The notes below the pieces were generated by a model. That model searched no databases, was not told the origin of the DNA, and worked only from the letters and a program-made list of their open reading frames with translations. From NCBI GenBank assembly GCA_963771565.1, contig CAVYUB010000006.1, positions 228,404 through 292,403 on the forward strand: 64,000 nucleotides of DNA. Direction: 5' to 3'. The DNA comes from an uncultured Acidobacteriaceae bacterium (GTDB lineage Bacteria > Acidobacteriota > Terriglobia > Bryobacterales > Bryobacteraceae). Numbering within the stretch: position 1 is the first letter of the stretch; each line of letters opens with the position of its first letter. This document shows, piece by piece, positions 1 through 64,000 of this stretch. Made by a program: the position numbers and the translations under genes.

Positions 1-331
1 CCTGTTGGAAGAAATCGAAAGCATGGGCAAAAGTGAGCGGCGCGGTATCGAGAGCCGGATGGAAATTCTTTTGTCCCATCTCTTGAAACGGCAATATCAG
101 GCTGACAAACATACGCGGAATTGGGACATGACAATTAAAGAGCAGCGCTTGAAAATAAGCCAGCTCTTCGAAGAAAATCCGAGCTTGCGAGCGCGGGCCG
201 AAGACCTGATCCAGCGTGCCTATCGAGTCGCGCGCGTACGGGCGTCCCGTGAAACGGGTCTTGCTGAAGACGTATTTCCCGCAGCGTGTCCATGGAGTGA
301 AGAACAGGTCTTAGAAGAGTCTGATCACTGA
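1..331 (+). CDS. DUF29 family protein (5' end cut by window edge)
   Basis: ORF 5..331 is open to the window edge. The pattern ...EEIESMGKSERRGIESRMEILLSHLLKRQYQ...IKEQRLKISQLFEENPSLR... matches the DUF29 helical family as I remember it. Confidence 0.7.
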   Translation, partial: LLEEIESMGKSERRGIESRMEILLSHLLKRQYQADKHTRNWDMTIKEQRLKISQLFEENPSLRARAEDLIQRAYRVARVRASRETGLAEDVFPAACPWSEEQVLEESDH

Positions 332-389
332 CCCAAGTGCAACAGTTTACTGAGCCGCGACCACAGGGAGCGGACAATGAGAGTATATT

Positions 390-2168
390 TTGCAACCGAA
401 ACTGACCAGACGAACATGTATGGCTCTGTTGGGAGCGCCAATTGTGAGCGCTTTAGGGCAGGGTGTCTCGACCCGCAGCGTGAAACCCATGCCGCGTGGG
501 AAACCCTCTGGAATCCCGTTCAACGCCCGTTTCGTCGACGTTGCGGAACAGGCCGGCTTACATGCGCCTCTCATCTATGGCGCTCCGAATCACAAGACTT
601 ACATTCTGGAAACGGTGGGTTGCGGATGCGCGCTGTTCGACTATGACAACGATGGCTGGCTCGACATCTTCCTGTTGAGCGGCTCTCGATTGGAAGGCCC
701 GCCCGAAGGAGCAATCAATCGGCTGTATCGCAATAATCGCGACGGCACTTTCACCGATGTAACAGAGAAGGCCGGATTGGGCCGTACCGGATGGGCATCT
801 GCCGTAGCGGTTGGCGACTACAACAACGACGGTTTCGATGATATCTTCATCACCTACTGGGGACAGAACGCTCTCTATCGAAATAATGGCAACGGCACTT
901 TCACCGACGTGACGGAGAACGCGGGATTGCTCCACACAGGTACGAAATGGGGCTCGGGTTGCACTTTTGTCGATTACGATCGTGACGGCCAGCTGGATAT
1001 ATTCGTCGCCAACTATCTCGAATTTCGATTTCAACAAGATTCCTAAACCCGGCGAGAACCCGTACTGTAATTGGAAAGGTATTCCAGTGAATTGCGGGCC
1101 TCGCGGATTGCCCCCCGGTGTTCCCGCCCTGTATCACAACAATGGCGATGGCACTTTCACCGACGTAAGCGTCAAATCAGGAGTCGCAAAGGCGCGCGGC
1201 AGCTATTGCATGACGACGGTGGCTGCGGATTTCGATAACGACGGCTGGCCCGACATTTACGTCGCCTGCGATTCGACACCCAGCTTCCTTCTCAAGAACA
1301 ATCACGACGGCACGTTTACCGACGTCGGACTCGAAAGCGGTGTCGCACTGAACGAAGACGGCATGGAGCAGGCGGGCATGGGCCTCGGCATCGGCGACTA
1401 CAATCTGGATGGCAGTCTCGACATTCTCAAAACACATTTCGCTGATGACACCGCTGTCCTCTACCGCAACGATGGCAAAGGCAGCTTCGAGGATGTGACA
1501 AATTCGGCGGGCTTGGGTGTCGAAACGCGCTATCATCAGTTGGGGTGCAGGAATGTTTGATCTCGACAATGACGGTTATCCGGACCTGTTCTGGGTGACC
1601 GGCAGTGTCTATCCGGAAATTGAGGCGGCCTTGCCGAACTATCCTTTCAAGAGCCCGCGTATTGTATTTCGAAACTTGAGAAACGGAAAGTTCGAAGAAC
1701 TGCTGGATCAGGCCGGCCCGGGCATCGCAGCCGCTCACGCCAGCCGCGGCTGCGCTTTCGGCGATTTCGACAATGATGGCGATATCGATATTCTGATCAT
1801 GAATCTAAACGAGCCTCCATCGTTACTGCGCAACGACGTCAGCGGGAATAGCGCATTGGCTGAAGGTCAAGCTCATTGGAACGAAATCGAACCGTAGCGC
1901 AATCGGAGCGCGGGTAACAGCACATTACGGAGGCAAGGTCCAGACTCAAGAAGTGCTGAGCCAGGCAAGCTTCTATTCGGCCAACGATCTGCGCCTTCAT
2001 TTCGGACTCGGCTCGGTCGAGAAAGTGGATCTCGATATTCGCTGGCCTAACGGCGGCAGCGAACGAATCTCCAACATCGCTGCGGATCACCTCGTAATCA
2101 TTCGAGAAGGCGCCGGCATCATTAAATCTGAAGCCTTTCAAAAGCGCTCAACTAACAATTCCACTTAA
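390..2168 (+). pseudogene. CRTAC1 / ASPIC-UnbV family FG-GAP (VCBS) repeat protein, reading frame broken three times (possible assembly indels)
   Basis: Fragments 390..1046, 967..1560, 1517..1897 and 1953..2168 lie in different frames but read as one protein. It has a leader (LTRRTCMALLGAPIVSALG) and repeated calcium-type FG-GAP units (DYDNDGWLDIF, GDYNNDGFDDIF, DYDRDGQLDIF, DFDNDGWPDIY, DLDNDGYPDLF, DFDNDGDIDIL). The tail is ASPIC/UnbV-like (SQASFYSANDLRLHFGLG). Frame changes fall near 1030, 1545 and 1900. Confidence 0.8.
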
Positions 2169-2176
2169 TTCGCACT

Positions 2177-2197
2177 ATTGTGCATTGCTGCATTGTG
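2177..2197. promoter_or_regulatory. Direct repeat TGCATTG-N1-TGCATTG flanked by ATTGTG half sites, upstream of the TonB-dependent receptor
   Basis: The sequence ATTGTGCATTGCTGCATTGTGAG lies about 45 bp upstream of the start at 2240, with TGCATTG at 2181-2187 and 2189-2195. A regulatory function is inferred from position only. Confidence 0.25.
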
Positions 2198-2239
2198 AGT
2201 TAGCATCAGGCTAAGGGTCGTTTCAGAGGAGTTCTCACA

Positions 2240-5200
2240 ATGTCTAAGCGGTTTTCTGCGCTTGCTGTATTATTACTTGCGTTTTTTCTTTGGACCACGA
2301 TGAGTGTTGCGCAGGAGGTAAATGCCACGCTCACCGGCACGGTAACCGATGCCACCGGAGCGTTAGTTCAGGGAGCCACGGTTCTCATCCATAACAACGA
2401 TACAAATACCGACCTCAGAACTGTCACCACGGACAGCAGAGGCAATTTCACAGTCACGAATCTTCCTGCGGGTGGATATACCGTCACGATCAAGAGCTCC
2501 GGTTTTCGAACCTATACCGCGAGTAACGTGATCCTCCATGTCGCCGAAAAGCGGACGGTCGATACTCAGCTTCAGCCAGGCCAGGTGACAGAGAACGTGA
2601 CGGTCACCGAGACCACAACGCCCGTTCAAACCTCGACTGCAGCGCAATCAGGCACCATAACCGGCACGCAGGTGCGCGAGCTTGAACTGAACAATCGTAA
2701 TTTCGAACAGCTCGTGACGCTTCAGCCCGGTGTTACATCAGGCTTGCCGGATGTCGTCGGGTTCGGCATCTCGAATACCAGCTCGGTCGCAGTGAACGGG
2801 GCGCGCACTGGTGCAAATAACTGGACCGTTGATGGAGCCGACGTAAACGACAGCGGTTCCAATTTGACGCTGCTCAATGTGCCGAGCGTGGATGCGATCC
2901 AGGAGTTCACGCTTCAGCGGAGCACTTACGATGCTCAATACGGTCGCAGCGGAGGCGGTCAGATACTTGTTGCGACCAAATCAGGCACCAGCGAGTTTCA
3001 CGGCGACGCTTACGAATTCGTCCGCAACGATTTCTTCAACGCCAATGACTTCTTCGCCAATTCCGCGGGAAGTCCTCGCGCCCCTGAACGATACAACAAT
3101 TTCGGCTTCACGATCGGTGGTCCGCTCTTCATTCCAAAGCTTTACAAAAAGAGCGAATCTAAGACGTTTTTCTTCTGGTCGGAAGAGTGGCGGAAGAGCA
3201 TTTACCTGCTACAGACGTCGCGACTGTTCCCACGGCCGCGGAATTGGCTGGTACATTCGCCGGAACGCACATTAAACCCAGCTTCCGCGCCAGCCGGTTG
3301 TATCACCAATACCGCTGCTGGCGGCCAGATTAATCCCGCCTGCTTCAGCCACAATGCCACGGCGTATATTGCCAATATTTATTCCAAGTTCCCGGCCAAT
3401 GCGGCAGGCGGTACGGAGTACATCACGAATGTTGTGTCACTCAACAATATCCGGCAGGACCTCGTGCGGCTCGATCAGAATATCAGCGACAAAGTACATG
3501 TGTTCGGCCGCTTCATGCAAGACGTAGTGCCCACGACCGAGCCGGGTGGACTATTCGCCGGCGAACCCATTCCGGGCATCTCGTCCACCGCGACCAACGC
3601 TCCGGGAAGGAATGTCGTCGCAAACGTGAGTTGGACGATATCCCCGACCGTCGTCAATGAGACAGCATTCAATTATTCCTGGGGCGCGATTAACAGCAAT
3701 ATCACGGGAATAATCAACTCCCCTTCCTTTGTCAGCGCACTCACCGGCGGCCTGCCCTATCAGCGATCCGTATGGCCGCATACCCGGCGTTCACCATGTC
3801 GCGGATTGACCGGAGTCGCCATACCCGTTTCCCCTTACTTTGAACGCAACATCGACAAGAACTTGTTTGACAATTTCTCAAAAGTCCTCGGCAACCACAC
3901 CATTCGTGCTGGAATCAGCGTTCAATGGATGGTTAAGACTGAAAACGCGGTAAATCCCACCAACGGAAATTTTACGTTCAGAAGTGCAAACGGTAATCCG
4001 GCCTTCGCTAATTTCCTGTTGGGCGATGCATCTTTGTTTTCACAGAGCCAGCCGCGACATTATTCCTTACCTCAACTACTTCAATTTGGAGGGTTTTGTC
4101 CAGGACGACTGGAAGGTAACTCCAAGACTGACGTTGAACCTGGGCCTTCGCTATAGCTATTTCCCCTCGCCCCAGGATTCCCACTAACGTATTGAACAAT
4201 TTCGATCCGGCAGTCTACAATCCTGCTTTGGCTCCCGCCATCGATCCGACAACTGGCAAATTCGTGGCCGGGCAAGCGTGATTCCGGCCACCTATACAAA
4301 CGGAATGATTTTCCCGACGAACTCATGTGCAACGCGCGAAAGCGATCTCGCCGCAGGTCACTTGCTCCCCTTACGGGAATCTCGTGAATCCAAACTCGAA
4401 CAATAATTTCGGTCCTCGTTTCGGTTTCGCCTGGGATCCCACTGGGAAGGGCAAGACAGCGATTCGCGGCGGATACGGCATCTACTACGATCGATTGTTG
4501 AATGGCATCTGGGAACAGAACGCGTTCAGTGATCCTCCTCTGGTGCAGCAGGTGCAGATCTCCAACACCAGCTTTGACCATCCAACCGCCGGGGTTGCGG
4601 CTGTGCCGTTAGGACCAATTGGCATAACCGCTACCGGGAATCCAACCTTCAAGGTTCCCTCATATCAGGACTGGAACTTCTCCATTCAGCAGCAGATTCT
4701 TTCCAATACCACACTTGAAATTGCTTATGTAGGAACCAAGGGAACGCCATCTGCTGGGGGAAGTGGATGCGAATCAGCCCACCTTAGCTGTTCGCACAGC
4801 GAATCCCGCAACGCGATGTGAACGCAATTAGGCCCGTATTCTGGCTATGCAGCTTTTTATCAAAGGGACCCGGAGTTTAATAGCAATTACAACTCTTTAC
4901 AGGTTTCGCTGAATCGCCGCGTGGCTCAGGGCTTAAACCTGGGAATCGCTTATACCTGGTCGAAGAATCTTACCGACAATACAGCAGATCGCGACGCGCC
5001 CGTTTACGATACATATAACGCCGCCTGAACTATGGTCCGGCCTTCCTCAACACGCCGCATATTTTCATAGCCAATTACGTTTACGATCTGCCCTTCTTCA
5101 AAGACCAGAAAGGATTCATTGGCCACGTTCTGGGTGGCTGGGAGATTTCGGGAATCACAACTGTGGAGTCTGGTCAGTCAAAGAGCATTGTTCAATCCAA

Positions 5201-5648
5201 TGATCCTTTCAGCTCCGTCGACTTTCCCGGAGCGCCTGGGACCTATCCTGATGGCATTGGAATTGATTTGAACAATGCCTTGGCGCCCACGAGCGGATGC
5301 AGTTGCCGGGCGTGTCCATAACTGGACCGGGGACAGTAGCCCAGTGATCTGAACACAAAGGCATTTACGGACGCAATAGGTCACTTCGGGACCGCTGGAC
5401 CTGGGCTCATTCTAGGTCCGGGACAGCAGAACTGGGATATCGCCGCCATCAGGAACTTCAAAATCGGTGAGCGTGTGAGCTTGCAATTCCGCGGTGAATT
5501 TTTCAACACATTCAATCATGTCAGCTTCACTACCGGCACTACATCAACGACAGGGCTTATCACAAACGTTGACAACTCGAATTTCGGTGGCCTCACCGGC
5601 GACCATCTACCACGCAATATTCAGCTCGGCGCCAAGCTATACTTTTAG
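2240..5648 (+). pseudogene. TonB-dependent receptor with N-terminal carboxypeptidase-regulatory-like domain, several frame breaks (possible assembly indels)
   Basis: It has a signal peptide and a CarboxypepD_reg-like domain (TGTVTDATGALVQGATVLIHN...VTNLPAGGYTVT). Barrel motifs appear in later frames (YNSLQVSLNRR, AYTWSK), and the terminal ...PRNIQLGAKLYF stops at 5646-5648. The main fragments are 2240..4156 and 4327..4821. The frame also slips near 3190-3250, where the alternative frame reads TVPTAAELAGTFAG, and several more times between 4160 and 5650. Confidence 0.85.
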
Positions 5649-5651
5649 CTG

Positions 5652-6770
5652 GTGAGCGTTGTTGTAATCGCGCTCGCAGTCGCGAGCTTCGCAGTCGCGC
5701 AGGACCTACAAACTTCGTTAATCGAAGGCTCTCAGGCTTTGCAAAGGGGCGACAACGCCGCCGCAGAGGCTGCGTTCCGTCGTGCGCTCGCCGCGCAGCC
5801 GCAATCCATAGAGGTCCTGAACAACTTGGCCATTGCTCTCGCTCGGGAAGGAAAACCCAGTGAGGCAATCGCGATCTATGATCGCGCGCTCAAGATCAAA
5901 CCCGGCGATCCAACCACGACGCGGAATCTGGCGATCGCATATTTTCGCGCGCAGCGATATAAGGAGGCGCTACCCCTTTTCCAGTCGCTGTCCAAATCAG
6001 CACCGGATTTTCAGGCGCTCGAGCTCGCCGGTCTATCGCTGTTCGCGCTCGACCGCTATTCGGAAGCGGCACAATATCTCGAGCGCGCGAACAAAGTGAA
6101 TCCATCCGATCTCCCAACGCTCGACATGTTGGGCAAAGCCTACACGCGCGCCAAGGAGTATGACCGCGTTGCGGACGTCTTCGCGCGCATCATGGCGGTA
6201 AATCCGAACTCCGCCGAGGCCCACGTCATGATGGGCATGGCTTATGACAAGCTGTCTCGTGACGACGATGCGCGTGCCGAGTATGAGGCTGCCGAGAAGG
6301 CCAATCCAAATCTCCTCGGCGTTCATTCGGGCCTTGGTCTCATTTATTGGAAAGAAGGGAAAATCGATCTCGCCAAGCAAGAGTTTGAGGCAGAGCTCAA
6401 AAGGTATCCCACCGATCCCGTCTCACACTGCTTGCTCGGCCAGATTTTGCGGAAGCAAAACGATCCGGCTGAGGCTCTGCGGCATTTCCGGGCCGCGATT
6501 GCCGCGAATCCAAACTACAAGGAAGCGCTATTCGAGCTAGGCAAATCGGAGCTCATGCTGAATCAGCCAAAAGAGGCAGTTGAACCCCTACGCAAGGCCA
6601 TTGAGCTAGATCCTAATTACGTTCAAGCACATTACTCGCTTGGTACAGCACTCCGTAAACTGGGTCACTCAGCCGAGGCATCCCGGGAGATTGCGCTGTC
6701 CGAGCAGATCCAAGCGCGAGAACGGGCCGATGACATAAAGCACGTCAGTCGCGAATCTCAACCCCAATGA
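5652..6770 (+). CDS. Secreted tetratricopeptide (TPR) repeat protein
   Basis: The 372-aa ORF starts (GTG) 4 nt after the receptor stop. It has a short hydrophobic leader and many TPR units (AEAAFRRALAAQPQSIEVLNNLAIAL, AIAIYDRALKIKPGD, AHVMMGMAYDKL, ALRHFRAAIAANPNYKEALFELG). Confidence 0.8.
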   Translation: MSVVVIALAVASFAVAQDLQTSLIEGSQALQRGDNAAAEAAFRRALAAQPQSIEVLNNLAIALAREGKPSEAIAIYDRALKIKPGDPTTTRNLAIAYFRAQRYKEALPLFQSLSKSAPDFQALELAGLSLFALDRYSEAAQYLERANKVNPSDLPTLDMLGKAYTRAKEYDRVADVFARIMAVNPNSAEAHVMMGMAYDKLSRDDDARAEYEAAEKANPNLLGVHSGLGLIYWKEGKIDLAKQEFEAELKRYPTDPVSHCLLGQILRKQNDPAEALRHFRAAIAANPNYKEALFELGKSELMLNQPKEAVEPLRKAIELDPNYVQAHYSLGTALRKLGHSAEASREIALSEQIQARERADDIKHVSRESQPQ

Positions 6771-6800
6771 ACTTCTCCTATGGAACAATGAAATTTGCTG

Positions 6801-7568
6801 ATGCGAACAGTTTCCTGGCTCCTCGCGATCGCAATTGCTTCAACCGCGATGGGAATCGCGTCAACAATGTTCGCCCAGAGCCCGGAAGTTGATCCGTCAT
6901 CGGTGCTGATTTACGAAGCTCGCGCTACATCGGTTAGCGGCCAAGTCACGCGCGTTCGCGATGGCCAACCCTGGGCGGTGAGTACCGGTGACCAAATACC
7001 CATTCAGCAGGTGATCACCTCCGGCAGTGATGGATATGCCCATTTCAAAGTTGCTGGCGGAAGCAGTTTCGATATCCTTGCCAACTCTCGTGTGGTCTTT
7101 CGCGGGAATTCAGCCAATGGTGGCGATCTGCTGGATGTCCTTGCCGGACGCGTGCGCATTCACCTTCAACCAACTCTTGGCCAGTTGCAGCAGCGCGTCT
7201 TTTGCCCGGTAGCAACGATCACCGCGCGTGAGCCTGCTACCATCGCGCTCGCGGTAGACGAAGATGACAATGCTCGAATCGACGTGATCGAAGGAGCCGT
7301 TCGTGTCCAGCATGCGTTTCTGCCCCGGAGCGAACCGGTGCTTGTAACCGCAATCGACGCCATTCTGGTGCAAAAGGATCAGCCCATCTCGCGCCGGCTT
7401 GATCGTGGTTCGCTTTACCGGTACACGGTGAAGCCGCTGAAAGACGTGTTGTCCGTAATTACGTTTGGACACGCAGCCGGGCATAGCGGGCCAATTGAAG
7501 ATCCCGGGACCAGTAAGTTCCTGGCCCAAGCCTCCCAATCCCCCGTCGTTCCGAGTACCGGTCGATGA
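6801..7568 (+). CDS. Secreted FecR-domain-like protein
   Basis: The ORF runs 6795..7568 with an ATG at 6801. It has a signal peptide (WLLAIAIASTAMGIASTMFAQ) and a beta-rich FecR-like core (GYAHFKVAGGSSFDILANSRVVF...VRIHL...IDVIEGAVRV). Confidence 0.55.
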   Translation: MRTVSWLLAIAIASTAMGIASTMFAQSPEVDPSSVLIYEARATSVSGQVTRVRDGQPWAVSTGDQIPIQQVITSGSDGYAHFKVAGGSSFDILANSRVVFRGNSANGGDLLDVLAGRVRIHLQPTLGQLQQRVFCPVATITAREPATIALAVDEDDNARIDVIEGAVRVQHAFLPRSEPVLVTAIDAILVQKDQPISRRLDRGSLYRYTVKPLKDVLSVITFGHAAGHSGPIEDPGTSKFLAQASQSPVVPSTGR

Positions 7569-8206
7569 GCAGAGACTTTTCGCGTGCCGCAAGGCTCATC
7601 CTTTTGGTATCTGCTGCGACGGCGTTAGCGGCTGAGCAGCCGCGTCAAGCTCCTCCTGGTTCTCAAAATGGCCTAGCTGCACCTGCTCGACCGATGCCAG
7701 CGCCGGCTGGATTAGAATCGCCCTGGGATTTACGCAAAATCCTGGCCACGCTCGTGCAGGATAACGAAGAACTGAAGCTCGTAATCGCCCAGCTGAAGCC
7801 CCAAGAATGGTACGACCAAAAAGGCGCCCCGAGCACCTATGTCCTTCAATGGACCACCGCGCAAAGACAAGCGAACGACGTAGCGATCGCGAGCCGACTG
7901 TTTTCCCAGAACACGGAAAGCCTATCGCTCGGCCTCGACACTTACTTTCGCCTGGAAGCTCTCGAGACTAGCGCGCGATCGCTCGATGAAGCCGCCCACA
8001 GATATGGAGACCGTGGAACGGCGGACAAACTGAGCGAACTGATCGCACACAACTTCAGCAACCGGGAACGGTTTCGCGATTACCTTCGGGATCTGGCGTC
8101 AAGCAAAGAACAAGATTTCAAGATCGCCGACGCGGAGGCGCAGCGTTGTCGCGGTATGATCAGCAAAGAGCCGGCAGCAACATCCAGAAAGCCCAAAAGG
8201 AACTGA
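7565..8206 (+). CDS. Hypothetical secreted protein
   Basis: The 213-aa ORF has a start overlapping the previous stop (ATGA). It has a signal-like N-terminus (AARLILLVSAATALAAEQ). I recognise no family. Confidence 0.5.
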   Translation: MSRDFSRAARLILLVSAATALAAEQPRQAPPGSQNGLAAPARPMPAPAGLESPWDLRKILATLVQDNEELKLVIAQLKPQEWYDQKGAPSTYVLQWTTAQRQANDVAIASRLFSQNTESLSLGLDTYFRLEALETSARSLDEAAHRYGDRGTADKLSELIAHNFSNRERFRDYLRDLASSKEQDFKIADAEAQRCRGMISKEPAATSRKPKRN

Positions 8207-8466
8207 TGGAAGTAGGTATTTTCACTTGTTCAATTTGCGGTGAAAGCTCGCGTGATATTTGCGTCTTTTGCACGAAAGACGCGTGCGGGAATCACCTTTG
8301 TGAACGTTGCCACCGGTGCAGCGACTGCTGTGAGTGTGAGATGCGAGTCCGAAATCACGAGCGGACCGGCGATTTTGATTCGCCCTTTGCAAATAGGTCT
8401 GGTGGCTCCAACGGGTTCAGTCCTGCCCGTCCTGCTTCTTCGCAGGATGATGCAAAATTGAGCTGA
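8206..8466 (+). CDS. Small Cys/His-rich protein with a B-box-like zinc-finger spacing
   Basis: The ATG at 8206 overlaps the upstream TGA (TGATG). The product is 86 aa, with 11 Cys and 2 His within residues 8-44 (CSICGESSRDICVFCTKDACGNHLCERCHRCSDCCEC) followed by a disordered tail. Confidence 0.5.
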   Translation: MEVGIFTCSICGESSRDICVFCTKDACGNHLCERCHRCSDCCECEMRVRNHERTGDFDSPFANRSGGSNGFSPARPASSQDDAKLS

Positions 8467-9511
8467 CCGCCTGCTTCGCCTTCGGATTGAGCGCTCTTTT
8501 TATCACGGGCTCCCGATCGCCACTGACCCAAGCAGTTTGAATCTCCTTCTCATCCAGGCCAGCCAGCCGCCCCGCCAGGATGAATCCCGGAAGAGCGTGT
8601 TCCAGATCGCGCCAGCGCGCCATGTCTACCACGGATCTGAGAGCGCGCTGCCTGAGAAGCTCCAGCGTTTCGGGATCCCGATTATCGGTCAGGTTTACGA
8701 GAGCCAGGCTTGCGTTGCGGCGGTCGGACCAAACAACCGAGTTCATCAGTTCAACGAACCAGGTCGGCTCAATCCGGATTCCCTCGTCAGGGTGAAGCTT
8801 TGCGCCAACAGCTACCGCTTTCAGCGAGCGCATCGCGTTCTCCCGAACCGTATCATCCTGATCCTTCAACGCATACTGGAGGTCGTCAACGATTCTCTTT
8901 GTGCTTCGTGGATCACGCGGGCCATAAGGCAGGACGTAGGCGGCGATTGCCCTCTGCTCGGCGTTTGGCGATTCATGCAACACTTGGTCCACAAGAGGCA
9001 GATCGCGAGCGACCAGGGGAACAAAAGCTTGCTGCAGTTGGCGACACTCTGGATCTGCCATGAGCGAATAGCCATTGGTGAGATCTTCATCGGCATTGCG
9101 TCCCCGAATGCTCGCGGCAACCGCATCGAGAAGCACCTGGTAGTTATTGACAATGTCCTCGGCAAGCGCAACTTCGCCGATTGGAATTGGCCGAAACTCG
9201 AAATGCGGCGCGTCCCTTTCTTCCACACCAACGTAAAGCACCATTCGCTGGTTATCGCAGCAGGCGGCCTCTATACGCGATGCGACAATTCCAGGGATTT
9301 TGCTGATGCGATCCTCGGCGTCTTCACGCGAACCGGGTAGAGCGTCTCCTTCACTGACTCCCAGGGCGGACTTGATCTTCTTGACTGAAACCTTACTAGC
9401 GCCATAGATCTCGATAACCCCGATACGCGGGCTGATATCTTCGGCTGTAGCCGAAATACAAAACGCAAAAGCCGCGATTGAGCTTGTGAAAACGCCGAGG
9501 GAAAGTCTCAC
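8417..9511 (-). CDS. Secreted protein with POTRA-like N-terminal domain and HEAT-like repeats
   Basis: The 364-aa ORF has a signal peptide and then IGVIEIYGASKVSVKKIKSALGVSEGDAL (POTRA-like). Later helical repeats include LKDQDDTVRENAMRSLKAV. Its 3' end overlaps the convergent Cys-rich gene by 50 nt. Confidence 0.5.
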   Translation of the reverse strand: MRLSLGVFTSSIAAFAFCISATAEDISPRIGVIEIYGASKVSVKKIKSALGVSEGDALPGSREDAEDRISKIPGIVASRIEAACCDNQRMVLYVGVEERDAPHFEFRPIPIGEVALAEDIVNNYQVLLDAVAASIRGRNADEDLTNGYSLMADPECRQLQQAFVPLVARDLPLVDQVLHESPNAEQRAIAAYVLPYGPRDPRSTKRIVDDLQYALKDQDDTVRENAMRSLKAVAVGAKLHPDEGIRIEPTWFVELMNSVVWSDRRNASLALVNLTDNRDPETLELLRQRALRSVVDMARWRDLEHALPGFILAGRLAGLDEKEIQTAWVSGDREPVIKRALNPKAKQAVSSILHHPAKKQDGQD

Positions 9512-9547
9512 TACTTCAGTATGAGACGGGCCTCGTTAAGCGTTGGT

Positions 9548-10066
9548 TTACGCTTGCTTTTGCGCAAGATCGCCGATGAACGGCAGCTTTACGGTCTGAT
9601 TGTTGTATGCCTTAAACATTAGAACAATGAACAGCACGAAAATACACACCCAGAGCAGGGGATAGAGCATCACGAGCAGAAATCCGAGGCCGTGCGTGAC
9701 GAAAGCAAACGTCGCAACGATCATGTGCAAGAGCATCCAAAAAACAAAAAGGCCTAAGTGCAAAAACAGCGACTGAAAGGCATTGAACCGCACGGTCTTG
9801 TTCTGGTTATATGGCGCAACCACCAGGAACACGATACTGCAGATCAGTCCTATGAAGAAAGGGAAATAGCAGAGCATGCCGGCTACGTTATTGGTGACTC
9901 CTGAAGTTGAGGCAATCGGTGGAGGCGGAGGGGTCGAATATCCTGCTGCTCCTGCTCCTGCTGCTGCTCCTGCTGCGCTGCCTTCGCTTCCGCCTGCTAC
10001 CGCCGTGCCGCAATTCGGACAGAAACTCCCTGTTGCCTGAGCGCCGCAATTCGGACAGAATGCCAT
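9548..10066 (-). CDS. Double zinc-ribbon plus DUF4870-like membrane protein
   Basis: The N-terminus is MAFCPNCGAQATGSFCPNCG, followed by an Ala/Gly/Pro linker and three or four hydrophobic helices typical of the DUF4870/TM2-like family. Confidence 0.65.
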   Translation of the reverse strand: MAFCPNCGAQATGSFCPNCGTAVAGGSEGSAAGAAAGAGAAGYSTPPPPPIASTSGVTNNVAGMLCYFPFFIGLICSIVFLVVAPYNQNKTVRFNAFQSLFLHLGLFVFWMLLHMIVATFAFVTHGLGFLLVMLYPLLWVCIFVLFIVLMFKAYNNQTVKLPFIGDLAQKQA

Positions 10067-10123
10067 ACAAACCCTCCTGGGTAAAGCTATTCTTTAGAGT
10101 GTATTCCAGATCTCGAGCAAACG

Positions 10124-11284
10124 CTACGCCGTAACGGACCGCTTTAGTGTTGGCCGCAGCACGAAATTTAGTACTACCATGACTATCGAAAAGAACGGAA
10201 GCAGCATCAAACCGCGCCGATAATCTTGATTCTCCGATAATGAACCGATAATCGGTGAACTCACGGCAAGGCCGATCCAGCCACATGTAATGACAATTCC
10301 CAATGCAGTTGCGGCGCCACGATGAAAAGTGTCCCCAACGATTGCAAGCGTGGTCGGGAATACAGGCGCCATGGTGAGGCCAGCGCAAAATACTGCGATA
10401 GTAATGCTGGTTTGGGAGCGGAGCTGCAGCATCGCGAAGGTTGTGATCACCATGAGGATCGACGAGATCAACGTGACAGTTAACGAGGGAACCTTGATGA
10501 GCACTCGCGAGACCACGACTCTTCCGACCAAAATTCCAAATGCAAATCCGTAACTTACAACACCACCCGCTGCACGCTGATCAAAGCCGACCGAGATCAA
10601 ATATATCTTTAGCCAGTTCCACACCCCAACCTCGCACGCCACGTAAAGAAATAGAAAAACGCATAAAACAATCAGGGCGGGCCGAGAAAGCAGGGCCGGC
10701 ACTTCGTTCAGCCGAAAACTCGCTTCGCCAGAGGGAGACGGCATTTTCGTTGCTATATTTACCAACAGAGCGATGACGGTGAGACCGGCGACGGAGTAGC
10801 AAAGCACAATCGGCGTCATGAGATAACTTGCGGCGTAAGTAGTGATAATTCCGCCTAAGCCAAAAAACAAGTTGAGGAAATTTAAGGCCGAGCCTCGTCT
10901 GGTTGGTTCGATTGCTCCAACCAGCGAATTCGCGCCCGTTACAACGATGCCTCCGCCGACGCCAAGCACGAAATAGGCGATCAGTAGACCGGCGTAATTG
11001 CCAACATTCGGAGCCGCAAATAAGGAAGCTGCAATTAAGACGAGACCTGTAACAAGTGATAACTTGTGGCCTTTTACGTCAATCACAGGTCCGGCGGAAA
11101 GAGAAGCAACTACCAAGCCGAGCGCTTGGGCCGTTCCGAGATTGCCCTGTTGGACAGGTGTGAGTCCATAAGAGGGAAGAAGCGCGCCCAAAATAGGGGC
11201 GATTAAGCCATACACAAAGATGGTCAGCGTGGCCGCTAAAATGAGCATTCGAGAAATAGTATCAAACCGCGATACTTGCAGCAC
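10124..11284 (-). CDS. MFS transporter
   Basis: The 386-aa product is hydrophobic throughout, with about 12 predicted helices. An alternative start at 11248 (MLILAATL) would remove the overlap with ltaE. Confidence 0.8.
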   Translation of the reverse strand: MLQVSRFDTISRMLILAATLTIFVYGLIAPILGALLPSYGLTPVQQGNLGTAQALGLVVASLSAGPVIDVKGHKLSLVTGLVLIAASLFAAPNVGNYAGLLIAYFVLGVGGGIVVTGANSLVGAIEPTRRGSALNFLNLFFGLGGIITTYAASYLMTPIVLCYSVAGLTVIALLVNIATKMPSPSGEASFRLNEVPALLSRPALIVLCVFLFLYVACEVGVWNWLKIYLISVGFDQRAAGGVVSYGFAFGILVGRVVVSRVLIKVPSLTVTLISSILMVITTFAMLQLRSQTSITIAVFCAGLTMAPVFPTTLAIVGDTFHRGAATALGIVITCGWIGLAVSSPIIGSLSENQDYRRGLMLLPFFSIVMVVLNFVLRPTLKRSVTA

Positions 11285-12329
11285 TCTTTCGCGCTGCTAC
11301 TTCGGCAAGAATCCCAGCAGCGCGCTCGCACTGTTTGCGCGAAACGTCCATGTGTGTGACCAGACGCATGTGAGTTGGAGTGATGCCGTTCGCGAGAATG
11401 CCTCGAGATTTCAGTTCGCGGCTGAATTGGGCCGTTGATACGCCGAGACCGGAGATATCAAAGATGACGATGTTCGTGGCTACACGGGACGCGTCGAGCT
11501 CTATACCGGGAATTTCGGACAAGCGGTTCGCCAGATAGCGAGCGTTCTGGTGATCTTCGTGCAAACGGGCGGGCGAGTCCTCGAGCGCGATGATTCCTGC
11601 CGCCGCAAGAACACCGGCTTGCCGCATGCCGCCACCCAGCCGCTTGCGATACAACCGCGCTCGCGCAATCGCCTCCGCCGTGCTAACCAGCAAGGAGCCA
11701 ACGGGCGCACCCAAACCTTTTGAAAGGCAAAACATCACTGAATCGGCATCCCGCACGATGCGTGACGCAGGCGTATCAGTCGCGACCGCGGCGTTAAAAA
11801 TGCGCGCTCCATCGACGTGGACTTTCAATGCCCGCTCATGCGCTTTTCGGCAGATCTCGTCGATTGTTTCTTGGGGATACACCGTCCCGCCGCACATGTT
11901 GTGCGTGTTTTCAATTGTGATTAGAGTCGTAGGTGCATTATGCGGGCCAGGCGGCCGGAGAGCGCTTTCAATCTCCTTCCAGGTCATTACTCCATCGTCT
12001 GTGGGTACGGCCCGTGCGATACAGCCCGCGAACCAGGCCATCATCGACAATTCATAATCCAGAGTGTGCGATCGTGCCTCGCAGAGGACTTCTTCACCGT
12101 GATTCGTGTGCAGCTTGATAGCGATGGTGTTGCCCATCGTGCCCGTCGGAACAAACAAACCTGCTTCTTTGCCGAAAATCTCAGCCGCTTGTTGCTCCAG
12201 ACGGTTTACGGTTGGGTCTTCGCCATAAACATCGTCGCCAACTTCCGCAGCGGCCATTGCGGCCCGCATCTTTTCATTGGGCTTGGTGACGGTGTCGCTG
12301 CGAAGATCGATCCACTCTTGCTCAGACAT
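11262..12329 (-). CDS. ltaE: Low-specificity L-threonine aldolase (PLP enzyme)
   Basis: Motifs seen are DLRSDTVTKP, GDDVYGEDPTVNRLE, LFVPTGTMGN and the lysine region FCLSKGLGAPVGS. Confidence 0.8.
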   Translation of the reverse strand: MSEQEWIDLRSDTVTKPNEKMRAAMAAAEVGDDVYGEDPTVNRLEQQAAEIFGKEAGLFVPTGTMGNTIAIKLHTNHGEEVLCEARSHTLDYELSMMAWFAGCIARAVPTDDGVMTWKEIESALRPPGPHNAPTTLITIENTHNMCGGTVYPQETIDEICRKAHERALKVHVDGARIFNAAVATDTPASRIVRDADSVMFCLSKGLGAPVGSLLVSTAEAIARARLYRKRLGGGMRQAGVLAAAGIIALEDSPARLHEDHQNARYLANRLSEIPGIELDASRVATNIVIFDISGLGVSTAQFSRELKSRGILANGITPTHMRLVTHMDVSRKQCERAAGILAEVAARKSAASIAV

Positions 12330-13419
12330 TTATGAAGTCCTGGAAAATCTCGTTTGAGAGCAGAATCCCACTCTCAGCCAGCCGTAGCCGCTGCCCGTCA
12401 CGTTCCAGCATACCGGCCTTCAGCCATTTTTCAATTGGTTCCGCAAACCGGGACCACTCTTGATCGGTCGGTTGAATGCCGCTCATGAGCCGCAATCCGA
12501 CAAAGAAGTGCTCCTCGGAGAAATCGGTTGCGGTTACGTCACCCCGCTCGATGTCCGCGTGCGCTTGCTGCTCGAAATAGGCCGGGAGCATATCGGGATT
12601 CGACCATCTTTCTCTGCCATTGAACGAGTGCGCATCCAGTCCAAAGCCAAGGTACGGCTCGAGCCGCCAATATTTCAAGTTGTGGCGTGACTCACATCCG
12701 GCAGCGGCGAAATTCGAGATCTCATAACGATGCAGCCCGATGTCCGCGAACCGCTTGACCGCTCGCTCATAGAGTTCGGCAGTGAGTTGCTCGGTCGGGA
12801 GGTGACCGGCGCCGTAGCGGGCACCGCCCAGCAACACCTCTTTGCCTAACCGGCTATTGTCATCGATTTCGAATATGTAAACAGAGACGTGGGACGGACG
12901 AAGGCGTTGGATCCAGGCAAGCGACTGCTCCCACGATTCTGGCGTCTGCTGAGGCAGCCCGGCAATCAGATCGATATTGATGTTATGAATGCCAGATTGA
13001 CGTAGATTCTTGACGTCGCTCTCCACGGTTGCGGCCGTGTGACGGCGGCCGGTTTGGCGGAGTTCCACTGTCACAAACGACTGGACCCCAAGACTCACGC
13101 GATTGATTCCGCACTCTTTCCATTGCTGGATAACTTCGTGGTTAACTGTTCCAGGCGCGCACTCGAGTGTTACTTCACTCAAACTCGCGAGCGGAATCAG
13201 GTGCATTACGGCGCGCATTGTTTCAACGGGCATCAAGCTCGGAGTACCCCCGCCGAAGTACACCGTTTCGGGCGCCCAGTCCCAACGATGGGCTTTCATT
13301 TCGTTCACCAGGGTTCGGTCATAAAGCATCCGCGCCTCAGCGGGGGACACGCCCGATGCAAAATTACAGAAGCTGCACTTCTGTTCGCAAAATGGATAAG
13401 AAATGTAAACGCCTGGCAT
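12322..13419 (-). CDS. hemW: Radical SAM family haem chaperone HemW
   Basis: It has the radical SAM cluster motif YISYPFCEQKCSFCNF and then GGGTPS. The C-terminal HemN_C-like region includes RLMSGI and GMLERDGQRLRL. I chose the start at 13419 (MPGVYISYPFC); the ORF extends to 13458. Confidence 0.85.
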   Translation of the reverse strand: MPGVYISYPFCEQKCSFCNFASGVSPAEARMLYDRTLVNEMKAHRWDWAPETVYFGGGTPSLMPVETMRAVMHLIPLASLSEVTLECAPGTVNHEVIQQWKECGINRVSLGVQSFVTVELRQTGRRHTAATVESDVKNLRQSGIHNINIDLIAGLPQQTPESWEQSLAWIQRLRPSHVSVYIFEIDDNSRLGKEVLLGGARYGAGHLPTEQLTAELYERAVKRFADIGLHRYEISNFAAAGCESRHNLKYWRLEPYLGFGLDAHSFNGRERWSNPDMLPAYFEQQAHADIERGDVTATDFSEEHFFVGLRLMSGIQPTDQEWSRFAEPIEKWLKAGMLERDGQRLRLAESGILLSNEIFQDFINV

Positions 13420-13423
13420 GCCG

Positions 13424-13753
13424 TTACAAGCGAACCGGTTCGCCCAGAAGTTGCCCAATGGCGGAGCCGATTAAGTCATCCAGGGTTTCATTCGTTTGTG
13501 GTAAAACGAAAGCCTGCTTACTCTCGTCCCAATCCAATTTGAAGCTCTTGGAATGCGCCGAAACCCAGATCTGACGAACCGGAGTGTTGGGACTCACAAC
13601 GAATTTGGCCTTAGGCTCTTCAAACTCGATCCCAAGTGCGCCTGCATTGAAGTCGGGCTCGAAATCATACCGTTCGGAGGCGCCAGTCAGCTTCCTGTAA
13701 AGCGAGTTTAGCGCCGCATCTGCTCTCGTCTTGAACTCTTGCTCGTCTATCAT
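13424..13753 (-). CDS. cyaY: Frataxin-like iron donor protein CyaY
   Basis: The 109-aa product has the pattern FKTRADAALNSLYRKL...GALGIEFEE...FVVSPNTPVRQIWVSA...F, which is collinear with CyaY/frataxin. Confidence 0.75.
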   Translation of the reverse strand: MIDEQEFKTRADAALNSLYRKLTGASERYDFEPDFNAGALGIEFEEPKAKFVVSPNTPVRQIWVSAHSKSFKLDWDESKQAFVLPQTNETLDDLIGSAIGQLLGEPVRL

Positions 13754-13839
13754 CGTCTATTAACATTGTCTTCTGAGCGACCGCGAAAAGTCTGGAACTT
13801 TACTATGGCAGGTGTCATCTCGTAATTGCCCATTGCGTT

Positions 13840-15429
13840 ATGGAGTCTTCGTGTATCCATCAGACCCTCCTTCCCGGCACTACCAAACTGTTCGCCGATT
13901 ATCTCTATGACTTCGAACGGGTAAAAAGCTTCTACGGCCACCACTTCCAAGACAACTCAACGTTTGCGGAGTCAGCAAGGCGAATCGATTTTCCAGACAA
14001 ACAACGCGCCCATCTGGTGGCGGCACTGCGCCAGCAGAACGGTGACTCGCCAGCGCTCTCGAAACTGGCTCAGCGCGGCACTGTGGCGGTTGTAACAGGT
14101 CAACAGGTCGGACTTTTCTCTGGACCAGCCTACACCATCTTCAAGGCATTAACTGCAGCAAGGCTCGCGCAGCACTTGAGCGAGCAGGGTATTCCGGCCG
14201 TGCCTGTCTTTTGGCTGGCCACCGAAGATCATGATCTTGCGGAGGTCAACCATACGTGGGTGTTCAACCATGCTGCCACGCCCGCTAAAATAACCATCCC
14301 GGAAGCCGATACGGCAGGCGGTCCAGTAGGCGAGGTGACGCTCGGGGAAGTACCTTTTCCGGAGTTGAGAGAAGCATTGGGGGACCTGCCATTCGCGGAT
14401 GAAGTCGTCGAGCGCCTTGAAGACGCATACGGTGCCCGTGCATCGCATAACCCGACGTTTGGCTCGGCGTTCCACTCCTTCCTACGTGGGCTTCTGAAGG
14501 ACTGCGGTCTGCTCTACCTGGACCCATTGGCGCCTGCGGTTCGTGAAATCGCTGTGCCGTTTATTAGCCATGCGGTGCATCGCGTTCCCGACTTGATTCA
14601 AGCGCTCCGACACCGCAATGACGAGCTTGTCGCGGCAGGTTACCACGCACAAGTCCATATCGACGACAGTACGTCGCTCGTGTTTCTGATCGAGCAAAAT
14701 AAGCGCATTCCATTGCGATGGAAGAATGGCCGCTTTTTCACAAGAGACGCTTCGTACACGCCGGACGATTTGGAAGCGTTCGACGGCCGCCTATCGCCTA
14801 ACGCGCTCCTGCGCCCGGTAATGCAGGATTATCTGCTGCCTACAGTTGCATACGTCGGTGGGCCTTCGGAGATCGCCTATATGGCGCAGGCCCAAGTGCT
14901 GTATGAAAATCTTTTAGGCCGCATGCCAGTTATTTTCCCGCGCAATAGCTTCACGTTGCTGAACTCGCGCGCAACGAAGCTGTTAGAACGCTACGGGCTG
15001 CGGACGCTTGACGTCATTGATCACAAGGAGAGAGTCGCGAGTCGGATCGCGGCCCGGCTAGTACCAGACCGGCTGAGTGACGAGTTTGCATCCGTCCGAT
15101 CGACAGTATGTTCCTCATTGGCAAGCTTGCAATCCGATTTGAAGGATTTCGATCCAACGCTCGACGCCGCGGCGAAGAAGAGCGCGTCTAAGATTCTTTA
15201 TCAGATCGATAAACTTTCACGAAAGACGGCACGGGAGAGACTGCGGCGCGATGAACGCGTGAAGCAGGATTCAGCTTACTTGATGAATCTGATCTTTCCG
15301 CGTCGCCATTTGCAGGAAAGATTTTACTCCATCGTCCCCTTCCTTGCCCAGCACGGGCTGGATCTGCCCCAGCGCCTAATGCAGGAGACGCAACTCGGCT
15401 GCCCAGATCATATGATCCGCACCGTTTAG
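13840..15429 (+). CDS. bshC: Bacillithiol biosynthesis cysteine-adding enzyme BshC
   Basis: The 529-aa product carries VAVVTGQQVGLFSGPAYTIFK and PVFWLATEDHDLAEVNH. These match the BshC signature (GGQQxGLxxGPLYTxxK, FWxAxEDHDxxExN). Confidence 0.8.
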   Translation: MESSCIHQTLLPGTTKLFADYLYDFERVKSFYGHHFQDNSTFAESARRIDFPDKQRAHLVAALRQQNGDSPALSKLAQRGTVAVVTGQQVGLFSGPAYTIFKALTAARLAQHLSEQGIPAVPVFWLATEDHDLAEVNHTWVFNHAATPAKITIPEADTAGGPVGEVTLGEVPFPELREALGDLPFADEVVERLEDAYGARASHNPTFGSAFHSFLRGLLKDCGLLYLDPLAPAVREIAVPFISHAVHRVPDLIQALRHRNDELVAAGYHAQVHIDDSTSLVFLIEQNKRIPLRWKNGRFFTRDASYTPDDLEAFDGRLSPNALLRPVMQDYLLPTVAYVGGPSEIAYMAQAQVLYENLLGRMPVIFPRNSFTLLNSRATKLLERYGLRTLDVIDHKERVASRIAARLVPDRLSDEFASVRSTVCSSLASLQSDLKDFDPTLDAAAKKSASKILYQIDKLSRKTARERLRRDERVKQDSAYLMNLIFPRRHLQERFYSIVPFLAQHGLDLPQRLMQETQLGCPDHMIRTV

Positions 15430-15474
15430 CTCTTCAACGCGCAATCAATTGTTATACTCAGGTTGATTCTGTGC

Positions 15475-15563
15475 GCTGGAGTGGCGGAATTGGCAGACGC
15501 ACGGGACTCAAAATCCCGCGGGATTCACTTCTCATGAGGGTTCGACCCCCTCCTCCAGCACCA
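15475..15563 (+). tRNA. tRNA-Leu (anticodon CAA), CCA encoded
   Basis: The acceptor stem GCTGGAG/CTCCAGC pairs perfectly. The D arm is TGGCGGAATTGGCAGACGC and the anticodon loop is CTCAAAA (CAA). A long variable arm (class II) and a T arm GGTTCGACCCC are present, followed by discriminator A and CCA. Confidence 0.9.
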
Positions 15564-15878
15564 TTGAAGTTGATCAAAGTTCCTTGACATGCTGTTACCG
15601 GGCGCTAAGTGATGCAGACGGCGCAAGCCTGAGTATTGCGTGCACTTGGATTACTACTAGTGGTTCCCGCTATGCTCAAGACCTTTGAGATTATGGACTT
15701 TCGCACAAGCCATCATTGAACGGCTGAGCGACGCTTCTTTGTTGGGCGCTTGAACTCCAAGTGGCATTTCGCAAACAAGCTGAGTTCTCTGGAGTATACG
15801 GCGTTTTACTGATCTGAACCGCTGTAAACGCAAATGGACAATCCCAGAGGAGCGGTTTCAATTCGAAAGCGATGATTT

Positions 15879-16039
15879 ATTGGATTTATAACGTGTAATG
15901 GATTGGGTATTGGATTGCAATATGGGTGATTGGATGTGTTCGTTTTGTCGATATGAGTGAGTGATCGGATGATGCAAACTTTTCATAGTGAAGGGATCTT
16001 AATTGGCAAATCGGTACCCACAGTACGCTCTAATCCATT
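15879..16039. promoter_or_regulatory. Phased ATTGGAT repeat array in the AT-rich spacer upstream of the NRPS A-T-TE gene
   Basis: ATTGGAT occurs at 15879, 15909 and 15929, a spacing of 30 and 20 bp. AATGGATT lies at 15897 with an inverted copy AATCCATT at 16032, and a degenerate ATCGGAT lies at 15964. All fall within about 200 bp of the ATG at 16077. A binding-site function is inferred only. Confidence 0.3.
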
Positions 16040-16076
16040 GTGTCTTGGTGCAATATTACGGTAACTCAGGAAGTAG

Positions 16077-18749
16077 ATGATAGAAGAGCTCGGCGAAACA
16101 GAAGCTGCGGGGATTAATTCAGATCTCGACCGGAAACCGGTAGAGACCGGAGCCGATTTACCGGTAGAGACCGTAGTCGATTTAATTGAGCGGCAGTGTG
16201 AACGGACGCCCGAGAAGGTCGCTGCGACTTTCGAAGGAGAGCAGCTGACCTATCGTGAGTTAGACTTGCGGGCGAACCGGCTAGCAAATTATCTTCGCGA
16301 CCGAGGTGTTGGACCCGAAACGCTGGTAGGGCTTTGTCTGGACCGATCCCTCACCATGCTGGTCGCGCTGCTCGGAATTCTCAAAGCTGGAGCGGCGTAC
16401 GTGCCTCTTGATCCGGATTTTCCGACTGAGCGGCTCCGCTTCATGCTGCAGGATTCGGGGACACGGTTGCTCATAACAGAGCGAAGATTCGTGGAAGTCC
16501 TGTCAGCCGAGGATTTAGAACTGGTTTGTCTGGATACGGAGTGGGATCGAATTCTGCTAGAAGAAGAGCCCGTAACCACGATCACGGCGCGTGGAGACGA
16601 TCTGGCATATGTAATTTATACCTCGGGATCGACTGGGCGGCCGAAAGGCGTGATGATCGAGCACGCAGCGCTTGCAAATCTGCTGCAGTCAATGGCGGAG
16701 GAACCAGGACTCGAGAGTTCCGACGTGCTGTTCGCTATTGCGACGATATCGTTTGACATTGCGGGTTTGGAACTATTCTTGCCCCTCACGGTGGGTGCTC
16801 GCGTGGTGATAGCGAGCCGCGCAGTGGCGCGAGATCCGGGACAACTGCTGCAGCTATTGAGAAGCTGCAAAGCCACTGTGATGCAGGCAACGCCAGCCAC
16901 CTGGCGGATGCTCTTGCAATCGGGATGGACAGGGCAAAAGGGTTTAAAGATTCTGTGCGGCGGCGAGGCGCTCTCAAGAGATCTGGCGGACGGATTATTG
17001 GATCGGGCGAAGTCGCTATGGAACGTCTATGGGCCGACGGAGACAACCATTTGGTCGACGGTAGGGCAAATCAAGAAGGACGCTCTCCCGATATCAATTG
17101 GACATCCTGTAGCCAGCACGCAAGTGTACATTCTCGACGAGCACGGCGAACCGTGCCCGGCCGGTGTGGCTGGGGAATTGTACATAGGCGGAGCCGGACT
17201 GGCGCGAGGATACTGGAAACAACCGGAACTGACAGAACAACGATTTATTGAAAATCCATTTGGGCTGCCGGGGTCCCGCTTGTATCGGACCGGGGACGAA
17301 GCGAGATTTCGCGAGGACGGCGAAATCGAGTGCCTGGGACGTAAGGACGACCAAGTCAAAATACGTGGATATCGGATTGAACTGGGAGAGATCGAAACAG
17401 TTCTGCGGCAGCAACCGGCCGTGCGAGACAGCGTAGTTGTGGCGCGAGACACGGGCAACGGCGAATCGCAGTTAGTCGCCTTCATTGTCCCGGCTTTGCC
17501 GGACGCTCCGCCCGATGGACCGAGTTTGCGCACCCGGCTCCAGCAGATCCTGCCGGAGTATATGATTCCAGCCGTTTTCGTGAATGTGGCCAAGTTTCCC
17601 TTGACGCCTAGCGGAAAGATTGACCGCCGTGCTTTGAATCTCGCTCCAGCGACAAATATCGGGAGCGGTTCAGACTTTGTAGCGCCCAGAACTGATCTCG
17701 AGAGAAAGCTTGTGGACGCTTTCGAGCGCCTATTAAACGTTCGGCCAATCAGTGTGACGGGTAACTTCTTTGCGCTAGGTGGCCACTCGCTGCTTGCGGT
17801 GAGGCTGTTTTCTGAAATAGCCAACCTTTGCGGGGGTAAGTTGCCGCCATCCACGTTGTTTCGGGCGCCCACGGTTGAGTTACTAGCCCAGATTTTGACC
17901 CAAGAAGGTGCCGGTAAAACATGGACATCCTTGGTACCTATCAAGACTTCAGGAACTCTGCGTCCCATATTCTGTGTACACCCTAAGGGCTCTAACTTGG
18001 TTCGATATCATGCGCTTGCCAATCTGCTCGGCCCAGACCAGCCGTTCTATGGACTGCAGTCCACTGCGCTAGACAAGAAACAGGCGGCTCACGTCAGCAT
18101 TGAGGGCAGCGCGGCTGAATATATTGAGGCGATTCGCAAGGTTCAGCCCCAGGGTCCTTACAATTTGGCGGGGTGGAGCTTTGGAGGAACGGTTGCCTTT
18201 GAAATGGCCCAACAGCTCCTTGCCAAAGGCGAAAAGGTCGGCTTGCTTGGGCTGATCGACAGTTTTTTTCCTGGAAGACCGGCACATTTCAACAGTCGGG
18301 CGTTGCCGGGCACTCCTCTGTGGAAAATTGATCTTTACTCGGGCCAGCTTCTATTTGCGCCGGGCGGCCAACGCCTGAGGCAGAGTTTGGGCTTGCTTAA
18401 GGATGGGCTTCAAACGGTCAAGACCCTAGTCCAGGCTCGCGCTGGGAAGCTTAAGCGGGACCGAACCCTGACTGTCGTACTCGCCGAAATTGAAGCAGCG
18501 AACGCTCGTGCCGAGCGGGAGTACGTACCGAAACCCTATCCCGGACGGGTTACGTTGTTTTGGTGCAGCGATTGGGCTTTTCGAGTATTTCACGACACTC
18601 GACTGGGCTGGAGTGAGCTTGCGGGAGGAGGGCTGGAAGTGCATGTTGTGCCCGGCAACCACAAGACAATGTGGGAGATGCCGAATGTAGGCACAGTTGC
18701 TGAAAAATTGAGAAGGTGCATACAAACGTCGCATGACATGGTCCCATAA
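16077..18749 (+). CDS. NRPS adenylation - carrier - thioesterase protein (A-T-TE), A domain predicted Gly-specific
   Basis: An RBS AGGAAG precedes the ATG at 16077. A-domain cores seen are LTYRELD, YTSGSTGRPKG, NVYGPTETT, GELYIGGAGLARGY, YRTGD, KIRGYRIELGEIE and PSGKIDR. The carrier motif is FFALGGHSLLAV. The TE carries GWSFGG and GNHKTM. Confidence 0.9.
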   Translation: MIEELGETEAAGINSDLDRKPVETGADLPVETVVDLIERQCERTPEKVAATFEGEQLTYRELDLRANRLANYLRDRGVGPETLVGLCLDRSLTMLVALLGILKAGAAYVPLDPDFPTERLRFMLQDSGTRLLITERRFVEVLSAEDLELVCLDTEWDRILLEEEPVTTITARGDDLAYVIYTSGSTGRPKGVMIEHAALANLLQSMAEEPGLESSDVLFAIATISFDIAGLELFLPLTVGARVVIASRAVARDPGQLLQLLRSCKATVMQATPATWRMLLQSGWTGQKGLKILCGGEALSRDLADGLLDRAKSLWNVYGPTETTIWSTVGQIKKDALPISIGHPVASTQVYILDEHGEPCPAGVAGELYIGGAGLARGYWKQPELTEQRFIENPFGLPGSRLYRTGDEARFREDGEIECLGRKDDQVKIRGYRIELGEIETVLRQQPAVRDSVVVARDTGNGESQLVAFIVPALPDAPPDGPSLRTRLQQILPEYMIPAVFVNVAKFPLTPSGKIDRRALNLAPATNIGSGSDFVAPRTDLERKLVDAFERLLNVRPISVTGNFFALGGHSLLAVRLFSEIANLCGGKLPPSTLFRAPTVELLAQILTQEGAGKTWTSLVPIKTSGTLRPIFCVHPKGSNLVRYHALANLLGPDQPFYGLQSTALDKKQAAHVSIEGSAAEYIEAIRKVQPQGPYNLAGWSFGGTVAFEMAQQLLAKGEKVGLLGLIDSFFPGRPAHFNSRALPGTPLWKIDLYSGQLLFAPGGQRLRQSLGLLKDGLQTVKTLVQARAGKLKRDRTLTVVLAEIEAANARAEREYVPKPYPGRVTLFWCSDWAFRVFHDTRLGWSELAGGGLEVHVVPGNHKTMWEMPNVGTVAEKLRRCIQTSHDMVP

Positions 18750-19596
18750 CGAGAGAGCTGGCTCGGTGGTCGACGATTTGGGCGCGGGCACAGCTTGCAG
18801 TGCAAGTACAGCCGATGCCACGGAGAGCCACTCCGTGTATCGGGACGTCTGGTCAGTACTGGCTGCATCGAGCGAGTGTGGAAAGGTTTTTGAGCAGAAC
18901 GGGTTGTTGATAGCCACCGCAGGCGGCAAGTGGTCTGTCATGAACACGGTGTTTTTGTCGAGGCCCGTTGCAACCGAAGCCGATCTTCGCGATCGAATTT
19001 CATTTGCAAAAGATTACTTCGAAGCGAAAAAACGGCTATGGCTGTTCATATTATTTAACGACTGGCTCGACCCTTCGATTCGACCAGAGCAGTTGTTGTG
19101 GGAGCACAGAGTTGCCTATGTGCAAGGTTGTTTCGGCATGCAAGCAACGAGAATACTCGAACCGGCAAGACCAGCTCCAGAACTGGTGTATCGGCTAGTC
19201 GAGAACGATGCAGAACGGCTGGAGTTTTCCCGTATCAACGCCGACAGCTACGGACTTTCAGAAGAGTGGGGGAAAGACATGGCGGCGTGGATCTCTCAAT
19301 GGCCGGAATCGACAATTCGGCTCTACATTGCTTACTCCGGCGAGAAAGCGGTTAGCTCGGCAATGGTGCATTTGAGAGGAGACGCCGCATTCCTGGGCTT
19401 CCTAGCGACACGGCAGGGACATCAAGGAAAAGGATATGGAGAGGCGATCGCGCGATATGCGCTCGCACGGGCAGAAGACGATTGGCATTTCAGCAAAACC
19501 ATCTTGCATTCCGCTCCGGGCAGTTTGTCCTTTTATCGCCGATTAGGTTATTCCGAAGTCGCAAGCTTTGGAACTTATCTAGGCGGTTGCGAATAG
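18733..19596 (+). CDS. GNAT family N-acetyltransferase (two-lobed), translationally coupled to the TE
   Basis: The ATG at 18733 overlaps the NRPS stop by 17 nt. The C-terminal lobe has the acetyl-CoA motif ATRQGHQGKGYGEAIARYAL and ends ...FYRRLGY. The exact start is uncertain. Confidence 0.7.
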   Translation: MTWSHNERAGSVVDDLGAGTACSASTADATESHSVYRDVWSVLAASSECGKVFEQNGLLIATAGGKWSVMNTVFLSRPVATEADLRDRISFAKDYFEAKKRLWLFILFNDWLDPSIRPEQLLWEHRVAYVQGCFGMQATRILEPARPAPELVYRLVENDAERLEFSRINADSYGLSEEWGKDMAAWISQWPESTIRLYIAYSGEKAVSSAMVHLRGDAAFLGFLATRQGHQGKGYGEAIARYALARAEDDWHFSKTILHSAPGSLSFYRRLGYSEVASFGTYLGGCE

Positions 19597-19613
19597 CGTA
19601 GGGCAAAGAGTAT

Positions 19614-20399
19614 CTAAGGCCGGCTCTTTAAGGTCTGGCTGAGGAGAGCATCCGGGTTAGCCACATTCGCGAGAACGTATTGCGACGGCTGGCAAGAGGA
19701 GAGCCGCAGGTTCCGTCTACCCCGTAACGCCAAAGCACCAATATATCCGTCATTCGGGCGCAAACTATAAAGCGACCATGACTGTGCTTCCGAAGTATTG
19801 CCGTCTATGTGCAAGAATGAGGGAACCTCACTTGGCCGCAAAGCTACCCTGAACGCATGCAGCGGAGCGGAAAGACCCTCACCTGTTGCTTTGATATAAG
19901 CCTCCTTGCGCGTCCAGCAGGCGAAGAAGGAATCGAGGCGCTGTGGCAATTCGACGCTTTCCAGATCGGCAGCTTCTTCGGCACAGAAGAAATGCCTGGC
20001 GATCGCACCGGTATCTGTCATATTCCGGATTCGTTCGACGTCAATGCCGAGTTTGCAGTCCAGCGCGAAAGCGTAAACAGCAAGATCCTCGGAGTGGGCA
20101 AGGTTAAATTGAAAGCGCTCGAGACCCGGCACCGACGGCTTTCCATATCTACCGTAAGCGAATTCGATCGCTCGCGGTGAGATTGCCAGGTACATTCCCA
20201 GAAATGTACGTAACAGACCGCGCGAAACAGAAAAACGTGTTCTTAAATGCTCAAAAGCAAAGCTCTGTGCACGATTTCTCTCGTCGGGGGAAAGTGTGGA
20301 GGATAGCTCGTCTACGCACAAGGCTGATGTGTCCAGGCTGACAACCCACACGTGTACATCGAGACCGCAGAGCCGCTGGGCCAGGTCCAAATCGGCCAT
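19614..20399 (-). CDS. Sfp-type 4'-phosphopantetheinyl transferase
   Basis: Motifs seen are FNLAHSEDLAVYA, GIDVERI and WTRKEAYIKATGEGL. Confidence 0.85.
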   Translation of the reverse strand: MADLDLAQRLCGLDVHVWVVSLDTSALCVDELSSTLSPDERNRAQSFAFEHLRTRFSVSRGLLRTFLGMYLAISPRAIEFAYGRYGKPSVPGLERFQFNLAHSEDLAVYAFALDCKLGIDVERIRNMTDTGAIARHFFCAEEAADLESVELPQRLDSFFACWTRKEAYIKATGEGLSAPLHAFRVALRPSEVPSFLHIDGNTSEAQSWSLYSLRPNDGYIGALALRGRRNLRLSSCQPSQYVLANVANPDALLSQTLKSRP

Positions 20400-20438
20400 G
20401 ATGCCGCTAGGTATTTCTCAACACCGCTCCGCTTCCCG

Positions 20439-21929
20439 TTAAGCGCTTGGCCTGATACGCTGACGCAACCAGCTCAGAGGAGATTTGCGAAGTACCTCGG
20501 CCTTGCCCAGGCTGTTTGAAAGGTCTGCGAGGCTCCGATTGGGATTCGCCGCAACGCTCGAAAGCACGTCGTTCCAAAGCTGCTTTATACGGGCTATGCT
20601 GTGCGAATCAAAAATATCGCGGCAGTAAGTGAATCGCCCGACAAGTTCGTCGCAATTCTCTTCCACCTGAAGATATAAATCAGTTTTCGGAACAGTATGC
20701 TCGAGATCGGTTTGAAGTATGCGCCATTCCTTCGATGGCAGAGCGGTGGATGGTTCAAAAACAAACATGACTTGGAACAACGGCGTGATAGAAGGGACGC
20801 TGCCGTTTCCAAATCGCCTGACGAGCGCATCAAATGGCACATCGTATGTCAGGGCTTGTAACGTCGTTTCACGAACCCGTTGAATCAAATCCAGAAAAGA
20901 ATCCTGAGGCGAGAGTTTAGTTCGGAGCACAACTGTGTTTATGAAAAGACCTAGCAGGTTTTCCGTCCCGAGCTGCTTACGAGTTGAAATAGCGCTACCG
21001 ACAACCTGATCCGTATCATTCGCGCATTTGTAGAGCAGTAGATGCAAGCCTGCCAAAAGAGTCATGAAGAGTGTTGCTTGACAACTTTCGCCAAGGTTCT
21101 TGAGCGCCAGTGTGAGATCTTTTGAGATGCGAAAAGGGGTGGAGCCCCCGTCGAGTTCCCTATCCATCGATCGTGGCCGGTCAAGAGGCAAGTTCAGCAC
21201 CGGCAACCCTCCCTCGAACTGCTCGTCCCAGAACTGCAAGCGAGACTCTAGGCCACGATGGGCGAGCGATTTACGCTGCCACTCCGCGTAGTCGGGGTAT
21301 TGGAACGGAAGAGGCGGCAGCGAGGGTTCCTTGCCCTGCACAAAGGCGACATAGCAGGCTTGAAGCTCGGACACCAAAATTTGATAGACCGATACACCGT
21401 CGGCAATGAGGTGGTGAGCGACGAGTAGCAACCGGAAATCTTCATCGGCGACACGTATAAGACGAACGCGGAATAGCGGCGCCCGTTCGAGATCAAATTG
21501 CAACCGTGAATCCTCGGCCAGCAATTCAGCCACTCGTTTTTCACGGTGCTTCACAGGCAATGCGCGCAGGTCGGCAAAGGGTAAGTTGACGCGCAGCTCC
21601 GGGGCGACGTTTTGGAACACTCTGTCGCCTCTCAGTTCAAAGCTTGTACGCCAAGCTTCATGGCGTCGAAGAATTTCGTTCAAGGAGCGCTCAAATGCAG
21701 GAATGTTAAGCTCGCCCCTGTACTGCAACGTAAATGGCTCGTTATATAGTTCGGTGCGACCCGCCAAGGCAGAGTGCAACCAAACTCTGCGCTGTTCCTC
21801 GGACGCCTCGACACTCGCGCCATCCGGGCGTTTTGCAATGGCGTGCTCAGCCGAAGCAGGTATGTTTCGCCTGCGCTCCAAGTACCTTGCGATTAATGCC
21901 GACCGTGGATCACTCGCTGATGTTGGCAT
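20439..21929 (-). CDS. Free-standing NRPS condensation domain protein
   Basis: The 496-aa product has a C1-like SEEQRRVWL and the active site AHHLIADGVS (HHxxxDG). It also has C5-like LLGLFINTVVLR. No A or T domain is attached. Confidence 0.85.
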   Translation of the reverse strand: MPTSASDPRSALIARYLERRRNIPASAEHAIAKRPDGASVEASEEQRRVWLHSALAGRTELYNEPFTLQYRGELNIPAFERSLNEILRRHEAWRTSFELRGDRVFQNVAPELRVNLPFADLRALPVKHREKRVAELLAEDSRLQFDLERAPLFRVRLIRVADEDFRLLLVAHHLIADGVSVYQILVSELQACYVAFVQGKEPSLPPLPFQYPDYAEWQRKSLAHRGLESRLQFWDEQFEGGLPVLNLPLDRPRSMDRELDGGSTPFRISKDLTLALKNLGESCQATLFMTLLAGLHLLLYKCANDTDQVVGSAISTRKQLGTENLLGLFINTVVLRTKLSPQDSFLDLIQRVRETTLQALTYDVPFDALVRRFGNGSVPSITPLFQVMFVFEPSTALPSKEWRILQTDLEHTVPKTDLYLQVEENCDELVGRFTYCRDIFDSHSIARIKQLWNDVLSSVAANPNRSLADLSNSLGKAEVLRKSPLSWLRQRIRPSA

Positions 21930-22024
21930 GAACTCACCTACTCATTATCAGATGAGCATCGACAGTTACAGTTACGGATACTTTGCTGGGTGCTGACACA
22001 AGGTTGGCCACCGTGGCTCAAAAG

Positions 22025-23803
22025 CTACTCCAGTGAAACCCCAGCTGATGTCTGTATGATTTGATTTTCGATTTGGCGCGCGAGGGCCTCAATGGTTGGA
22101 GATTCGAAGACAGAACGTATGGGGAGATCGACCCCAAAGGCACGTTGTACGTTGACGATCAGTTGAACCGCTAACAAGGAGTTGCCTCCGAGCTGGAAAA
22201 AGTTGTCTCTGAATCCGATGTTGGGTTGCTTAAAAATCCTGGATAGAATCGAGGCAAGTTCGAGTTCAATTTCCGTCCCAGGCTCCGAAGTCGAGTCTGT
22301 GGCGTTGAGCAAGATGGAACGATCCGGAAACGGCAGAGCCGAGTAATCGATCTTCCCGTGTTGTGTAAGAGGCATAGTTTCAAGGGAGACGAAGAGCTCG
22401 GGAATCATGTACGCGGGAACGTGAAGAGCAAGGTGATCGCTAAGATCTGAGGCCGAAACGGGAGCCCTCGGCACGATATATGCAACAAGTTGTTTTTCGA
22501 CGCCATCGCCGACCGTAGTGACAGCCGCGGCGGATATTGCAGGATGACTGCGGAGGGCAGTTACAATCTCCGCCGGTTCGATACGATATCCCCGAAGTTT
22601 GACCTGATCATCAATTCGACCACAGAACTCAAACTCTCCGTTCGGCAATCTCTTCCCGATATCACCAGTTCGATATAAACGCGATCCGCCTGCGAAACCA
22701 GGGATGGTAATAAAGCGTTCGTTGGTCAGATCAGGGCGCCCAATATAGCCCGCCGCCACGCCAGCTCCAGCAATAAACATTTCACCGGGTTGTCCGTCGG
22801 ACAGTGGTTGCAAGCTGGAGTCCAAAACGAACACCTCAGTTCCGGTGATTGGGCGGCCAATGGAAGGATGTTCGCTCTCTTTATCGGCCGGCCTAACGAC
22901 AGCGGAAGTCGTTATAACCGTGCACTCCGTAAGCCCATAACTGTTCACAACCTGAAACGGAAGACCGGGAGGAGGAAAAAGACGCAGAGCTTCCCCGCCC
23001 GTTTGCAAATACCGCAATTTCGTTTCTTCTGGCCACTCAAGCGTGAGCAGCTGCTCAACCATAAGAGTGGGCGCTTCGCAGATGGTAATCTCTCGCGAAA
23101 CGAGATAGTCGCGCAAGCGCTCGGGGAGAAGATATGCCCAGCGGTCCAGCGGGTATATACACGCACCGGTTGACAGGGGCGGCCAGATCTCTGCTATGGA
23201 AACGTCAAACGTGAGCGCCCGAAGTTGCGTGCCTCGATCCTTGTGAGTCAGACCGAACGCGTTCTTATACCAGGAGAGGAAATGGCTCAAATTTCCATGG
23301 GTTACGGCTACGCCCTTAGGAGTGCCCGTGGAACCGGATGTGTAGATGACGTAAGCAACATCGTCGGGTGCAATTTGGGCCTCGCCGGCACGCGTGAGAA
23401 ATGGCGGTTCGAAAGTTGCGGTCGAAGGTTCTGTAAATTCCTCGAAATGAAGCAGCTTCCACGCGCCGGCCGGAATACGGGAGCTAATTACTTCTGGAGC
23501 TACTACGATTGGCGCGTCAGCGTCAGCCAGCATGTGGCGGAGCCGTTCAACAGGAGAGGAGGGCGCAACAGGCAAATATGCGCAGCCTGTCTTCCAGGAC
23601 GCTAACGCAGCAAGAACCAGGTGAGAAGTGTTATCGGTACACACGGCAATGGGGCAGCCGCGCCTTCCCTCGAGCATTGCTGCGAACCTGGAAGCCATGG
23701 CGGAAGCTCGTGTGACGATCTCACCATAAGTGATCTTTTCGTCTCCTAAAACAATTGCCAGGGCGCGAGCTTGATGCTCCGCTTGGAAATTGAAACGGTC
23801 CAA
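22025..23803 (-). CDS. NRPS adenylation - carrier protein (A-T), unknown substrate
   Basis: Cores seen are ITYGEI, YTSGSTGTPKG, NSYGLTECT (variant A5), GEMFIAGAGVAAGY, YRTGD, KLRGYRIEPAEI and QHGKID. The carrier motif is FFQLGGNSLLAV. The apparent start is a TTG at 23803, so the start is uncertain. Confidence 0.85.
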   Translation of the reverse strand: MDRFNFQAEHQARALAIVLGDEKITYGEIVTRASAMASRFAAMLEGRRGCPIAVCTDNTSHLVLAALASWKTGCAYLPVAPSSPVERLRHMLADADAPIVVAPEVISSRIPAGAWKLLHFEEFTEPSTATFEPPFLTRAGEAQIAPDDVAYVIYTSGSTGTPKGVAVTHGNLSHFLSWYKNAFGLTHKDRGTQLRALTFDVSIAEIWPPLSTGACIYPLDRWAYLLPERLRDYLVSREITICEAPTLMVEQLLTLEWPEETKLRYLQTGGEALRLFPPPGLPFQVVNSYGLTECTVITTSAVVRPADKESEHPSIGRPITGTEVFVLDSSLQPLSDGQPGEMFIAGAGVAAGYIGRPDLTNERFITIPGFAGGSRLYRTGDIGKRLPNGEFEFCGRIDDQVKLRGYRIEPAEIVTALRSHPAISAAAVTTVGDGVEKQLVAYIVPRAPVSASDLSDHLALHVPAYMIPELFVSLETMPLTQHGKIDYSALPFPDRSILLNATDSTSEPGTEIELELASILSRIFKQPNIGFRDNFFQLGGNSLLAVQLIVNVQRAFGVDLPIRSVFESPTIEALARQIENQIIQTSAGVSLE

Positions 23804-24389
23804 AACAGATTCGAAGACTAGAGGGGCCGAATGAGTCTCACTGCGACCGGAACTAAGGTGTTGAATCCCGAGCCATTTGTCATTTGATAATTCATTTCCG
23901 ATTCACAGAATGCAGCGCTTCGACATAAGCCACAACCAATGCCGGCTAAGCCGTAAATGAAGCTTGTCAGCCTGCGCAAAAAGAGAAATCAGCGCTCATG
24001 CCGCTTGAAACGATTCAACGTCGCCAATCGGGACCTAAAGGCAGTATAGTGACCAGAGTAACACGAAAACGCATGCTGTCCAAAGGACGGTAAGTTGCTC
24101 CCGAGCGGAACGGATTTGCGACCTAATTGAAACACACGGTACCACCCAGTACCAAAGCCACTTGCACTCATTTCTGAAACCCCTTAACTTGTTACTACAC
24201 CCTCTTATTGTTGGTCAGAAAATGAAGTCCTCGGGACGTGTCCGAAATCGTTCTTACCCACTCGGCGATACTCACACAGAGTTCACAAAGTAGGGTTACG
24301 TATGAGGTCGGGCAGGAGCTCGGCGAAGCAATAGCGCGAGTCTCCGGCTTGAAGGACAGAGATATATATGGGTGGGGAGGAGACTTGTT

Positions 24390-25882
24390 ATGGCAAACGA
24401 AAAATTGGGTGCATCGCACCGGCGCAGCTTTTTAAAAGGGATCGCAGCGGGGGGGCACCGCCTTAGTAACAGGAGGTGTTTGGGGCCCCTTCACAGCACA
24501 GGGTCAGACACCGCCGAGCTGCCCGCCAGCGCCTGTGAATGGGACTCCGTTCAAGCCTGGCCAAGACACACGCCCTGTCGGACAGCGCAAATCAATCAGC
24601 GCGCTTACGTCGGGACAGATCGGGGAACTTAGGAGCGCGTTCGCTAAGCTGCGGGCGTTACCCTCAACAGATAACCGTGCGTGGGTGATACAGGCAGATA
24701 TGCACGCGCTCTACTGCCAAGCCTGCAATCACGATACGATTCAATCCGTTCATGGGTCTTGGAACTTTTTCCCTTGGCATCGTGCTTTCCTCTACTACTT
24801 TGAACGTATTCTTGGCTCGTTGGTGGGTGACACCCATTTCCGCCTCCCTTACTGGGATTGGGAAAACTACCGTTTCCTACCGGAGATCTACGCAATCCCG
24901 GCAAACTCGAGCAATTCTCTTTATGATGCGAATCGTTATGCCCCGATTAACCAGGGTGTGAACTTACCCTCGAACGACGGAACGGCCGCGCGCATTGCTC
25001 TGCTCGATGGAATCACTGACTTTGCAACCTTCGGCGGAAAGGCCCCGGGTACGTCAGGCGCGGCTGGAGCGTGCGAAAGCAATCCGCATGACCCGATCCA
25101 CGACGACATTGGATTGCATACATCTCCATTTCATGACATGGGCCATCTTGGTTTTGCTGCCCGCGATCCTATATTTTTCGCTCATCATTGCAACCTAGAC
25201 AAAATATGGGCATATTGGAATGCGCTTGCGGCTCACAGTACACCCCCGACCTATGAGAATCCAACAGACCCGGCATTTCCTTTCCGAGCGTTGGAATTTC
25301 TATGATGAGAATCAGCAAGTGGTGTCGATGAGTGCGGCTGACGTCCTCAACTATACGACCAATCTCAGGTACAGTTATCCAACCCCACCGGCTAACCAAA
25401 GTTATTTTGCTTCAACACAAGCGTCGCCGGAAGCTGCATGCACACAGCCACGTACAGCACCAATAGTGAGCACTTATGCGGCCAGGCTAGTCCATTCCGG
25501 CAGTGGCCTTTAGAGGCCGTTGCCTGGCCCGACTCTGGACGTAAGTTACACCGTGAAAACAACTGTGATTAAGGCGGTCAGAGAGCAGAGCTCAGTAGCG
25601 ATCGTACTTCGAGGCGTCCCTGTACCTGATAACGCGACCGGGGTTTTCGACATCATGTCAGCTCGTCGGAGCAGCATGAAGTACGTCGGAACGTTGGCGA
25701 TCGTTGCGGACACGATGCGGATGACCTTCCCGAAGACTGTAGTGTTGGATGCAACGGATGCGGTTGACGACTTATTCGATACGTCCAATCCAGCCAGGCT
25801 TACGCTTGTCCCGCGCGAGGGAAACAGCACCTTCCTCCTGCAAGCAGAGGATGTCGAAATACGCATGATAACGCGCAAGTAG
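24390..25882 (+). pseudogene. Tat-exported plant-type polyphenol oxidase / tyrosinase with DWL- and KFDV-like C-terminal domains; two frame breaks and one in-frame TAG
   Basis: An RBS GGGGAGGAG precedes the ATG at 24390. The Tat signal is SHRRSFLKGIAAGG. CuA is MHALYC...HGSWNFFPWHRAFLYYFE and CuB is NPHDPIHDDIG...FFAHHCNLDKIW. These are followed by FLSERWNFYDENQQVV (DWL-like) and GVFDI...LTLVPREG (KFDV-like). The breaks are a G7 run at 24449-24455, a slip near 25280, and a TAG at 25511-25513. Confidence 0.8.
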
Positions 25883-26074
25883 CGGGCACGCAGCTACCGG
25901 GAAGTACGATCAGCGATTCGGCTCGGTCCAGCGCGCATTATTTGGGCTCTGCCCCATAATCCGCGAATACGGGGACCTTACCACCTGGATTGAACCCGGC
26001 CTATACGCATTCATTGTCTGCGATCTAACGCAGTTTAGGTTCGTGCCGATAGACATTTCGAAGCCGGATTCGAA

Positions 26075-28479
26075 ATGCTCCAGATCACAAGCACGTACTT
26101 GCGGAGGGAATGGGCAAACCTTCCATTACGCACTAAAGGCATCGTCGTTCTGCTTGCTGCCACTCGTAGCCTTATTGCTGAATGGCGTGGCGAATAGCCT
26201 GGTTGCGTCTGAACAAGGGAGAGCACAATCCTGGGTGATCCATACTCTCGATGTGCGCGTGTTACTTGAGCACGTGGTTGCTGACATGGCCATTGCCAAT
26301 ACTGATAGCTTCACCTTCAAATTGACGAAGGATAAGAATTTACTAGAGGAATGCCGAAAGGCCGCGGCGCGCGTACCGATAACAATCAACGCACTCCAGG
26401 CTCTGACTACGGATAACTACAAACAACAAGCGCGGATCACTGAGCTTCGGAGGGTTGCAGCACATAGAATTCAATATGTAATTGGCTTAGCGCATCAGTC
26501 AAGAGGAGCAACCTACCGCAATAGCGATTCAAGGACAAGTCTCTCAAAGCGGACTCTTGCAGATCATCGCCGATATGGATCGGGAGGAGGCTTCTCTTCT
26601 TGCCGTCCGTACTCAGCGATTGAATAGAATTCAGCATGTGCTTCCGTTTGTTGTGCCCGTAGCTTTGGTACTTGGGATAACCGGCGCGCTCTTAGGGATT
26701 TGGTTATTTCTCACAGGCATTGTTCGGAGAACGGCCAAACTCGGGCAGCAGATTTCTCTCCTGGCCGACGGAATTCCAATCAAAGAGGTGGATCAGCATC
26801 GGGATGAGATAGGCACCGTCGCTTCAGGGATTGTTAGAACTAGCCATCTATTGGCTGAAACGGCGGGTGCGCTTAAGGACGCGAATGCGAGGTTAGCCGA
26901 GCAAATTCGTCACGCTGAGCAGGCCAACTGTGCAAAGAGTGAGTTTCTGGCCAACATGAGCCACGAGATTCGCACCCCCATGAACGGGATCATAGGTATG
27001 ACGGATCTGGTTTTGGCGATGCCAGTGAATGCTGACCAGCGTGAATGCCTATCCATGGTTAGGGCCTCTGCTGATGGGCTCATGACGATCATCAACGATA
27101 TCTTGGATTTCTCCAAGATTGAGGCCCGTAAGCTCGCCCTTGATCCAATCGTTTTTGTTCTGAGAGACACAGTAGGGGATGCTGTGAAGGTCTTGGCGAT
27201 GCTGGCAAACAAGAAGGGCCTTAAGCTAGCGTGCCATATACATCCCGACGTTCCCGAGATGCTCGTGGGTGATCCCGGGCGTATACGTCAGGTAATCATG
27301 AACCTGATCGGCAATGCCCTCAAGTTCACCGAGACGGGCGAGGTCGTCCTGAAAGCCGACTTGGAGTTGTCGACCGCAGAAGAAATAAGAGTTCACTTCG
27401 CGGTTCGGGATACAGGGATTGGCATTCCGCCAGAAAAGCAAAAAACCATCTTCAATGCATTTACCCAAGCTGATTCGTCGACCACCCGGCAATATGGCGG
27501 CAGCGGGCTGGGCCTCACCATCTCGGCGCGATTGATCGAGATGATGGGCGGAAAACTTCGCGTCGACAGCGAAGTAGGGAGCGGCAGCACATTTCACTTC
27601 AGCGCAAGATTCGATCCAGCGCCCGCAGCCTCGAAAAAAACGGTTTCAGACCCGATCCAACTCGGCAATGTGTCCACGTTATTGATTGACGACAACGCGA
27701 CCAGTCGGCGCATGATGTGCGAATCGCTTATGAATTGGGGCTTACGTTTCACGCTTGCGCACGACGAGCCAGCTGCGCTCTTTGCCATAGAACGGGCTAT
27801 CGCTGCGGGCGAGACATTTCGATTGCTCATTCTGCATATGTCGGCCGTCGACGGATTCGCTTTGGTAGAGCGGATTCGGCGGTATCCCGAATCGGGCAGC
27901 ACAAAGGTAATCATGCTGAGCTCGGCCGGTCAGCGCGGCGATGCGATACGCTGCAAAGAATTAGGCATCGCTGCTTACTTGAGCAACCCGGTTGAACAAT
28001 CCGATTTACGTGAATGTATCTTGCGCGTGCTCCGAGAGGGGGATTCACATCGCGCTCCGGTAAGTCTCGTAACCCGCCATTCGCTGCGGGAATCGCGAAT
28101 TCTGCTGGCCGAAGACAGTTTTGTGAATCAGCGCCTCGCCACGCGCCTACTCGAGAAAGAAGGGCATAGAGTGGTGGTAGCGAATAACGGACGTGAAGCG
28201 GTCGCGGCCATAGAAGAGGGTCTGTTCGATGTTGTGCTCATGGATATTGAGATGCCGATTATGAGCGGTTTGGAAGCTACTGCGACGATCCGCAAGAAGG
28301 AAATGCTTAACGGCCGGCACGTCCCGATCATCGCCATGACCGCGCATGCTATGAAAGGTGACCGTGAACGGTGTCTCGCGGCCGGCATGGACGGTTACGT
28401 TTCGAAGCCTATTCAGCCGCAAGAACTGTACGATGCGCTTGAAAACGTTACGATTGATTCTGTGCGTACTCCTGCCTAG
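26075..28479 (+). pseudogene. CHASE3-domain hybrid sensor histidine kinase with pseudo-receiver and receiver domains; two frame breaks
   Basis: The likely start is the ATG at 26075 (MLQITSTYLRREWANLPLRTKGIVVL), with slips near 26150 and 26550. The CHASE3-like region is WVIHTLDVRVLLEHVV. Kinase motifs are the H box SHEIRTPMNGIIGM, the N box NLIGNALKFT, and G boxes DTGIGI and GGSGLGL. The first REC domain has LLILHMS (acceptor Asp replaced by His). The second has DVVLMDIEMPIMSG. Confidence 0.85.
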
Positions 28480-28545
28480 CTATCGGCAGCCTGCGAAAGC
28501 CAACCCCGCCTCTGGTAAAAAGGTGTAGAAGGGAGCACGACGATC

Positions 28546-29019
28546 GTGAGTGACCGCAAACTAGCCAACGTTTTTCCGGGGAGGTCTTCGGCACCGCAGA
28601 AGGGAACTGAGCCGATTTCTGATTCCGTGGGTGCCATTTCGACCTTGACCGTGATCGGGAAAGCGATGGTGATACGCGGCCGCATAACTAGCACGGAAAG
28701 TCTGCACATCGACGGTCAGGTGGACGGCACCCTTGAAATGCCCGATTCCCGCCTGACAATCGGACCTAATGGAAGAGTTGGCGCAGATGCCAAGGCGCGG
28801 GAGATTGAAGTGCTGGGTACTGTAGCCGGTGATCTGGAGGCATCGAAGAAAATCACGATTCGCAAGGGAGGCCGCTTGGTTGGCGATCTTCGAACACCCG
28901 GGATCATCATCGAAGAAGGCGCTTACTTCAAGGGAAAAATTGAAATCGTGGACAGCGAAGAGCAGCCGCAATTACCTGGGATGCAGCCTGACGCCAAGAA
29001 GGCCACGGTTGGAGCGTAA
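28546..29019 (+). CDS. Bactofilin family cytoskeletal protein
   Basis: The beta-helix repeat pattern is VIRGRITSTESLHIDGQVDGTL...IEVLGTVAGDL...ITIRKGGRLVGDLRTPGIIIEEGAYFKGKIEI, followed by a disordered tail. Confidence 0.8.
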   Translation: MSDRKLANVFPGRSSAPQKGTEPISDSVGAISTLTVIGKAMVIRGRITSTESLHIDGQVDGTLEMPDSRLTIGPNGRVGADAKAREIEVLGTVAGDLEASKKITIRKGGRLVGDLRTPGIIIEEGAYFKGKIEIVDSEEQPQLPGMQPDAKKATVGA

Positions 29020-29047
29020 TCTCACGCGCTTTGCATCGCGGTAAACC

Positions 29048-29344
29048 CTAGCCCCGCAGCGCATCACGAATCATCGTTTCAAGTCCCTGCTTCGATAACA
29101 CCGTACTGATAAATAATTCCTGGCGAGCGCCCGCACTCAGCGCAATTGCCTTCCAGCCATTCATCGTAGGAACGGTTACGCGAATAGCCGCTTCACCTTT
29201 AGCATCCCGCACAGGACGAATGACGCCGGGAATCACAGACCGGATCTCCTGGTTCTTGGTCAGCAAGCGCTCCAGCACCGGGCGTAAGCCTTCGATAATG
29301 CTGTGTTCCACTTTGAGCTTGCCTTTGACCGCCCGCAGTCTCAT
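29048..29344 (-). CDS. Small hypothetical protein, last gene of the bamA-tamB operon
   Basis: The ORF runs 29048..29413. A start at 29344 (MRLRAVKGKLKVEH) lies 4 nt after the tamB stop. I recognise no family. Confidence 0.4.
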   Translation of the reverse strand: MRLRAVKGKLKVEHSIIEGLRPVLERLLTKNQEIRSVIPGVIRPVRDAKGEAAIRVTVPTMNGWKAIALSAGARQELFISTVLSKQGLETMIRDALRG

Positions 29345-29348
29345 GTTT

Positions 29349-32300
29349 TCATTTGAAACGCTTCTTGTACTGTATGTCGATGCCGAACTCGCCATTATCG
29401 TCCCGGAGCGCAATCACCGAGTACTGCCTATTGAGCGCCCACTCAAAGCGGAAGATTTGCTCCGATGTCTGCGAAAGATTCGTGACGTATGTGATCGTAA
29501 CATCCTGTGACATCTGCTGCTCCACCGTAAGGCGCGCCTGAGGAGTGTTCGTAATAATGCCCTGCACGAACGGGTCAATCTTAATGTTTGTAATGCCAAA
29601 AAGTTTTGAGAGGCGGTTTGAGGCCGGAGAAATCGCTTGACCAAGAACGGTATTCGCGCCGGATTGCAGAGAGCTGACATCATTCGCCACCTGCACGTTG
29701 GCCACGTTGGACGCGATGTCGGGCGTGCGTCCGACGGTCAGAAGAGCAACGATGTCTCTCGGTTGAAGAGGCGGGTCGGAACGGTAATTTATGTTTAGCT
29801 TGCTAAGCGTTCCCGAGACCGTTATGTCTACTGTGATGCCACGCGCCTGAGTTTGCAGATCCAGGTCAAGCACAGGTTCCATCTTGACTGGGTTGACAAA
29901 GTTCACTTGCCCGCGGTTGATACTGTATTTGGTTCCGAATACCTTGATATCGCCCTGGTTCGCCGAGATGTTTCCCAGAAGTACCGGGCGATTGGGCGTA
30001 CCGCGCAAGCGAAGATCTATTTCTGCCTCAACATCCTCGCTCAAGCTGGTGTTTAACTGCAGGTCTGGAGCGCTCTCCACCCGAATGTCCAACTGTAGGC
30101 CCGTTAGAAAATCATTATCAGTAGTAGTAGGGGTCGGAACCGGCGCTGTGCTTCGAGCCAACAAACTGCCTACATCGGTACTTGGGTTGAATGCTATCCG
30201 CAAGATCCTGATAGTTCCCGAGAGCAGGCTGCTCTTGCTGGTGCCAGTTAGTCGAAGGCCTGAATTGGCAGTTACGCTTATGCCGGCCGCGTAGCGCAGT
30301 CGCACGTTGTCAGCGTTTGCTTCAAGATGATAGACGAGAGGCCCGCCGCCAGCGAAGCTGACAAAGCCGCGCAACGAGAGATCGCCGCCACCGCTATGTG
30401 CCGTGAGTTTCTGGATGGTCGCGCGGTCGTCATTAAACCTTACCGTCCCGTTCACGTTGCTCAGTCCATTCGGTACATCATTCAGAAAGAATGAACCGTT
30501 CTTCACCTCGAGAGTGCCGGTGACACCCGGACTTTTCAGCGTCCCGCTAATGGAAGCTGCAATCTGAGACTCGCCGGAGGAGCGCACATTTGGGTCGAAT
30601 AGCTCAAAGAATCGAAGATCGAGTGAGCCCTCGGCTCTCAGTTCCATCGGCCGCTCTCCAACGTAGGGAATCGATCCGCTGAGCGCCACGCTGGTATCCT
30701 TTCCGGCGATCTGGAAACTGCGAATGACCGCAACGCCGTTCGACGCGTCTAGTACGATCGGATTCTGGTTGTGAAAAATCAGGTCGCTGGGCCTGGCTTG
30801 CGCTCCGGTCTCAACTGGTACGACTGGATTCAGTTGCACTTGTTCGATGCGAATAGTGGACCGCCATTGCGCCGGCGTCTGGAGTGGTCCTTCAAATGTC
30901 AACCCACCTTGCAGAAACCCGCGAACTGGTAATGGGTTTACCTGTCCGGAATGGACCAGGGCATATAACGTGGCGAGTTCGACGCGACCAAGATGCAGCT
31001 CACCTTTCACGGGAGTCCCAGATACGAGTTGTACCTGTGCAGTGCCATTCAGCTGAGTTTCGCGCAGATCACCTGAAAACTTCGCATCCAGGATTCGCCC
31101 GTGCGTTGCAGCATTTAAAGTGACATTTCCATATCTCACGCCCTGAACGGATAGGTCTCGCAGAACCACGGTCCCGTTGGCATTGGTAGGCTCGATTTGA
31201 TTAGCCGTCACGTGAGCCGAGCCCTGAGCATGGATCTCAAATCGACCGATGAGTCCCGGGTCGTACTTTCGCACGATCGAAATACTCGAAAGCGGAAATC
31301 CGTTGCTATCGATTCGTAAGCGGACCTGTCCCTCTCGCCAGGAACCGTGCACATGCTGGTAAGTGCCGGAGAAAGACACGAGCGCCGGACCTGCTTGAAG
31401 GCGACCTTCAGTGATCTCAAGCCGGTTACCGGCTAAAGTTGTCGCAACCTGTACCCGATTCACTCGCTCGCCATATGCGTCAAGATTGTCAACCGTAACT
31501 CGCGCGTTCCCGCTGAGCGCATTGAGCGAACCGCTGATATCGAGTGAGCCGGACGCGATCCCCCGACTGACGGGTAATCGCATTTTCGAGTATTCGGAAA
31601 TACTCTTCGTTAAATCTGCACCCCTAAACTGAGCGCGCAGGCGAAGCGGGCTGTCACTCTGCGTTGACCAATTCGCTAATCCTATGTCGCCATTGCCGCT
31701 AGCGTGCAGCATTCCTTGATCAATCGTGAGCGAAGCCAAATCCAGCTCGCTTGCGGACACGCTAACAACTGACCGAAGTTGGTCAAATCGCTGTCCGTTC
31801 ATCCGGAAACGAGCTAAAGCTAGGTTGCCTTGTATGCGAGGGTTCGTCAGCGGGCCCGCCACCGTGCCGTCGAAATGAAGACTTCCGTTTTCTAGCGTAA
31901 ATGGATGCGCGGCGGTGTGGGTCTTTGCGTATAGTAGCGGCCATGCCGGCTGAAGATCATCCAGGTTCGTGCTGTCGAGGGCTATCTGTAAACTGTTGCC
32001 CGCGGTACCAGAGAGTGACAGATGTGTACTTGGGAAATCGAGATGTGAGTTTCCAAGCTCTAGCACGTTTCCTCGTTCTCTATAAGCACCCGCAACGTTG
32101 CCGGAAACCGGGATGCTGCCCAAGCCGGGCGTAATCCGCAGCTCGCTCTGAACGACAAAATCGTGCGAGTTTCGGTCAAGTGTTGCCCCGATATGAATTC
32201 GCCCGTTAGCCGTTCCGCTCCAAACGAGGGGGTTTCCCGTGTATAAGCGCCCGATCTCACGGATATTAACTCCGCTGATTCTGCCCTCCAACTGAAGCTG

Positions 32301-33358
32301 GCGAAAATGCTCGAGCGTCGCTGCGCCTGTAATCCTGCTACCGAGCGCCGAAAGCGACAGGCGCGAAAATCTGAGCTGTTGGCCAGCGCCAGCAACATCA
32401 GATTCGAACTCGCCACCAGTAAATGCAAGTGCGCGGGATCGATACTCGAGATCGTGGCCAGTAACTTTGCCATTGAATACCAATGGTGCAGACGGATCAT
32501 AGTGCGCCGTAGCGTCTAGCGTCATCTGTCCCCGTCGCAGCTCAGGAAATTTCATAAAACCGGCAAACTCGCTGCTTGGGATCTGCGCTTTTATTCGTAA
32601 ATCCGCGCTGGCGTGGATAAAGTGCACGGTTCCACTCGCGTCAATCGTTGACGCCCCGGATTTGAGAGCGATCTGCGGCAAAAGGATGCGATTTTTTTCG
32701 ACTGCCGCGCGCGCATCCAGGTCAGAGGAAACAGCAGGAAAGCGATCGGAATCGATACGTAGCTGATGCGAAGAAACCGTAACGTTATATCGAGGTCCGG
32801 CGAAATCATAGCTCACGACAAGCATCAGATTCTCTCCGTGCGCGCCTGAGCGGAATCCGTTGCGACCTCGGTTTGAATTGTGCCGTGGTTGAGCTCAAAA
32901 TGCCGCACCTTGAGGCTAAGCAATTCTTGCGCTACATTCCCGGAAGCTCGAAGTCTCGGAGCAGGAATATTCGTCTTTCCATCGGCATGGATGAGCAGGT
33001 AAATCTCGGGGTGTTCCACCGCTAGCGAAGCGATGTCCACTTCCCGCTTCAGGAGCGAAATGATTTTCAATCGCACACGGACGGAATCAGCCCGAAAGAG
33101 CGGTGGACCGGAGCGGGGCTCAGTCCCGCGGACGGCTAGGTTCTTCAATTGGGCAGTGAGGGTGCGCCAATCGTACTCAAACGAGCCGAGCTCAACTCGC
33201 CCTCCACTTGTGCTCTCGATGGCAGAGATGATCTTTTCGCGAACCTTCTCTTGAAACCAGGTCGTCTGTACCGCGTAGAATGCAGACCAGGGCCAGCAGC
33301 AGCACAAGACTGCAAACGCTGGCGATAATAGTCAATACGATGCGGCGTTTCCGGCTCA
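29349..33358 (-). pseudogene. tamB: Translocation and assembly module protein TamB (AsmA-like, DUF490 C-terminus); two frame breaks
   Basis: The N-terminal anchor is MSRKRRIVLTIIASVCSLVLLLLAL, starting at 33358, with a slip near 33290. A second slip lies at 32825 (...ARTE(R)NLMLVVSYDFAGPRY). A long beta-rich body follows. The DUF490-like end is ...LTVEQQMSQDVTITYVTNLSQTSEQIFRFEWALNRQYSVIALRDDNGEFGIDIQYKKRF. Confidence 0.8.
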
Positions 33359-33365
33359 TTGCGAT

Positions 33366-34001
33366 TTATTCGAGCGATGCGTCGACGTACACGATATGCA
33401 CACGCCTGCGCCTCTCCTTTAACCACGCGTCCAATGCGCGGTCGATACGCTCCTCAACCAGCTTGTTTCGAATCGACTCCCGTAAAGCTTCGAGGCCAGG
33501 TGCGGGACCCGAATGATCCGCTTTCCAGTTTGCGATTTCACGCTCATATGCACTCTGGATCTCCGACTCAGAGATATCAACCTCAGGCTGAAAGCGATAT
33601 TCAATGAACCGCAATGTAGTAAGCTGCAAAGCCAGGTGATCTCTTAAAGTACTTTCGGTCAAACCGTACGTTGCAAGCGCCTCACTGAATTGGGCGGCAC
33701 TGCCGAACCCGCTGCGAATTTGTTCAAAATACTTACTCACATCTTCGTCATCAGGGAGAGGGTACCGGCTCACTTCCATTTCGCGCCTGACGATCAACTG
33801 CTGCACCAGGCGATCGGCCGCTGCACGCCGTGTATTCAGATCACGAACGATAGGTTGGCGATTTAAGAATGCGGTAACTCGAAGTTCTTCATCCAACTGT
33901 AGTTCTGTTATTGCTTCACGCCCTACAGTAACGGCGAGACGATCGACAACCTCCGCCGATGCGGCCAACGCCAAGCACAGAATGATCAACAAACGATGCA
34001 C
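33366..34001 (-). CDS. SurA N-terminal-domain-like periplasmic chaperone
   Basis: The 211-aa product has a signal peptide and then VVDRLAVTVGREAITELQLDEELR, a SurA_N-like helical protein. No parvulin domain is seen. Confidence 0.55.
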   Translation of the reverse strand: MHRLLIILCLALAASAEVVDRLAVTVGREAITELQLDEELRVTAFLNRQPIVRDLNTRRAAADRLVQQLIVRREMEVSRYPLPDDEDVSKYFEQIRSGFGSAAQFSEALATYGLTESTLRDHLALQLTTLRFIEYRFQPEVDISESEIQSAYEREIANWKADHSGPAPGLEALRESIRNKLVEERIDRALDAWLKERRRRVHIVYVDASLE

Positions 34002-36974
34002 TAGAATGCCTGTCCCAACGAAATGTGGAATTGGAACGCATTAATCTTTTGAACGGTCGCAACAGCGGTTCCATTCAAGTAATCTTGTTCTGTTCCCTTC
34101 AGACCGAAAAAGCGTGGCGCATCAGGACTAACTGACAAATCAACACGAAACGGGCCGATCGGAGTACGATAGCGGATGCCAAAGCCAACCGACTGCACCA
34201 TGTAGTTGAAATCCTGCAAATTCTCTTGGCGGAACCGGAAACTTATATCGCCGAGCGTACTGTACACATTGCCTGCATCGTGGAAAAGTACACCGCCCAG
34301 GTTGTCTCCATACAATGGAAAGCGCAGCTCCATGTTGTTTATGAACATGGCGTTACCGCCAATTGGAAAGCCCGTTTTTAAATCGCGCGGACCGGCCTGG
34401 AAATCCGGGAAAGCACGCAGCGAAGTGGAACCACCTGAATAGATTCGCTCAGCTAGCGGGATACTCGGCCGCCCGCCGGTCCGCGTGATTACCCCAAATT
34501 GCGTGCTGCGCGCGAATACCAGATCGCGGCCAAGCTGATAATACGTCGCGTTGCGAAACAGCCCACGCCCAAATTCCGTCTGAGACCCAAGAAACCCCGG
34601 AGCGTAGCCAATATCTATGGTCGTGTAAATGCCGTGATGGGCGTCCGTCGGATCGTCACGCTTGTCTTGAATTATCGAGAACTCCGCCATCCCCACTGTT
34701 TCGGGCTGCGAAAGAAGCGGTACGAGCAATTGATCAATTTTGAGGTTGGCCAGCGTTACATGGCGAAACACGAACCGATATTGCACCGTATAAGCGCGGG
34801 AGAGTTTTTGACCGAGTTGCAGCGAACCTTCGAGCCGATGTGCCGTGAAAGTTCGGATATCGTTTGAATCGTCAAAAAGCGCAGTGGCTGTGAAGTTCAA
34901 CCTATCGTTCGAAACGAACTGCGGAATAAAATACGTCAATGCGGCACGTTGTTCAATCGTCGAAATTGCCGTTTGAAGCCCCAACGTCTGACCTAGTCCA
35001 AGAAAATTAATGCGGCTGATCCCGAATGCAAAACGCGGTGCGAAGCCCGTTGTACCGGCCGGATTGTCGAGACTCGTGACGCCTCCGCCTATTCGCCCAA
35101 TTTGGGCGCCTACCCCAACGTTCATCGAGTAATGCCGCGCTTCGTCGAAATCGTACAGCACATACTTTTCGTCTTCATCTCCATCGGGATCCTGTATACC
35201 TGTATTGACGCGCGCAAAGATGCCAAGATCGTACAAGCGTCTTTGGCTTTCCGTGCTCTCAGCCAGCGATAGTGGCTCATCCTTTGTCAATTCGATGCGA
35301 TCGTAAACCAGCTTCGGACGAGTCGTTTCAAGGCCGCTGATAAGCACGCCTCGCACATACTTGCGCGGACCCGAATGCAGAATGTACTGGATGTTGACGT
35401 GGTTTGCTTCCTCAGCCGGCGCCACTCGATAGTCGAATGTCGCGTTGAGATAACCGCGATTGTAAAAGTAATTCAAAAGGTTGTCGCGGTCGTTGGCAAC
35501 ATTGGTCTCGCTGAATGGCTGCCGGGGCAGAGACGCGACCATGGAACGTAGCCTCGAAGCGTCATTCGCACTCACTCCCTCGATAGACAATTCCGATACA
35601 AACCATTGGACTCCCTCTTCAATACGGATCAAAACGGCCAAATGATTTCTTACGCCCCGGTAATCATCTTCCGTTCTCGACGTCACTTTCACATCGCGGA
35701 AGCCGTTTGAGGTGTACAAGTTTTCAATGGCCTGGACATCCTCTCGCAGATATACATCGCTGTATCGGCCATAAGGAAAGCGCGGGAACTCCGCGGCCTG
35801 CAAATATAGCCGTTCCCGAATCGTCTGCGCTGAGAAATAGTGATTGCCCTCGATGGCCAGATATACAAATCTATGTCGCGTGCCGGGATTGACCTGGTAA
35901 GTAATGATTCGCTCTTGTGATGCCGCCGCTCTTTGTTCAACCCGATAACTTACTTGCGCCTCGAAGTACCCTCGTGATTCAAGGTATTGCGCGATGTTGC
36001 GCTCGCCTTCGACGAGCAGGTCCGTATCAATGGAACGCTCTTGAAACACGGGTACAAGCTGCTTAAGTTTCCCGCTGCTGATTCTTGCGCCCGTTGCGCG
36101 TATAGCAACAGCGCTGCCCAGCGGCGATGTCAATTGATGGCTTCACGGTGTTTGTTTGATCGTGATAATCGAGACGCGCAAGCGACACCCGTGAACCAAG
36201 CCGGTTTTGCTTCTCATACAAGTGCCGCACGTTATCCAAACCTCGTCGAAGCCGGGCTTCAGTGAATTCCTGCCAACCCAGCAGCCCATACAAGCGCTTC
36301 CAGTGTGTCGCTCGAATTATGCTCTGGCCGGAACGCTCGGGATCTCCTGCAATCGCAGGGTCCTCGAAACGCGCGCGCTTTCCTGAAACAACATCGAAGC
36401 TTAAGTTCGCTTGCTCAATTTCTGGATCGTAATCAACATTCGCCTCGACGGTCGCGTGAAAATAACCATTTTGCCGAAGCAAATTTCTTAAAGAGTTAAG
36501 TGCCTCAGCCTTGTCGCTCTCTACATAGGGCAAGCCAAGCCGCAGCTTCGTTGCGCTTGCTAGCTGGCCGCTATTCGGTGGCTCTTTTACGCCGGAGATG
36601 ACGACATGGCCTACGAAGTAAGCTCGTTTGGTAAGGAATCTCAGCGCCACTCCGTCGCCGAATTCCGTCGCGTCTACGGCGAGGTCCGAAAATCGTCCTG
36701 TTGCGAACAGGTCCTGAATCGCTTGCCGCAGATCGCGCTCATGAAATACAGATCCGCTCTTGAACGGCAGGGCACGGGCCAGCTCCGTACTGGTAAGGGG
36801 CTGGTCCGCGGGTTCAAACTGGATGCTTACGATCCGCTGTCCTTCGTACTTCCTTGCCGCCTCGAGCAACGCTGAGTCTTGGTCTTGAGCAGCAAGAACC
36901 GCAACCGGCAACACGCTCGATACGTACAGCAAGACAGCCGCGCACTTCCACTTAACGGAGCTACGAAAAGCCAA
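34001..36974 (-). pseudogene. bamA: Outer membrane protein assembly factor BamA; one frame break
   Basis: The N-terminal fragment 36063..36974 carries a signal peptide and POTRA repeats (IVSIQFEP...). Fragment 34001..36133 carries more POTRA repeats and the Omp85 barrel, ending ...FQFHISLGQAF. The slip is near 36110. Confidence 0.85.
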
Positions 36975-37010
36975 GAGAATTCACGGCTTAGGCTGTTACC
37001 ATCGTCGTAT

Positions 37011-38030
37011 ATGACTCCGGGTGAGAAGGAGCGTTACTCCCGGCAGATCCTATTCGCCCCCATCGGAGAAGCAGGACAATCCAAGTTTTTAGACGCATCC
37101 GTATGCGTCGTCGGTTGCGGTGCATTGGGGAGCTTTCAGGCAGAGGCGCTCGCTCGTGCAGGTATCGGACAACTGCGGCTGATTGATCGCGATTACGTCG
37201 ATTACACAAATCTTCAACGCCAATGGCTCTACAACGAAGCCGACGCCCAGAACGAATCACCGAAAGCCATCGCCGCGGCGCGCAGGCTGCATGACCTGAA
37301 TCATGGTGTCAAAATCGAACCGTTCGTCGCGGATTTGACCCCATCCAACGCGGAAGAACTGATTCAGGGATGCGACCTCATCCTGGACGGCACGGATAAT
37401 TTTGAAACTCGGTATCTCCTTAACGATCTTAGCGTCAAGCTGAATATTCCCTGGATTTATGGCGCTGCCGTGGGCAGCTATGGCGTCGTGATGCCCATTC
37501 TGCCGGAGCGCGGACCATGTTTCACATGCGTATACCCGGCGCCACCGGCTGGAGTTCAACCTACCTGTGATGTTAATGGCGTGCTCGCGTCAACAACGGC
37601 AGCGGTTGCTTCTTTGCAAGTTACTGCTGCTTTACGCTGTCTGGTGGGCTGGCCCGATTTCGAATGCCGCATCCACACGCTCGACGTCTGGGAAGGTACA
37701 AGCAAGCACATTTCCGCGGGCCGGCGCGATCCTGACTGTCCGGTGTGCGCGGCACACGATTTTCGATACCTTGAAGGGCGTCGTCGAACTCCCGTCAGTC
37801 TTTGCGGACGAAATGCGGTGCAATTGCACGAGAATGCCAGACCCTTGAATCTCTCCGAGCTCGCCACCCGGCTTCGGCCGCTCGGCGATGTGCGTTTAAA
37901 CGAATTCGCATTGCGGCTTATGCTGCCTAAGTATCATCTGACATTCTTCCCCGACGGCCGCGCAATTATCAAAGGAACTACCGATATTGGCATTGCTCGG
38001 AGTCTTTATGCACGGCTCGTCGGCGCTTGA
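37011..38030 (+). CDS. ThiF/MoeB family E1-like adenylyltransferase
   Basis: The ATG is at 37011. Motifs are RYSRQILF, the nucleotide loop VVGCGALGS, DRDYVDYTNLQRQ, and Zn-type pairs CFTC and CPVC. A C-terminal domain of about 90 aa is present (LCGRNAVQL...DGRAIIKGTTD). Confidence 0.8.
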   Translation: MTPGEKERYSRQILFAPIGEAGQSKFLDASVCVVGCGALGSFQAEALARAGIGQLRLIDRDYVDYTNLQRQWLYNEADAQNESPKAIAAARRLHDLNHGVKIEPFVADLTPSNAEELIQGCDLILDGTDNFETRYLLNDLSVKLNIPWIYGAAVGSYGVVMPILPERGPCFTCVYPAPPAGVQPTCDVNGVLASTTAAVASLQVTAALRCLVGWPDFECRIHTLDVWEGTSKHISAGRRDPDCPVCAAHDFRYLEGRRRTPVSLCGRNAVQLHENARPLNLSELATRLRPLGDVRLNEFALRLMLPKYHLTFFPDGRAIIKGTTDIGIARSLYARLVGA

Positions 38031-38071
38031 AAAACAGCGGTTTCCAAACTCCAAGCAACCAAACCCAAATC

Positions 38072-38650
38072 ATGGACATTCGCGGTTGGGACGAGCGATA
38101 TCGTTCGAGAGAGCGGCCCTCGGAAGATTTTGACTCGCCGCCCACCCCGCTCCTGATTCACAGTGCGAATCAGCTGAAAGTCGGCAAGGCCCTCGACCTG
38201 GCATGTGGAACCGGTCGAAATGCGCTTTGGCTCGCTAAACAGGGTTGGAGCGTCACGGCCATCGACGCTGCGCCTGCGGCCATCGATGCGCTCCGCATTC
38301 GCGCTTCAAAGCTCGGCGTCAACGTGGAGGCGCGACAGGCGGACCTGGAGCGAGGCGAGTACGCCATCGAGAAATCGGTGTGGGATCTAATCTCGATTTG
38401 CTATTACCTGCAGCGAGATCTCTTTCAACCGGCAAAAGCAGGAATCGTGCCCGGAGGCGTTCTGCTCGCAATCGTTCACATCACCGAGCCCAGCGAAGAG
38501 CCGACCCACACACGGGCGAAACCAGGCGAGCTAAGAACGTATTTCACCGGCTGGGAGATCCTGCATTACTACGAAGGCAAATCCAACGACACAGCACACC
38601 AGCGCTCGGTTGCGGAGATCGTCGCGCGACGACCAAGTCCCAATCACTGA
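38072..38650 (+). CDS. Class I SAM-dependent methyltransferase (TehB-like)
   Basis: SAM motif I is ALDLACGTGRNALWLAKQGWSVTAIDAAP. The ORF opens at 38027, overlapping the thiF-like stop, and the first ATG is at 38072. Confidence 0.75.
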   Translation: MDIRGWDERYRSRERPSEDFDSPPTPLLIHSANQLKVGKALDLACGTGRNALWLAKQGWSVTAIDAAPAAIDALRIRASKLGVNVEARQADLERGEYAIEKSVWDLISICYYLQRDLFQPAKAGIVPGGVLLAIVHITEPSEEPTHTRAKPGELRTYFTGWEILHYYEGKSNDTAHQRSVAEIVARRPSPNH

Positions 38651-39645
38651 TACCTAGGCACCGATCGAAACCACAGCTCGATCCATGGTCCGGTTAGCGT
38701 GCCCTCTCCATTGCCTAGTACTGAGCGCGCGAGCACTCGCACCTCATTGCTGATCGCCCGCTCCTCCTTTTCCACCCAATCCGAGTTCTGAGGCAGCGGC
38801 AGCGTAATCAACTCGGAATTGAGCATGCCCTCGCGTCGGAAGCCAAACGGTTCAATCAGCCGCTCGAGCGTGGCTGCGCCGTATCCATACAAATAGGGAA
38901 ACCCAAGCAGGTTGTTATAACCCATGGCATCCCTCAGGAACTCCGCCGCACCGTTGCGGAGATCTTGTTCGCTCAATAGCATTTGGCATAAGGCGTAAAA
39001 CACCCCATTCGGCGTGCGCACGATCAATAAACCCTCCGGCTTCAGGATGCGGTGGCACTCGGCAAGCATTGGATGTGGCTCCGCAATCTGCTCAAAGCAA
39101 TTCCAGATGAACACTCCATCGAAGCTCGCATCCTCGAACCGGCACTCGCTCAATTCCTTGCTGTGAACCGTGAAACCCTTTGATCGCGCGAACCGGCTGG
39201 TATCTTTGCCGACGTCCACACCTTCAGCGCGCCACCCCCACTCCTGCGCGGTTTGTAGAAAGGCGCCGTAATGGCTGCCGACCTCCAGAACCTGCGCGCC
39301 AACGGGCAGCAGAGCACGATACGCCTTCTCTTTGTGCCGGAACGCGTCAAGATATCGCGGATACAGATGCTCCATCACGCTCGGATCGTATTCGTCTTCG
39401 GAATACGTTTCCGCCGCGGGCGCCTCTTGCTCATCACGTAACAGCAGCTTGCAGCCGGCGCATGCGAGTATATCCGCTCTCCCCTGATGAAAGAAGTCAG
39501 TGAGATCTTTCAGCTCGTCGCGAGAGGCCGGCCGCGCTAACCGCTCCTCCACAAACCGCTCCCGGTACCCGCATTCTTCTTCGATCTTGCGCGAAGGAAC
39601 AAGCAAAGAGAATGCGGTCTCCGCACAAATCGGACATTTCAACAT
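38644..39645 (-). CDS. Class I SAM-dependent methyltransferase with N-terminal zinc-ribbon
   Basis: CPIC...CAGC pairs lie at the N-terminus. Motif I is VLEVGSHYGAF and the post-I region is DGVFIWNCFEQI. Confidence 0.7.
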   Translation of the reverse strand: MLKCPICAETAFSLLVPSRKIEEECGYRERFVEERLARPASRDELKDLTDFFHQGRADILACAGCKLLLRDEQEAPAAETYSEDEYDPSVMEHLYPRYLDAFRHKEKAYRALLPVGAQVLEVGSHYGAFLQTAQEWGWRAEGVDVGKDTSRFARSKGFTVHSKELSECRFEDASFDGVFIWNCFEQIAEPHPMLAECHRILKPEGLLIVRTPNGVFYALCQMLLSEQDLRNGAAEFLRDAMGYNNLLGFPYLYGYGAATLERLIEPFGFRREGMLNSELITLPLPQNSDWVEKEERAISNEVRVLARSVLGNGEGTLTGPWIELWFRSVPRYQ

Positions 39646-39772
39646 CTAACAGATTAGATGCGTGGGAAAGCAAAGTACTTTCCTGCCTCAGTTTACAGCC
39701 GGTCATCCCTGGTTTGCATTCTTTTCGTCCCAGATTTCCTTCCGTATGTGTCAAACAGTTAGAGGAAATTAC

Positions 39773-40102
39773 ATGATTGATCCCAAGTTCAACGATCTGG
39801 CGGTTGACGCCGCAGGTGATTTCGATGATATTCCTGAAGAATCTCTTACCGAGGAGCAAAAAGCGGAGCGTCGCAGGAGAGCTAAAGCTGGCCTGAGTAT
39901 TAACGAGACGGTTGCCCGTGACGCAAACATGTCGGTAGGATCCAGGGGTACCGATACTTCGGGTGTCGAGGCAGGTGCCGGAGCCGGAGCGGGGTTGACG
40001 CAGGAAACTCCCCCTGGCCCCGGTGAATCGCCCGCTCCCGAGGTAGTCAAGGGCCCGCGCGGATCTGGAATGACGCCGCGAGGCGACTCGGACTTCAAGT
40101 AG
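39773..40102 (+). CDS. Small, mostly disordered hypothetical protein
   Basis: An RBS GAGGA lies 7 nt upstream of the ATG at 39773. The 109-aa product has acidic, basic and Gly/Ala/Pro-rich stretches. Coding status is uncertain. Confidence 0.35.
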   Translation: MIDPKFNDLAVDAAGDFDDIPEESLTEEQKAERRRRAKAGLSINETVARDANMSVGSRGTDTSGVEAGAGAGAGLTQETPPGPGESPAPEVVKGPRGSGMTPRGDSDFK

Positions 40103-40259
40103 CCATTGTTCACAGCCGGGCGAATGCTGGTATGCTGCGACCGTCCGGCTTTTCCCTCCCCGCCAACCCCGGCCTTGATCTCCGTTTTTCATTGTTCAGA
40201 ATCCTATTTCGTGGTTTACTTGACTCGTTGCAGATTTTCCGGCGGAGGAAAGAATCTTG

Positions 40260-41486
40260 ATGCGAGTACCCCGTTACCGTATATTTATCTACCCGGCAGT
40301 TCTGGTCTCATCCCTTGTCCTTGCGCTTGTTCCGGCTTGGGCCCGCCAAGCGGATTCTTCTGAACACAAAGCTGATTTAGGCCGCTTGGTCGTGGTCGGC
40401 GATTCACTGGGTGCTGGGTTTCAGAATTTCTCGCTGTATGACAGTAATAGCGTCGCTCCTCCCGGAGGGCAAACGCATGGCTTCGCCGCGTTGATCGCCC
40501 ATCAGGCCAACGTCAGTTTAAATTTGCCGCTGATTAAGTATCCCGGCATTCTGCCGGTGCTCACGCTTCAACCCGACGGCGAAATCACGAGAGCCCCGGG
40601 ATACGGTGCTCGAGAATCCCCAGGTCAAACGCTGAACTTGTCTGTTCCGGGCTTCGATGTTCTTGATGTTCTGGTGCACTCCGTAAATCTTCCCACGCTC
40701 ACGCCAGACGATTTTGAGGATACGTTGGCCGTTGAGATTTTAGACCCAAGTTTATTGACCCCGAAGCCTTCTTTGGGTTGTGGAGTAAAGCCTGGCCCGA
40801 AAAAGGGCGAGGTGTTGTTTAGCACGGCGTTGTGCGCCATAGAACTTCGGCCCACGACTATTCTCGTTTCAGTCGGCAGCGGCGATGCGCTGCAGAGCCT
40901 GACTCAAGGCAGCCATCCAACTGACCCTAAGAAGTTCAGGGAGTACTATAACATTCTGCTTGATGCGTTGAGTGACTATACTCACGCCAAAATTGTTGTA
41001 TCCAACATCCCTAATGTCGCCGATGTGCCGTTTCTAGTCTCTTATCCGGAATTCGTTGCACGATGCGGTGCGCTGCCCGTTGGTGCGGGTCCAATGGACT
41101 ACGTGGTTCCGAACCTTGCTGCTCCGACATTCGACATTTGTACGAACTATGTCGTCCGTCCGGCTGCCCTGATCGCGCAGGCGGAGACCGCGGTTCACGA
41201 TTACAACGCCACCATTTCCCGTGCCGCGGCGAGGTCTGGTGCAGTTGTCGTCGATGTAAACAAGTTGTTTGCGCACATCAGTAAGCATGGATACGATGTA
41301 GCGGGACACCATCTCACAACGCAATATCTCGGCGGAATCTTTTCGCTCGACGCAGTTCATCCGACCAACACCGGATACGCGATCATCGCAAACGCATTCA
41401 TAGACAGAATGAATTGCGAACTTCACACAGATATTCCACCAGTAAACATCGAAGAAGTCGCGGAATCCGATCCTCTGATTTTTTAA
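40260..41486 (+). CDS. Secreted SGNH/GDSL hydrolase family protein
   Basis: An RBS GGAGGA precedes the ATG at 40260, and a signal peptide is present. Block I is VVVGDSLGAGF and block V is DAVHPTNTGYAIIANAF. Confidence 0.8.
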   Translation: MRVPRYRIFIYPAVLVSSLVLALVPAWARQADSSEHKADLGRLVVVGDSLGAGFQNFSLYDSNSVAPPGGQTHGFAALIAHQANVSLNLPLIKYPGILPVLTLQPDGEITRAPGYGARESPGQTLNLSVPGFDVLDVLVHSVNLPTLTPDDFEDTLAVEILDPSLLTPKPSLGCGVKPGPKKGEVLFSTALCAIELRPTTILVSVGSGDALQSLTQGSHPTDPKKFREYYNILLDALSDYTHAKIVVSNIPNVADVPFLVSYPEFVARCGALPVGAGPMDYVVPNLAAPTFDICTNYVVRPAALIAQAETAVHDYNATISRAAARSGAVVVDVNKLFAHISKHGYDVAGHHLTTQYLGGIFSLDAVHPTNTGYAIIANAFIDRMNCELHTDIPPVNIEEVAESDPLIF

Positions 41487-42043
41487 CGCTGGCTGGCTTC
41501 GCCGGCGGTAACTCGCCGGTTAAACTCTGTCGACTTGCCGCGAGGAACGCTCAACGATTTCCACTCGCTTTGCCTGAAGTGCTTAGCCAACAGCACTATT
41601 TGGCCACAATGGTAAGCGTAATGCGCGATTTGGCGATTGATGGTTTGCATGACCGAATGTGGCTCGCCTCGAATTGTGACCGTGCGTGATAGATCTGCAT
41701 CTGATAGTGGCTCGAGGGCTGTAAACACACAATTCCAGCCAGCCTCCCACATCTTCATCAAGTTTCCACGAGCTGAGGGCGGCTCTACGAACTCGCTGTC
41801 CCGATTCCGATCAGGCTTCTCACCATCGCTCGTTAGGAAATCCGTCCAACGTGATCGCATGTTGCCGGCCATATGCTTAACGGTTACGGCGATTGAGTTC
41901 ATCTCCGGATCCAAGACCGCCAGGAGTTGTTCATCCGTTACCTGCGCCATTGCGCCTTCGGCTAAGTTTTTGTAATAGCGAAACAACGAGAGTGAATCTT
42001 CGAGATACGATGTCGTGTACTTCAGTGCCATAGCACGCATCAT
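41483..42043 (-). CDS. DinB-superfamily protein (DUF1572-like)
   Basis: The pattern is FRYYKNLAEGAMAQV...VKHMAGNMRSRWTDFLTSDGEKPDRNRDSEF...QIAHYAYHCGQIVLLAK. The ORF extends to 42082; the start is uncertain and was chosen to avoid overlap with the divergent qor. Confidence 0.65.
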   Translation of the reverse strand: MMRAMALKYTTSYLEDSLSLFRYYKNLAEGAMAQVTDEQLLAVLDPEMNSIAVTVKHMAGNMRSRWTDFLTSDGEKPDRNRDSEFVEPPSARGNLMKMWEAGWNCVFTALEPLSDADLSRTVTIRGEPHSVMQTINRQIAHYAYHCGQIVLLAKHFRQSEWKSLSVPRGKSTEFNRRVTAGEASQR

Positions 42044-42057
42044 ACAATCACCTACAT

Positions 42058-43026
42058 ATGAAAGCCGTTGTTGCTGACCCACCCGGTGGTCCCGAGAACC
42101 TCAAATACATGGACCTCCCCACACCCGAGCCAGGGGAAGGCGAGGCCCTCGTCAAGATAGAAGCCATCGGCGTAAACTTCATCGACATTTACTATCGCAC
42201 TGGCTTCTATAAAGCCAACGAAAGTCCAGTGACGCTAGGCAGTGAAGCTGCCGGAACCATCGTAGCCGTAGGTAAAGGAGTGCGACTGAAAGTCGGAACG
42301 CGAGTCGCATACGCAATGGCCCGCGGTTCATACGCCGAATATGCCGTCGTCCCTCAATCAGCACTCGTGGAGTTGCCGGACAACATTAGTTTCGAAGACG
42401 CTGCCGCTGTCATGCTGCAAGGAATGACTGCGCACTATCTCACCCATTCCACTTTCGCCCTGAAGCCCGGCGATACGTGTCTGGTGCACGCTGCAGCCGG
42501 AGGTGTTGGTCTGCTCATCGTCCAGATGGCAAAAATCGCCGGCACTATCGTCATCGGCACGCTCTCGACCGAAGCCAAAGCTCAACTTGCACGCGATCAT
42601 GGCGCTGATCACCTCATTCTCTACACGCAAACGGATTTCGTTCCGGAAGTAAAGCGAATTACCAATAACAGAGGCGTAGACGTCGTCTACGATTCTGTCG
42701 GCAGCACCACGTTTCACAAGAGCCTCGATTGCTTGCGGCCGCGTGGCATGCTCGTTAGTTTCGGTCAATCGAGTGGCCCAGTCGGCCAATTCGATCCGCT
42801 AGTCTTAAGCCAAAAAGGATCGCTGTTCCTCACAAGACCCAGCTTGGTAAATTACGTGAGCAACCCTAACGAGCTGAAGTGGCGAGCATCCGACATTTTC
42901 AACTGGATCGCGGCCGGGCGCCTCAAAGTGCAAATTTACAAAATCTTCCGGTTAGGCGATGCCGCGATGGCTCATCGCGATCTTGAAAGCCGCAAGAGCA
43001 CGGGCAAGCTATTATTAAAGCCCTGA
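42058..43026 (+). CDS. qor: NADPH:quinone oxidoreductase (zeta-crystallin type MDR)
   Basis: Motifs are MKAVV...GGPENL...PGEGEALVKIEAIGVNFIDIYYRTGFY and the cofactor loop HAAAGGVG, followed by ...ESRKSTGKLLL. Confidence 0.8.
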   Translation: MKAVVADPPGGPENLKYMDLPTPEPGEGEALVKIEAIGVNFIDIYYRTGFYKANESPVTLGSEAAGTIVAVGKGVRLKVGTRVAYAMARGSYAEYAVVPQSALVELPDNISFEDAAAVMLQGMTAHYLTHSTFALKPGDTCLVHAAAGGVGLLIVQMAKIAGTIVIGTLSTEAKAQLARDHGADHLILYTQTDFVPEVKRITNNRGVDVVYDSVGSTTFHKSLDCLRPRGMLVSFGQSSGPVGQFDPLVLSQKGSLFLTRPSLVNYVSNPNELKWRASDIFNWIAAGRLKVQIYKIFRLGDAAMAHRDLESRKSTGKLLLKP

Positions 43027-43034
43027 GGATCGGA

Positions 43035-44117
43035 TTGGAAGACCAAGCCGAATTCTCTCTCCGCCGTGACCATCTGTTTCACCTAGTGCAAGAAGCCCGT
43101 GCGGGCGCGATGGTCATCACTGCGCTCCCCAACGTGCGATACCTGAGTGGCTTCACCGGCAGCAATGCCGCGCTACTCGTTACAGGTGATCGCACCGTCC
43201 TATTTACTGACCCTCGATATCAAATCCAGGCTTCCTCGGAATCCGCTTGCGAGGTGAAGATCGCCAAGGGCCCACTCACAAAAGAGCTGCTGAAATGGGC
43301 TAGGCGGTCGCGCGTCAAATCGCTCGCTTTCGAGCAAAACCGGATTAGCTTTGAGGCTTTTCAAGAGCTGAAGAAGGGTGCTGAGGGGATTCGCCTGAAG
43401 CCGCTCTCGGGAGTTGTAGAAAAGCTTCGCATGGTCAAGTCCGCAGCCGAGATCGCAGCTATAAAGCATTCCGTAGAACTGAACTCGGCGGCTCTCGAAC
43501 AGGCACTGCGGCATTTCAGGCACTCAATGACGGAGCTGGACTTGGCAGCAGAAATCGGATACCGCATGCGCCGCCTGGGCGCTGACCGCGAGGCATTTGA
43601 GACAATCGTCGCGTCGGGCGAGCGCAGCGCTCTGCCTCACGCCCATCCCACCAACCAGCCAATCCAGCCGGATCAACTACTATTAATTGATATGGGTGCG
43701 ACCGTCGCTGGTTACGCCAGCGACATGACCCGTACCCATGCTGTCGGCAAACTCACGGCGAAAGCTCGGCGAATGTATGGGTCCGTGCTCGAGAGCCAGC
43801 TTGCGGCCATCGATGCCGTGAAGCCAGGAGTCTCTTGCACTACCGTGGATCGGGCCGCTCGCAACGTATTGCGTGCCCATGGCTTGGATAAGCTGTTCAT
43901 ACATTCCACAGGACACGGACTCGGTCTTGAAATACATGAAGCTCCACGGCTGGGCCGGAAGGAAAGAACGAAGCTAGAAGCTGGAATGGCTATCACGATT
44001 GAGCCTGGCGTTTACGCCCAGGGGGGTGGGGGCGTTCGCATCGAAGACACGGTTGTTGTAACGTCTCGTGGCTGCGAGGTTCTAACTCCTACAGGAAAAG
44101 AACTGGTCGTATTATAG
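43035..44117 (+). CDS. M24 family Xaa-Pro aminopeptidase
   Basis: A creatinase-like N-domain is followed by the pita-bread metal ligands (LIDMGA, YASDMTRT, HSTGHGLGLEIHE, ITIEPG, VRIED). Confidence 0.8.
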   Translation: MEDQAEFSLRRDHLFHLVQEARAGAMVITALPNVRYLSGFTGSNAALLVTGDRTVLFTDPRYQIQASSESACEVKIAKGPLTKELLKWARRSRVKSLAFEQNRISFEAFQELKKGAEGIRLKPLSGVVEKLRMVKSAAEIAAIKHSVELNSAALEQALRHFRHSMTELDLAAEIGYRMRRLGADREAFETIVASGERSALPHAHPTNQPIQPDQLLLIDMGATVAGYASDMTRTHAVGKLTAKARRMYGSVLESQLAAIDAVKPGVSCTTVDRAARNVLRAHGLDKLFIHSTGHGLGLEIHEAPRLGRKERTKLEAGMAITIEPGVYAQGGGGVRIEDTVVVTSRGCEVLTPTGKELVVL

Positions 44118-44151
44118 ACGTGGCTTGGTTTCGCTGTGGGAAGAACAAATA

Positions 44152-44655
44152 ATGACCATCGACGAGATTAAAGAGCTGATTCATGTGGTACGCGAAACCG
44201 GGATTTTTGAGCTGGAAGTGCAACGCGGTGATGATAAGGTCCGTATCCGTACTAGCTCGGCGCCAGCGAATCAGGAACTCGTGCTGCCTACCGCGCTGCC
44301 TTTCCCTGTCGGAGTGCCGGCCCCGAACGCAGTACCCATATCGAACCCCGCACCGACGCCGCGTGAGTCTCCGGCGAGTGCCGCTCCCCCGCCTCCTCCT
44401 GAAGAAGACGACCGGAACTTTATTGTGAAATCACCGATTGTTGGAACGTACTATGATACTCCCGGGCCCGGCACTCCACCATTTGTTAAAGTTGGCGATC
44501 ATGTTGAACTTCGGCAGGTGCTTTGCATTATCGAATCCATGAAACTGATGAATGAGATTGAAGCAGAAGTCGCCGGCACGGTTGTCGCGAAGCTTGTCGA
44601 GAACGGGCGGCCGGTGGAGTATGGAGAAGCGCTGTTCGCTATTCGTCCAGCATAA
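44152..44655 (+). CDS. accB: Acetyl-CoA carboxylase biotin carboxyl carrier protein
   Basis: The ATG at 44152 is preceded by GGGAAG. A Pro/Ala linker is followed by the biotinyl domain with [15 protein letters not shown]. Confidence 0.85.
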
Positions 44656-46073
44656 TGACGAACCCACTCATGTTTCGCAAAATTTTGATCGCAAATCGAG
44701 GTGAGATCGCGCTGAGAGTCATTTGCGCGTGTCAGGAGCTCGGCATCAAAACCGTTGCCGTTTACTCAGAAGCGGACCGCCACAGCCTACATGTTCGATT
44801 TGCCGACGAAGCCATCTGTATCGGCCCGGCTAAGAGCTCGCGCAGTTACCTCGATATACCATCCGTCATTAGTGCCGCGGAAATCACAAATGTAGACGCC
44901 GTGCATCCCGGATACGGGTTCCTGAGCGAGAACGCTGATTTCGCCGAGGTGTGCGAGCTCTCTGGAATCAAGTTCATCGGGCCACGTCCTGAAATCATCC
45001 GGCAGATGGGGTCCAAGCAGCGTGCCCGAACAATCATGGAGCAGGCGGGCGTTCCGATTCTCCTTGGCTCGCGTGGTGTATTGAATAGTTCCGACGAAGC
45101 CTTGGCCTTGGCGGACGAGATCGGCTACCCCGTAATGTTGAAGGCTGCCGCAGGAGGTGGCGGCAGGGGCATGCGGATTGTGCGCTCTGAAGTGGAGCTT
45201 CCCGCCCTACTGACGCAGGCTCAAGGCGAGGCCGCGGCAGCTTTTTCTTGCGGCGATGTCTACCTCGAGAAGCTGATTGAGACACCGCGTCACATCGAGT
45301 TTCAGGTGCTTGCTGATGAGCATGGAAACGTGGAGATTCTCGGCGAACGTGAATGCACCATCCAGCGGCGTCACCAGAAGCTGCTCGAAGAATCTCCTTC
45401 GCCACGCGTTTCGGCGCAGCTTCGCACGAGTATGTCCGAGCGCCTCCGGGTGGCAATGAAAGCCATTGGCTACACGAACGCAGGCACGGTCGAGTTCCTG
45501 ATGGATGAACAGGGCAACCTCTCCTTCATCGAGGTGAATGCACGCATCCAGGTGGAGCATCCTGTCACGGAATTCGTGACTGGCATAGATCTCGTAAAAA
45601 GCCAGATCCGAATTGCAGCCGGGAAGCTCCTCGATGAAGTTATCGCCCGGCCGATCTCGCTTTCGGGTCATGCGATCGAATGTCGAATCAATGCCGAGAA
45701 TCCCGAAACATTTGCGCCCTCACCGGGCCGCATCACTGGGTTGAATCTGCCCGGGGGCATTGGCGTACGCGTGGATACCGCAGCTTATACAGATAGCGTT
45801 ATCCCGCCCTATTACGATTCGCTAGTAGCCAAGCTCATCACGCACGGTAAAGATCGCTGCGAGGCGATCGCGAGAATGAAGCGCGCGCTCGATATGTTCG
45901 TGATAGAGGGCGTACAAACCACAATACCGCTCCACGAGCAGATCTTGTCGGACCCGGACTTTGTTGCCGGACGGTTCGATACCACGTTCTTGACGAAACT
46001 GAATCACAATCACACGGATTACTCCGAGCAGCTCGAACTCTCCCGGGCCGTTACCTCGCTCAGCCACGATTAG
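44655..46073 (+). CDS. accC: Acetyl-CoA carboxylase biotin carboxylase subunit
   Basis: Motifs are [24 protein letters not shown], the ATP-grasp [14 protein letters not shown], and [14 protein letters not shown]. An alternative start lies at 44670. Confidence 0.9.
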
Positions 46074-46142
46074 GGAGCATCTAATCGGGCTGGCCGTGTT
46101 CCTGATATCGTTCATCGATTACCACTGAGGAAAGAAACGGAT

Positions 46143-46465
46143 ATGAGTATTAAGCGGTCGGACAGCGGATGGAACATCGAACGCGTGACCATCCATCCCG
46201 GCGAAATTCTGCGAGAAGAGTTCATGCAGCCGCTCGGTCTATCGGCGAATAAGCTCGCGCTTGAACTGCACGTGCCTGTGACGCGCGTACACGAAATCGC
46301 GAAGCAACGTCGCGCAATCAGCGCCGACACCGCATTGCGCCTAGCTTCGGAACGACAGCTGAATTTTGGCTGAACCTTCAAAGGAATTACGAGCTCACTC
46401 TCGCAAAGCTTGAAACCAGTAAAAACATTGAGAGAGAGGTGCACCCACGTACCGAGCCCGCATGA
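46143..46465 (+). pseudogene. higA: HigA-family antitoxin (HTH), one frame break, no adjacent toxin gene
   Basis: The N-terminal part is IHPGEILREEFMQPLGLSANKLALELHVPVTRVHEIAKQRRAISADTALRLA. After a slip near 46355 it continues EFWLNLQRNYELTLAK in another frame and stops at 46463-46465. Confidence 0.7.
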
Positions 46466-46526
46466 AGCGACTCGGGCAATGAGTCTTTGAACGCCGTCCT
46501 TTTTCGATGCGTCGGGGAACGCGGTC

Positions 46527-47304
46527 CTAAGGATTACTCTGCGCTCGTCGACGCCGCGTCAACCACCACCGTTTGACATCGGGCCAAAACTCTTTCAGTA
46601 CTTGCGACGTCGCGTCGGTAGCCAACTGAATACCCCAGTTCTGCATGTAGTCGTGAACATCCCGATTATCGGAGTAGTACGACAGCCCAATACCCGCGGC
46701 CATTCCGTTGCCAATCACTTCGGCGTAGTTGAAAGTCGTTTTGCCCGCTATCCGTGTGCGTCACGAAAATGCGCGTCAGGGCATATACCGTGCGGCTCTT
46801 TTTCGTGCCTTCGGCCATCCGGAAATAACGCGGATCTTCATGGAACAGTACGGGTAGGAATCCTTCGGTCAGATAGTTTCCGATCACCTGATCCGCATAC
46901 GAGGTGCCCAAGCGGCGAGAATATCCCGCCAGACCTTGACCAAACTGAGGGTGAGAGTCTTCGAGCTGATACAGCCCGGCATACGCCGCCGCGAGTAGAA
47001 ACAGTGGATAATCGAACGAGTCCTTTGTCGCAATCTTAAGTTTCCGCGAGGCCGAGATTGGCTGGTATTCCGCACTCTTTTCGGCAGTTCGATAGTTCGG
47101 CAACACGCCGAAAATTCGTTTGTCTTCTCCTTCGGCCGTTTTACCCGGCGCCTTCACGCCAGGTTCCTCACGCGGTGGCAACTGACCTGGTTGCGCAGGT
47201 TGCGCGGGAGGTGTCTGGGTAGGCGATTGCTGAGCCTCCTGGCCTCGCGCGAGCATTGCCGTAATGCGATCGCGATCAGAGAATAATTCAGATAACGGGC
47301 ACAT
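46527..47304 (-). pseudogene. Conserved-looking hypothetical protein, one frame break
   Basis: Fragments 46666..47304 and 46527..46718 join as ...FVTHTDSG-x-FNYAEVIGNGMAAGIGLSYY.... The slip is near 46735. I recognise no family. Confidence 0.4.
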
Positions 47305-47469
47305 CTGGTTATGTGCTTGCCGAAGCTCACGGGTTTATGCTAGGGTGTCACAAATTCTTCAAAAATCAGAGCAACTCGTGCTGTCTGGGACGATAAGTTA
47401 AGAGCTATGCATCCAGATTAAAAACCTGGAACAGAGATTGCACGCCACGAATCAAACCAACGATACCGT

Positions 47470-47814
47470 ATGGTAGAACTCATAAGCGAAAAAGCAGACA
47501 TCGCAACGGAAGCGTCGGCCCCTGCCATGCAACCGAAGCGCGTTCTTAGCTCGTCACGTTTCAAGTATTACATCCATGATGGCATTGAGGCGTGCCGTTT
47601 CCAGCTGATCGGAGAGCTAACCGAGTCTGAGGTAGCGGAGCTTAGCGGCTGTTGGCGTACGGCGAAGACAATGCTCGGGAAACGCAAACTCATACTCGAT
47701 CTGCGAGGCCTTAAGACTCTTGACGAAGCTGGAAGCGAATGGGTTACTTCTATGGCCAGCGAAGGCGCCGATATGCGTGCCGGAATCGCTTTTCCCAAAG
47801 GGCGTATTCGGTAG
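47470..47814 (+). CDS. STAS-domain-like protein (anti-sigma antagonist fold), C-terminus uncertain
   Basis: The pattern is ACRFQLIGELTESEVAELSGCWRTAKTMLGKRKLILDLRGLKTLDEAGSEWV. A frame change near 47770 may extend it to 47914. Confidence 0.4.
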   Translation: MVELISEKADIATEASAPAMQPKRVLSSSRFKYYIHDGIEACRFQLIGELTESEVAELSGCWRTAKTMLGKRKLILDLRGLKTLDEAGSEWVTSMASEGADMRAGIAFPKGRIR

Positions 47815-47919
47815 CGTCGCGCTCAACGCCGCGCCTCCAGAGCATGCGGGGAAACCAGGCCGGGTCGGCCAGGCTACTCGCGATTTTTCGCGGGCTCCGG
47901 GTGCCTCCCGCTGAATCCT

Positions 47920-49034
47920 CTACACAAGCACAGTAAACGCAGATTCCGTTCGCGTAACCGGCCGGTATGCCGTGTCGCGCTCCACCGGCTCTCGCCCGGC
48001 TTCGCGAATCAATCGCAGCAGGTCTTGCCGCCGCAGATGTTGCGCCGTGGTCGCGCCCGCATCGTGGTAAATCTTCTCTTCGACAACCGTGCCGTCGATA
48101 TCGTTCGCTCCAAAGCGCTGCGCAATTTGCGCCACACTCGGCGTCATCATGATCCAGTACGCCTTGATATGCGGAATGTTGTCCAGCATCAACCGCGAAA
48201 TCGCGATTTGCTTCAGATCGTCGAATCCGGTCGTCTTCGGCAGATGACTCAGCGCCGTGTTGTCGGGATGAAATGCCAGCGGAATGAACGTCACAAAGCC
48301 GTTTGTCTCGTCCTGCAACGCTCGTAAGCGCACCAGGTGATCGGCGCGGTCTTCGGCGGTCTCCAGATGGCCATAAAGCATCGTGCAGTTGCTCTTCAGG
48401 CCGATCTCGATGCGCGGTGCGCGCCGTCTCGAGCCATTCATCGCCATCGATCTTGTGATCGCAAATGATCCGGCGCACGCGCTCTGAAAAAATCTCCGCG
48501 CCGCCGCCCGGCATCGAATCCATCCCCGCCGCCTTCAGCCGCTCGAGCGTTTCACGAATCGAAATCTTCGCGCGTTTCGCCAGATAAGCGATCTCAACCA
48601 TCGTGAACGCCTTCAAGTGCACGCCGGGATAGCGCTCCTTCAGTCCCGAGATCATTTCGCAAAACCAATCGAGCGTAAGCTCCGGATGCAATCCGCCGAC
48701 AATGTGAAACTCCGTTACCGCTTCGGCATAACCCTTCCCGCAACCTCCCACACTTGTTCCAGCGACATTGTGTAGCTGTGGGGATCTTTCGCCTTCTTGC
48801 CGAACGCGCACAAGCCGGCAGCTCGCGACGCACACGTCCGTCGGATTGATGTGCCGGTTGACGTTGAAGTAAGTGATGTCGCCATGCAGGCGCTCTCGCA
48901 CGAGGTTTGCCATGTACCCGAGCGACAGAATGTCGTGGCTGCGGAACATCGCGACGCCGTCTTCAAAGCTCAGGCGCTCGCCCGCCTTCACTTTTTCGTA
49001 AATGGGTTTCAGGCGGCGGTCTTCAATCGAAGAG
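47920..49034 (-). pseudogene. Futalosine-pathway radical SAM enzyme (MqnE/MqnC family), several frame breaks
   Basis: Joined fragments give KVKAGERLSFEDGVAMF and NVNRHINPTDVCVASCRLCAFGKK (CxxxCxxC). Further pieces are ...HIVGGLHPELTLDWF... and ...TMLYGHLETAEDRADHLVRLRALQDETNGF. The end is ...IDGTVVEEKIYHDAGA. I cannot separate MqnE from MqnC by eye. Confidence 0.7.
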
Positions 49035-49939
49035 TTGCATTGCTTATAAGTATGTGCGATGAAGCAAGAATGTCAGCCGCCCAAAACGCGAAAAAGAGCA
49101 GGCTGACATAGCCGTTCACAGTAAAGAACGCGGCATTCACACGAGACAGATCGTGCGGCTTCACAAGTCCATGTTCATAGACCAACAGCGCCACAACAGC
49201 CGCGACTCCCAGCAGGCTCAAAGCTCCAAGATGAAACGAAAACACCAGCGCCAGCAGGCAGGCGATCATCGCCGCATGTAAAACACGTGCGATGCAGCAA
49301 CGCGCCGCCTACGCCGAAACGCCTCGGGATGCTGCATAAGCCCTCCGCGCAATCGAACTCGAAATCCTGACACGCATAGATCACATCAAAGCCGGCGGTC
49401 CAAAACATCACTGCTGCTGTCAGCCAAAGAATGCGGGGATCGAGCGTCCCGCGCATCGCAATCCACGCTGCCGCTGGAGCAATGCCCAGACAAAAGCCCA
49501 GAATCATATGCGACAACAGCGTGAAGCGTTTCGAAAAGGAATAGAAGAAGAGAATCGCCAGCGCTACCGGCGCGAGGAAAAACACAAAGGACCCGAGCTC
49601 GCGCGCCGCCCACAAAAAGACCAGCGATGAAGCGAACGTGAAGCCCCAGGCAAAGCCAGTGGAGAGAAGCCCGGCAGGCAAGTGGCGGTTCGCCGTGCGC
49701 CGGTTACGTGCCATCAATTTCCGCATCGAGAATGCGGTTAAATGCCATGGCGGCCGAGCGCGCCCCAACCATCGCAACAACAATCCACGCGAAGCGCGAG
49801 CGCGAGAGCCGGAATCATGAAATCCGCTGTCCCGCCACGCCAGAAGCGCTCCCGTCAAGAGCAAAGGGCAGCGCAAACACGAGTGCTCGAACTTGATCAT
49901 GTCGAGCGTAAGGCGCAGACGTGTCCAGAAGCGGGGCAT
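49009..49939 (-). pseudogene. UbiA-family aromatic prenyltransferase (MqnP-like), several frame breaks
   Basis: The start is MPRFWTRLRLTLDMIKFEHS. Hydrophobic helices follow, then the second Asp-rich motif region FDVIYACQDFEFD...GLCSIPRRFG. At least three frames are used and the 3' end is uncertain. Confidence 0.65.
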
Positions 49940-49973
49940 GCCGAGGACGCTACCATCTTAGCGAGACAGACGT

Positions 49974-50724
49974 ATGGACGCCCAGCAACTTCAGCAGCTC
50001 CTCGAACAGGTCCGCGACGGGGATACGACCGTGGATGCCGCTATCGACAGTCTGCGCCATCTGCCCTTCGAAGATCTGGGGTTCGCGAAGGTCGATCACC
50101 ACCGCGCCATGCGCCACGGCATGCCCGAAGTCATTCTCGGTCAGGGGAAGAACCCGGATCAAGTGGCTGGCAATCGCCGCCGCGCTGCTGGCCCGATCGC
50201 AGAACCTTTTGTTGACCAGAGCCACACCCGAAATGGCGGCGCGTGTCGCGGCGCTCGCCCCGGAAACAGAGTATTTTCCAGGCCTCGGGTGTCGTACGCG
50301 TCTGGCGTGATCGGCGAATACACGGCAAAGGCAAGATTGCCGCCGTCTGTGCGGGCACAAGCGATATTCCCGTGCTCGAGGAGGCGCAGTTGACGGCCGA
50401 GGTCATGGGCAACCACGTCGAGTGCGATCTGCGACGTGGGCGTCGCCGGCATTCACCGGCTCCTGCAGCAACACGAGCGCTTAGCGCAGGCTCGCGTGGC
50501 AATCGTCTGCGCCGGTATGGAGGGTGCCCTCCCCAGCGTGGTGGGCGGGCATGGTGTCCTGTCCCGTAATCGCGGTTCCGACCAGCGTCGGCTATGGCGC
50601 GAGCTTCCATGGTCTGGCCGCGCTGCTCGGCATGCTCAACAGTTGCGCCAGCAATGTTACCGTTGTGAACATCGATAACGGGTTCGGAGCCGGTTACGTG
50701 GCCAGCCTCATTAACCGTCTCTAG
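49974..50724 (+). pseudogene. larB: LarB-type (PurE-like) carboxylase/hydrolase, several frame breaks
   Basis: The N-terminal part is [45 protein letters not shown]. Later frames give [73 protein letters not shown] and [11 protein letters not shown]. Confidence 0.65.
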
Positions 50725-50732
50725 ACCATTTT

Positions 50733-50762
50733 GAAAAAACGAACCCATTTGGGTTCGTTTGG
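50733..50762. terminator. Bidirectional intrinsic terminator between convergent larB and the aminotransferase gene
   Basis: The sequence is GAAAAAACGAACCC-ATTT-GGGTTCGTTTGG. It has a perfect 8-bp stem ACGAACCC/GGGTTCGT with an A-run upstream and a T-rich stretch downstream. Confidence 0.7.
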
Positions 50763-50767
50763 TAATT

Positions 50768-51943
50768 TCACCTGGACAGCCGCTGTAAGCGCTCCGCCGC
50801 GGCTTCCAGCGTCTCTGGTTTCTTGGCGAAACAAAACCGAATCAAATGCGCTCCATCGGCGGGATCGGAAAAGAAACTCGATCCAGGGACGGCTCCCACT
50901 CCAATGTTCTCAACCAGATGTCGGCAGAACGCTACATCGTCCGCGGACCCATATGCGGAAATGTCACACATGATGTAATAGGCGCCTTTAGGAACATAGC
51001 ATTGGAAGCCTGCCTTGTCGAGAATGCCCAGAAGTAGATCCCGCTTCGTTTCGTAATTTCGGGCTAGCTCGGCGTAGTAGGTGTCCGGCAAGTGAAGCGC
51101 GGTGACGCCTGCGGCCTGTAGCGGAGCAGCGGCACCGACCGTCAAGAAGTCGTGGACCTTGCGAATCGAAGCCGTCAGCTCGGGTGCCGCAATTACCCAG
51201 CCGACCCGCCATCCGGTCACCGAGTAAGTCTTGCTGAGGCTGTTCACGAGCACACATCGCTCGCGCATGCCGGGGAGAGTCATGGGAGGTACGTGCCGCT
51301 CACCATCAAACAGGATGTGCTCGTAGATTTCGTCCGTGATGAGTAGGGCATCGTACTCTTCGCAGAGCTGAGCCAGAACTGTTAGCTCGTGCATCGAAAA
51401 CACGCGCCCAGTAGGATTGTTCGGCGAATTCACGATTACCGCACGGGTTCGTTTCGTAAAAGCGGCCCGAAGTTCGTCGGGATCGAAGTTCCAATGCGGA
51501 GCGTGTAGCCTGACTAACCGGCAGACGGCGCCGCAGAGTTGGGAGTCTGGCCAGTAATTTTCATAAAACGGCTCGAAGAGAATCACTTCGTCTCCGGGGT
51601 TGAGCAAAGCCAGCAGGCTCGCGATCATCCCCTCCGTCGAGCCGCAGCAAACGGTGATTTCGCGCTCAGGATCTATTTCAAGGTGATAGAAGCGCCGATA
51701 GTAATCGCAGATGGCATCGCGGAAAGACTTAGCACCCCATGTTATGGAGTACTGATTAATGTCTTCCGCGATGGCCCTTTGCGCAGCGGTTTTGAGTTCG
51801 GCCGGTGCGCAAAAATCGGGAAAGCCCTGCGCGAGGTTCACGGCCCCGTGCTGGAGCGAGAGCCGCGTCATCTCCCGGATGACTGACTCCTTGAACTCAG
51901 CTACGCGAGCACTCTGAAAACGACGGCCCGAAGTGACGGCCAT
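50768..51943 (-). CDS. Class I/II PLP-dependent aminotransferase (YbdL / kynurenine aminotransferase-like)
   Basis: Motifs are NLAQGFPDF, NSPNNPTG, the lysine motif NSLSKTYSVTGWRVGW, and R at the C-terminal IRFCFAK. Confidence 0.8.
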   Translation of the reverse strand: MAVTSGRRFQSARVAEFKESVIREMTRLSLQHGAVNLAQGFPDFCAPAELKTAAQRAIAEDINQYSITWGAKSFRDAICDYYRRFYHLEIDPEREITVCCGSTEGMIASLLALLNPGDEVILFEPFYENYWPDSQLCGAVCRLVRLHAPHWNFDPDELRAAFTKRTRAVIVNSPNNPTGRVFSMHELTVLAQLCEEYDALLITDEIYEHILFDGERHVPPMTLPGMRERCVLVNSLSKTYSVTGWRVGWVIAAPELTASIRKVHDFLTVGAAAPLQAAGVTALHLPDTYYAELARNYETKRDLLLGILDKAGFQCYVPKGAYYIMCDISAYGSADDVAFCRHLVENIGVGAVPGSSFFSDPADGAHLIRFCFAKKPETLEAAAERLQRLSR

Positions 51944-51986
51944 GATGCGATTGTACGTTGGGCGGCTCCCCTAGTCGGCGTTTGAA

Positions 51987-53902
51987 TCACTTTATTGCGT
52001 CCTCTGCGATAACCCCGGCAGCTTTCTCACTGATCATGTACACCGCAGAGACGATGAAATACCCGGGTATTCTCGGGAATACGGAGGCATCTACAACGCG
52101 CAGATCTTGCGTTCCGCGCACTCGAAAGCGGCTGTCGAGCACGGCCTTTGGATCGCGGTCTGCTCCGATTTTATTGGTGCAAGATGCGTGATGGCCCCAA
52201 GCCTCATCTTGAACAAACTGCCGTAGCTTTTCGCGCGTATCGTAAGCCGGGCCTGGCACAAGTTCTGCTTTGATGAGACCTCGCGCTTGGAGCCGCCGAT
52301 TCATGTCGCGCACGAATTCGATGCCAGCCACAACCGAGTCCAGATCGTCTCCGCCGGGGTCGTTGCCTTCTCCGAAGTAATGAAACTCAATCTGCGGCAT
52401 GTCGCTGGGATCTTTCGAGCGGAGCGTAATCCGGCCTGCGGTGTTCAATGTATGCGCCTTCAAAATCGCCCAGGTAAAACGATCGTGATAACGCTCGAAT
52501 TGCGTAGAGTAACCAGGGAAATAACCTTTGAAAGATCCAGGTAGACCAAAGATGTAGAGGTCTGGAAGTCGCCTTTGCCGGGCTCGACCGCTTCACCATG
52601 CCAATCAGCGCGCCATTCGAGCCGTAGATGCCTGTGCCTTTTTCCCAATCCAGCAAGCAGGGATCGGGAGGTCCTGAGGGCTCGGGCGGAGAAAACGTAG
52701 CGCCCTTAAGAAGCGTGAAATCGCGACTGAATTGAGAAATCACGCCGACCTCGTAACGGTCCTGAAGGTTCTCGCCTACTCCGGGTAGATCTACGATTAC
52801 AGGGATGTCGAGAGCTTCAAGCCGACCTCTCGGGCCTACACCCGAAAGCATGAGTAATTGCGGACTGTTGAATGCGCCAGCGCAGAGAATCACCTCACGT
52901 GCGGCGCGTACTTGACGTTTCGGTGCCGAGGCTGCATTTGCGTTGGCGCCCGGGTCGGCCTTATAGAGATGCCGACCTTCGAGAAACTCGATACCAATCG
53001 CGCGAGTGCCTTCAAACAATACTCGGGCGGCCAGTGAGCCAAGTTGAATCGTGAGATTGTTCGGATATTGTTTTTGCGTACTCAGCAGAAACTCACGCGG
53101 TCCGTTTCGCTTGCAGTTCGCTACTGCAAGCGGAGTAAAGGCCAGTCCCTCGGGACTGTTCATCGCATTTCGCGAGTCGTTCGGATCAAAGCGCGTTTCA
53201 ATGCGAGCGAGCGGACTGCCGATATGATCTCGCAATGCCTCCTTGACGCCGTTCAGAAGGAGGCTAACAATCTCAGGATCTTTCAAAGCCAAATGCGGGT
53301 CGGCTTCACTCGTGGTGAGCCAACCGTCAAAGCCATGGCCGTGCGACCAGTCGCGCCAGTCTTCGCGGCCATGGACGAGCTCTGCGATTGAAGATAAAAC
53401 GCCTCTGCTTGCGTACTCCACCGAGCCAGGTCTTGGGACATACGTGCAGTTTTCGAGCTTCTCGAAATAGCGATGCATATTGCCGGCCTGCCATGAGGTG
53501 TCGCCTGTCACTTGAGCGATGTAATTCCAATCGCTGTCCTGTGGAATCACGGTAATCATGGCGTTGTGGGCCGTGCAGCCGCCGAGAGTGCCAGCGCGCG
53601 GGTACCAAACACCGTCTCTCTCGCGAACGAATTTCGAGTCCCGCTCCTTGCTGGGCGTCATCCGAGTAGTGGCGCACAAAAAAATTCCAGGCGCACTCTG
53701 CGTACTCCGTAGAGAGACCGTGAAAGATCGGCACCTCGTACATCAGGCGTCCGGTGTCGGATTGGGAACACACATCTGCGCCAGCCTCGAGGAGCAACAC
53801 TTTGAATCCGGACTTCGCGAGATTGGCCGCGAGCGGTCCTCCGCCAGCTCCCGATCCTACGACGATGTAATCGAAGTCTCCGCCGTTACTCACCGGAGCC
53901 AT
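51987..53902 (-). pseudogene. GMC family FAD oxidoreductase, two frame breaks
   Basis: The N-terminal fragment 53327..53902 has DYIVVGSGAGGGPLAANLAKSGFKVLLLEAG. The middle fragment 52387..53679 has GGCTAHNAM and ...REVILCAGAFNSPQLLMLSGVG. The C-terminal fragment 51987..52463 has HHASCTNKIG...VVDASVFPRIPG. The slips are near 53640 and 52430. Confidence 0.8.
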
Positions 53903-53908
53903 CTCGCA

Positions 53909-56423
53909 TCAGAAGGTCTTGAGAAATTCGATGAGAGCTCGCTTGTCACCGTCACTGAGAGCAGGCTCATATTTGTCGTAACTGGTTCCGAAGTAGTGAC
54001 CACGATTCACGACGAAATCGGGGCACTTGCTCAACTGGAACAGCGGGTCGAGCACGTTTTGAAATACCTGGCGGCCCTGCTCGTCGGTCGCTCCTCTCGG
54101 CAGATTTTTCAAGTCGCGCTTTATTTTTACCAATACGTCAAACAACTTCTTGTCGTGGTCCAGTCGTTGAACTGGATCTGTACTCTCTGAGACGAGCTGA
54201 AGGTTAGCGAGCAGGTCGACGGGTGTGCCTGCCGGGATGGGTCCGATCTGCACACCGCTCTTTGTAAAAAGCCAAGGCAGGAAGCTATCCCCAGGTTCAA
54301 GGAGCGGCTGAAGGTAATTGGGTAGGTAACCGGCTGGGATGCGTAAGTAGCTAGCCGTAGTAGTCCGGTCGATGAGGCCCGGAATCTTTGTTGCCGAGAA
54401 CGGCGTCCTTATCGCGTTTTTCAGGCCACAACATTTTCTCGATGGAGTCTTGGAAGGACTGCATGCGTGCTTCGATTGAAGGGCTCGCGTTGAATTTACC
54501 GATACTGTTATTTAGCAGGAACGGCGCAGTTGACCACAGGCTTACGAGCGAGGGAGGACGAGTGTAGCCCCGGCCGCCTGCGGGCATCTGGAATGATTTC
54601 GGCTCACCCGTGAATGGGTTGTAAACAGTGATCTCGCCAACGGATGGCAGGTTTTTGTAAGTCTGAGAGGAGAAGTTGTCCCAGATATTCCCTGCGATGG
54701 CGTTGCTCGCAAGCGGGCTGCAAGCGTTGGTCTGAAGGAACGTGACCGGTACGCGCAGCTCGGTCGAAAGGAAATTGTTGTCGAGGAAGTCGTCGGCTTG
54801 GACGATTTGACGCATTTTCGTTTTGAAGTCGTCTGTCTTGGTCCAGGTCCAATAGCGATTCCAGCAATCGAGATATTGAGATCCGGAGCAGCCACCGGGA
54901 TCAAGGCCTGGCGCGGGCGAAGGGACCTTGCTCGAATGACAGCGAGCGCAGTGTTCGGCGAATGCGATTTTTCCACGGTTGAGTAGCGCGTTGTCTTTGG
55001 TTAGATACGCGTCGCCGCCAGGAGCGTCCTTGAGACGATGAGGCGCGGTTGCCTTTAGAAAGAAGAGCGCTACATCGGGCGTCTGCGCCTCTGTCGCTTC
55101 CCAGTATGCGGAGTTCTTGCGGGCAACGGTGATCTCGATAGGACTCGGCCGTTTACCGCCAATGAAGGGATTAATGTGTAACGTCCACTCCTCGCTGAAG
55201 AGACCGATATTCAGGTACACACGGTTTAAGGCTCCGAGCGCTCCCACGGAATCAGCGCCGTCTTTGAGAATGCGCGGCGCGAACACGGTGTTCGGCGGCT
55301 GAAAAAATGTTGTCAGCGGTCCCTCTTGCACGTAATCATTGAACTGCCTATTGTTGAGACCGCCGCCCCCCAGCGCCTCACGGCCCCAGCGCTTCGCCTC
55401 TTGCAGTCGGGGACCCAGGTAGTAAATCGCGTTCATCGCGCGCGGATTATTGATGTTGTCGGTGGATACGAGCGAAGTATCCAATGATCCGGGGCGGGCA
55501 GTGTGCAGTACCTGGAAGACGAAGCTGGTGGGATCGGCATCCCAGGCAAAGATGCGGTCAATCCAGAAGTATTGCGCTCCGACATTAGAGCTCAAGTTTT
55601 CCCATTTGGGGTTCTCCGGATCTTGGGGAGGCTTTATCGGATTCGGACCGGCATGGCAAAACGCGCAGGACATTCCAACGCGATAAGGCTTCACTAGATC
55701 CTTAGAAAGATAGTAACGAGGGTCTTCGTAGTAGCGCGTAGCATCCCACTTCTTGGCCGCTGCCTCATCGAAAGCAGGATTCGGATAGAGACGCAAACCA
55801 ACGACACCGCTGGCATATCCATAAAACGAGCCGACGGGTAAATTCTTTCCGCGGGCGCCGATAGCAATTCCCGGATATTTCCTTTCGTTTTCGAAGGGAT
55901 CAGGCGCACAATCGGAACGGCGCTTGTCGAGCCATAACCCGAAGCGGTTCGGGTCAGGGCCTGTCGCCTTCTCAAAGCAGGGCTCATTCACAAGCCCGAG
56001 GTAGTTCCAACGATTGTCGCGGCTGAATTTCAGGCTGGGGTATGAGGAGAGTGTCTTCAAAAAGTCTAGCGATCCGAACGTGGCATTCGAAAGTGAATCC
56101 CAGAGGCGATCGTTTCCACCACTCCACACAAGCCATGTATTGCGGCCTTTAATCTCGTCAGCGGTCAAAGCAAGGCCGCCATCCATGTCATGGAAGTAAT
56201 CCTCGTCGGCTGCGGGCATCGAGGCCGCGGGACGGTTGGCGCGTCTTGCCTCGTCTAATACGTGGCCGGAACCTTCGTGTTCGGCTGTCGCACAACTTAC
56301 ACACAGCACCGTCAAAACTGTCGACACTAATGCGCCGGCAGGCCATAATCCTCTTATCAAGACGATTGCTTCTGGTTTACGATGATCCGGCGTTTGGAGC
56401 GTAGTGTCAAGCGTTGAAGGCAA
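53909..56423 (-). pseudogene. Large exported dihaem c-type cytochrome-like protein (remote CCP/MauG-like), one frame break
   Basis: ORFs 54351..56423 and 53909..54253 join through a one-base slip near 54375 (...NKDSGLIDRTTTASYLRIPAGYLP...). An N-terminal hydrophobic anchor is present. Two CxxCH motifs are seen (MSCAFCHAG, EHCARCHSS). The tail is peroxidase-like (RGHYFGTS...LSDGDKRALIEFLKTF). Confidence 0.6.
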
Positions 56424-56481
56424 CGTATCAGCTTAGCTGTCGATTGGGATACACGGCACAACTGAGAAAGCGTATTCCGTA

Positions 56482-58714
56482 TCACATATGGGCGGCTTGA
56501 GCTGATGCCGGATGAGTGATCCTCTTGCGCTTAGGCTTTGACTTCTTCGGCGGAGGTTTGGGGCGATAAACGGGCACATCAGGAACCGTACCCGCGTAAA
56601 GGCGGCGGTATACGTCCGCGTTTCGAAGAACGATTTGGATATACCCGCGGGTCTCATGAAACGGGACGGTCTCGATGAACTCCGGCTGTTCGCGAAAGGG
56701 GCCCCAGTTGCGCCAGAGTGCTGCGCGACCCGGGCCTGCGTTATAGGAAGCTAAGGCGAGTTCGGTTTGGCCGCCGAAAGAATTGAGCAGATTGCGGAAA
56801 TAATACGTCCCGAGCTGGATGTTTCTGTCGGGCGTGAGAAGTTGAGCAGTTCCGTAGTGGCGCACGCGGAAGTGTCGAGCCAGGCCGCGTCCGGTTGACG
56901 GCAGGAGTTGCATGAGTCCATATGCATTTGCATGTGAAACCACCCTGACGTTGAATTCGGATTCCTGCCGAATGAGCGCAGCGACCAGGAAAGGATCAAG
57001 GCTCTGCTCGTGGCTGTGTTGCTCGATCGAGGCTCGAAACGGGATGGGAAAGGCGAGCTTCCAGAACGGCACCGGGGCTTCGTCCAGGGGCATGTAGAGA
57101 TATCCAGGCGCATACGATTTGATGTAGCGCATGGCTTGATCGGGCGCGTTACGAGCCGCGGCGAACTTCGCCAGCTCGTAAGCGTAGACGTTTGGCTGAT
57201 CACCGTCATTGCGAGCGCCGAACTTCAGTTCGCCTTCGGCAAAATCATTTAGCCCGGTAAGCTCGAGAAGTTGCGCACGATCAATGCGGCTTTGCACGGC
57301 CTCAGCAGGCGTAAAACTTGGGAATTCCGGACGTGGCGGCCACGGAACAGAGCGCAAAAATTCCAACATGGCGGGGCTCGGCGTAGCCGCTTCCAGCATA
57401 GGTCGGTTCAGACGGTCCCGAGCAACGATCGCGTAATAGCTGTTCGGAAAGCGCTTGATCAATTCCTCATAGCAGGCGCGCGAGGAGGCGAAATCATTTC
57501 TTCGTTCCGACGAGCGGCCGAGGAAAGTATAGCGAGTTATTAGCGTCTGCCGAGTCCGCATATTGCTGTATGTGGCCGTGCAGGAGATCGTACGCGTCAT
57601 TCGCATCTTTTCGATAACTCTCAAAGGCAACGCGCCAATCGCACCAGGCTGACCGCGAATCTTTCGGAAAGGTGGCTGCACACGCACGGTACAGCGGCAA
57701 ATAAGTGTCTGCATCATTATCAACGCGAGCCTGATCGGCAACAAAGATTAAGGCATCGAGGCGCCACGGCGAGTTTGGATGTTGCTGCTCTAACTGTTTT
57801 AAGAAATCTTTTACGTCAGCATGCCGGTCAAGCTTGCGAACAGAACGGATGAGATAACTGATGCGCTCGGCATCGGCTTCTGGATCGTCCACTTTCAGAG
57901 CAGTTAAGTATTGGAAGGCTGCCGCTGTGTTGTTACTGAGGAAGTCGGCTTCGCCAAGGCGCACGCGGGCGAGGTCGCGTTGAGGACCTCCAATTTGAGG
58001 AATGGCAGCGGCGAGTTCGATGCGTGCGGCAGCTGGATTTCCGGCCTCGAATAGCTTTTGCGCCCGGCCAAGCATGGCAACGGGCGTGGGCGGCGGATAG
58101 GCGTCTCCGAGGCGCTGCTTCACATCTACAAGGGCGTTTGCAGCGTCGGTTGCCTCTTTGGCGACCGGATAGTTGTAGTAAACGCGCTGAAAATATTCAG
58201 CAGCTTGCGCAAGATCGCCTGCCGCTTCAAAACTTCGAGCGAGAAGCAGGTCGGCAGCGGGCTGCGGAATGCGGTCGTGGTATTTCTTAACGAGCTCGAG
58301 CGCTTGCTTCGGGCTATCGTTATCCAGGTCCGCGCGAACCGCCAGCGCGGCGGCGGCACCGACGAATGGAGAGACAGGCACTTGATTAAAGACATGCGTG
58401 GAGGCCTTTGCTACTTCCGCATAATTTTTTAGTCCGTATTCTGCTTGAGCGCGGATGTACTGTGCATAGTCATCGAGGATGGGCGCTTTGTTAGAAGCAG
58501 ACGCGGCGTATTGTGCGGCGGCTTGCAGATTGCCGAGCTCGAGTTGGTGCTGCGCTACCGCAATCAATCCGGCCACACCGACAACTTTGGGCGGCTGAAT
58601 GGCAGGTTTCGCAAGTTTGTTGACCTTCTTACCCGCGGGCGCCGAAAAAAGGGCAAGCGCGAAAAACGCGATCACCAGCGGACAGACTGCAGAGAGCATT
58701 CCACGCATCATCAA
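56482..58714 (-). pseudogene. Soluble lytic murein transglycosylase (Slt70-like), one frame break
   Basis: The N-terminal fragment 57494..58714 has a signal peptide and a superhelical TPR-like domain. The C-terminal fragment carries the SLT domain ALIRQESEFNVRVVSHANAYGLMQLLPSTG. The slip is near 57527 (SLYF/LGRSSE). Confidence 0.8.
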
Positions 58715-59634
58715 ACGATGAGCTTGGAAACTAGACCAACTGCCCTGGATAGTCTGCTCCCAGTTTTTCGCTCGTCACCTTCGGCTGCGATACGAACGAG
58801 CTCGAGGTGGAGGTAATCAACCATGGACGGGATGGTCATGAACTGTCTTCGGTATGTGTCGCGTGCCTTGTCAATTTCCTGGCGAAGCAATAAATATAGA
58901 TCGCCTTGCTGGCGACCTGCATGACAGGCGTCGGGTCGCGATAGCTGCATTTCCGCGACCTTTACTCGCGCGAAACGCTGCGCACGAATATGAAGCAAGC
59001 GCTGATCCTGGTTGAGATCTGCCCAAGAAGGCAAAGCGGCTGAGTTGGGCACTCGCGTGTGCGACGACGCAGCGACAGGTTGAGTTGCAATTTGAGTGTG
59101 TAGCAAGGTATTCGATTGCCGTTCCAGAACTATAGAGGCCAGTCCTGCAATTAGCTCTATGGCATTCACGTCAAAATAATCCTGATTGGCGGCAAAAAGA
59201 AGCGCGACAACTCGCGGTCCATTCAAAATTGGAACGATGTGTGCACGTTCGTCATGGGCAGGCGAACTGAGCGATTCGCCAACTTCGGCGGGCGTTCTGA
59301 GCGCAACCACTGTATCCTTCGAGTTGATTACAGTTTCGAAAGCAGCGGCCGTTGCTGCGGAGAAAGCGAGATCTTCGGCTAAATTCAAGTTCTGTTGACC
59401 GCGCAGATATAAACGCCATTTTGCAGCGTAAAGAGCGCGGTTTGATAGCACGAACTGCGAAGCGGCATCAATAATGGCGGAACTCCATTCGCCTTCGGTT
59501 CGATACTGGCGCAGACGACGAAGGAGCTGATTCAACTCGTTCGCGATCTGGGAACGCGCCGCTTGCGCAGATTCGGAACGTGCTGCTTCGAATTGGCGCT
59601 TCATCGTGTCCCAGACCGGATCGAGAACGTGCAT
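58711..59634 (-). CDS. Hypothetical protein with a GAF-like central region
   Basis: The 307-aa ORF has a stop overlapping the slt start. The region VVALRTPAEVGESL...HIVPILNGPRVVALLFAANQ resembles a GAF fold, but the support is weak. Confidence 0.35.
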   Translation of the reverse strand: MHVLDPVWDTMKRQFEAARSESAQAARSQIANELNQLLRRLRQYRTEGEWSSAIIDAASQFVLSNRALYAAKWRLYLRGQQNLNLAEDLAFSAATAAAFETVINSKDTVVALRTPAEVGESLSSPAHDERAHIVPILNGPRVVALLFAANQDYFDVNAIELIAGLASIVLERQSNTLLHTQIATQPVAASSHTRVPNSAALPSWADLNQDQRLLHIRAQRFARVKVAEMQLSRPDACHAGRQQGDLYLLLRQEIDKARDTYRRQFMTIPSMVDYLHLELVRIAAEGDERKTGSRLSRAVGLVSKLIV

Positions 59635-59648
59635 GGTGCAAGTCGATT

Positions 59649-62069
59649 TTAGCGGAGGCGAAATGATGCTCCTTCCCGCACGCCGGCGTGAATTGTCACG
59701 GCAGAGGAAACAGCGGGGGTCTCGGAATCCAGGGTACTAATTACACGCCGTTGTCCGTCGGCGTTTTCGAGGTCGAAAATGAGCTTGCCATCACTCTGGC
59801 TTGCGGCTTCTCCGATCCAGGCTTGCTCGCCTTGCGCAGCTTCAACTTTCGAGAGCCGAAGGTTCGGCCAACCAGCATCGAACGAGAACTCAAATAATCC
59901 TGAGAGCTTACTGAACGCGTCTTCAGGCGAGAGACTTAGGTCTTCTCCTGAAAAAGCACCGCTGGCGCGCAGGTTGCGAACGATTTCCCTACCAGTTCCG
60001 GCCGTTTCGAATGTGCCATGGGCATTCAGGAGACCACGTTTCCAGGGGAAACCGCTTACGGTAGCGGCAAAACGATAACGCGGCGAGTACGCAATAAGGT
60101 TCGCTGTACCGTGAGCCGATATAAGACCCTCTGGCAGATTCAATTGAAGAGAGTTGAACTTAAGTGTTGCGCCTTCCCAAAGGAGATGAGAGCTGAGCGA
60201 GCCGAGGACGGCACTGTTCACTGAAAATTGCTCGATGGTAACATCTGCTTCCAGACTTCGCGTAGCGAGCCAAGGGGGGATAACGCGGTGACCGAAACGC
60301 AAGCGAGCTAAAAGACCTTGCGCTCGCAGAGTAGGATCGAAGGCCGCTTCCATGTTTGAAAGATCAGCAGACGGCAAGTGCAGGCGCAGGTGCTCATAGT
60401 GCTTCAGTAGCGCGCTGTAATGATAGTCACCCTGTACGGTCTCTTCGCCTAAGCTGCTCGAGAAATGCTGAACGTTGAACGTGGAATGATCAAAGGTAAT
60501 CCGGCCCTCAAACTGCGTGAGCGGAACAGCGAACCCGGGTAAGCTGAGCGTGGCGTTCGCGACATCCAACTGGCCGGACCACATGGCGGGGTCTGTTCCG
60601 TCATGGTTATAGAGGAGCTGCCCTGTCAGGTTGCCTTTTTCAAACGCGACAAGGGCAGACGATGTCACGAAGCAACGCCCGACAGCATTGTTGAGAGCGT
60701 CAACCGGATATGCATTAAGCTTCAGCAAAGCAGCGACGCGTCGCGTCGACGGATAATAATCGGCGCCAGCCTGCAATGTTCCAGCAAAAGGGGTCTGAAT
60801 GAGCACGGGCTCGAAGCGGATGGAGTCGGAGGAGACCTTGGCCGTCGCGAATGCAACGTGAAGAGGCGGAAGGTTTGGCAGAGTTGCGACGATATCGTTC
60901 AAGGCAAGTCCACCAGCCAATCCGGATCGATTTGAATAGCCGATTGCGCCATCAACCGTGCTGGTAACCGAAAGACCTTCGGGCAATGGGACTCCCATGT
61001 GCAGGCAAAGTGGTAACAGGTTTTCCGCGGGCACCTTGTTGAGACTGGCCAGAATCGACCAAGCCGGCTGAGCAAGAAAATCGTTAACACGCACTTGCAT
61101 AACAACAGGTGTTGGATCGTTCGGCCGCCAGGGAAGCGTTTCTAAATTGAAGCTATGGGCAAGTAAGTCGATATTCCCCTGGTACCGTATTCGCCAATGT
61201 TCACCAGCGGCAGGCAAGAGATCCCAGCGATGCACATCTTCGAGGTGCAATTCACCCGCAACGCGAAGTGCTACGGCCGGGCCATCAATACTGGCATGAC
61301 CGCTCACAGTGCCGTGGACGCCCACATCGTAGCCTTCCAAAAGAGTAGCGATCTCACTAACGTTACTAGGATCGAGAAAGACGTTGGCTTCGAGCTGATT
61401 TGCACTCGCAGCTCGCGGGGTGAAATACCAGTTCGCGTTACCGTGCAGGTGGCCGAAGCCGTTTCCGGCACGGTCGGTGCGCGCCGGAGAACCTGAAAAT
61501 TGCACGTAAAGTTTCCCGGAACGCTCGGGATAAATGGAAATATCAGAATCGGCAATATATAAGGTTGTTTTGCGTGTCGCGAATTTAAAGTTGAGCCGGC
61601 CAGTGGAGATCTCAAGAGCAGGAAAAAGATTCAGGGAAACACGCCCCGGCGCGCTGAGGTGTTGAACGAGCTCGACGATATTCCAGGTCCCGTCATTTCG
61701 CTTCACGAGATTCAGTGAAGGCTCGACGAGGCGCAAACTGGAGAACTGAATGTGCCCCAGGAGAAGTTTATCGATTCGAAGACGAGCCTGCAGCGTTGGA
61801 ACGTAGGCGAATGGCTCAATTCCATACAGAGGATCCTCATGAATCGTGACACCTTCGACCGAAAAGCCAAGCCCAGAGAAGAGCGCAAAGTGCACTGAGC
61901 CAATATCGACTTTGCGCGCGAGCGAGATTTGAAGCGCATCGCGAATGCGGCCCCTGTAATGAGCAGCATCGATGAGAGGAGCGATAAAACCGACGATCAA
62001 CAGCAGAAAGACAGTGATAAGCGCAACTCGTAGAAGGCGGCGAGAGAAGGATTTGACGGTAGTTGTCAT
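59649..62069 (-). CDS. AsmA family outer-membrane biogenesis protein
   Basis: The ATG at 62069 is preceded by GGGAAG; the ORF opens at 62102. An N-terminal anchor LLRVALITVFLLLIVGFIAPLI is followed by the AsmA-like RIRDALQISLARKVDIGSVHFALFSGLGFSVEGVTIHEDP and a long beta-rich body. Confidence 0.7.
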   Translation of the reverse strand: MTTTVKSFSRRLLRVALITVFLLLIVGFIAPLIDAAHYRGRIRDALQISLARKVDIGSVHFALFSGLGFSVEGVTIHEDPLYGIEPFAYVPTLQARLRIDKLLLGHIQFSSLRLVEPSLNLVKRNDGTWNIVELVQHLSAPGRVSLNLFPALEISTGRLNFKFATRKTTLYIADSDISIYPERSGKLYVQFSGSPARTDRAGNGFGHLHGNANWYFTPRAASANQLEANVFLDPSNVSEIATLLEGYDVGVHGTVSGHASIDGPAVALRVAGELHLEDVHRWDLLPAAGEHWRIRYQGNIDLLAHSFNLETLPWRPNDPTPVVMQVRVNDFLAQPAWSILASLNKVPAENLLPLCLHMGVPLPEGLSVTSTVDGAIGYSNRSGLAGGLALNDIVATLPNLPPLHVAFATAKVSSDSIRFEPVLIQTPFAGTLQAGADYYPSTRRVAALLKLNAYPVDALNNAVGRCFVTSSALVAFEKGNLTGQLLYNHDGTDPAMWSGQLDVANATLSLPGFAVPLTQFEGRITFDHSTFNVQHFSSSLGEETVQGDYHYSALLKHYEHLRLHLPSADLSNMEAAFDPTLRAQGLLARLRFGHRVIPPWLATRSLEADVTIEQFSVNSAVLGSLSSHLLWEGATLKFNSLQLNLPEGLISAHGTANLIAYSPRYRFAATVSGFPWKRGLLNAHGTFETAGTGREIVRNLRASGAFSGEDLSLSPEDAFSKLSGLFEFSFDAGWPNLRLSKVEAAQGEQAWIGEAASQSDGKLIFDLENADGQRRVISTLDSETPAVSSAVTIHAGVREGASFRLR

Positions 62070-62176
62070 TGCCGCTTCCCTTTTAGCTCGCGAGATGGGC
62101 AAATGTGCGCTCGTAACCTAGTTATAGCTTAGGCGCGAACGATTCGGCACTAGGATGAAGTTCGACAATAACAGAT

Positions 62177-62665
62177 ATGACACGGCGAACGCTTATGAGA
62201 TCTCTCCCGGTATTCCTTTCAGCGATGGCGTCCGCTCAGGACAAGTATTCGGGACCGAAGCCGGCAAACAAGGATCTACCTTACTTACTACATGGCGATA
62301 AGTTAATCGCGACAGAGATTGAGAAGGCAAGCCAATCCAATTCGAAAGCGGGACAGGTGTTTTTCGTTCCAGGCACAACGTCGCCCGCGCGAACGCCGCT
62401 GGCCGAGCCTATCTTTCTCTTCTCACCGGATCATTTCAGAGCGGAACAGCTCGGACTCTTCCGTTTCGAGGTAACGAATGGGCGCAGAGAGGTCGTCATC
62501 TCTGGGAAGCATAGGAAAGAAGATGAAGACCAAGTGCTTCGTTTAACACTGCGGCACCTGGACGAAAATTTGTTCCGGATCGAAGTATCCGAAATGCTGG
62601 ATCCGGGAGAGTACGCGCTGTCACCGGAGGGCGATAACACTGCGTTCTGCTTCACGGTCTATTAA
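62177..62665 (+). CDS. Hypothetical secreted protein
   Basis: The 162-aa ORF has a signal peptide MTRRTLMRSLPVFLSAMASAQ. I recognise no family. Confidence 0.5.
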   Translation: MTRRTLMRSLPVFLSAMASAQDKYSGPKPANKDLPYLLHGDKLIATEIEKASQSNSKAGQVFFVPGTTSPARTPLAEPIFLFSPDHFRAEQLGLFRFEVTNGRREVVISGKHRKEDEDQVLRLTLRHLDENLFRIEVSEMLDPGEYALSPEGDNTAFCFTVY

Positions 62666-62675
62666 AGACGATGGC

Positions 62676-63878
62676 TTGCTAAAGCGAGTCTTTCGAGCTT
62701 TTGAATATCCGGACTTCCGGCTGATGTGGCTGGGAGCATGCACATCGAGTATCGGCACCTGGATGCAAATCCTGGCGCAGAGTTGGCTCGTGTACAAGCT
62801 TTCGAACTCACCGGTCTATTTGGGTCTGGATGGTTTTCTCGGACAGATTCCTATTTTTCTGTTCTCGCTCTTTGGAGGCGTTTTTGCAGATCGCAGGAGC
62901 CGTCGAACTTTGTTACTGATGTCGCAGATCGTTCAGATGACGTGTGCATTTTTACTCGCGGGGTTGGTCATGACCGGGGTGGTGCGCGTTTGGCATATCT
63001 GGTGCTTGTCTTTCACGGTGGGCCTAGCGCAATCCTTCGGCGGGCCGGCGTATTCGGCGCTCGTCCCTACCCTCGTAAGTAGAGAAGATCTTCGGAACGC
63101 GATTGCATTGAACTCTATTCAGTTCAATTTGGCGAGAGTGGTCGGGCCGATGTTGGGGGGCATTGCGCTGAATAAATTGGGCGCAGCGTGGTGTTTCGGA
63201 CTGAACGGGCTTTCGTTTGTGGCCGTTATTTTTTCATTGCTGATGATTCGCACAAATTTTGTTCCGGAAAAGACGGCGGAGTCGGTGATCGAGAGCATGA
63301 AGGAGGGGATTCGGTTCATACGGCGGCGGGAAGGAATGGCTAGCCTCGTGGCGCTCGCTTTCTGTCTTACACTGTCGTCGTATCCCCTCATTACGTTCTT
63401 GCCGGTCATGGCTCGAGACGTGCTTCACGGCGGCTCCAACACGTTTACATTGCTACTGTGTCTGTCCGGGGCTGGCTCCGTCACGGGAGCGCTTCTAGTA
63501 GCGGGCGTTCAAGACCGAATAGGCCAAGCAAAGCACGCATTATTGATAATGATTCTCCTCGGAGCACTACTCGCGTGTTTCGGCGCGTCCAAGAATCTGG
63601 CATTGAGCGCAGCGCTCGTGTTTGGCGCAGGCGCCGCGTTAATGATCGTGTTTGCGTCGAACTCTTCTTTGGTTCAACTCCATGTCACCGATGCGATGCG
63701 GGGACGCGTGATGAGCGTTTATAACGTTGCATTTCGAGGAGGCATGCCTTTTGGTAGCCTGCTCTCCGGCTTCATGATTAAGGAAACGTCAGCACCGATC
63801 ACGATGATCACGAACGGAGTGCTGGTTATGGTGCTAGCGCTGTACTTCTTGGTTACACGACGGCTTTCAAAGCTGTAA
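62676..63878 (+). CDS. MFS transporter (MFS_3 / EntS-like)
   Basis: The N-terminal signature is FRAFEYPDFRLMWLGACTSSIGTWMQILAQSWLVY, followed by about 12 helices. The apparent start is a TTG. Confidence 0.8.
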   Translation: MLKRVFRAFEYPDFRLMWLGACTSSIGTWMQILAQSWLVYKLSNSPVYLGLDGFLGQIPIFLFSLFGGVFADRRSRRTLLLMSQIVQMTCAFLLAGLVMTGVVRVWHIWCLSFTVGLAQSFGGPAYSALVPTLVSREDLRNAIALNSIQFNLARVVGPMLGGIALNKLGAAWCFGLNGLSFVAVIFSLLMIRTNFVPEKTAESVIESMKEGIRFIRRREGMASLVALAFCLTLSSYPLITFLPVMARDVLHGGSNTFTLLLCLSGAGSVTGALLVAGVQDRIGQAKHALLIMILLGALLACFGASKNLALSAALVFGAGAALMIVFASNSSLVQLHVTDAMRGRVMSVYNVAFRGGMPFGSLLSGFMIKETSAPITMITNGVLVMVLALYFLVTRRLSKL

Positions 63879-64000
63879 CGAATCACAAAGCCTTTTACAA
63901 TAGATTGCAGAATGTCGACCAGATTTTTACGCGCGCTTTTGGCATGTTGCTCGGGCGTGTTCTTGTGCGCGATGACAATCGCAGCCAGTGTTGCGGGCAT

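Follow-up and report, generated by a model that had tools for sequence, protein, structure and literature searches.

The window, by which we mean the whole stretch of 64,000 nucleotides that was analyzed, contains a compact dimodular NRPS whose adenylation (A), carrier (T), condensation (C) and thioesterase (TE) domains are encoded by two convergent operons. The genes and features are as follows (positions are within the window; the genes were assigned with Pfam and the tRNA with ARAGORN and Rfam):

15475-15563, plus strand: tRNA-Leu(CAA)
16077-18749, plus strand: A-T-TE gene (termination module), 890 aa
16077-16172, plus strand: acidic N-terminal extension of A-T-TE, 32 aa (from alignment to fused C-A-T-TE relatives, charges, and a repeat)
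~16164-17651, plus strand: A domain of A-T-TE
~17682-17921, plus strand: T domain of A-T-TE, with the serine in GGHSL at 17778-17792
~17952-18746, plus strand: TE domain of A-T-TE, with GWSFGG at 18171-18188 and GNH at 18654-18671
18733-19596, plus strand: tandem-GNAT acyltransferase gene, 287 aa
19614-20399, minus strand: Sfp/HetI-type 4'-phosphopantetheinyl transferase (PPTase) gene, 261 aa
20439-21929, minus strand: stand-alone C gene, 496 aa
20442-20516, minus strand: basic C-terminal tail of C, ...KSPLSWLRQRIRPSA (from alignment and charges)
21864-21908, minus strand: N-terminal helix of C, residues 8-22, PRSALIARYLERRR (from N-terminal alignment, and a helix in the model)
22025-23803, minus strand: A-T ORF (loading module), 592 aa from a TTG
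~22028-22288, minus strand: T domain of A-T, with the serine in GGNSL at 22175-22189
~22304-23803, minus strand: A domain of A-T
23804-23890, minus strand: ancestral 5' end of the A-T gene (tblastn homology up to 23890; DNA comparison with the related loci L085 and L092)
24372-25882, plus strand: pseudogene of a tyrosinase / polyphenol oxidase, Tat signal RRSFLKGIAAGG (from Pfam and comparison to orthologues)

The ORFs that we found match exactly the coordinates from an earlier reading of this DNA by sequence only (the sequence-only reading), and Pfam upheld all of its domain assignments: A-T-TE, GNAT, PPTase, C-only, and A-T. As it had described, the operons converge, with 17 bp between their stop codons, and the C protein has no covalent link to any A or T domain. 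It counted five genes and overlooked a sixth, the Tat-signal tyrosinase that adjoins A-T. Here, the tyrosinase is a pseudogene: its frame shifts near 24455 and again near 25275, and 21 inserted nucleotides bring in an in-frame TAG at 25511-25513. It also adjoins A-T in relatives, and its orthologues are intact in L001, L005, L086, L088, L090, and L092. There is no transporter or regulator within the cluster.

The PPTase matches ACPS and AASDHPPT_N in Pfam; in NCBIfam it comes nearest to HetI, with 175.6 bits, which is under that model's cut-off of 370. The GNAT gene overlaps the end of A-T-TE by 17 nt, and the acetyl-CoA loop of its product (QGKGYG) is encoded within 19411-19440. We found only 24 homologues of this protein among 5.8 billion sequences. 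The best Foldseek matches of its AlphaFold2 model (pLDDT 88.6) are tandem GNATs: 4ius, VipF, MshD, the clavulanate tandem GNAT, and PamZ.

The tRNA-Leu(CAA) lies 514 bp before the start of A-T-TE. It is a flanking gene and is not demonstrably a member of the NRPS system. Its position had been taken as a sign that the cluster was acquired as an accessory element. This argument is weak: we looked for an integrase, an att repeat, and a GC deviation at the locus and found none of them, and the 3' end of the tRNA is not repeated elsewhere within the window. Nevertheless, the cluster is found in at least three distinct genomic contexts among relatives, as would suit an accessory and mobile element.

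A-T-TE has AMP-binding (2.7e-98), PP-binding, and Thioesterase domains from Pfam, and the serine and histidine of the TE are present (in the GWSFGG and GNH motifs). It scores 467 bits against the NCBIfam model for amino-acid adenylation domains (the cut-off is 317). EntF is also among its best NCBIfam matches, with 462 bits, which is far under the EntF cut-off of 2400. The specificity for glycine that had been proposed for this A domain is supported by its Stachelhaus code, DILQLGVIWK; this code, or the near-identical DILQLG[LMV]IWK, recurs in many fused C-A-T-TE relatives. The N-terminus of A-T-TE has been remodelled. It lacks the first ~21 residues of the relatives' proteins, which retain a C-A linker motif (LPLLDAKER...W) at the N-terminus, and it contains a 24-nt tandem duplication (8 aa) at 16136-16183. 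The first 40 amino acids, which reach slightly beyond the extension, have a net charge of -8. As the alignment to fused relatives shows, the acidic extension is what remains of the ancestral C-A linker.

Condensation is the sole Pfam domain of the C protein (7.6e-92), and its HHLIADG motif is at 21396-21416 on the minus strand. The best sequence matches in PDB are elongation C domains (DhbF, Txo1/2, TycC6, PvdL, and LgrA), and its AlphaFold2 model (pLDDT 87) has the same structural neighbours. VibH is not among the 39 PDB sequence matches with E<=1e-10, nor among the top 50 structural matches. The C protein is LCL-like and resembles elongation domains in sequence as well as in the model. Compared to fused relatives, it terminates precisely at the canonical end of the C domain. 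It has a basic tail: the last 25 amino acids have a net charge of +5. This tail is found only in the Bryobacteraceae clade with split proteins; fused C-A-T-TE proteins lack it. In the model, the tail has pLDDT <50 and includes a short, low-confidence helix (484-491). In most members of the clade, the tail has a charge of +5 to +7 and the N-terminus of A-T-TE has a charge of -3 to -8. Given these charges and their conservation, we propose that the tail is a docking element for the acidic N-terminus of A-T-TE. As for the other end of the protein, an equivalent of its basic, helix-like motif occurs in almost every protein of the wider family that has a C domain, and L17 and R21 are nearly invariant. 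Again from charge and conservation, we propose that the separate A-T protein docks at this helix.

The A-T protein has AMP-binding and PP-binding domains from Pfam and scores 363 bits against the NCBIfam adenylation domain (cut-off 317). Its Stachelhaus code, DVAEQGSVIK, does not match any code that we know of. To judge from the code, this A domain no longer carries the ancestral specificity for leucine (DAWFLGNVVK in fused-type clusters), and the pocket is now larger and polar or acidic (A239, E278, Q299). Compared to L085 and L092 (86-89% amino acid identity), one nucleotide has been lost from the gene near 23871, so the conserved ATG (23884-23882) is out of frame; the frame from that ATG stops after 22 codons. 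The sole possible start for the domain-bearing ORF is the TTG at 23803, which has no obvious Shine-Dalgarno sequence before it, and 27 conserved N-terminal residues are lost. Because the A-T ORF restarts 27 codons in, the statement that all five genes are intact does not hold.

The sequence-only reading knew of no characterised cluster with this layout. We also found no characterised counterpart in the literature, and none of the NCBIfam equivalog models scored above its cut-off for the cluster's proteins. But the layout is not unprecedented. Clusters of A(Leu)-T, a P450, and C-A-T-TE are common in Acidobacteriota, Sphingomonas, Verrucomicrobiota, Actinomycetota, and other groups (we compared L007-L070 and L084). 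As in our locus, these fused-type clusters have a separate loading A-T, an orthologous C domain with the N-terminal docking-type helix, a second module that is commonly specific for glycine and ends in a TE, and a Sfp-type PPTase within the operon. They differ in that C is joined to A-T-TE, the two genes are separated by the P450, and the leucine code is found in the first A domain. In the window, C has a gene of its own, A-T-TE has been turned around and forms a convergent operon, the P450 has been lost, the code has changed, and the tyrosinase and tandem GNAT have been gained. In a neighbor-joining tree, the clade that includes our C protein is nested within the C domains from C-A-T(-TE) proteins preceded by A-T and P450. 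The locus is the product of gene fission in an A-T / P450 / C-A-T-TE cluster. It is a lineage-specific rearrangement of a widespread and unstudied cluster of soil bacteria, not a new type of machine.

The arrangement of tyrosinase / A-T, C, PPTase / GNAT, A-T-TE is conserved in relatives: it recurs in L085, L086, L088/89, L090, L005, and L001, with 69-87% identity for C. Separate genes encode C and A-T-TE in about nine Bryobacteraceae-like contigs, where the P450 is lost and the Tat-tyrosinase and tandem-GNAT genes accompany the cluster. Only the three NRPS genes are constant, as L001 and L005 have a decayed GNAT gene, L092 has lost it by deletion, and L086 has no PPTase. In a close relative (85-91% nucleotide identity), A-T and C have become fused again. 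T and C are joined in a single 1092-aa A-T-C protein in L092, L094, and protein P0001, so the donor side is also seen in covalent form. Together with the orthology to C-A-T-TE, this gives the order of the assembly line: A-T as the donor, the LCL-type C, and glycine-loaded A-T-TE as the acceptor. The domain content, the glycine code, the orthology to fused forms, the point of fission, and the co-conservation are all shown by these comparisons.

The dimodular NRPS of this locus is split into three proteins, and we think that it probably works as follows. The Sfp-type PPTase would prime both carrier domains. A-T would activate and carry an amino acid X, which is not the ancestral leucine, while A-T-TE would activate and carry glycine. 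C would bind the donor X-S-T via its conserved N-terminal helix and the acceptor Gly-S-T via its clade-specific basic tail, which would face the acidic N-terminus of A-T-TE, to form X-Gly-S-T. The TE would then release the dipeptide in linear form, as a diketopiperazine, or as an oligomer; the most likely product, given the sequences, is an X-Gly dipeptide. The tandem GNAT, which is translationally coupled, probably N-acylates an amine on the product, for tailoring or self-protection. The tyrosinase is Tat-exported and probably acts outside of the cytoplasm, where it would oxidise a product or substrate that is phenolic.

The sequence-only reading had suggested either an X-Gly peptide or an aminoacyl-amine. 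X-Gly remains the best reading, and a VibH-type C protein with a soluble amine as the acceptor is unlikely. NikP1 acts on just one amino acid, which it loads, modifies, and hydrolyses. If C transferred X from A-T to a soluble amine, yielding an aminoacyl-amine, then A-T-TE could be a separate system of that kind. C is physically free-standing, and the clusters in L001 and L005 include a PLP-dependent decarboxylase (PanP-like, 571.6 bits versus a cut-off of 606) that might supply the amine. However, neither the window nor most of the relatives have the decarboxylase, there is no tailoring enzyme for Gly-S-T, and A-T-TE is co-conserved wherever the contigs extend far enough. This scenario also seems inconsistent with the LCL-like matches of C and its orthology to C domains that form one protein with the acceptor module, and we consider it very improbable. 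We also considered that the TE might work iteratively, as for enterobactin, and use a nucleophile on the side chain of X to join several X-Gly units into a cyclic oligomer. The ancestral design (a separate loaded carrier with C-A-T-TE and a PPTase) is of the EntB/EntF type, in keeping with the EntF match of A-T-TE, and either the ancestral P450 or the present polar pocket could supply the nucleophile. But the sequence of the TE alone cannot separate hydrolysis, cyclisation, and oligomerisation, and an oligomer seems a distinctly minor prospect.

Returning to the split X-Gly synthetase, the system may be impaired in this genome, given the frameshifted start of A-T and the tyrosinase pseudogene. 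Its function here is uncertain because the window is full of broken genes: besides the adjoining tyrosinase, these include bamA-like, CHASE3 sensor kinase, GMC oxidoreductase, TonB-receptor-like, and FG-GAP genes. The intact NRPS had been contrasted with its broken neighbours, but the sequence around the cluster (~56 kb) has roughly 10 frame breaks and the cluster itself (7.7 kb) has 1, where ~1.5 would be expected, so the contrast is not significant. The cluster could be a decaying, non-functional remnant whose ORFs look intact simply because they have not yet acquired further lesions. The dead tyrosinase, the weak start of A-T, and a density of breaks that is not below expectation all fit this explanation. 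On the other hand, the catalytic motifs of all five ORFs are intact across 7.7 kb, and in the protein that starts from the TTG, the Pfam match for the A domain begins at residue 7, which would still allow a complete domain to be made. Furthermore, several of the breaks are in or beside short homopolymers (a G-run at 24455 and a T-run at 25275) and the essential bamA-like gene is also split, which fits assembly errors better than real decay. Overall, we view decay as a serious but somewhat unlikely explanation.

The acceptor of VibH is the soluble amine norspermidine. PMC11546977, citing Keating et al. 2002, describes VibH of vibriobactin synthetase as a stand-alone C protein. Like VibH, our C protein is free-standing and takes an acyl or aminoacyl-S-carrier donor in trans, but its ancestor was an elongation C domain whose acceptor was bound to a carrier, and it is not detectably nearer to VibH than to other C domains. 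In enterobactin synthesis (EntE/EntB, EntF, and EntD), a separate loaded carrier also feeds a single C-A-T-TE module, with a PPTase in the cluster, whereas our locus has no aryl-acid A domain or isochorismatase-ArCP and its C is split off. Dissociated "type II-like" NRPSs are known for pacidamycin (PacP is an A-T-TE protein and the C proteins are free-standing) and for streptothricin. The ORFs for streptothricin are summarised in PMC11546977. These systems also consist of proteins with one or two domains each, and condensation takes place in trans, but the clusters are much larger and actinobacterial, with nucleoside or aminosugar acceptors, and the likeness drawn here is one of architecture. 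In the exchange unit (XU) concept, NRPS units are split or fused in the C-A linker. Engineered exchange units are mentioned in PMC11546977. Similarly, the natural break in our locus is where the C-A linker begins, immediately before a W-N-x-T-type motif that is kept with the A domain; but this split is natural and non-covalent, while exchange units are engineered covalent fusions.

The locus is a genuine NRPS and was correctly spotted by the sequence-only reading. Its five genes lie at the coordinates given in that reading, as borne out by the ORF listing and Pfam, and the tRNA-Leu is present beside them. A sixth cluster gene, encoding a tyrosinase, had been missed. In the list, A is an adenylation domain, T a carrier, C a condensation domain and TE a thioesterase.

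15475–15563: tRNA-Leu(CAA)
16077–18749, plus strand: A-T-TE protein, 890 amino acids (ORF listing and Pfam)
18733–19596, plus strand: GNAT gene, overlapping the A-T-TE gene by 17 nt
19614–20399, minus strand: Sfp/HetI-type PPTase
20439–21929, minus strand: stand-alone C protein, 496 amino acids (PF00668 alone, 7.6e-92), with HHLIADG at 21396–21416
22025–23803, minus strand: A-T protein, 592 amino acids counted from a TTG codon
24372–25882, divergent from the A-T gene: pseudogene of a Tat-signal tyrosinase / polyphenol oxidase

A gap of 17 bp separates the two convergent stop codons, as had been described. The domain assignments (A, T, C and TE) were all confirmed by Pfam, NCBIfam and motifs. 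Both the A-T-TE and the A-T protein match AMP-binding and AMP-binding_C, score 467 and 363 bits, respectively, against TIGR01733 (cut-off 317), and have the A10 lysine at position 10 of the Stachelhaus code. PP-binding matches both, and the carrier serines lie in GGNSL (22175–22189) and GGHSL (17778–17792). In the C protein, H172, H173, D177 and G178 are invariant or nearly so across 42 homologues. The TE (PF00975 at 3.3e-29) has GWSFGG and GNH motifs; its catalytic Asp was not located. The C domain is indeed joined to no A or T domain: these are separate genes, and the A-T-TE gene is on the opposite strand.

We scanned the GTDB species-representative genomes and then mapped the domains of 84 loci. 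Many homologues of the C protein also stand alone, at about 495 amino acids, and the named ones are proteins from Bryobacteraceae MAGs (about 70% identity). The wider family has an operon with a separate A-T gene, a P450, a C-A-T-TE gene (at times a C-A-T with additional modules) and, in most cases, a PPTase. The loci of the A(Leu)-T, P450, C-A-T-TE and PPTase operon are L007–L070 and L084, with L035 (6967–14607) and L038 (6744–14119) as examples. Hosts include Acidobacteriota, Sphingomonas and other Alphaproteobacteria, Verrucomicrobiota, Actinomycetota, Chloroflexota and Dormibacterota. Almost without exception the code for loading is DAWFLGNVVK (Leu), while the second A domain is mostly for Gly and otherwise for His, beta-Ala, Val, Ser or Ala. 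Some members of the family have in-frame fusions of the P450 to the NRPS, either P450-C-A-T-TE (about 1800 amino acids) or P450-A-T-TE (about 1330 amino acids); these are at L017 8615–14032, L026 6793–12198, L009 2341–6330 and L023 3080–7093. There is also a rearranged member from a Bryobacterales MAG (L053, 8612–12397), in which a P450 is followed by an 835-residue C-T-TE protein without an A domain.

In a neighbor-joining tree of C domains, the stand-alone C proteins of the window clade (the window, L085, L086, L088, L090, L005 and L001) group with L003, L004 and L006, and this group is nested within the fused C-A-T-TE clade. L019 and L048 form a second, independent split. The window's C protein stops precisely at the C-domain boundary of the fused proteins. 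The relatives' A-T-TE proteins start with the C-A linker (LPLLDAKER...DW...), so they represent the 3' portion of what was once a C-A-T-TE gene. The P450 is retained in L003, L004 and L006 and was lost in the Bryobacteraceae subclade: tblastn found no match to it anywhere in the window, and it is also absent from the loci of the Bryobacteraceae clade.

The first A domain has changed as well. We aligned 189 A domains with MAFFT and took Stachelhaus codes from the alignment. Its columns are validated by other loci, in which Thr, Ser, Asp, Val, Orn, beta-Ala, His and Tyr all come out with their textbook codes. The A-T-TE protein has a Gly-type code (DILQLGVIWK), in agreement with the earlier assignment of this domain to Gly. 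The A-T protein has DVAEQGSVIK, and the Bryobacteraceae subclade as a whole has DVAE(Q/H)G(S/N)V(I/V)K. Codes that are part-way from Leu are found in L006 (DALFLGNVLK), L003 (DVMEQGNVVK) and L004 (DVIEHGNVVK). The pocket residues W239, F278 and L299 have become A239, E278 and Q299, and judging from these residues the new pocket would fit a larger polar or cationic side chain. The code equals that for Orn (DVGEIGSIDK) at 6 of 10 positions, and D331 is absent from it. We also considered a firm substrate call and rejected it: the small residues at 239, 301 and 322 suit a Tyr-like or an Arg/Lys-like substrate equally. The amino acid loaded by the A-T protein (X) may be Tyr/DOPA-like or Orn/Lys/Arg-like, and the sequence favors neither.

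We compared the gene content of the subclade, whose members have 69–89% identity in C. The order tyrosinase (minus), then A-T, C and PPTase (plus), then GNAT and A-T-TE (minus) is seen again in L088/L089 and L090 and, minus the PPTase, in L086; L085 has it up to the end of the contig. L005 and L001 have an extra PanP-like decarboxylase and a decayed GNAT. Three loci from three JGI samples (L092, L093 and L094) are 85–91% identical to the window at the DNA level and encode an in-frame A-T-C fusion of 1092 amino acids, which is also seen as protein P0001. In L092 (6683–9961), from a close relative, a deletion of about 160 nt joins the A-T and C genes. In these three loci the tyrosinase is intact and the GNAT is present only as remnants; L092 is flanked by a fragment of an IS1595 transposase and a TIR-domain gene. 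Across the subclade, only the three NRPS genes are constant, along with the tyrosinase wherever the contig reaches it.

Relatives have both halves of a T-C-A-T chain in covalent form (L092 joins T to C, and the ancestral family joins C to A), which implies that the A-T protein is the donor, followed by C and then by A(Gly)-T-TE as the acceptor. The sequence-only reading had also allowed for a C protein of the VibH type, which would use a soluble amine as the acceptor. Like VibH, the C protein is free-standing (a 496-residue ORF with PF00668 alone). But VibH (1L5A) is missing both from the 39 PDB sequences that match C at E ≤ 1e-10 and from the best 50 Foldseek matches of the C model (pLDDT 87), whose structural neighbors are those from the sequence search. 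And the locus does have an acceptor module: the cognate A-T-TE is conserved along with C and, ancestrally, formed one protein with it. The best PDB sequence matches are DhbF (192 bits), Txo1/2 (about 182), TycC6 (179) and LgrA (145), with PvdL among the LCL matches within this range. SrfA-C (109 bits) and TycB (91 bits), whose C domains we take to be DCL, score lower. C also nests among C domains that lie downstream of A-T proteins without an E domain. By sequence and by model, then, C is LCL-like, resembling elongation domains.

With C of this type, how would the separate proteins find each other? All C-bearing proteins of the family, whether fused or not, share an amphipathic N-terminal helix (S-DAKR-LLEKYLRG in the wider family and PRSALIARYLERRR in the window, where it is helix 8–22 of the model), and each separate A-T protein has a short, acidic C-terminal tail. 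These shared features imply that delivery of the donor in trans is ancestral. In the split clade only, C has a basic C-terminal tail (SPLxWxRQR, net charge +5 to +7), and most A-T-TE proteins of this clade have acidic N-termini (−3 to −8). We propose that the basic tail of C and the acidic N-terminus of A-T-TE would replace the lost covalent C-A link. The TE would then release X-Gly; hydrolysis, diketopiperazine formation and oligomerisation would be indistinguishable from the sequence. The locus probably makes a small molecule derived from X-Gly.

The tyrosinase combines a twin-arginine signal with a PPO1_DWL domain; it moves with the cluster between contexts and so probably belongs to it. 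Its arrival where the P450 was lost weakly suggests an oxidised aromatic residue. The GNAT belongs to a family of 24 homologues that is essentially confined to this cluster, and it was dispensable in three lineages. Its AlphaFold2 model (pLDDT 88.6) has a tandem GNAT fold, with Foldseek TM scores of 0.5–0.67 to 4ius, VipF, MshD and PamZ, and it also resembles the tandem GNAT of clavulanate. Pfam's Acetyltransf_1 covers residues 177–273 only, and the QGKGYG acyl-CoA loop is in the C-terminal lobe only. N-acylating tailoring or self-protection are plausible roles for a protein with this predicted fold. A bolder proposal, which we consider unlikely, is that the Bryobacteraceae clade has a natural and stable split at the C-A linker, kept working by a newly evolved basic tail of C that docks to the acidic N-terminus of A-T-TE; and, separately, that the re-tuned first A domain and the Tat-exported tyrosinase could yield a new class of redox-active or melanin-forming dipeptides in abundant soil Acidobacteria.

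We also considered other genes near the cluster. A BshC homologue (13840–15429) lies just upstream of the tRNA-Leu, and a bacillithiol link to the tandem GNAT, with its MshD-like fold, was rejected because in relatives the cluster lies in other surroundings that lack bshC. The BshC homologue is probably unrelated to the cluster. The PanP-like decarboxylase, a PLP-dependent aspartate 1-decarboxylase (L001 12349–13995 and L005 12339–13988; 571.6 bits, cut-off 606), is inserted in the cluster of two Bryobacteraceae MAGs; it was considered as a supplier of an amine and rejected, as neither the window nor most of the relatives have the gene. A 53% identical homologue from the cyanobacterium Argonema (L034, 4629–6302) lies between NRPS genes with beta-Ala-code A domains and presumably supplies beta-alanine there. 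A 289-residue protein downstream of the tyrosinase (UNK289; L001 5230–6099 and L005 5291–6151) has no match in Pfam or NCBIfam. We set it aside because it is absent from the window and the other relatives.

Among the window and its relatives, the cluster occurs in at least three contexts: between gpmI-eno-rpsU and a tRNA gene, either tRNA-Val or tRNA-Gln (L001, L086, L088 and L090), with IS1595 and TIR genes (L092), and between a CHASE3 kinase and tRNA-Leu-bshC (the window). In the relatives, the A-T-TE end of the cluster is about 0.7 kb from tRNA-Val or about 2.7 kb from tRNA-Gln (the tRNAs are at L086 15284–15360, L088 16520–16596 and L001 20207–20284). The earlier suggestion that the cluster was acquired beside a tRNA fared poorly in the window itself: no integrase, att repeat or deviation in GC marks the locus. 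We looked for repeats of the 3' end of tRNA-Leu, for direct or inverted repeats over 15300–27000 and for GC deviation, and found no hallmark of an island, so tRNA-targeted integration is unsupported. Taken together, the relatives' tRNAs and the window's tRNA-Leu are suggestive of tRNA-associated mobility, with no integrase or att repeats seen. An Rfam scan of the whole window found only the tRNA-Leu, and no riboswitch near the cluster; a scan for promoters and terminators gave counts that were not above the shuffled expectation.

The window's copy of the cluster may be impaired and partly defective. All five genes had been described as intact, but the 5' end of the A-T gene is broken. Homology to the relatives' A-T extends upstream to 23890, and a 1-nt deletion near 23871 has put the conserved ATG (23884–23882) out of frame. 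There is no ATG, GTG or TTG before 23803 in the domain-bearing frame, so 27 conserved residues are lost. If the TTG is used, a complete A domain could still form, since the Pfam match starts at residue 7 of the TTG-initiated product. The N-terminus of A-T-TE is remodelled: the first 21 or so residues of the relatives are missing, and a 24-nt tandem duplication at 16136–16183 (copies 92% identical) encodes an 8-residue tandem duplication (PVETGADL/PVETVVDL) in the N-terminal extension. The reading frame of the tyrosinase shifts near 24455 and again near 25275, and an insertion of 21 nt brings an in-frame TAG at 25511–25513. Other genes in the window are also broken, with their pieces in adjacent ORFs in different frames:

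390–1560: FG-GAP protein gene, split
2240–4821: TonB-receptor-like outer-membrane protein gene, split
26043–28479: CHASE3 hybrid sensor kinase gene, split
34001–36974: bamA-like Omp85/POTRA gene, split
51987–53902: GMC oxidoreductase gene, in three pieces

The contrast that had been drawn between an intact cluster and its broken neighbors carries no weight, because the NRPS genes, with one lesion over 7.7 kb, are hit no less often than the background predicts. The breaks reflect either an indel-rich assembly or a pseudogene-rich genome. Several are in or beside short homopolymers and an essential-type gene (bamA-like) is broken, which favors assembly error; the stop-bearing 21-nt insertion in the tyrosinase favors real decay.

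The value of the locus is mainly in the series of fissions and fusions around the C-A linker and in the size of the parent family, a small NRPS family (A-T, P450, C-A-T-TE) found in at least five phyla of soil bacteria. The natural series runs from C-A-T-TE to C plus A-T-TE and then to A-T-C, with the breakpoint at the start of the C-A linker. The mapped breakpoint and the candidate docking tails bear on where modules tolerate cuts, which concerns NRPS engineers; should the docking pair prove real and portable, it would offer a natural means of running C and A domains in trans. The chemistry seems to have evolved alongside: the Leu-type first pocket became polar, the P450 disappeared, and the tyrosinase and the tandem GNAT were gained. 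These changes in the pocket and the gene content suggest changed product chemistry.

As had been claimed, we found no characterised counterpart among NCBIfam equivalogs or in the literature. The named NRPS models in NCBIfam (EntF, AusA, MxcG, SolG, PvdL-type) were all far below their cut-offs, and neither the ancestral family nor the window's variant has an equivalog there. Our literature search found neither a product nor a relevant paper for the A-T/P450/C-A-T-TE family, and no relevant paper on tyrosinase-linked NRPSs in Acidobacteria. Dissociated NRPSs are well established, as for pacidamycin and streptothricin. Free-standing C proteins such as VibH are established too (PMC11546977, which also covers the streptothricin ORFs). 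So condensation in trans is not new in kind. The window locus differs from VibH-type systems both in the relatedness of its C protein and in having an acceptor module. With the A(Leu)-T / P450 / C-A-T-TE family it shares an orthologous C with the docking-type N-terminal helix, but of five features that define the family it lacks three: the Leu code, the P450 and a C fused to A-T-TE. The locus is best seen as a variant, specific to one lineage, in which a widespread but uncharacterised dimodular NRPS has undergone fission.
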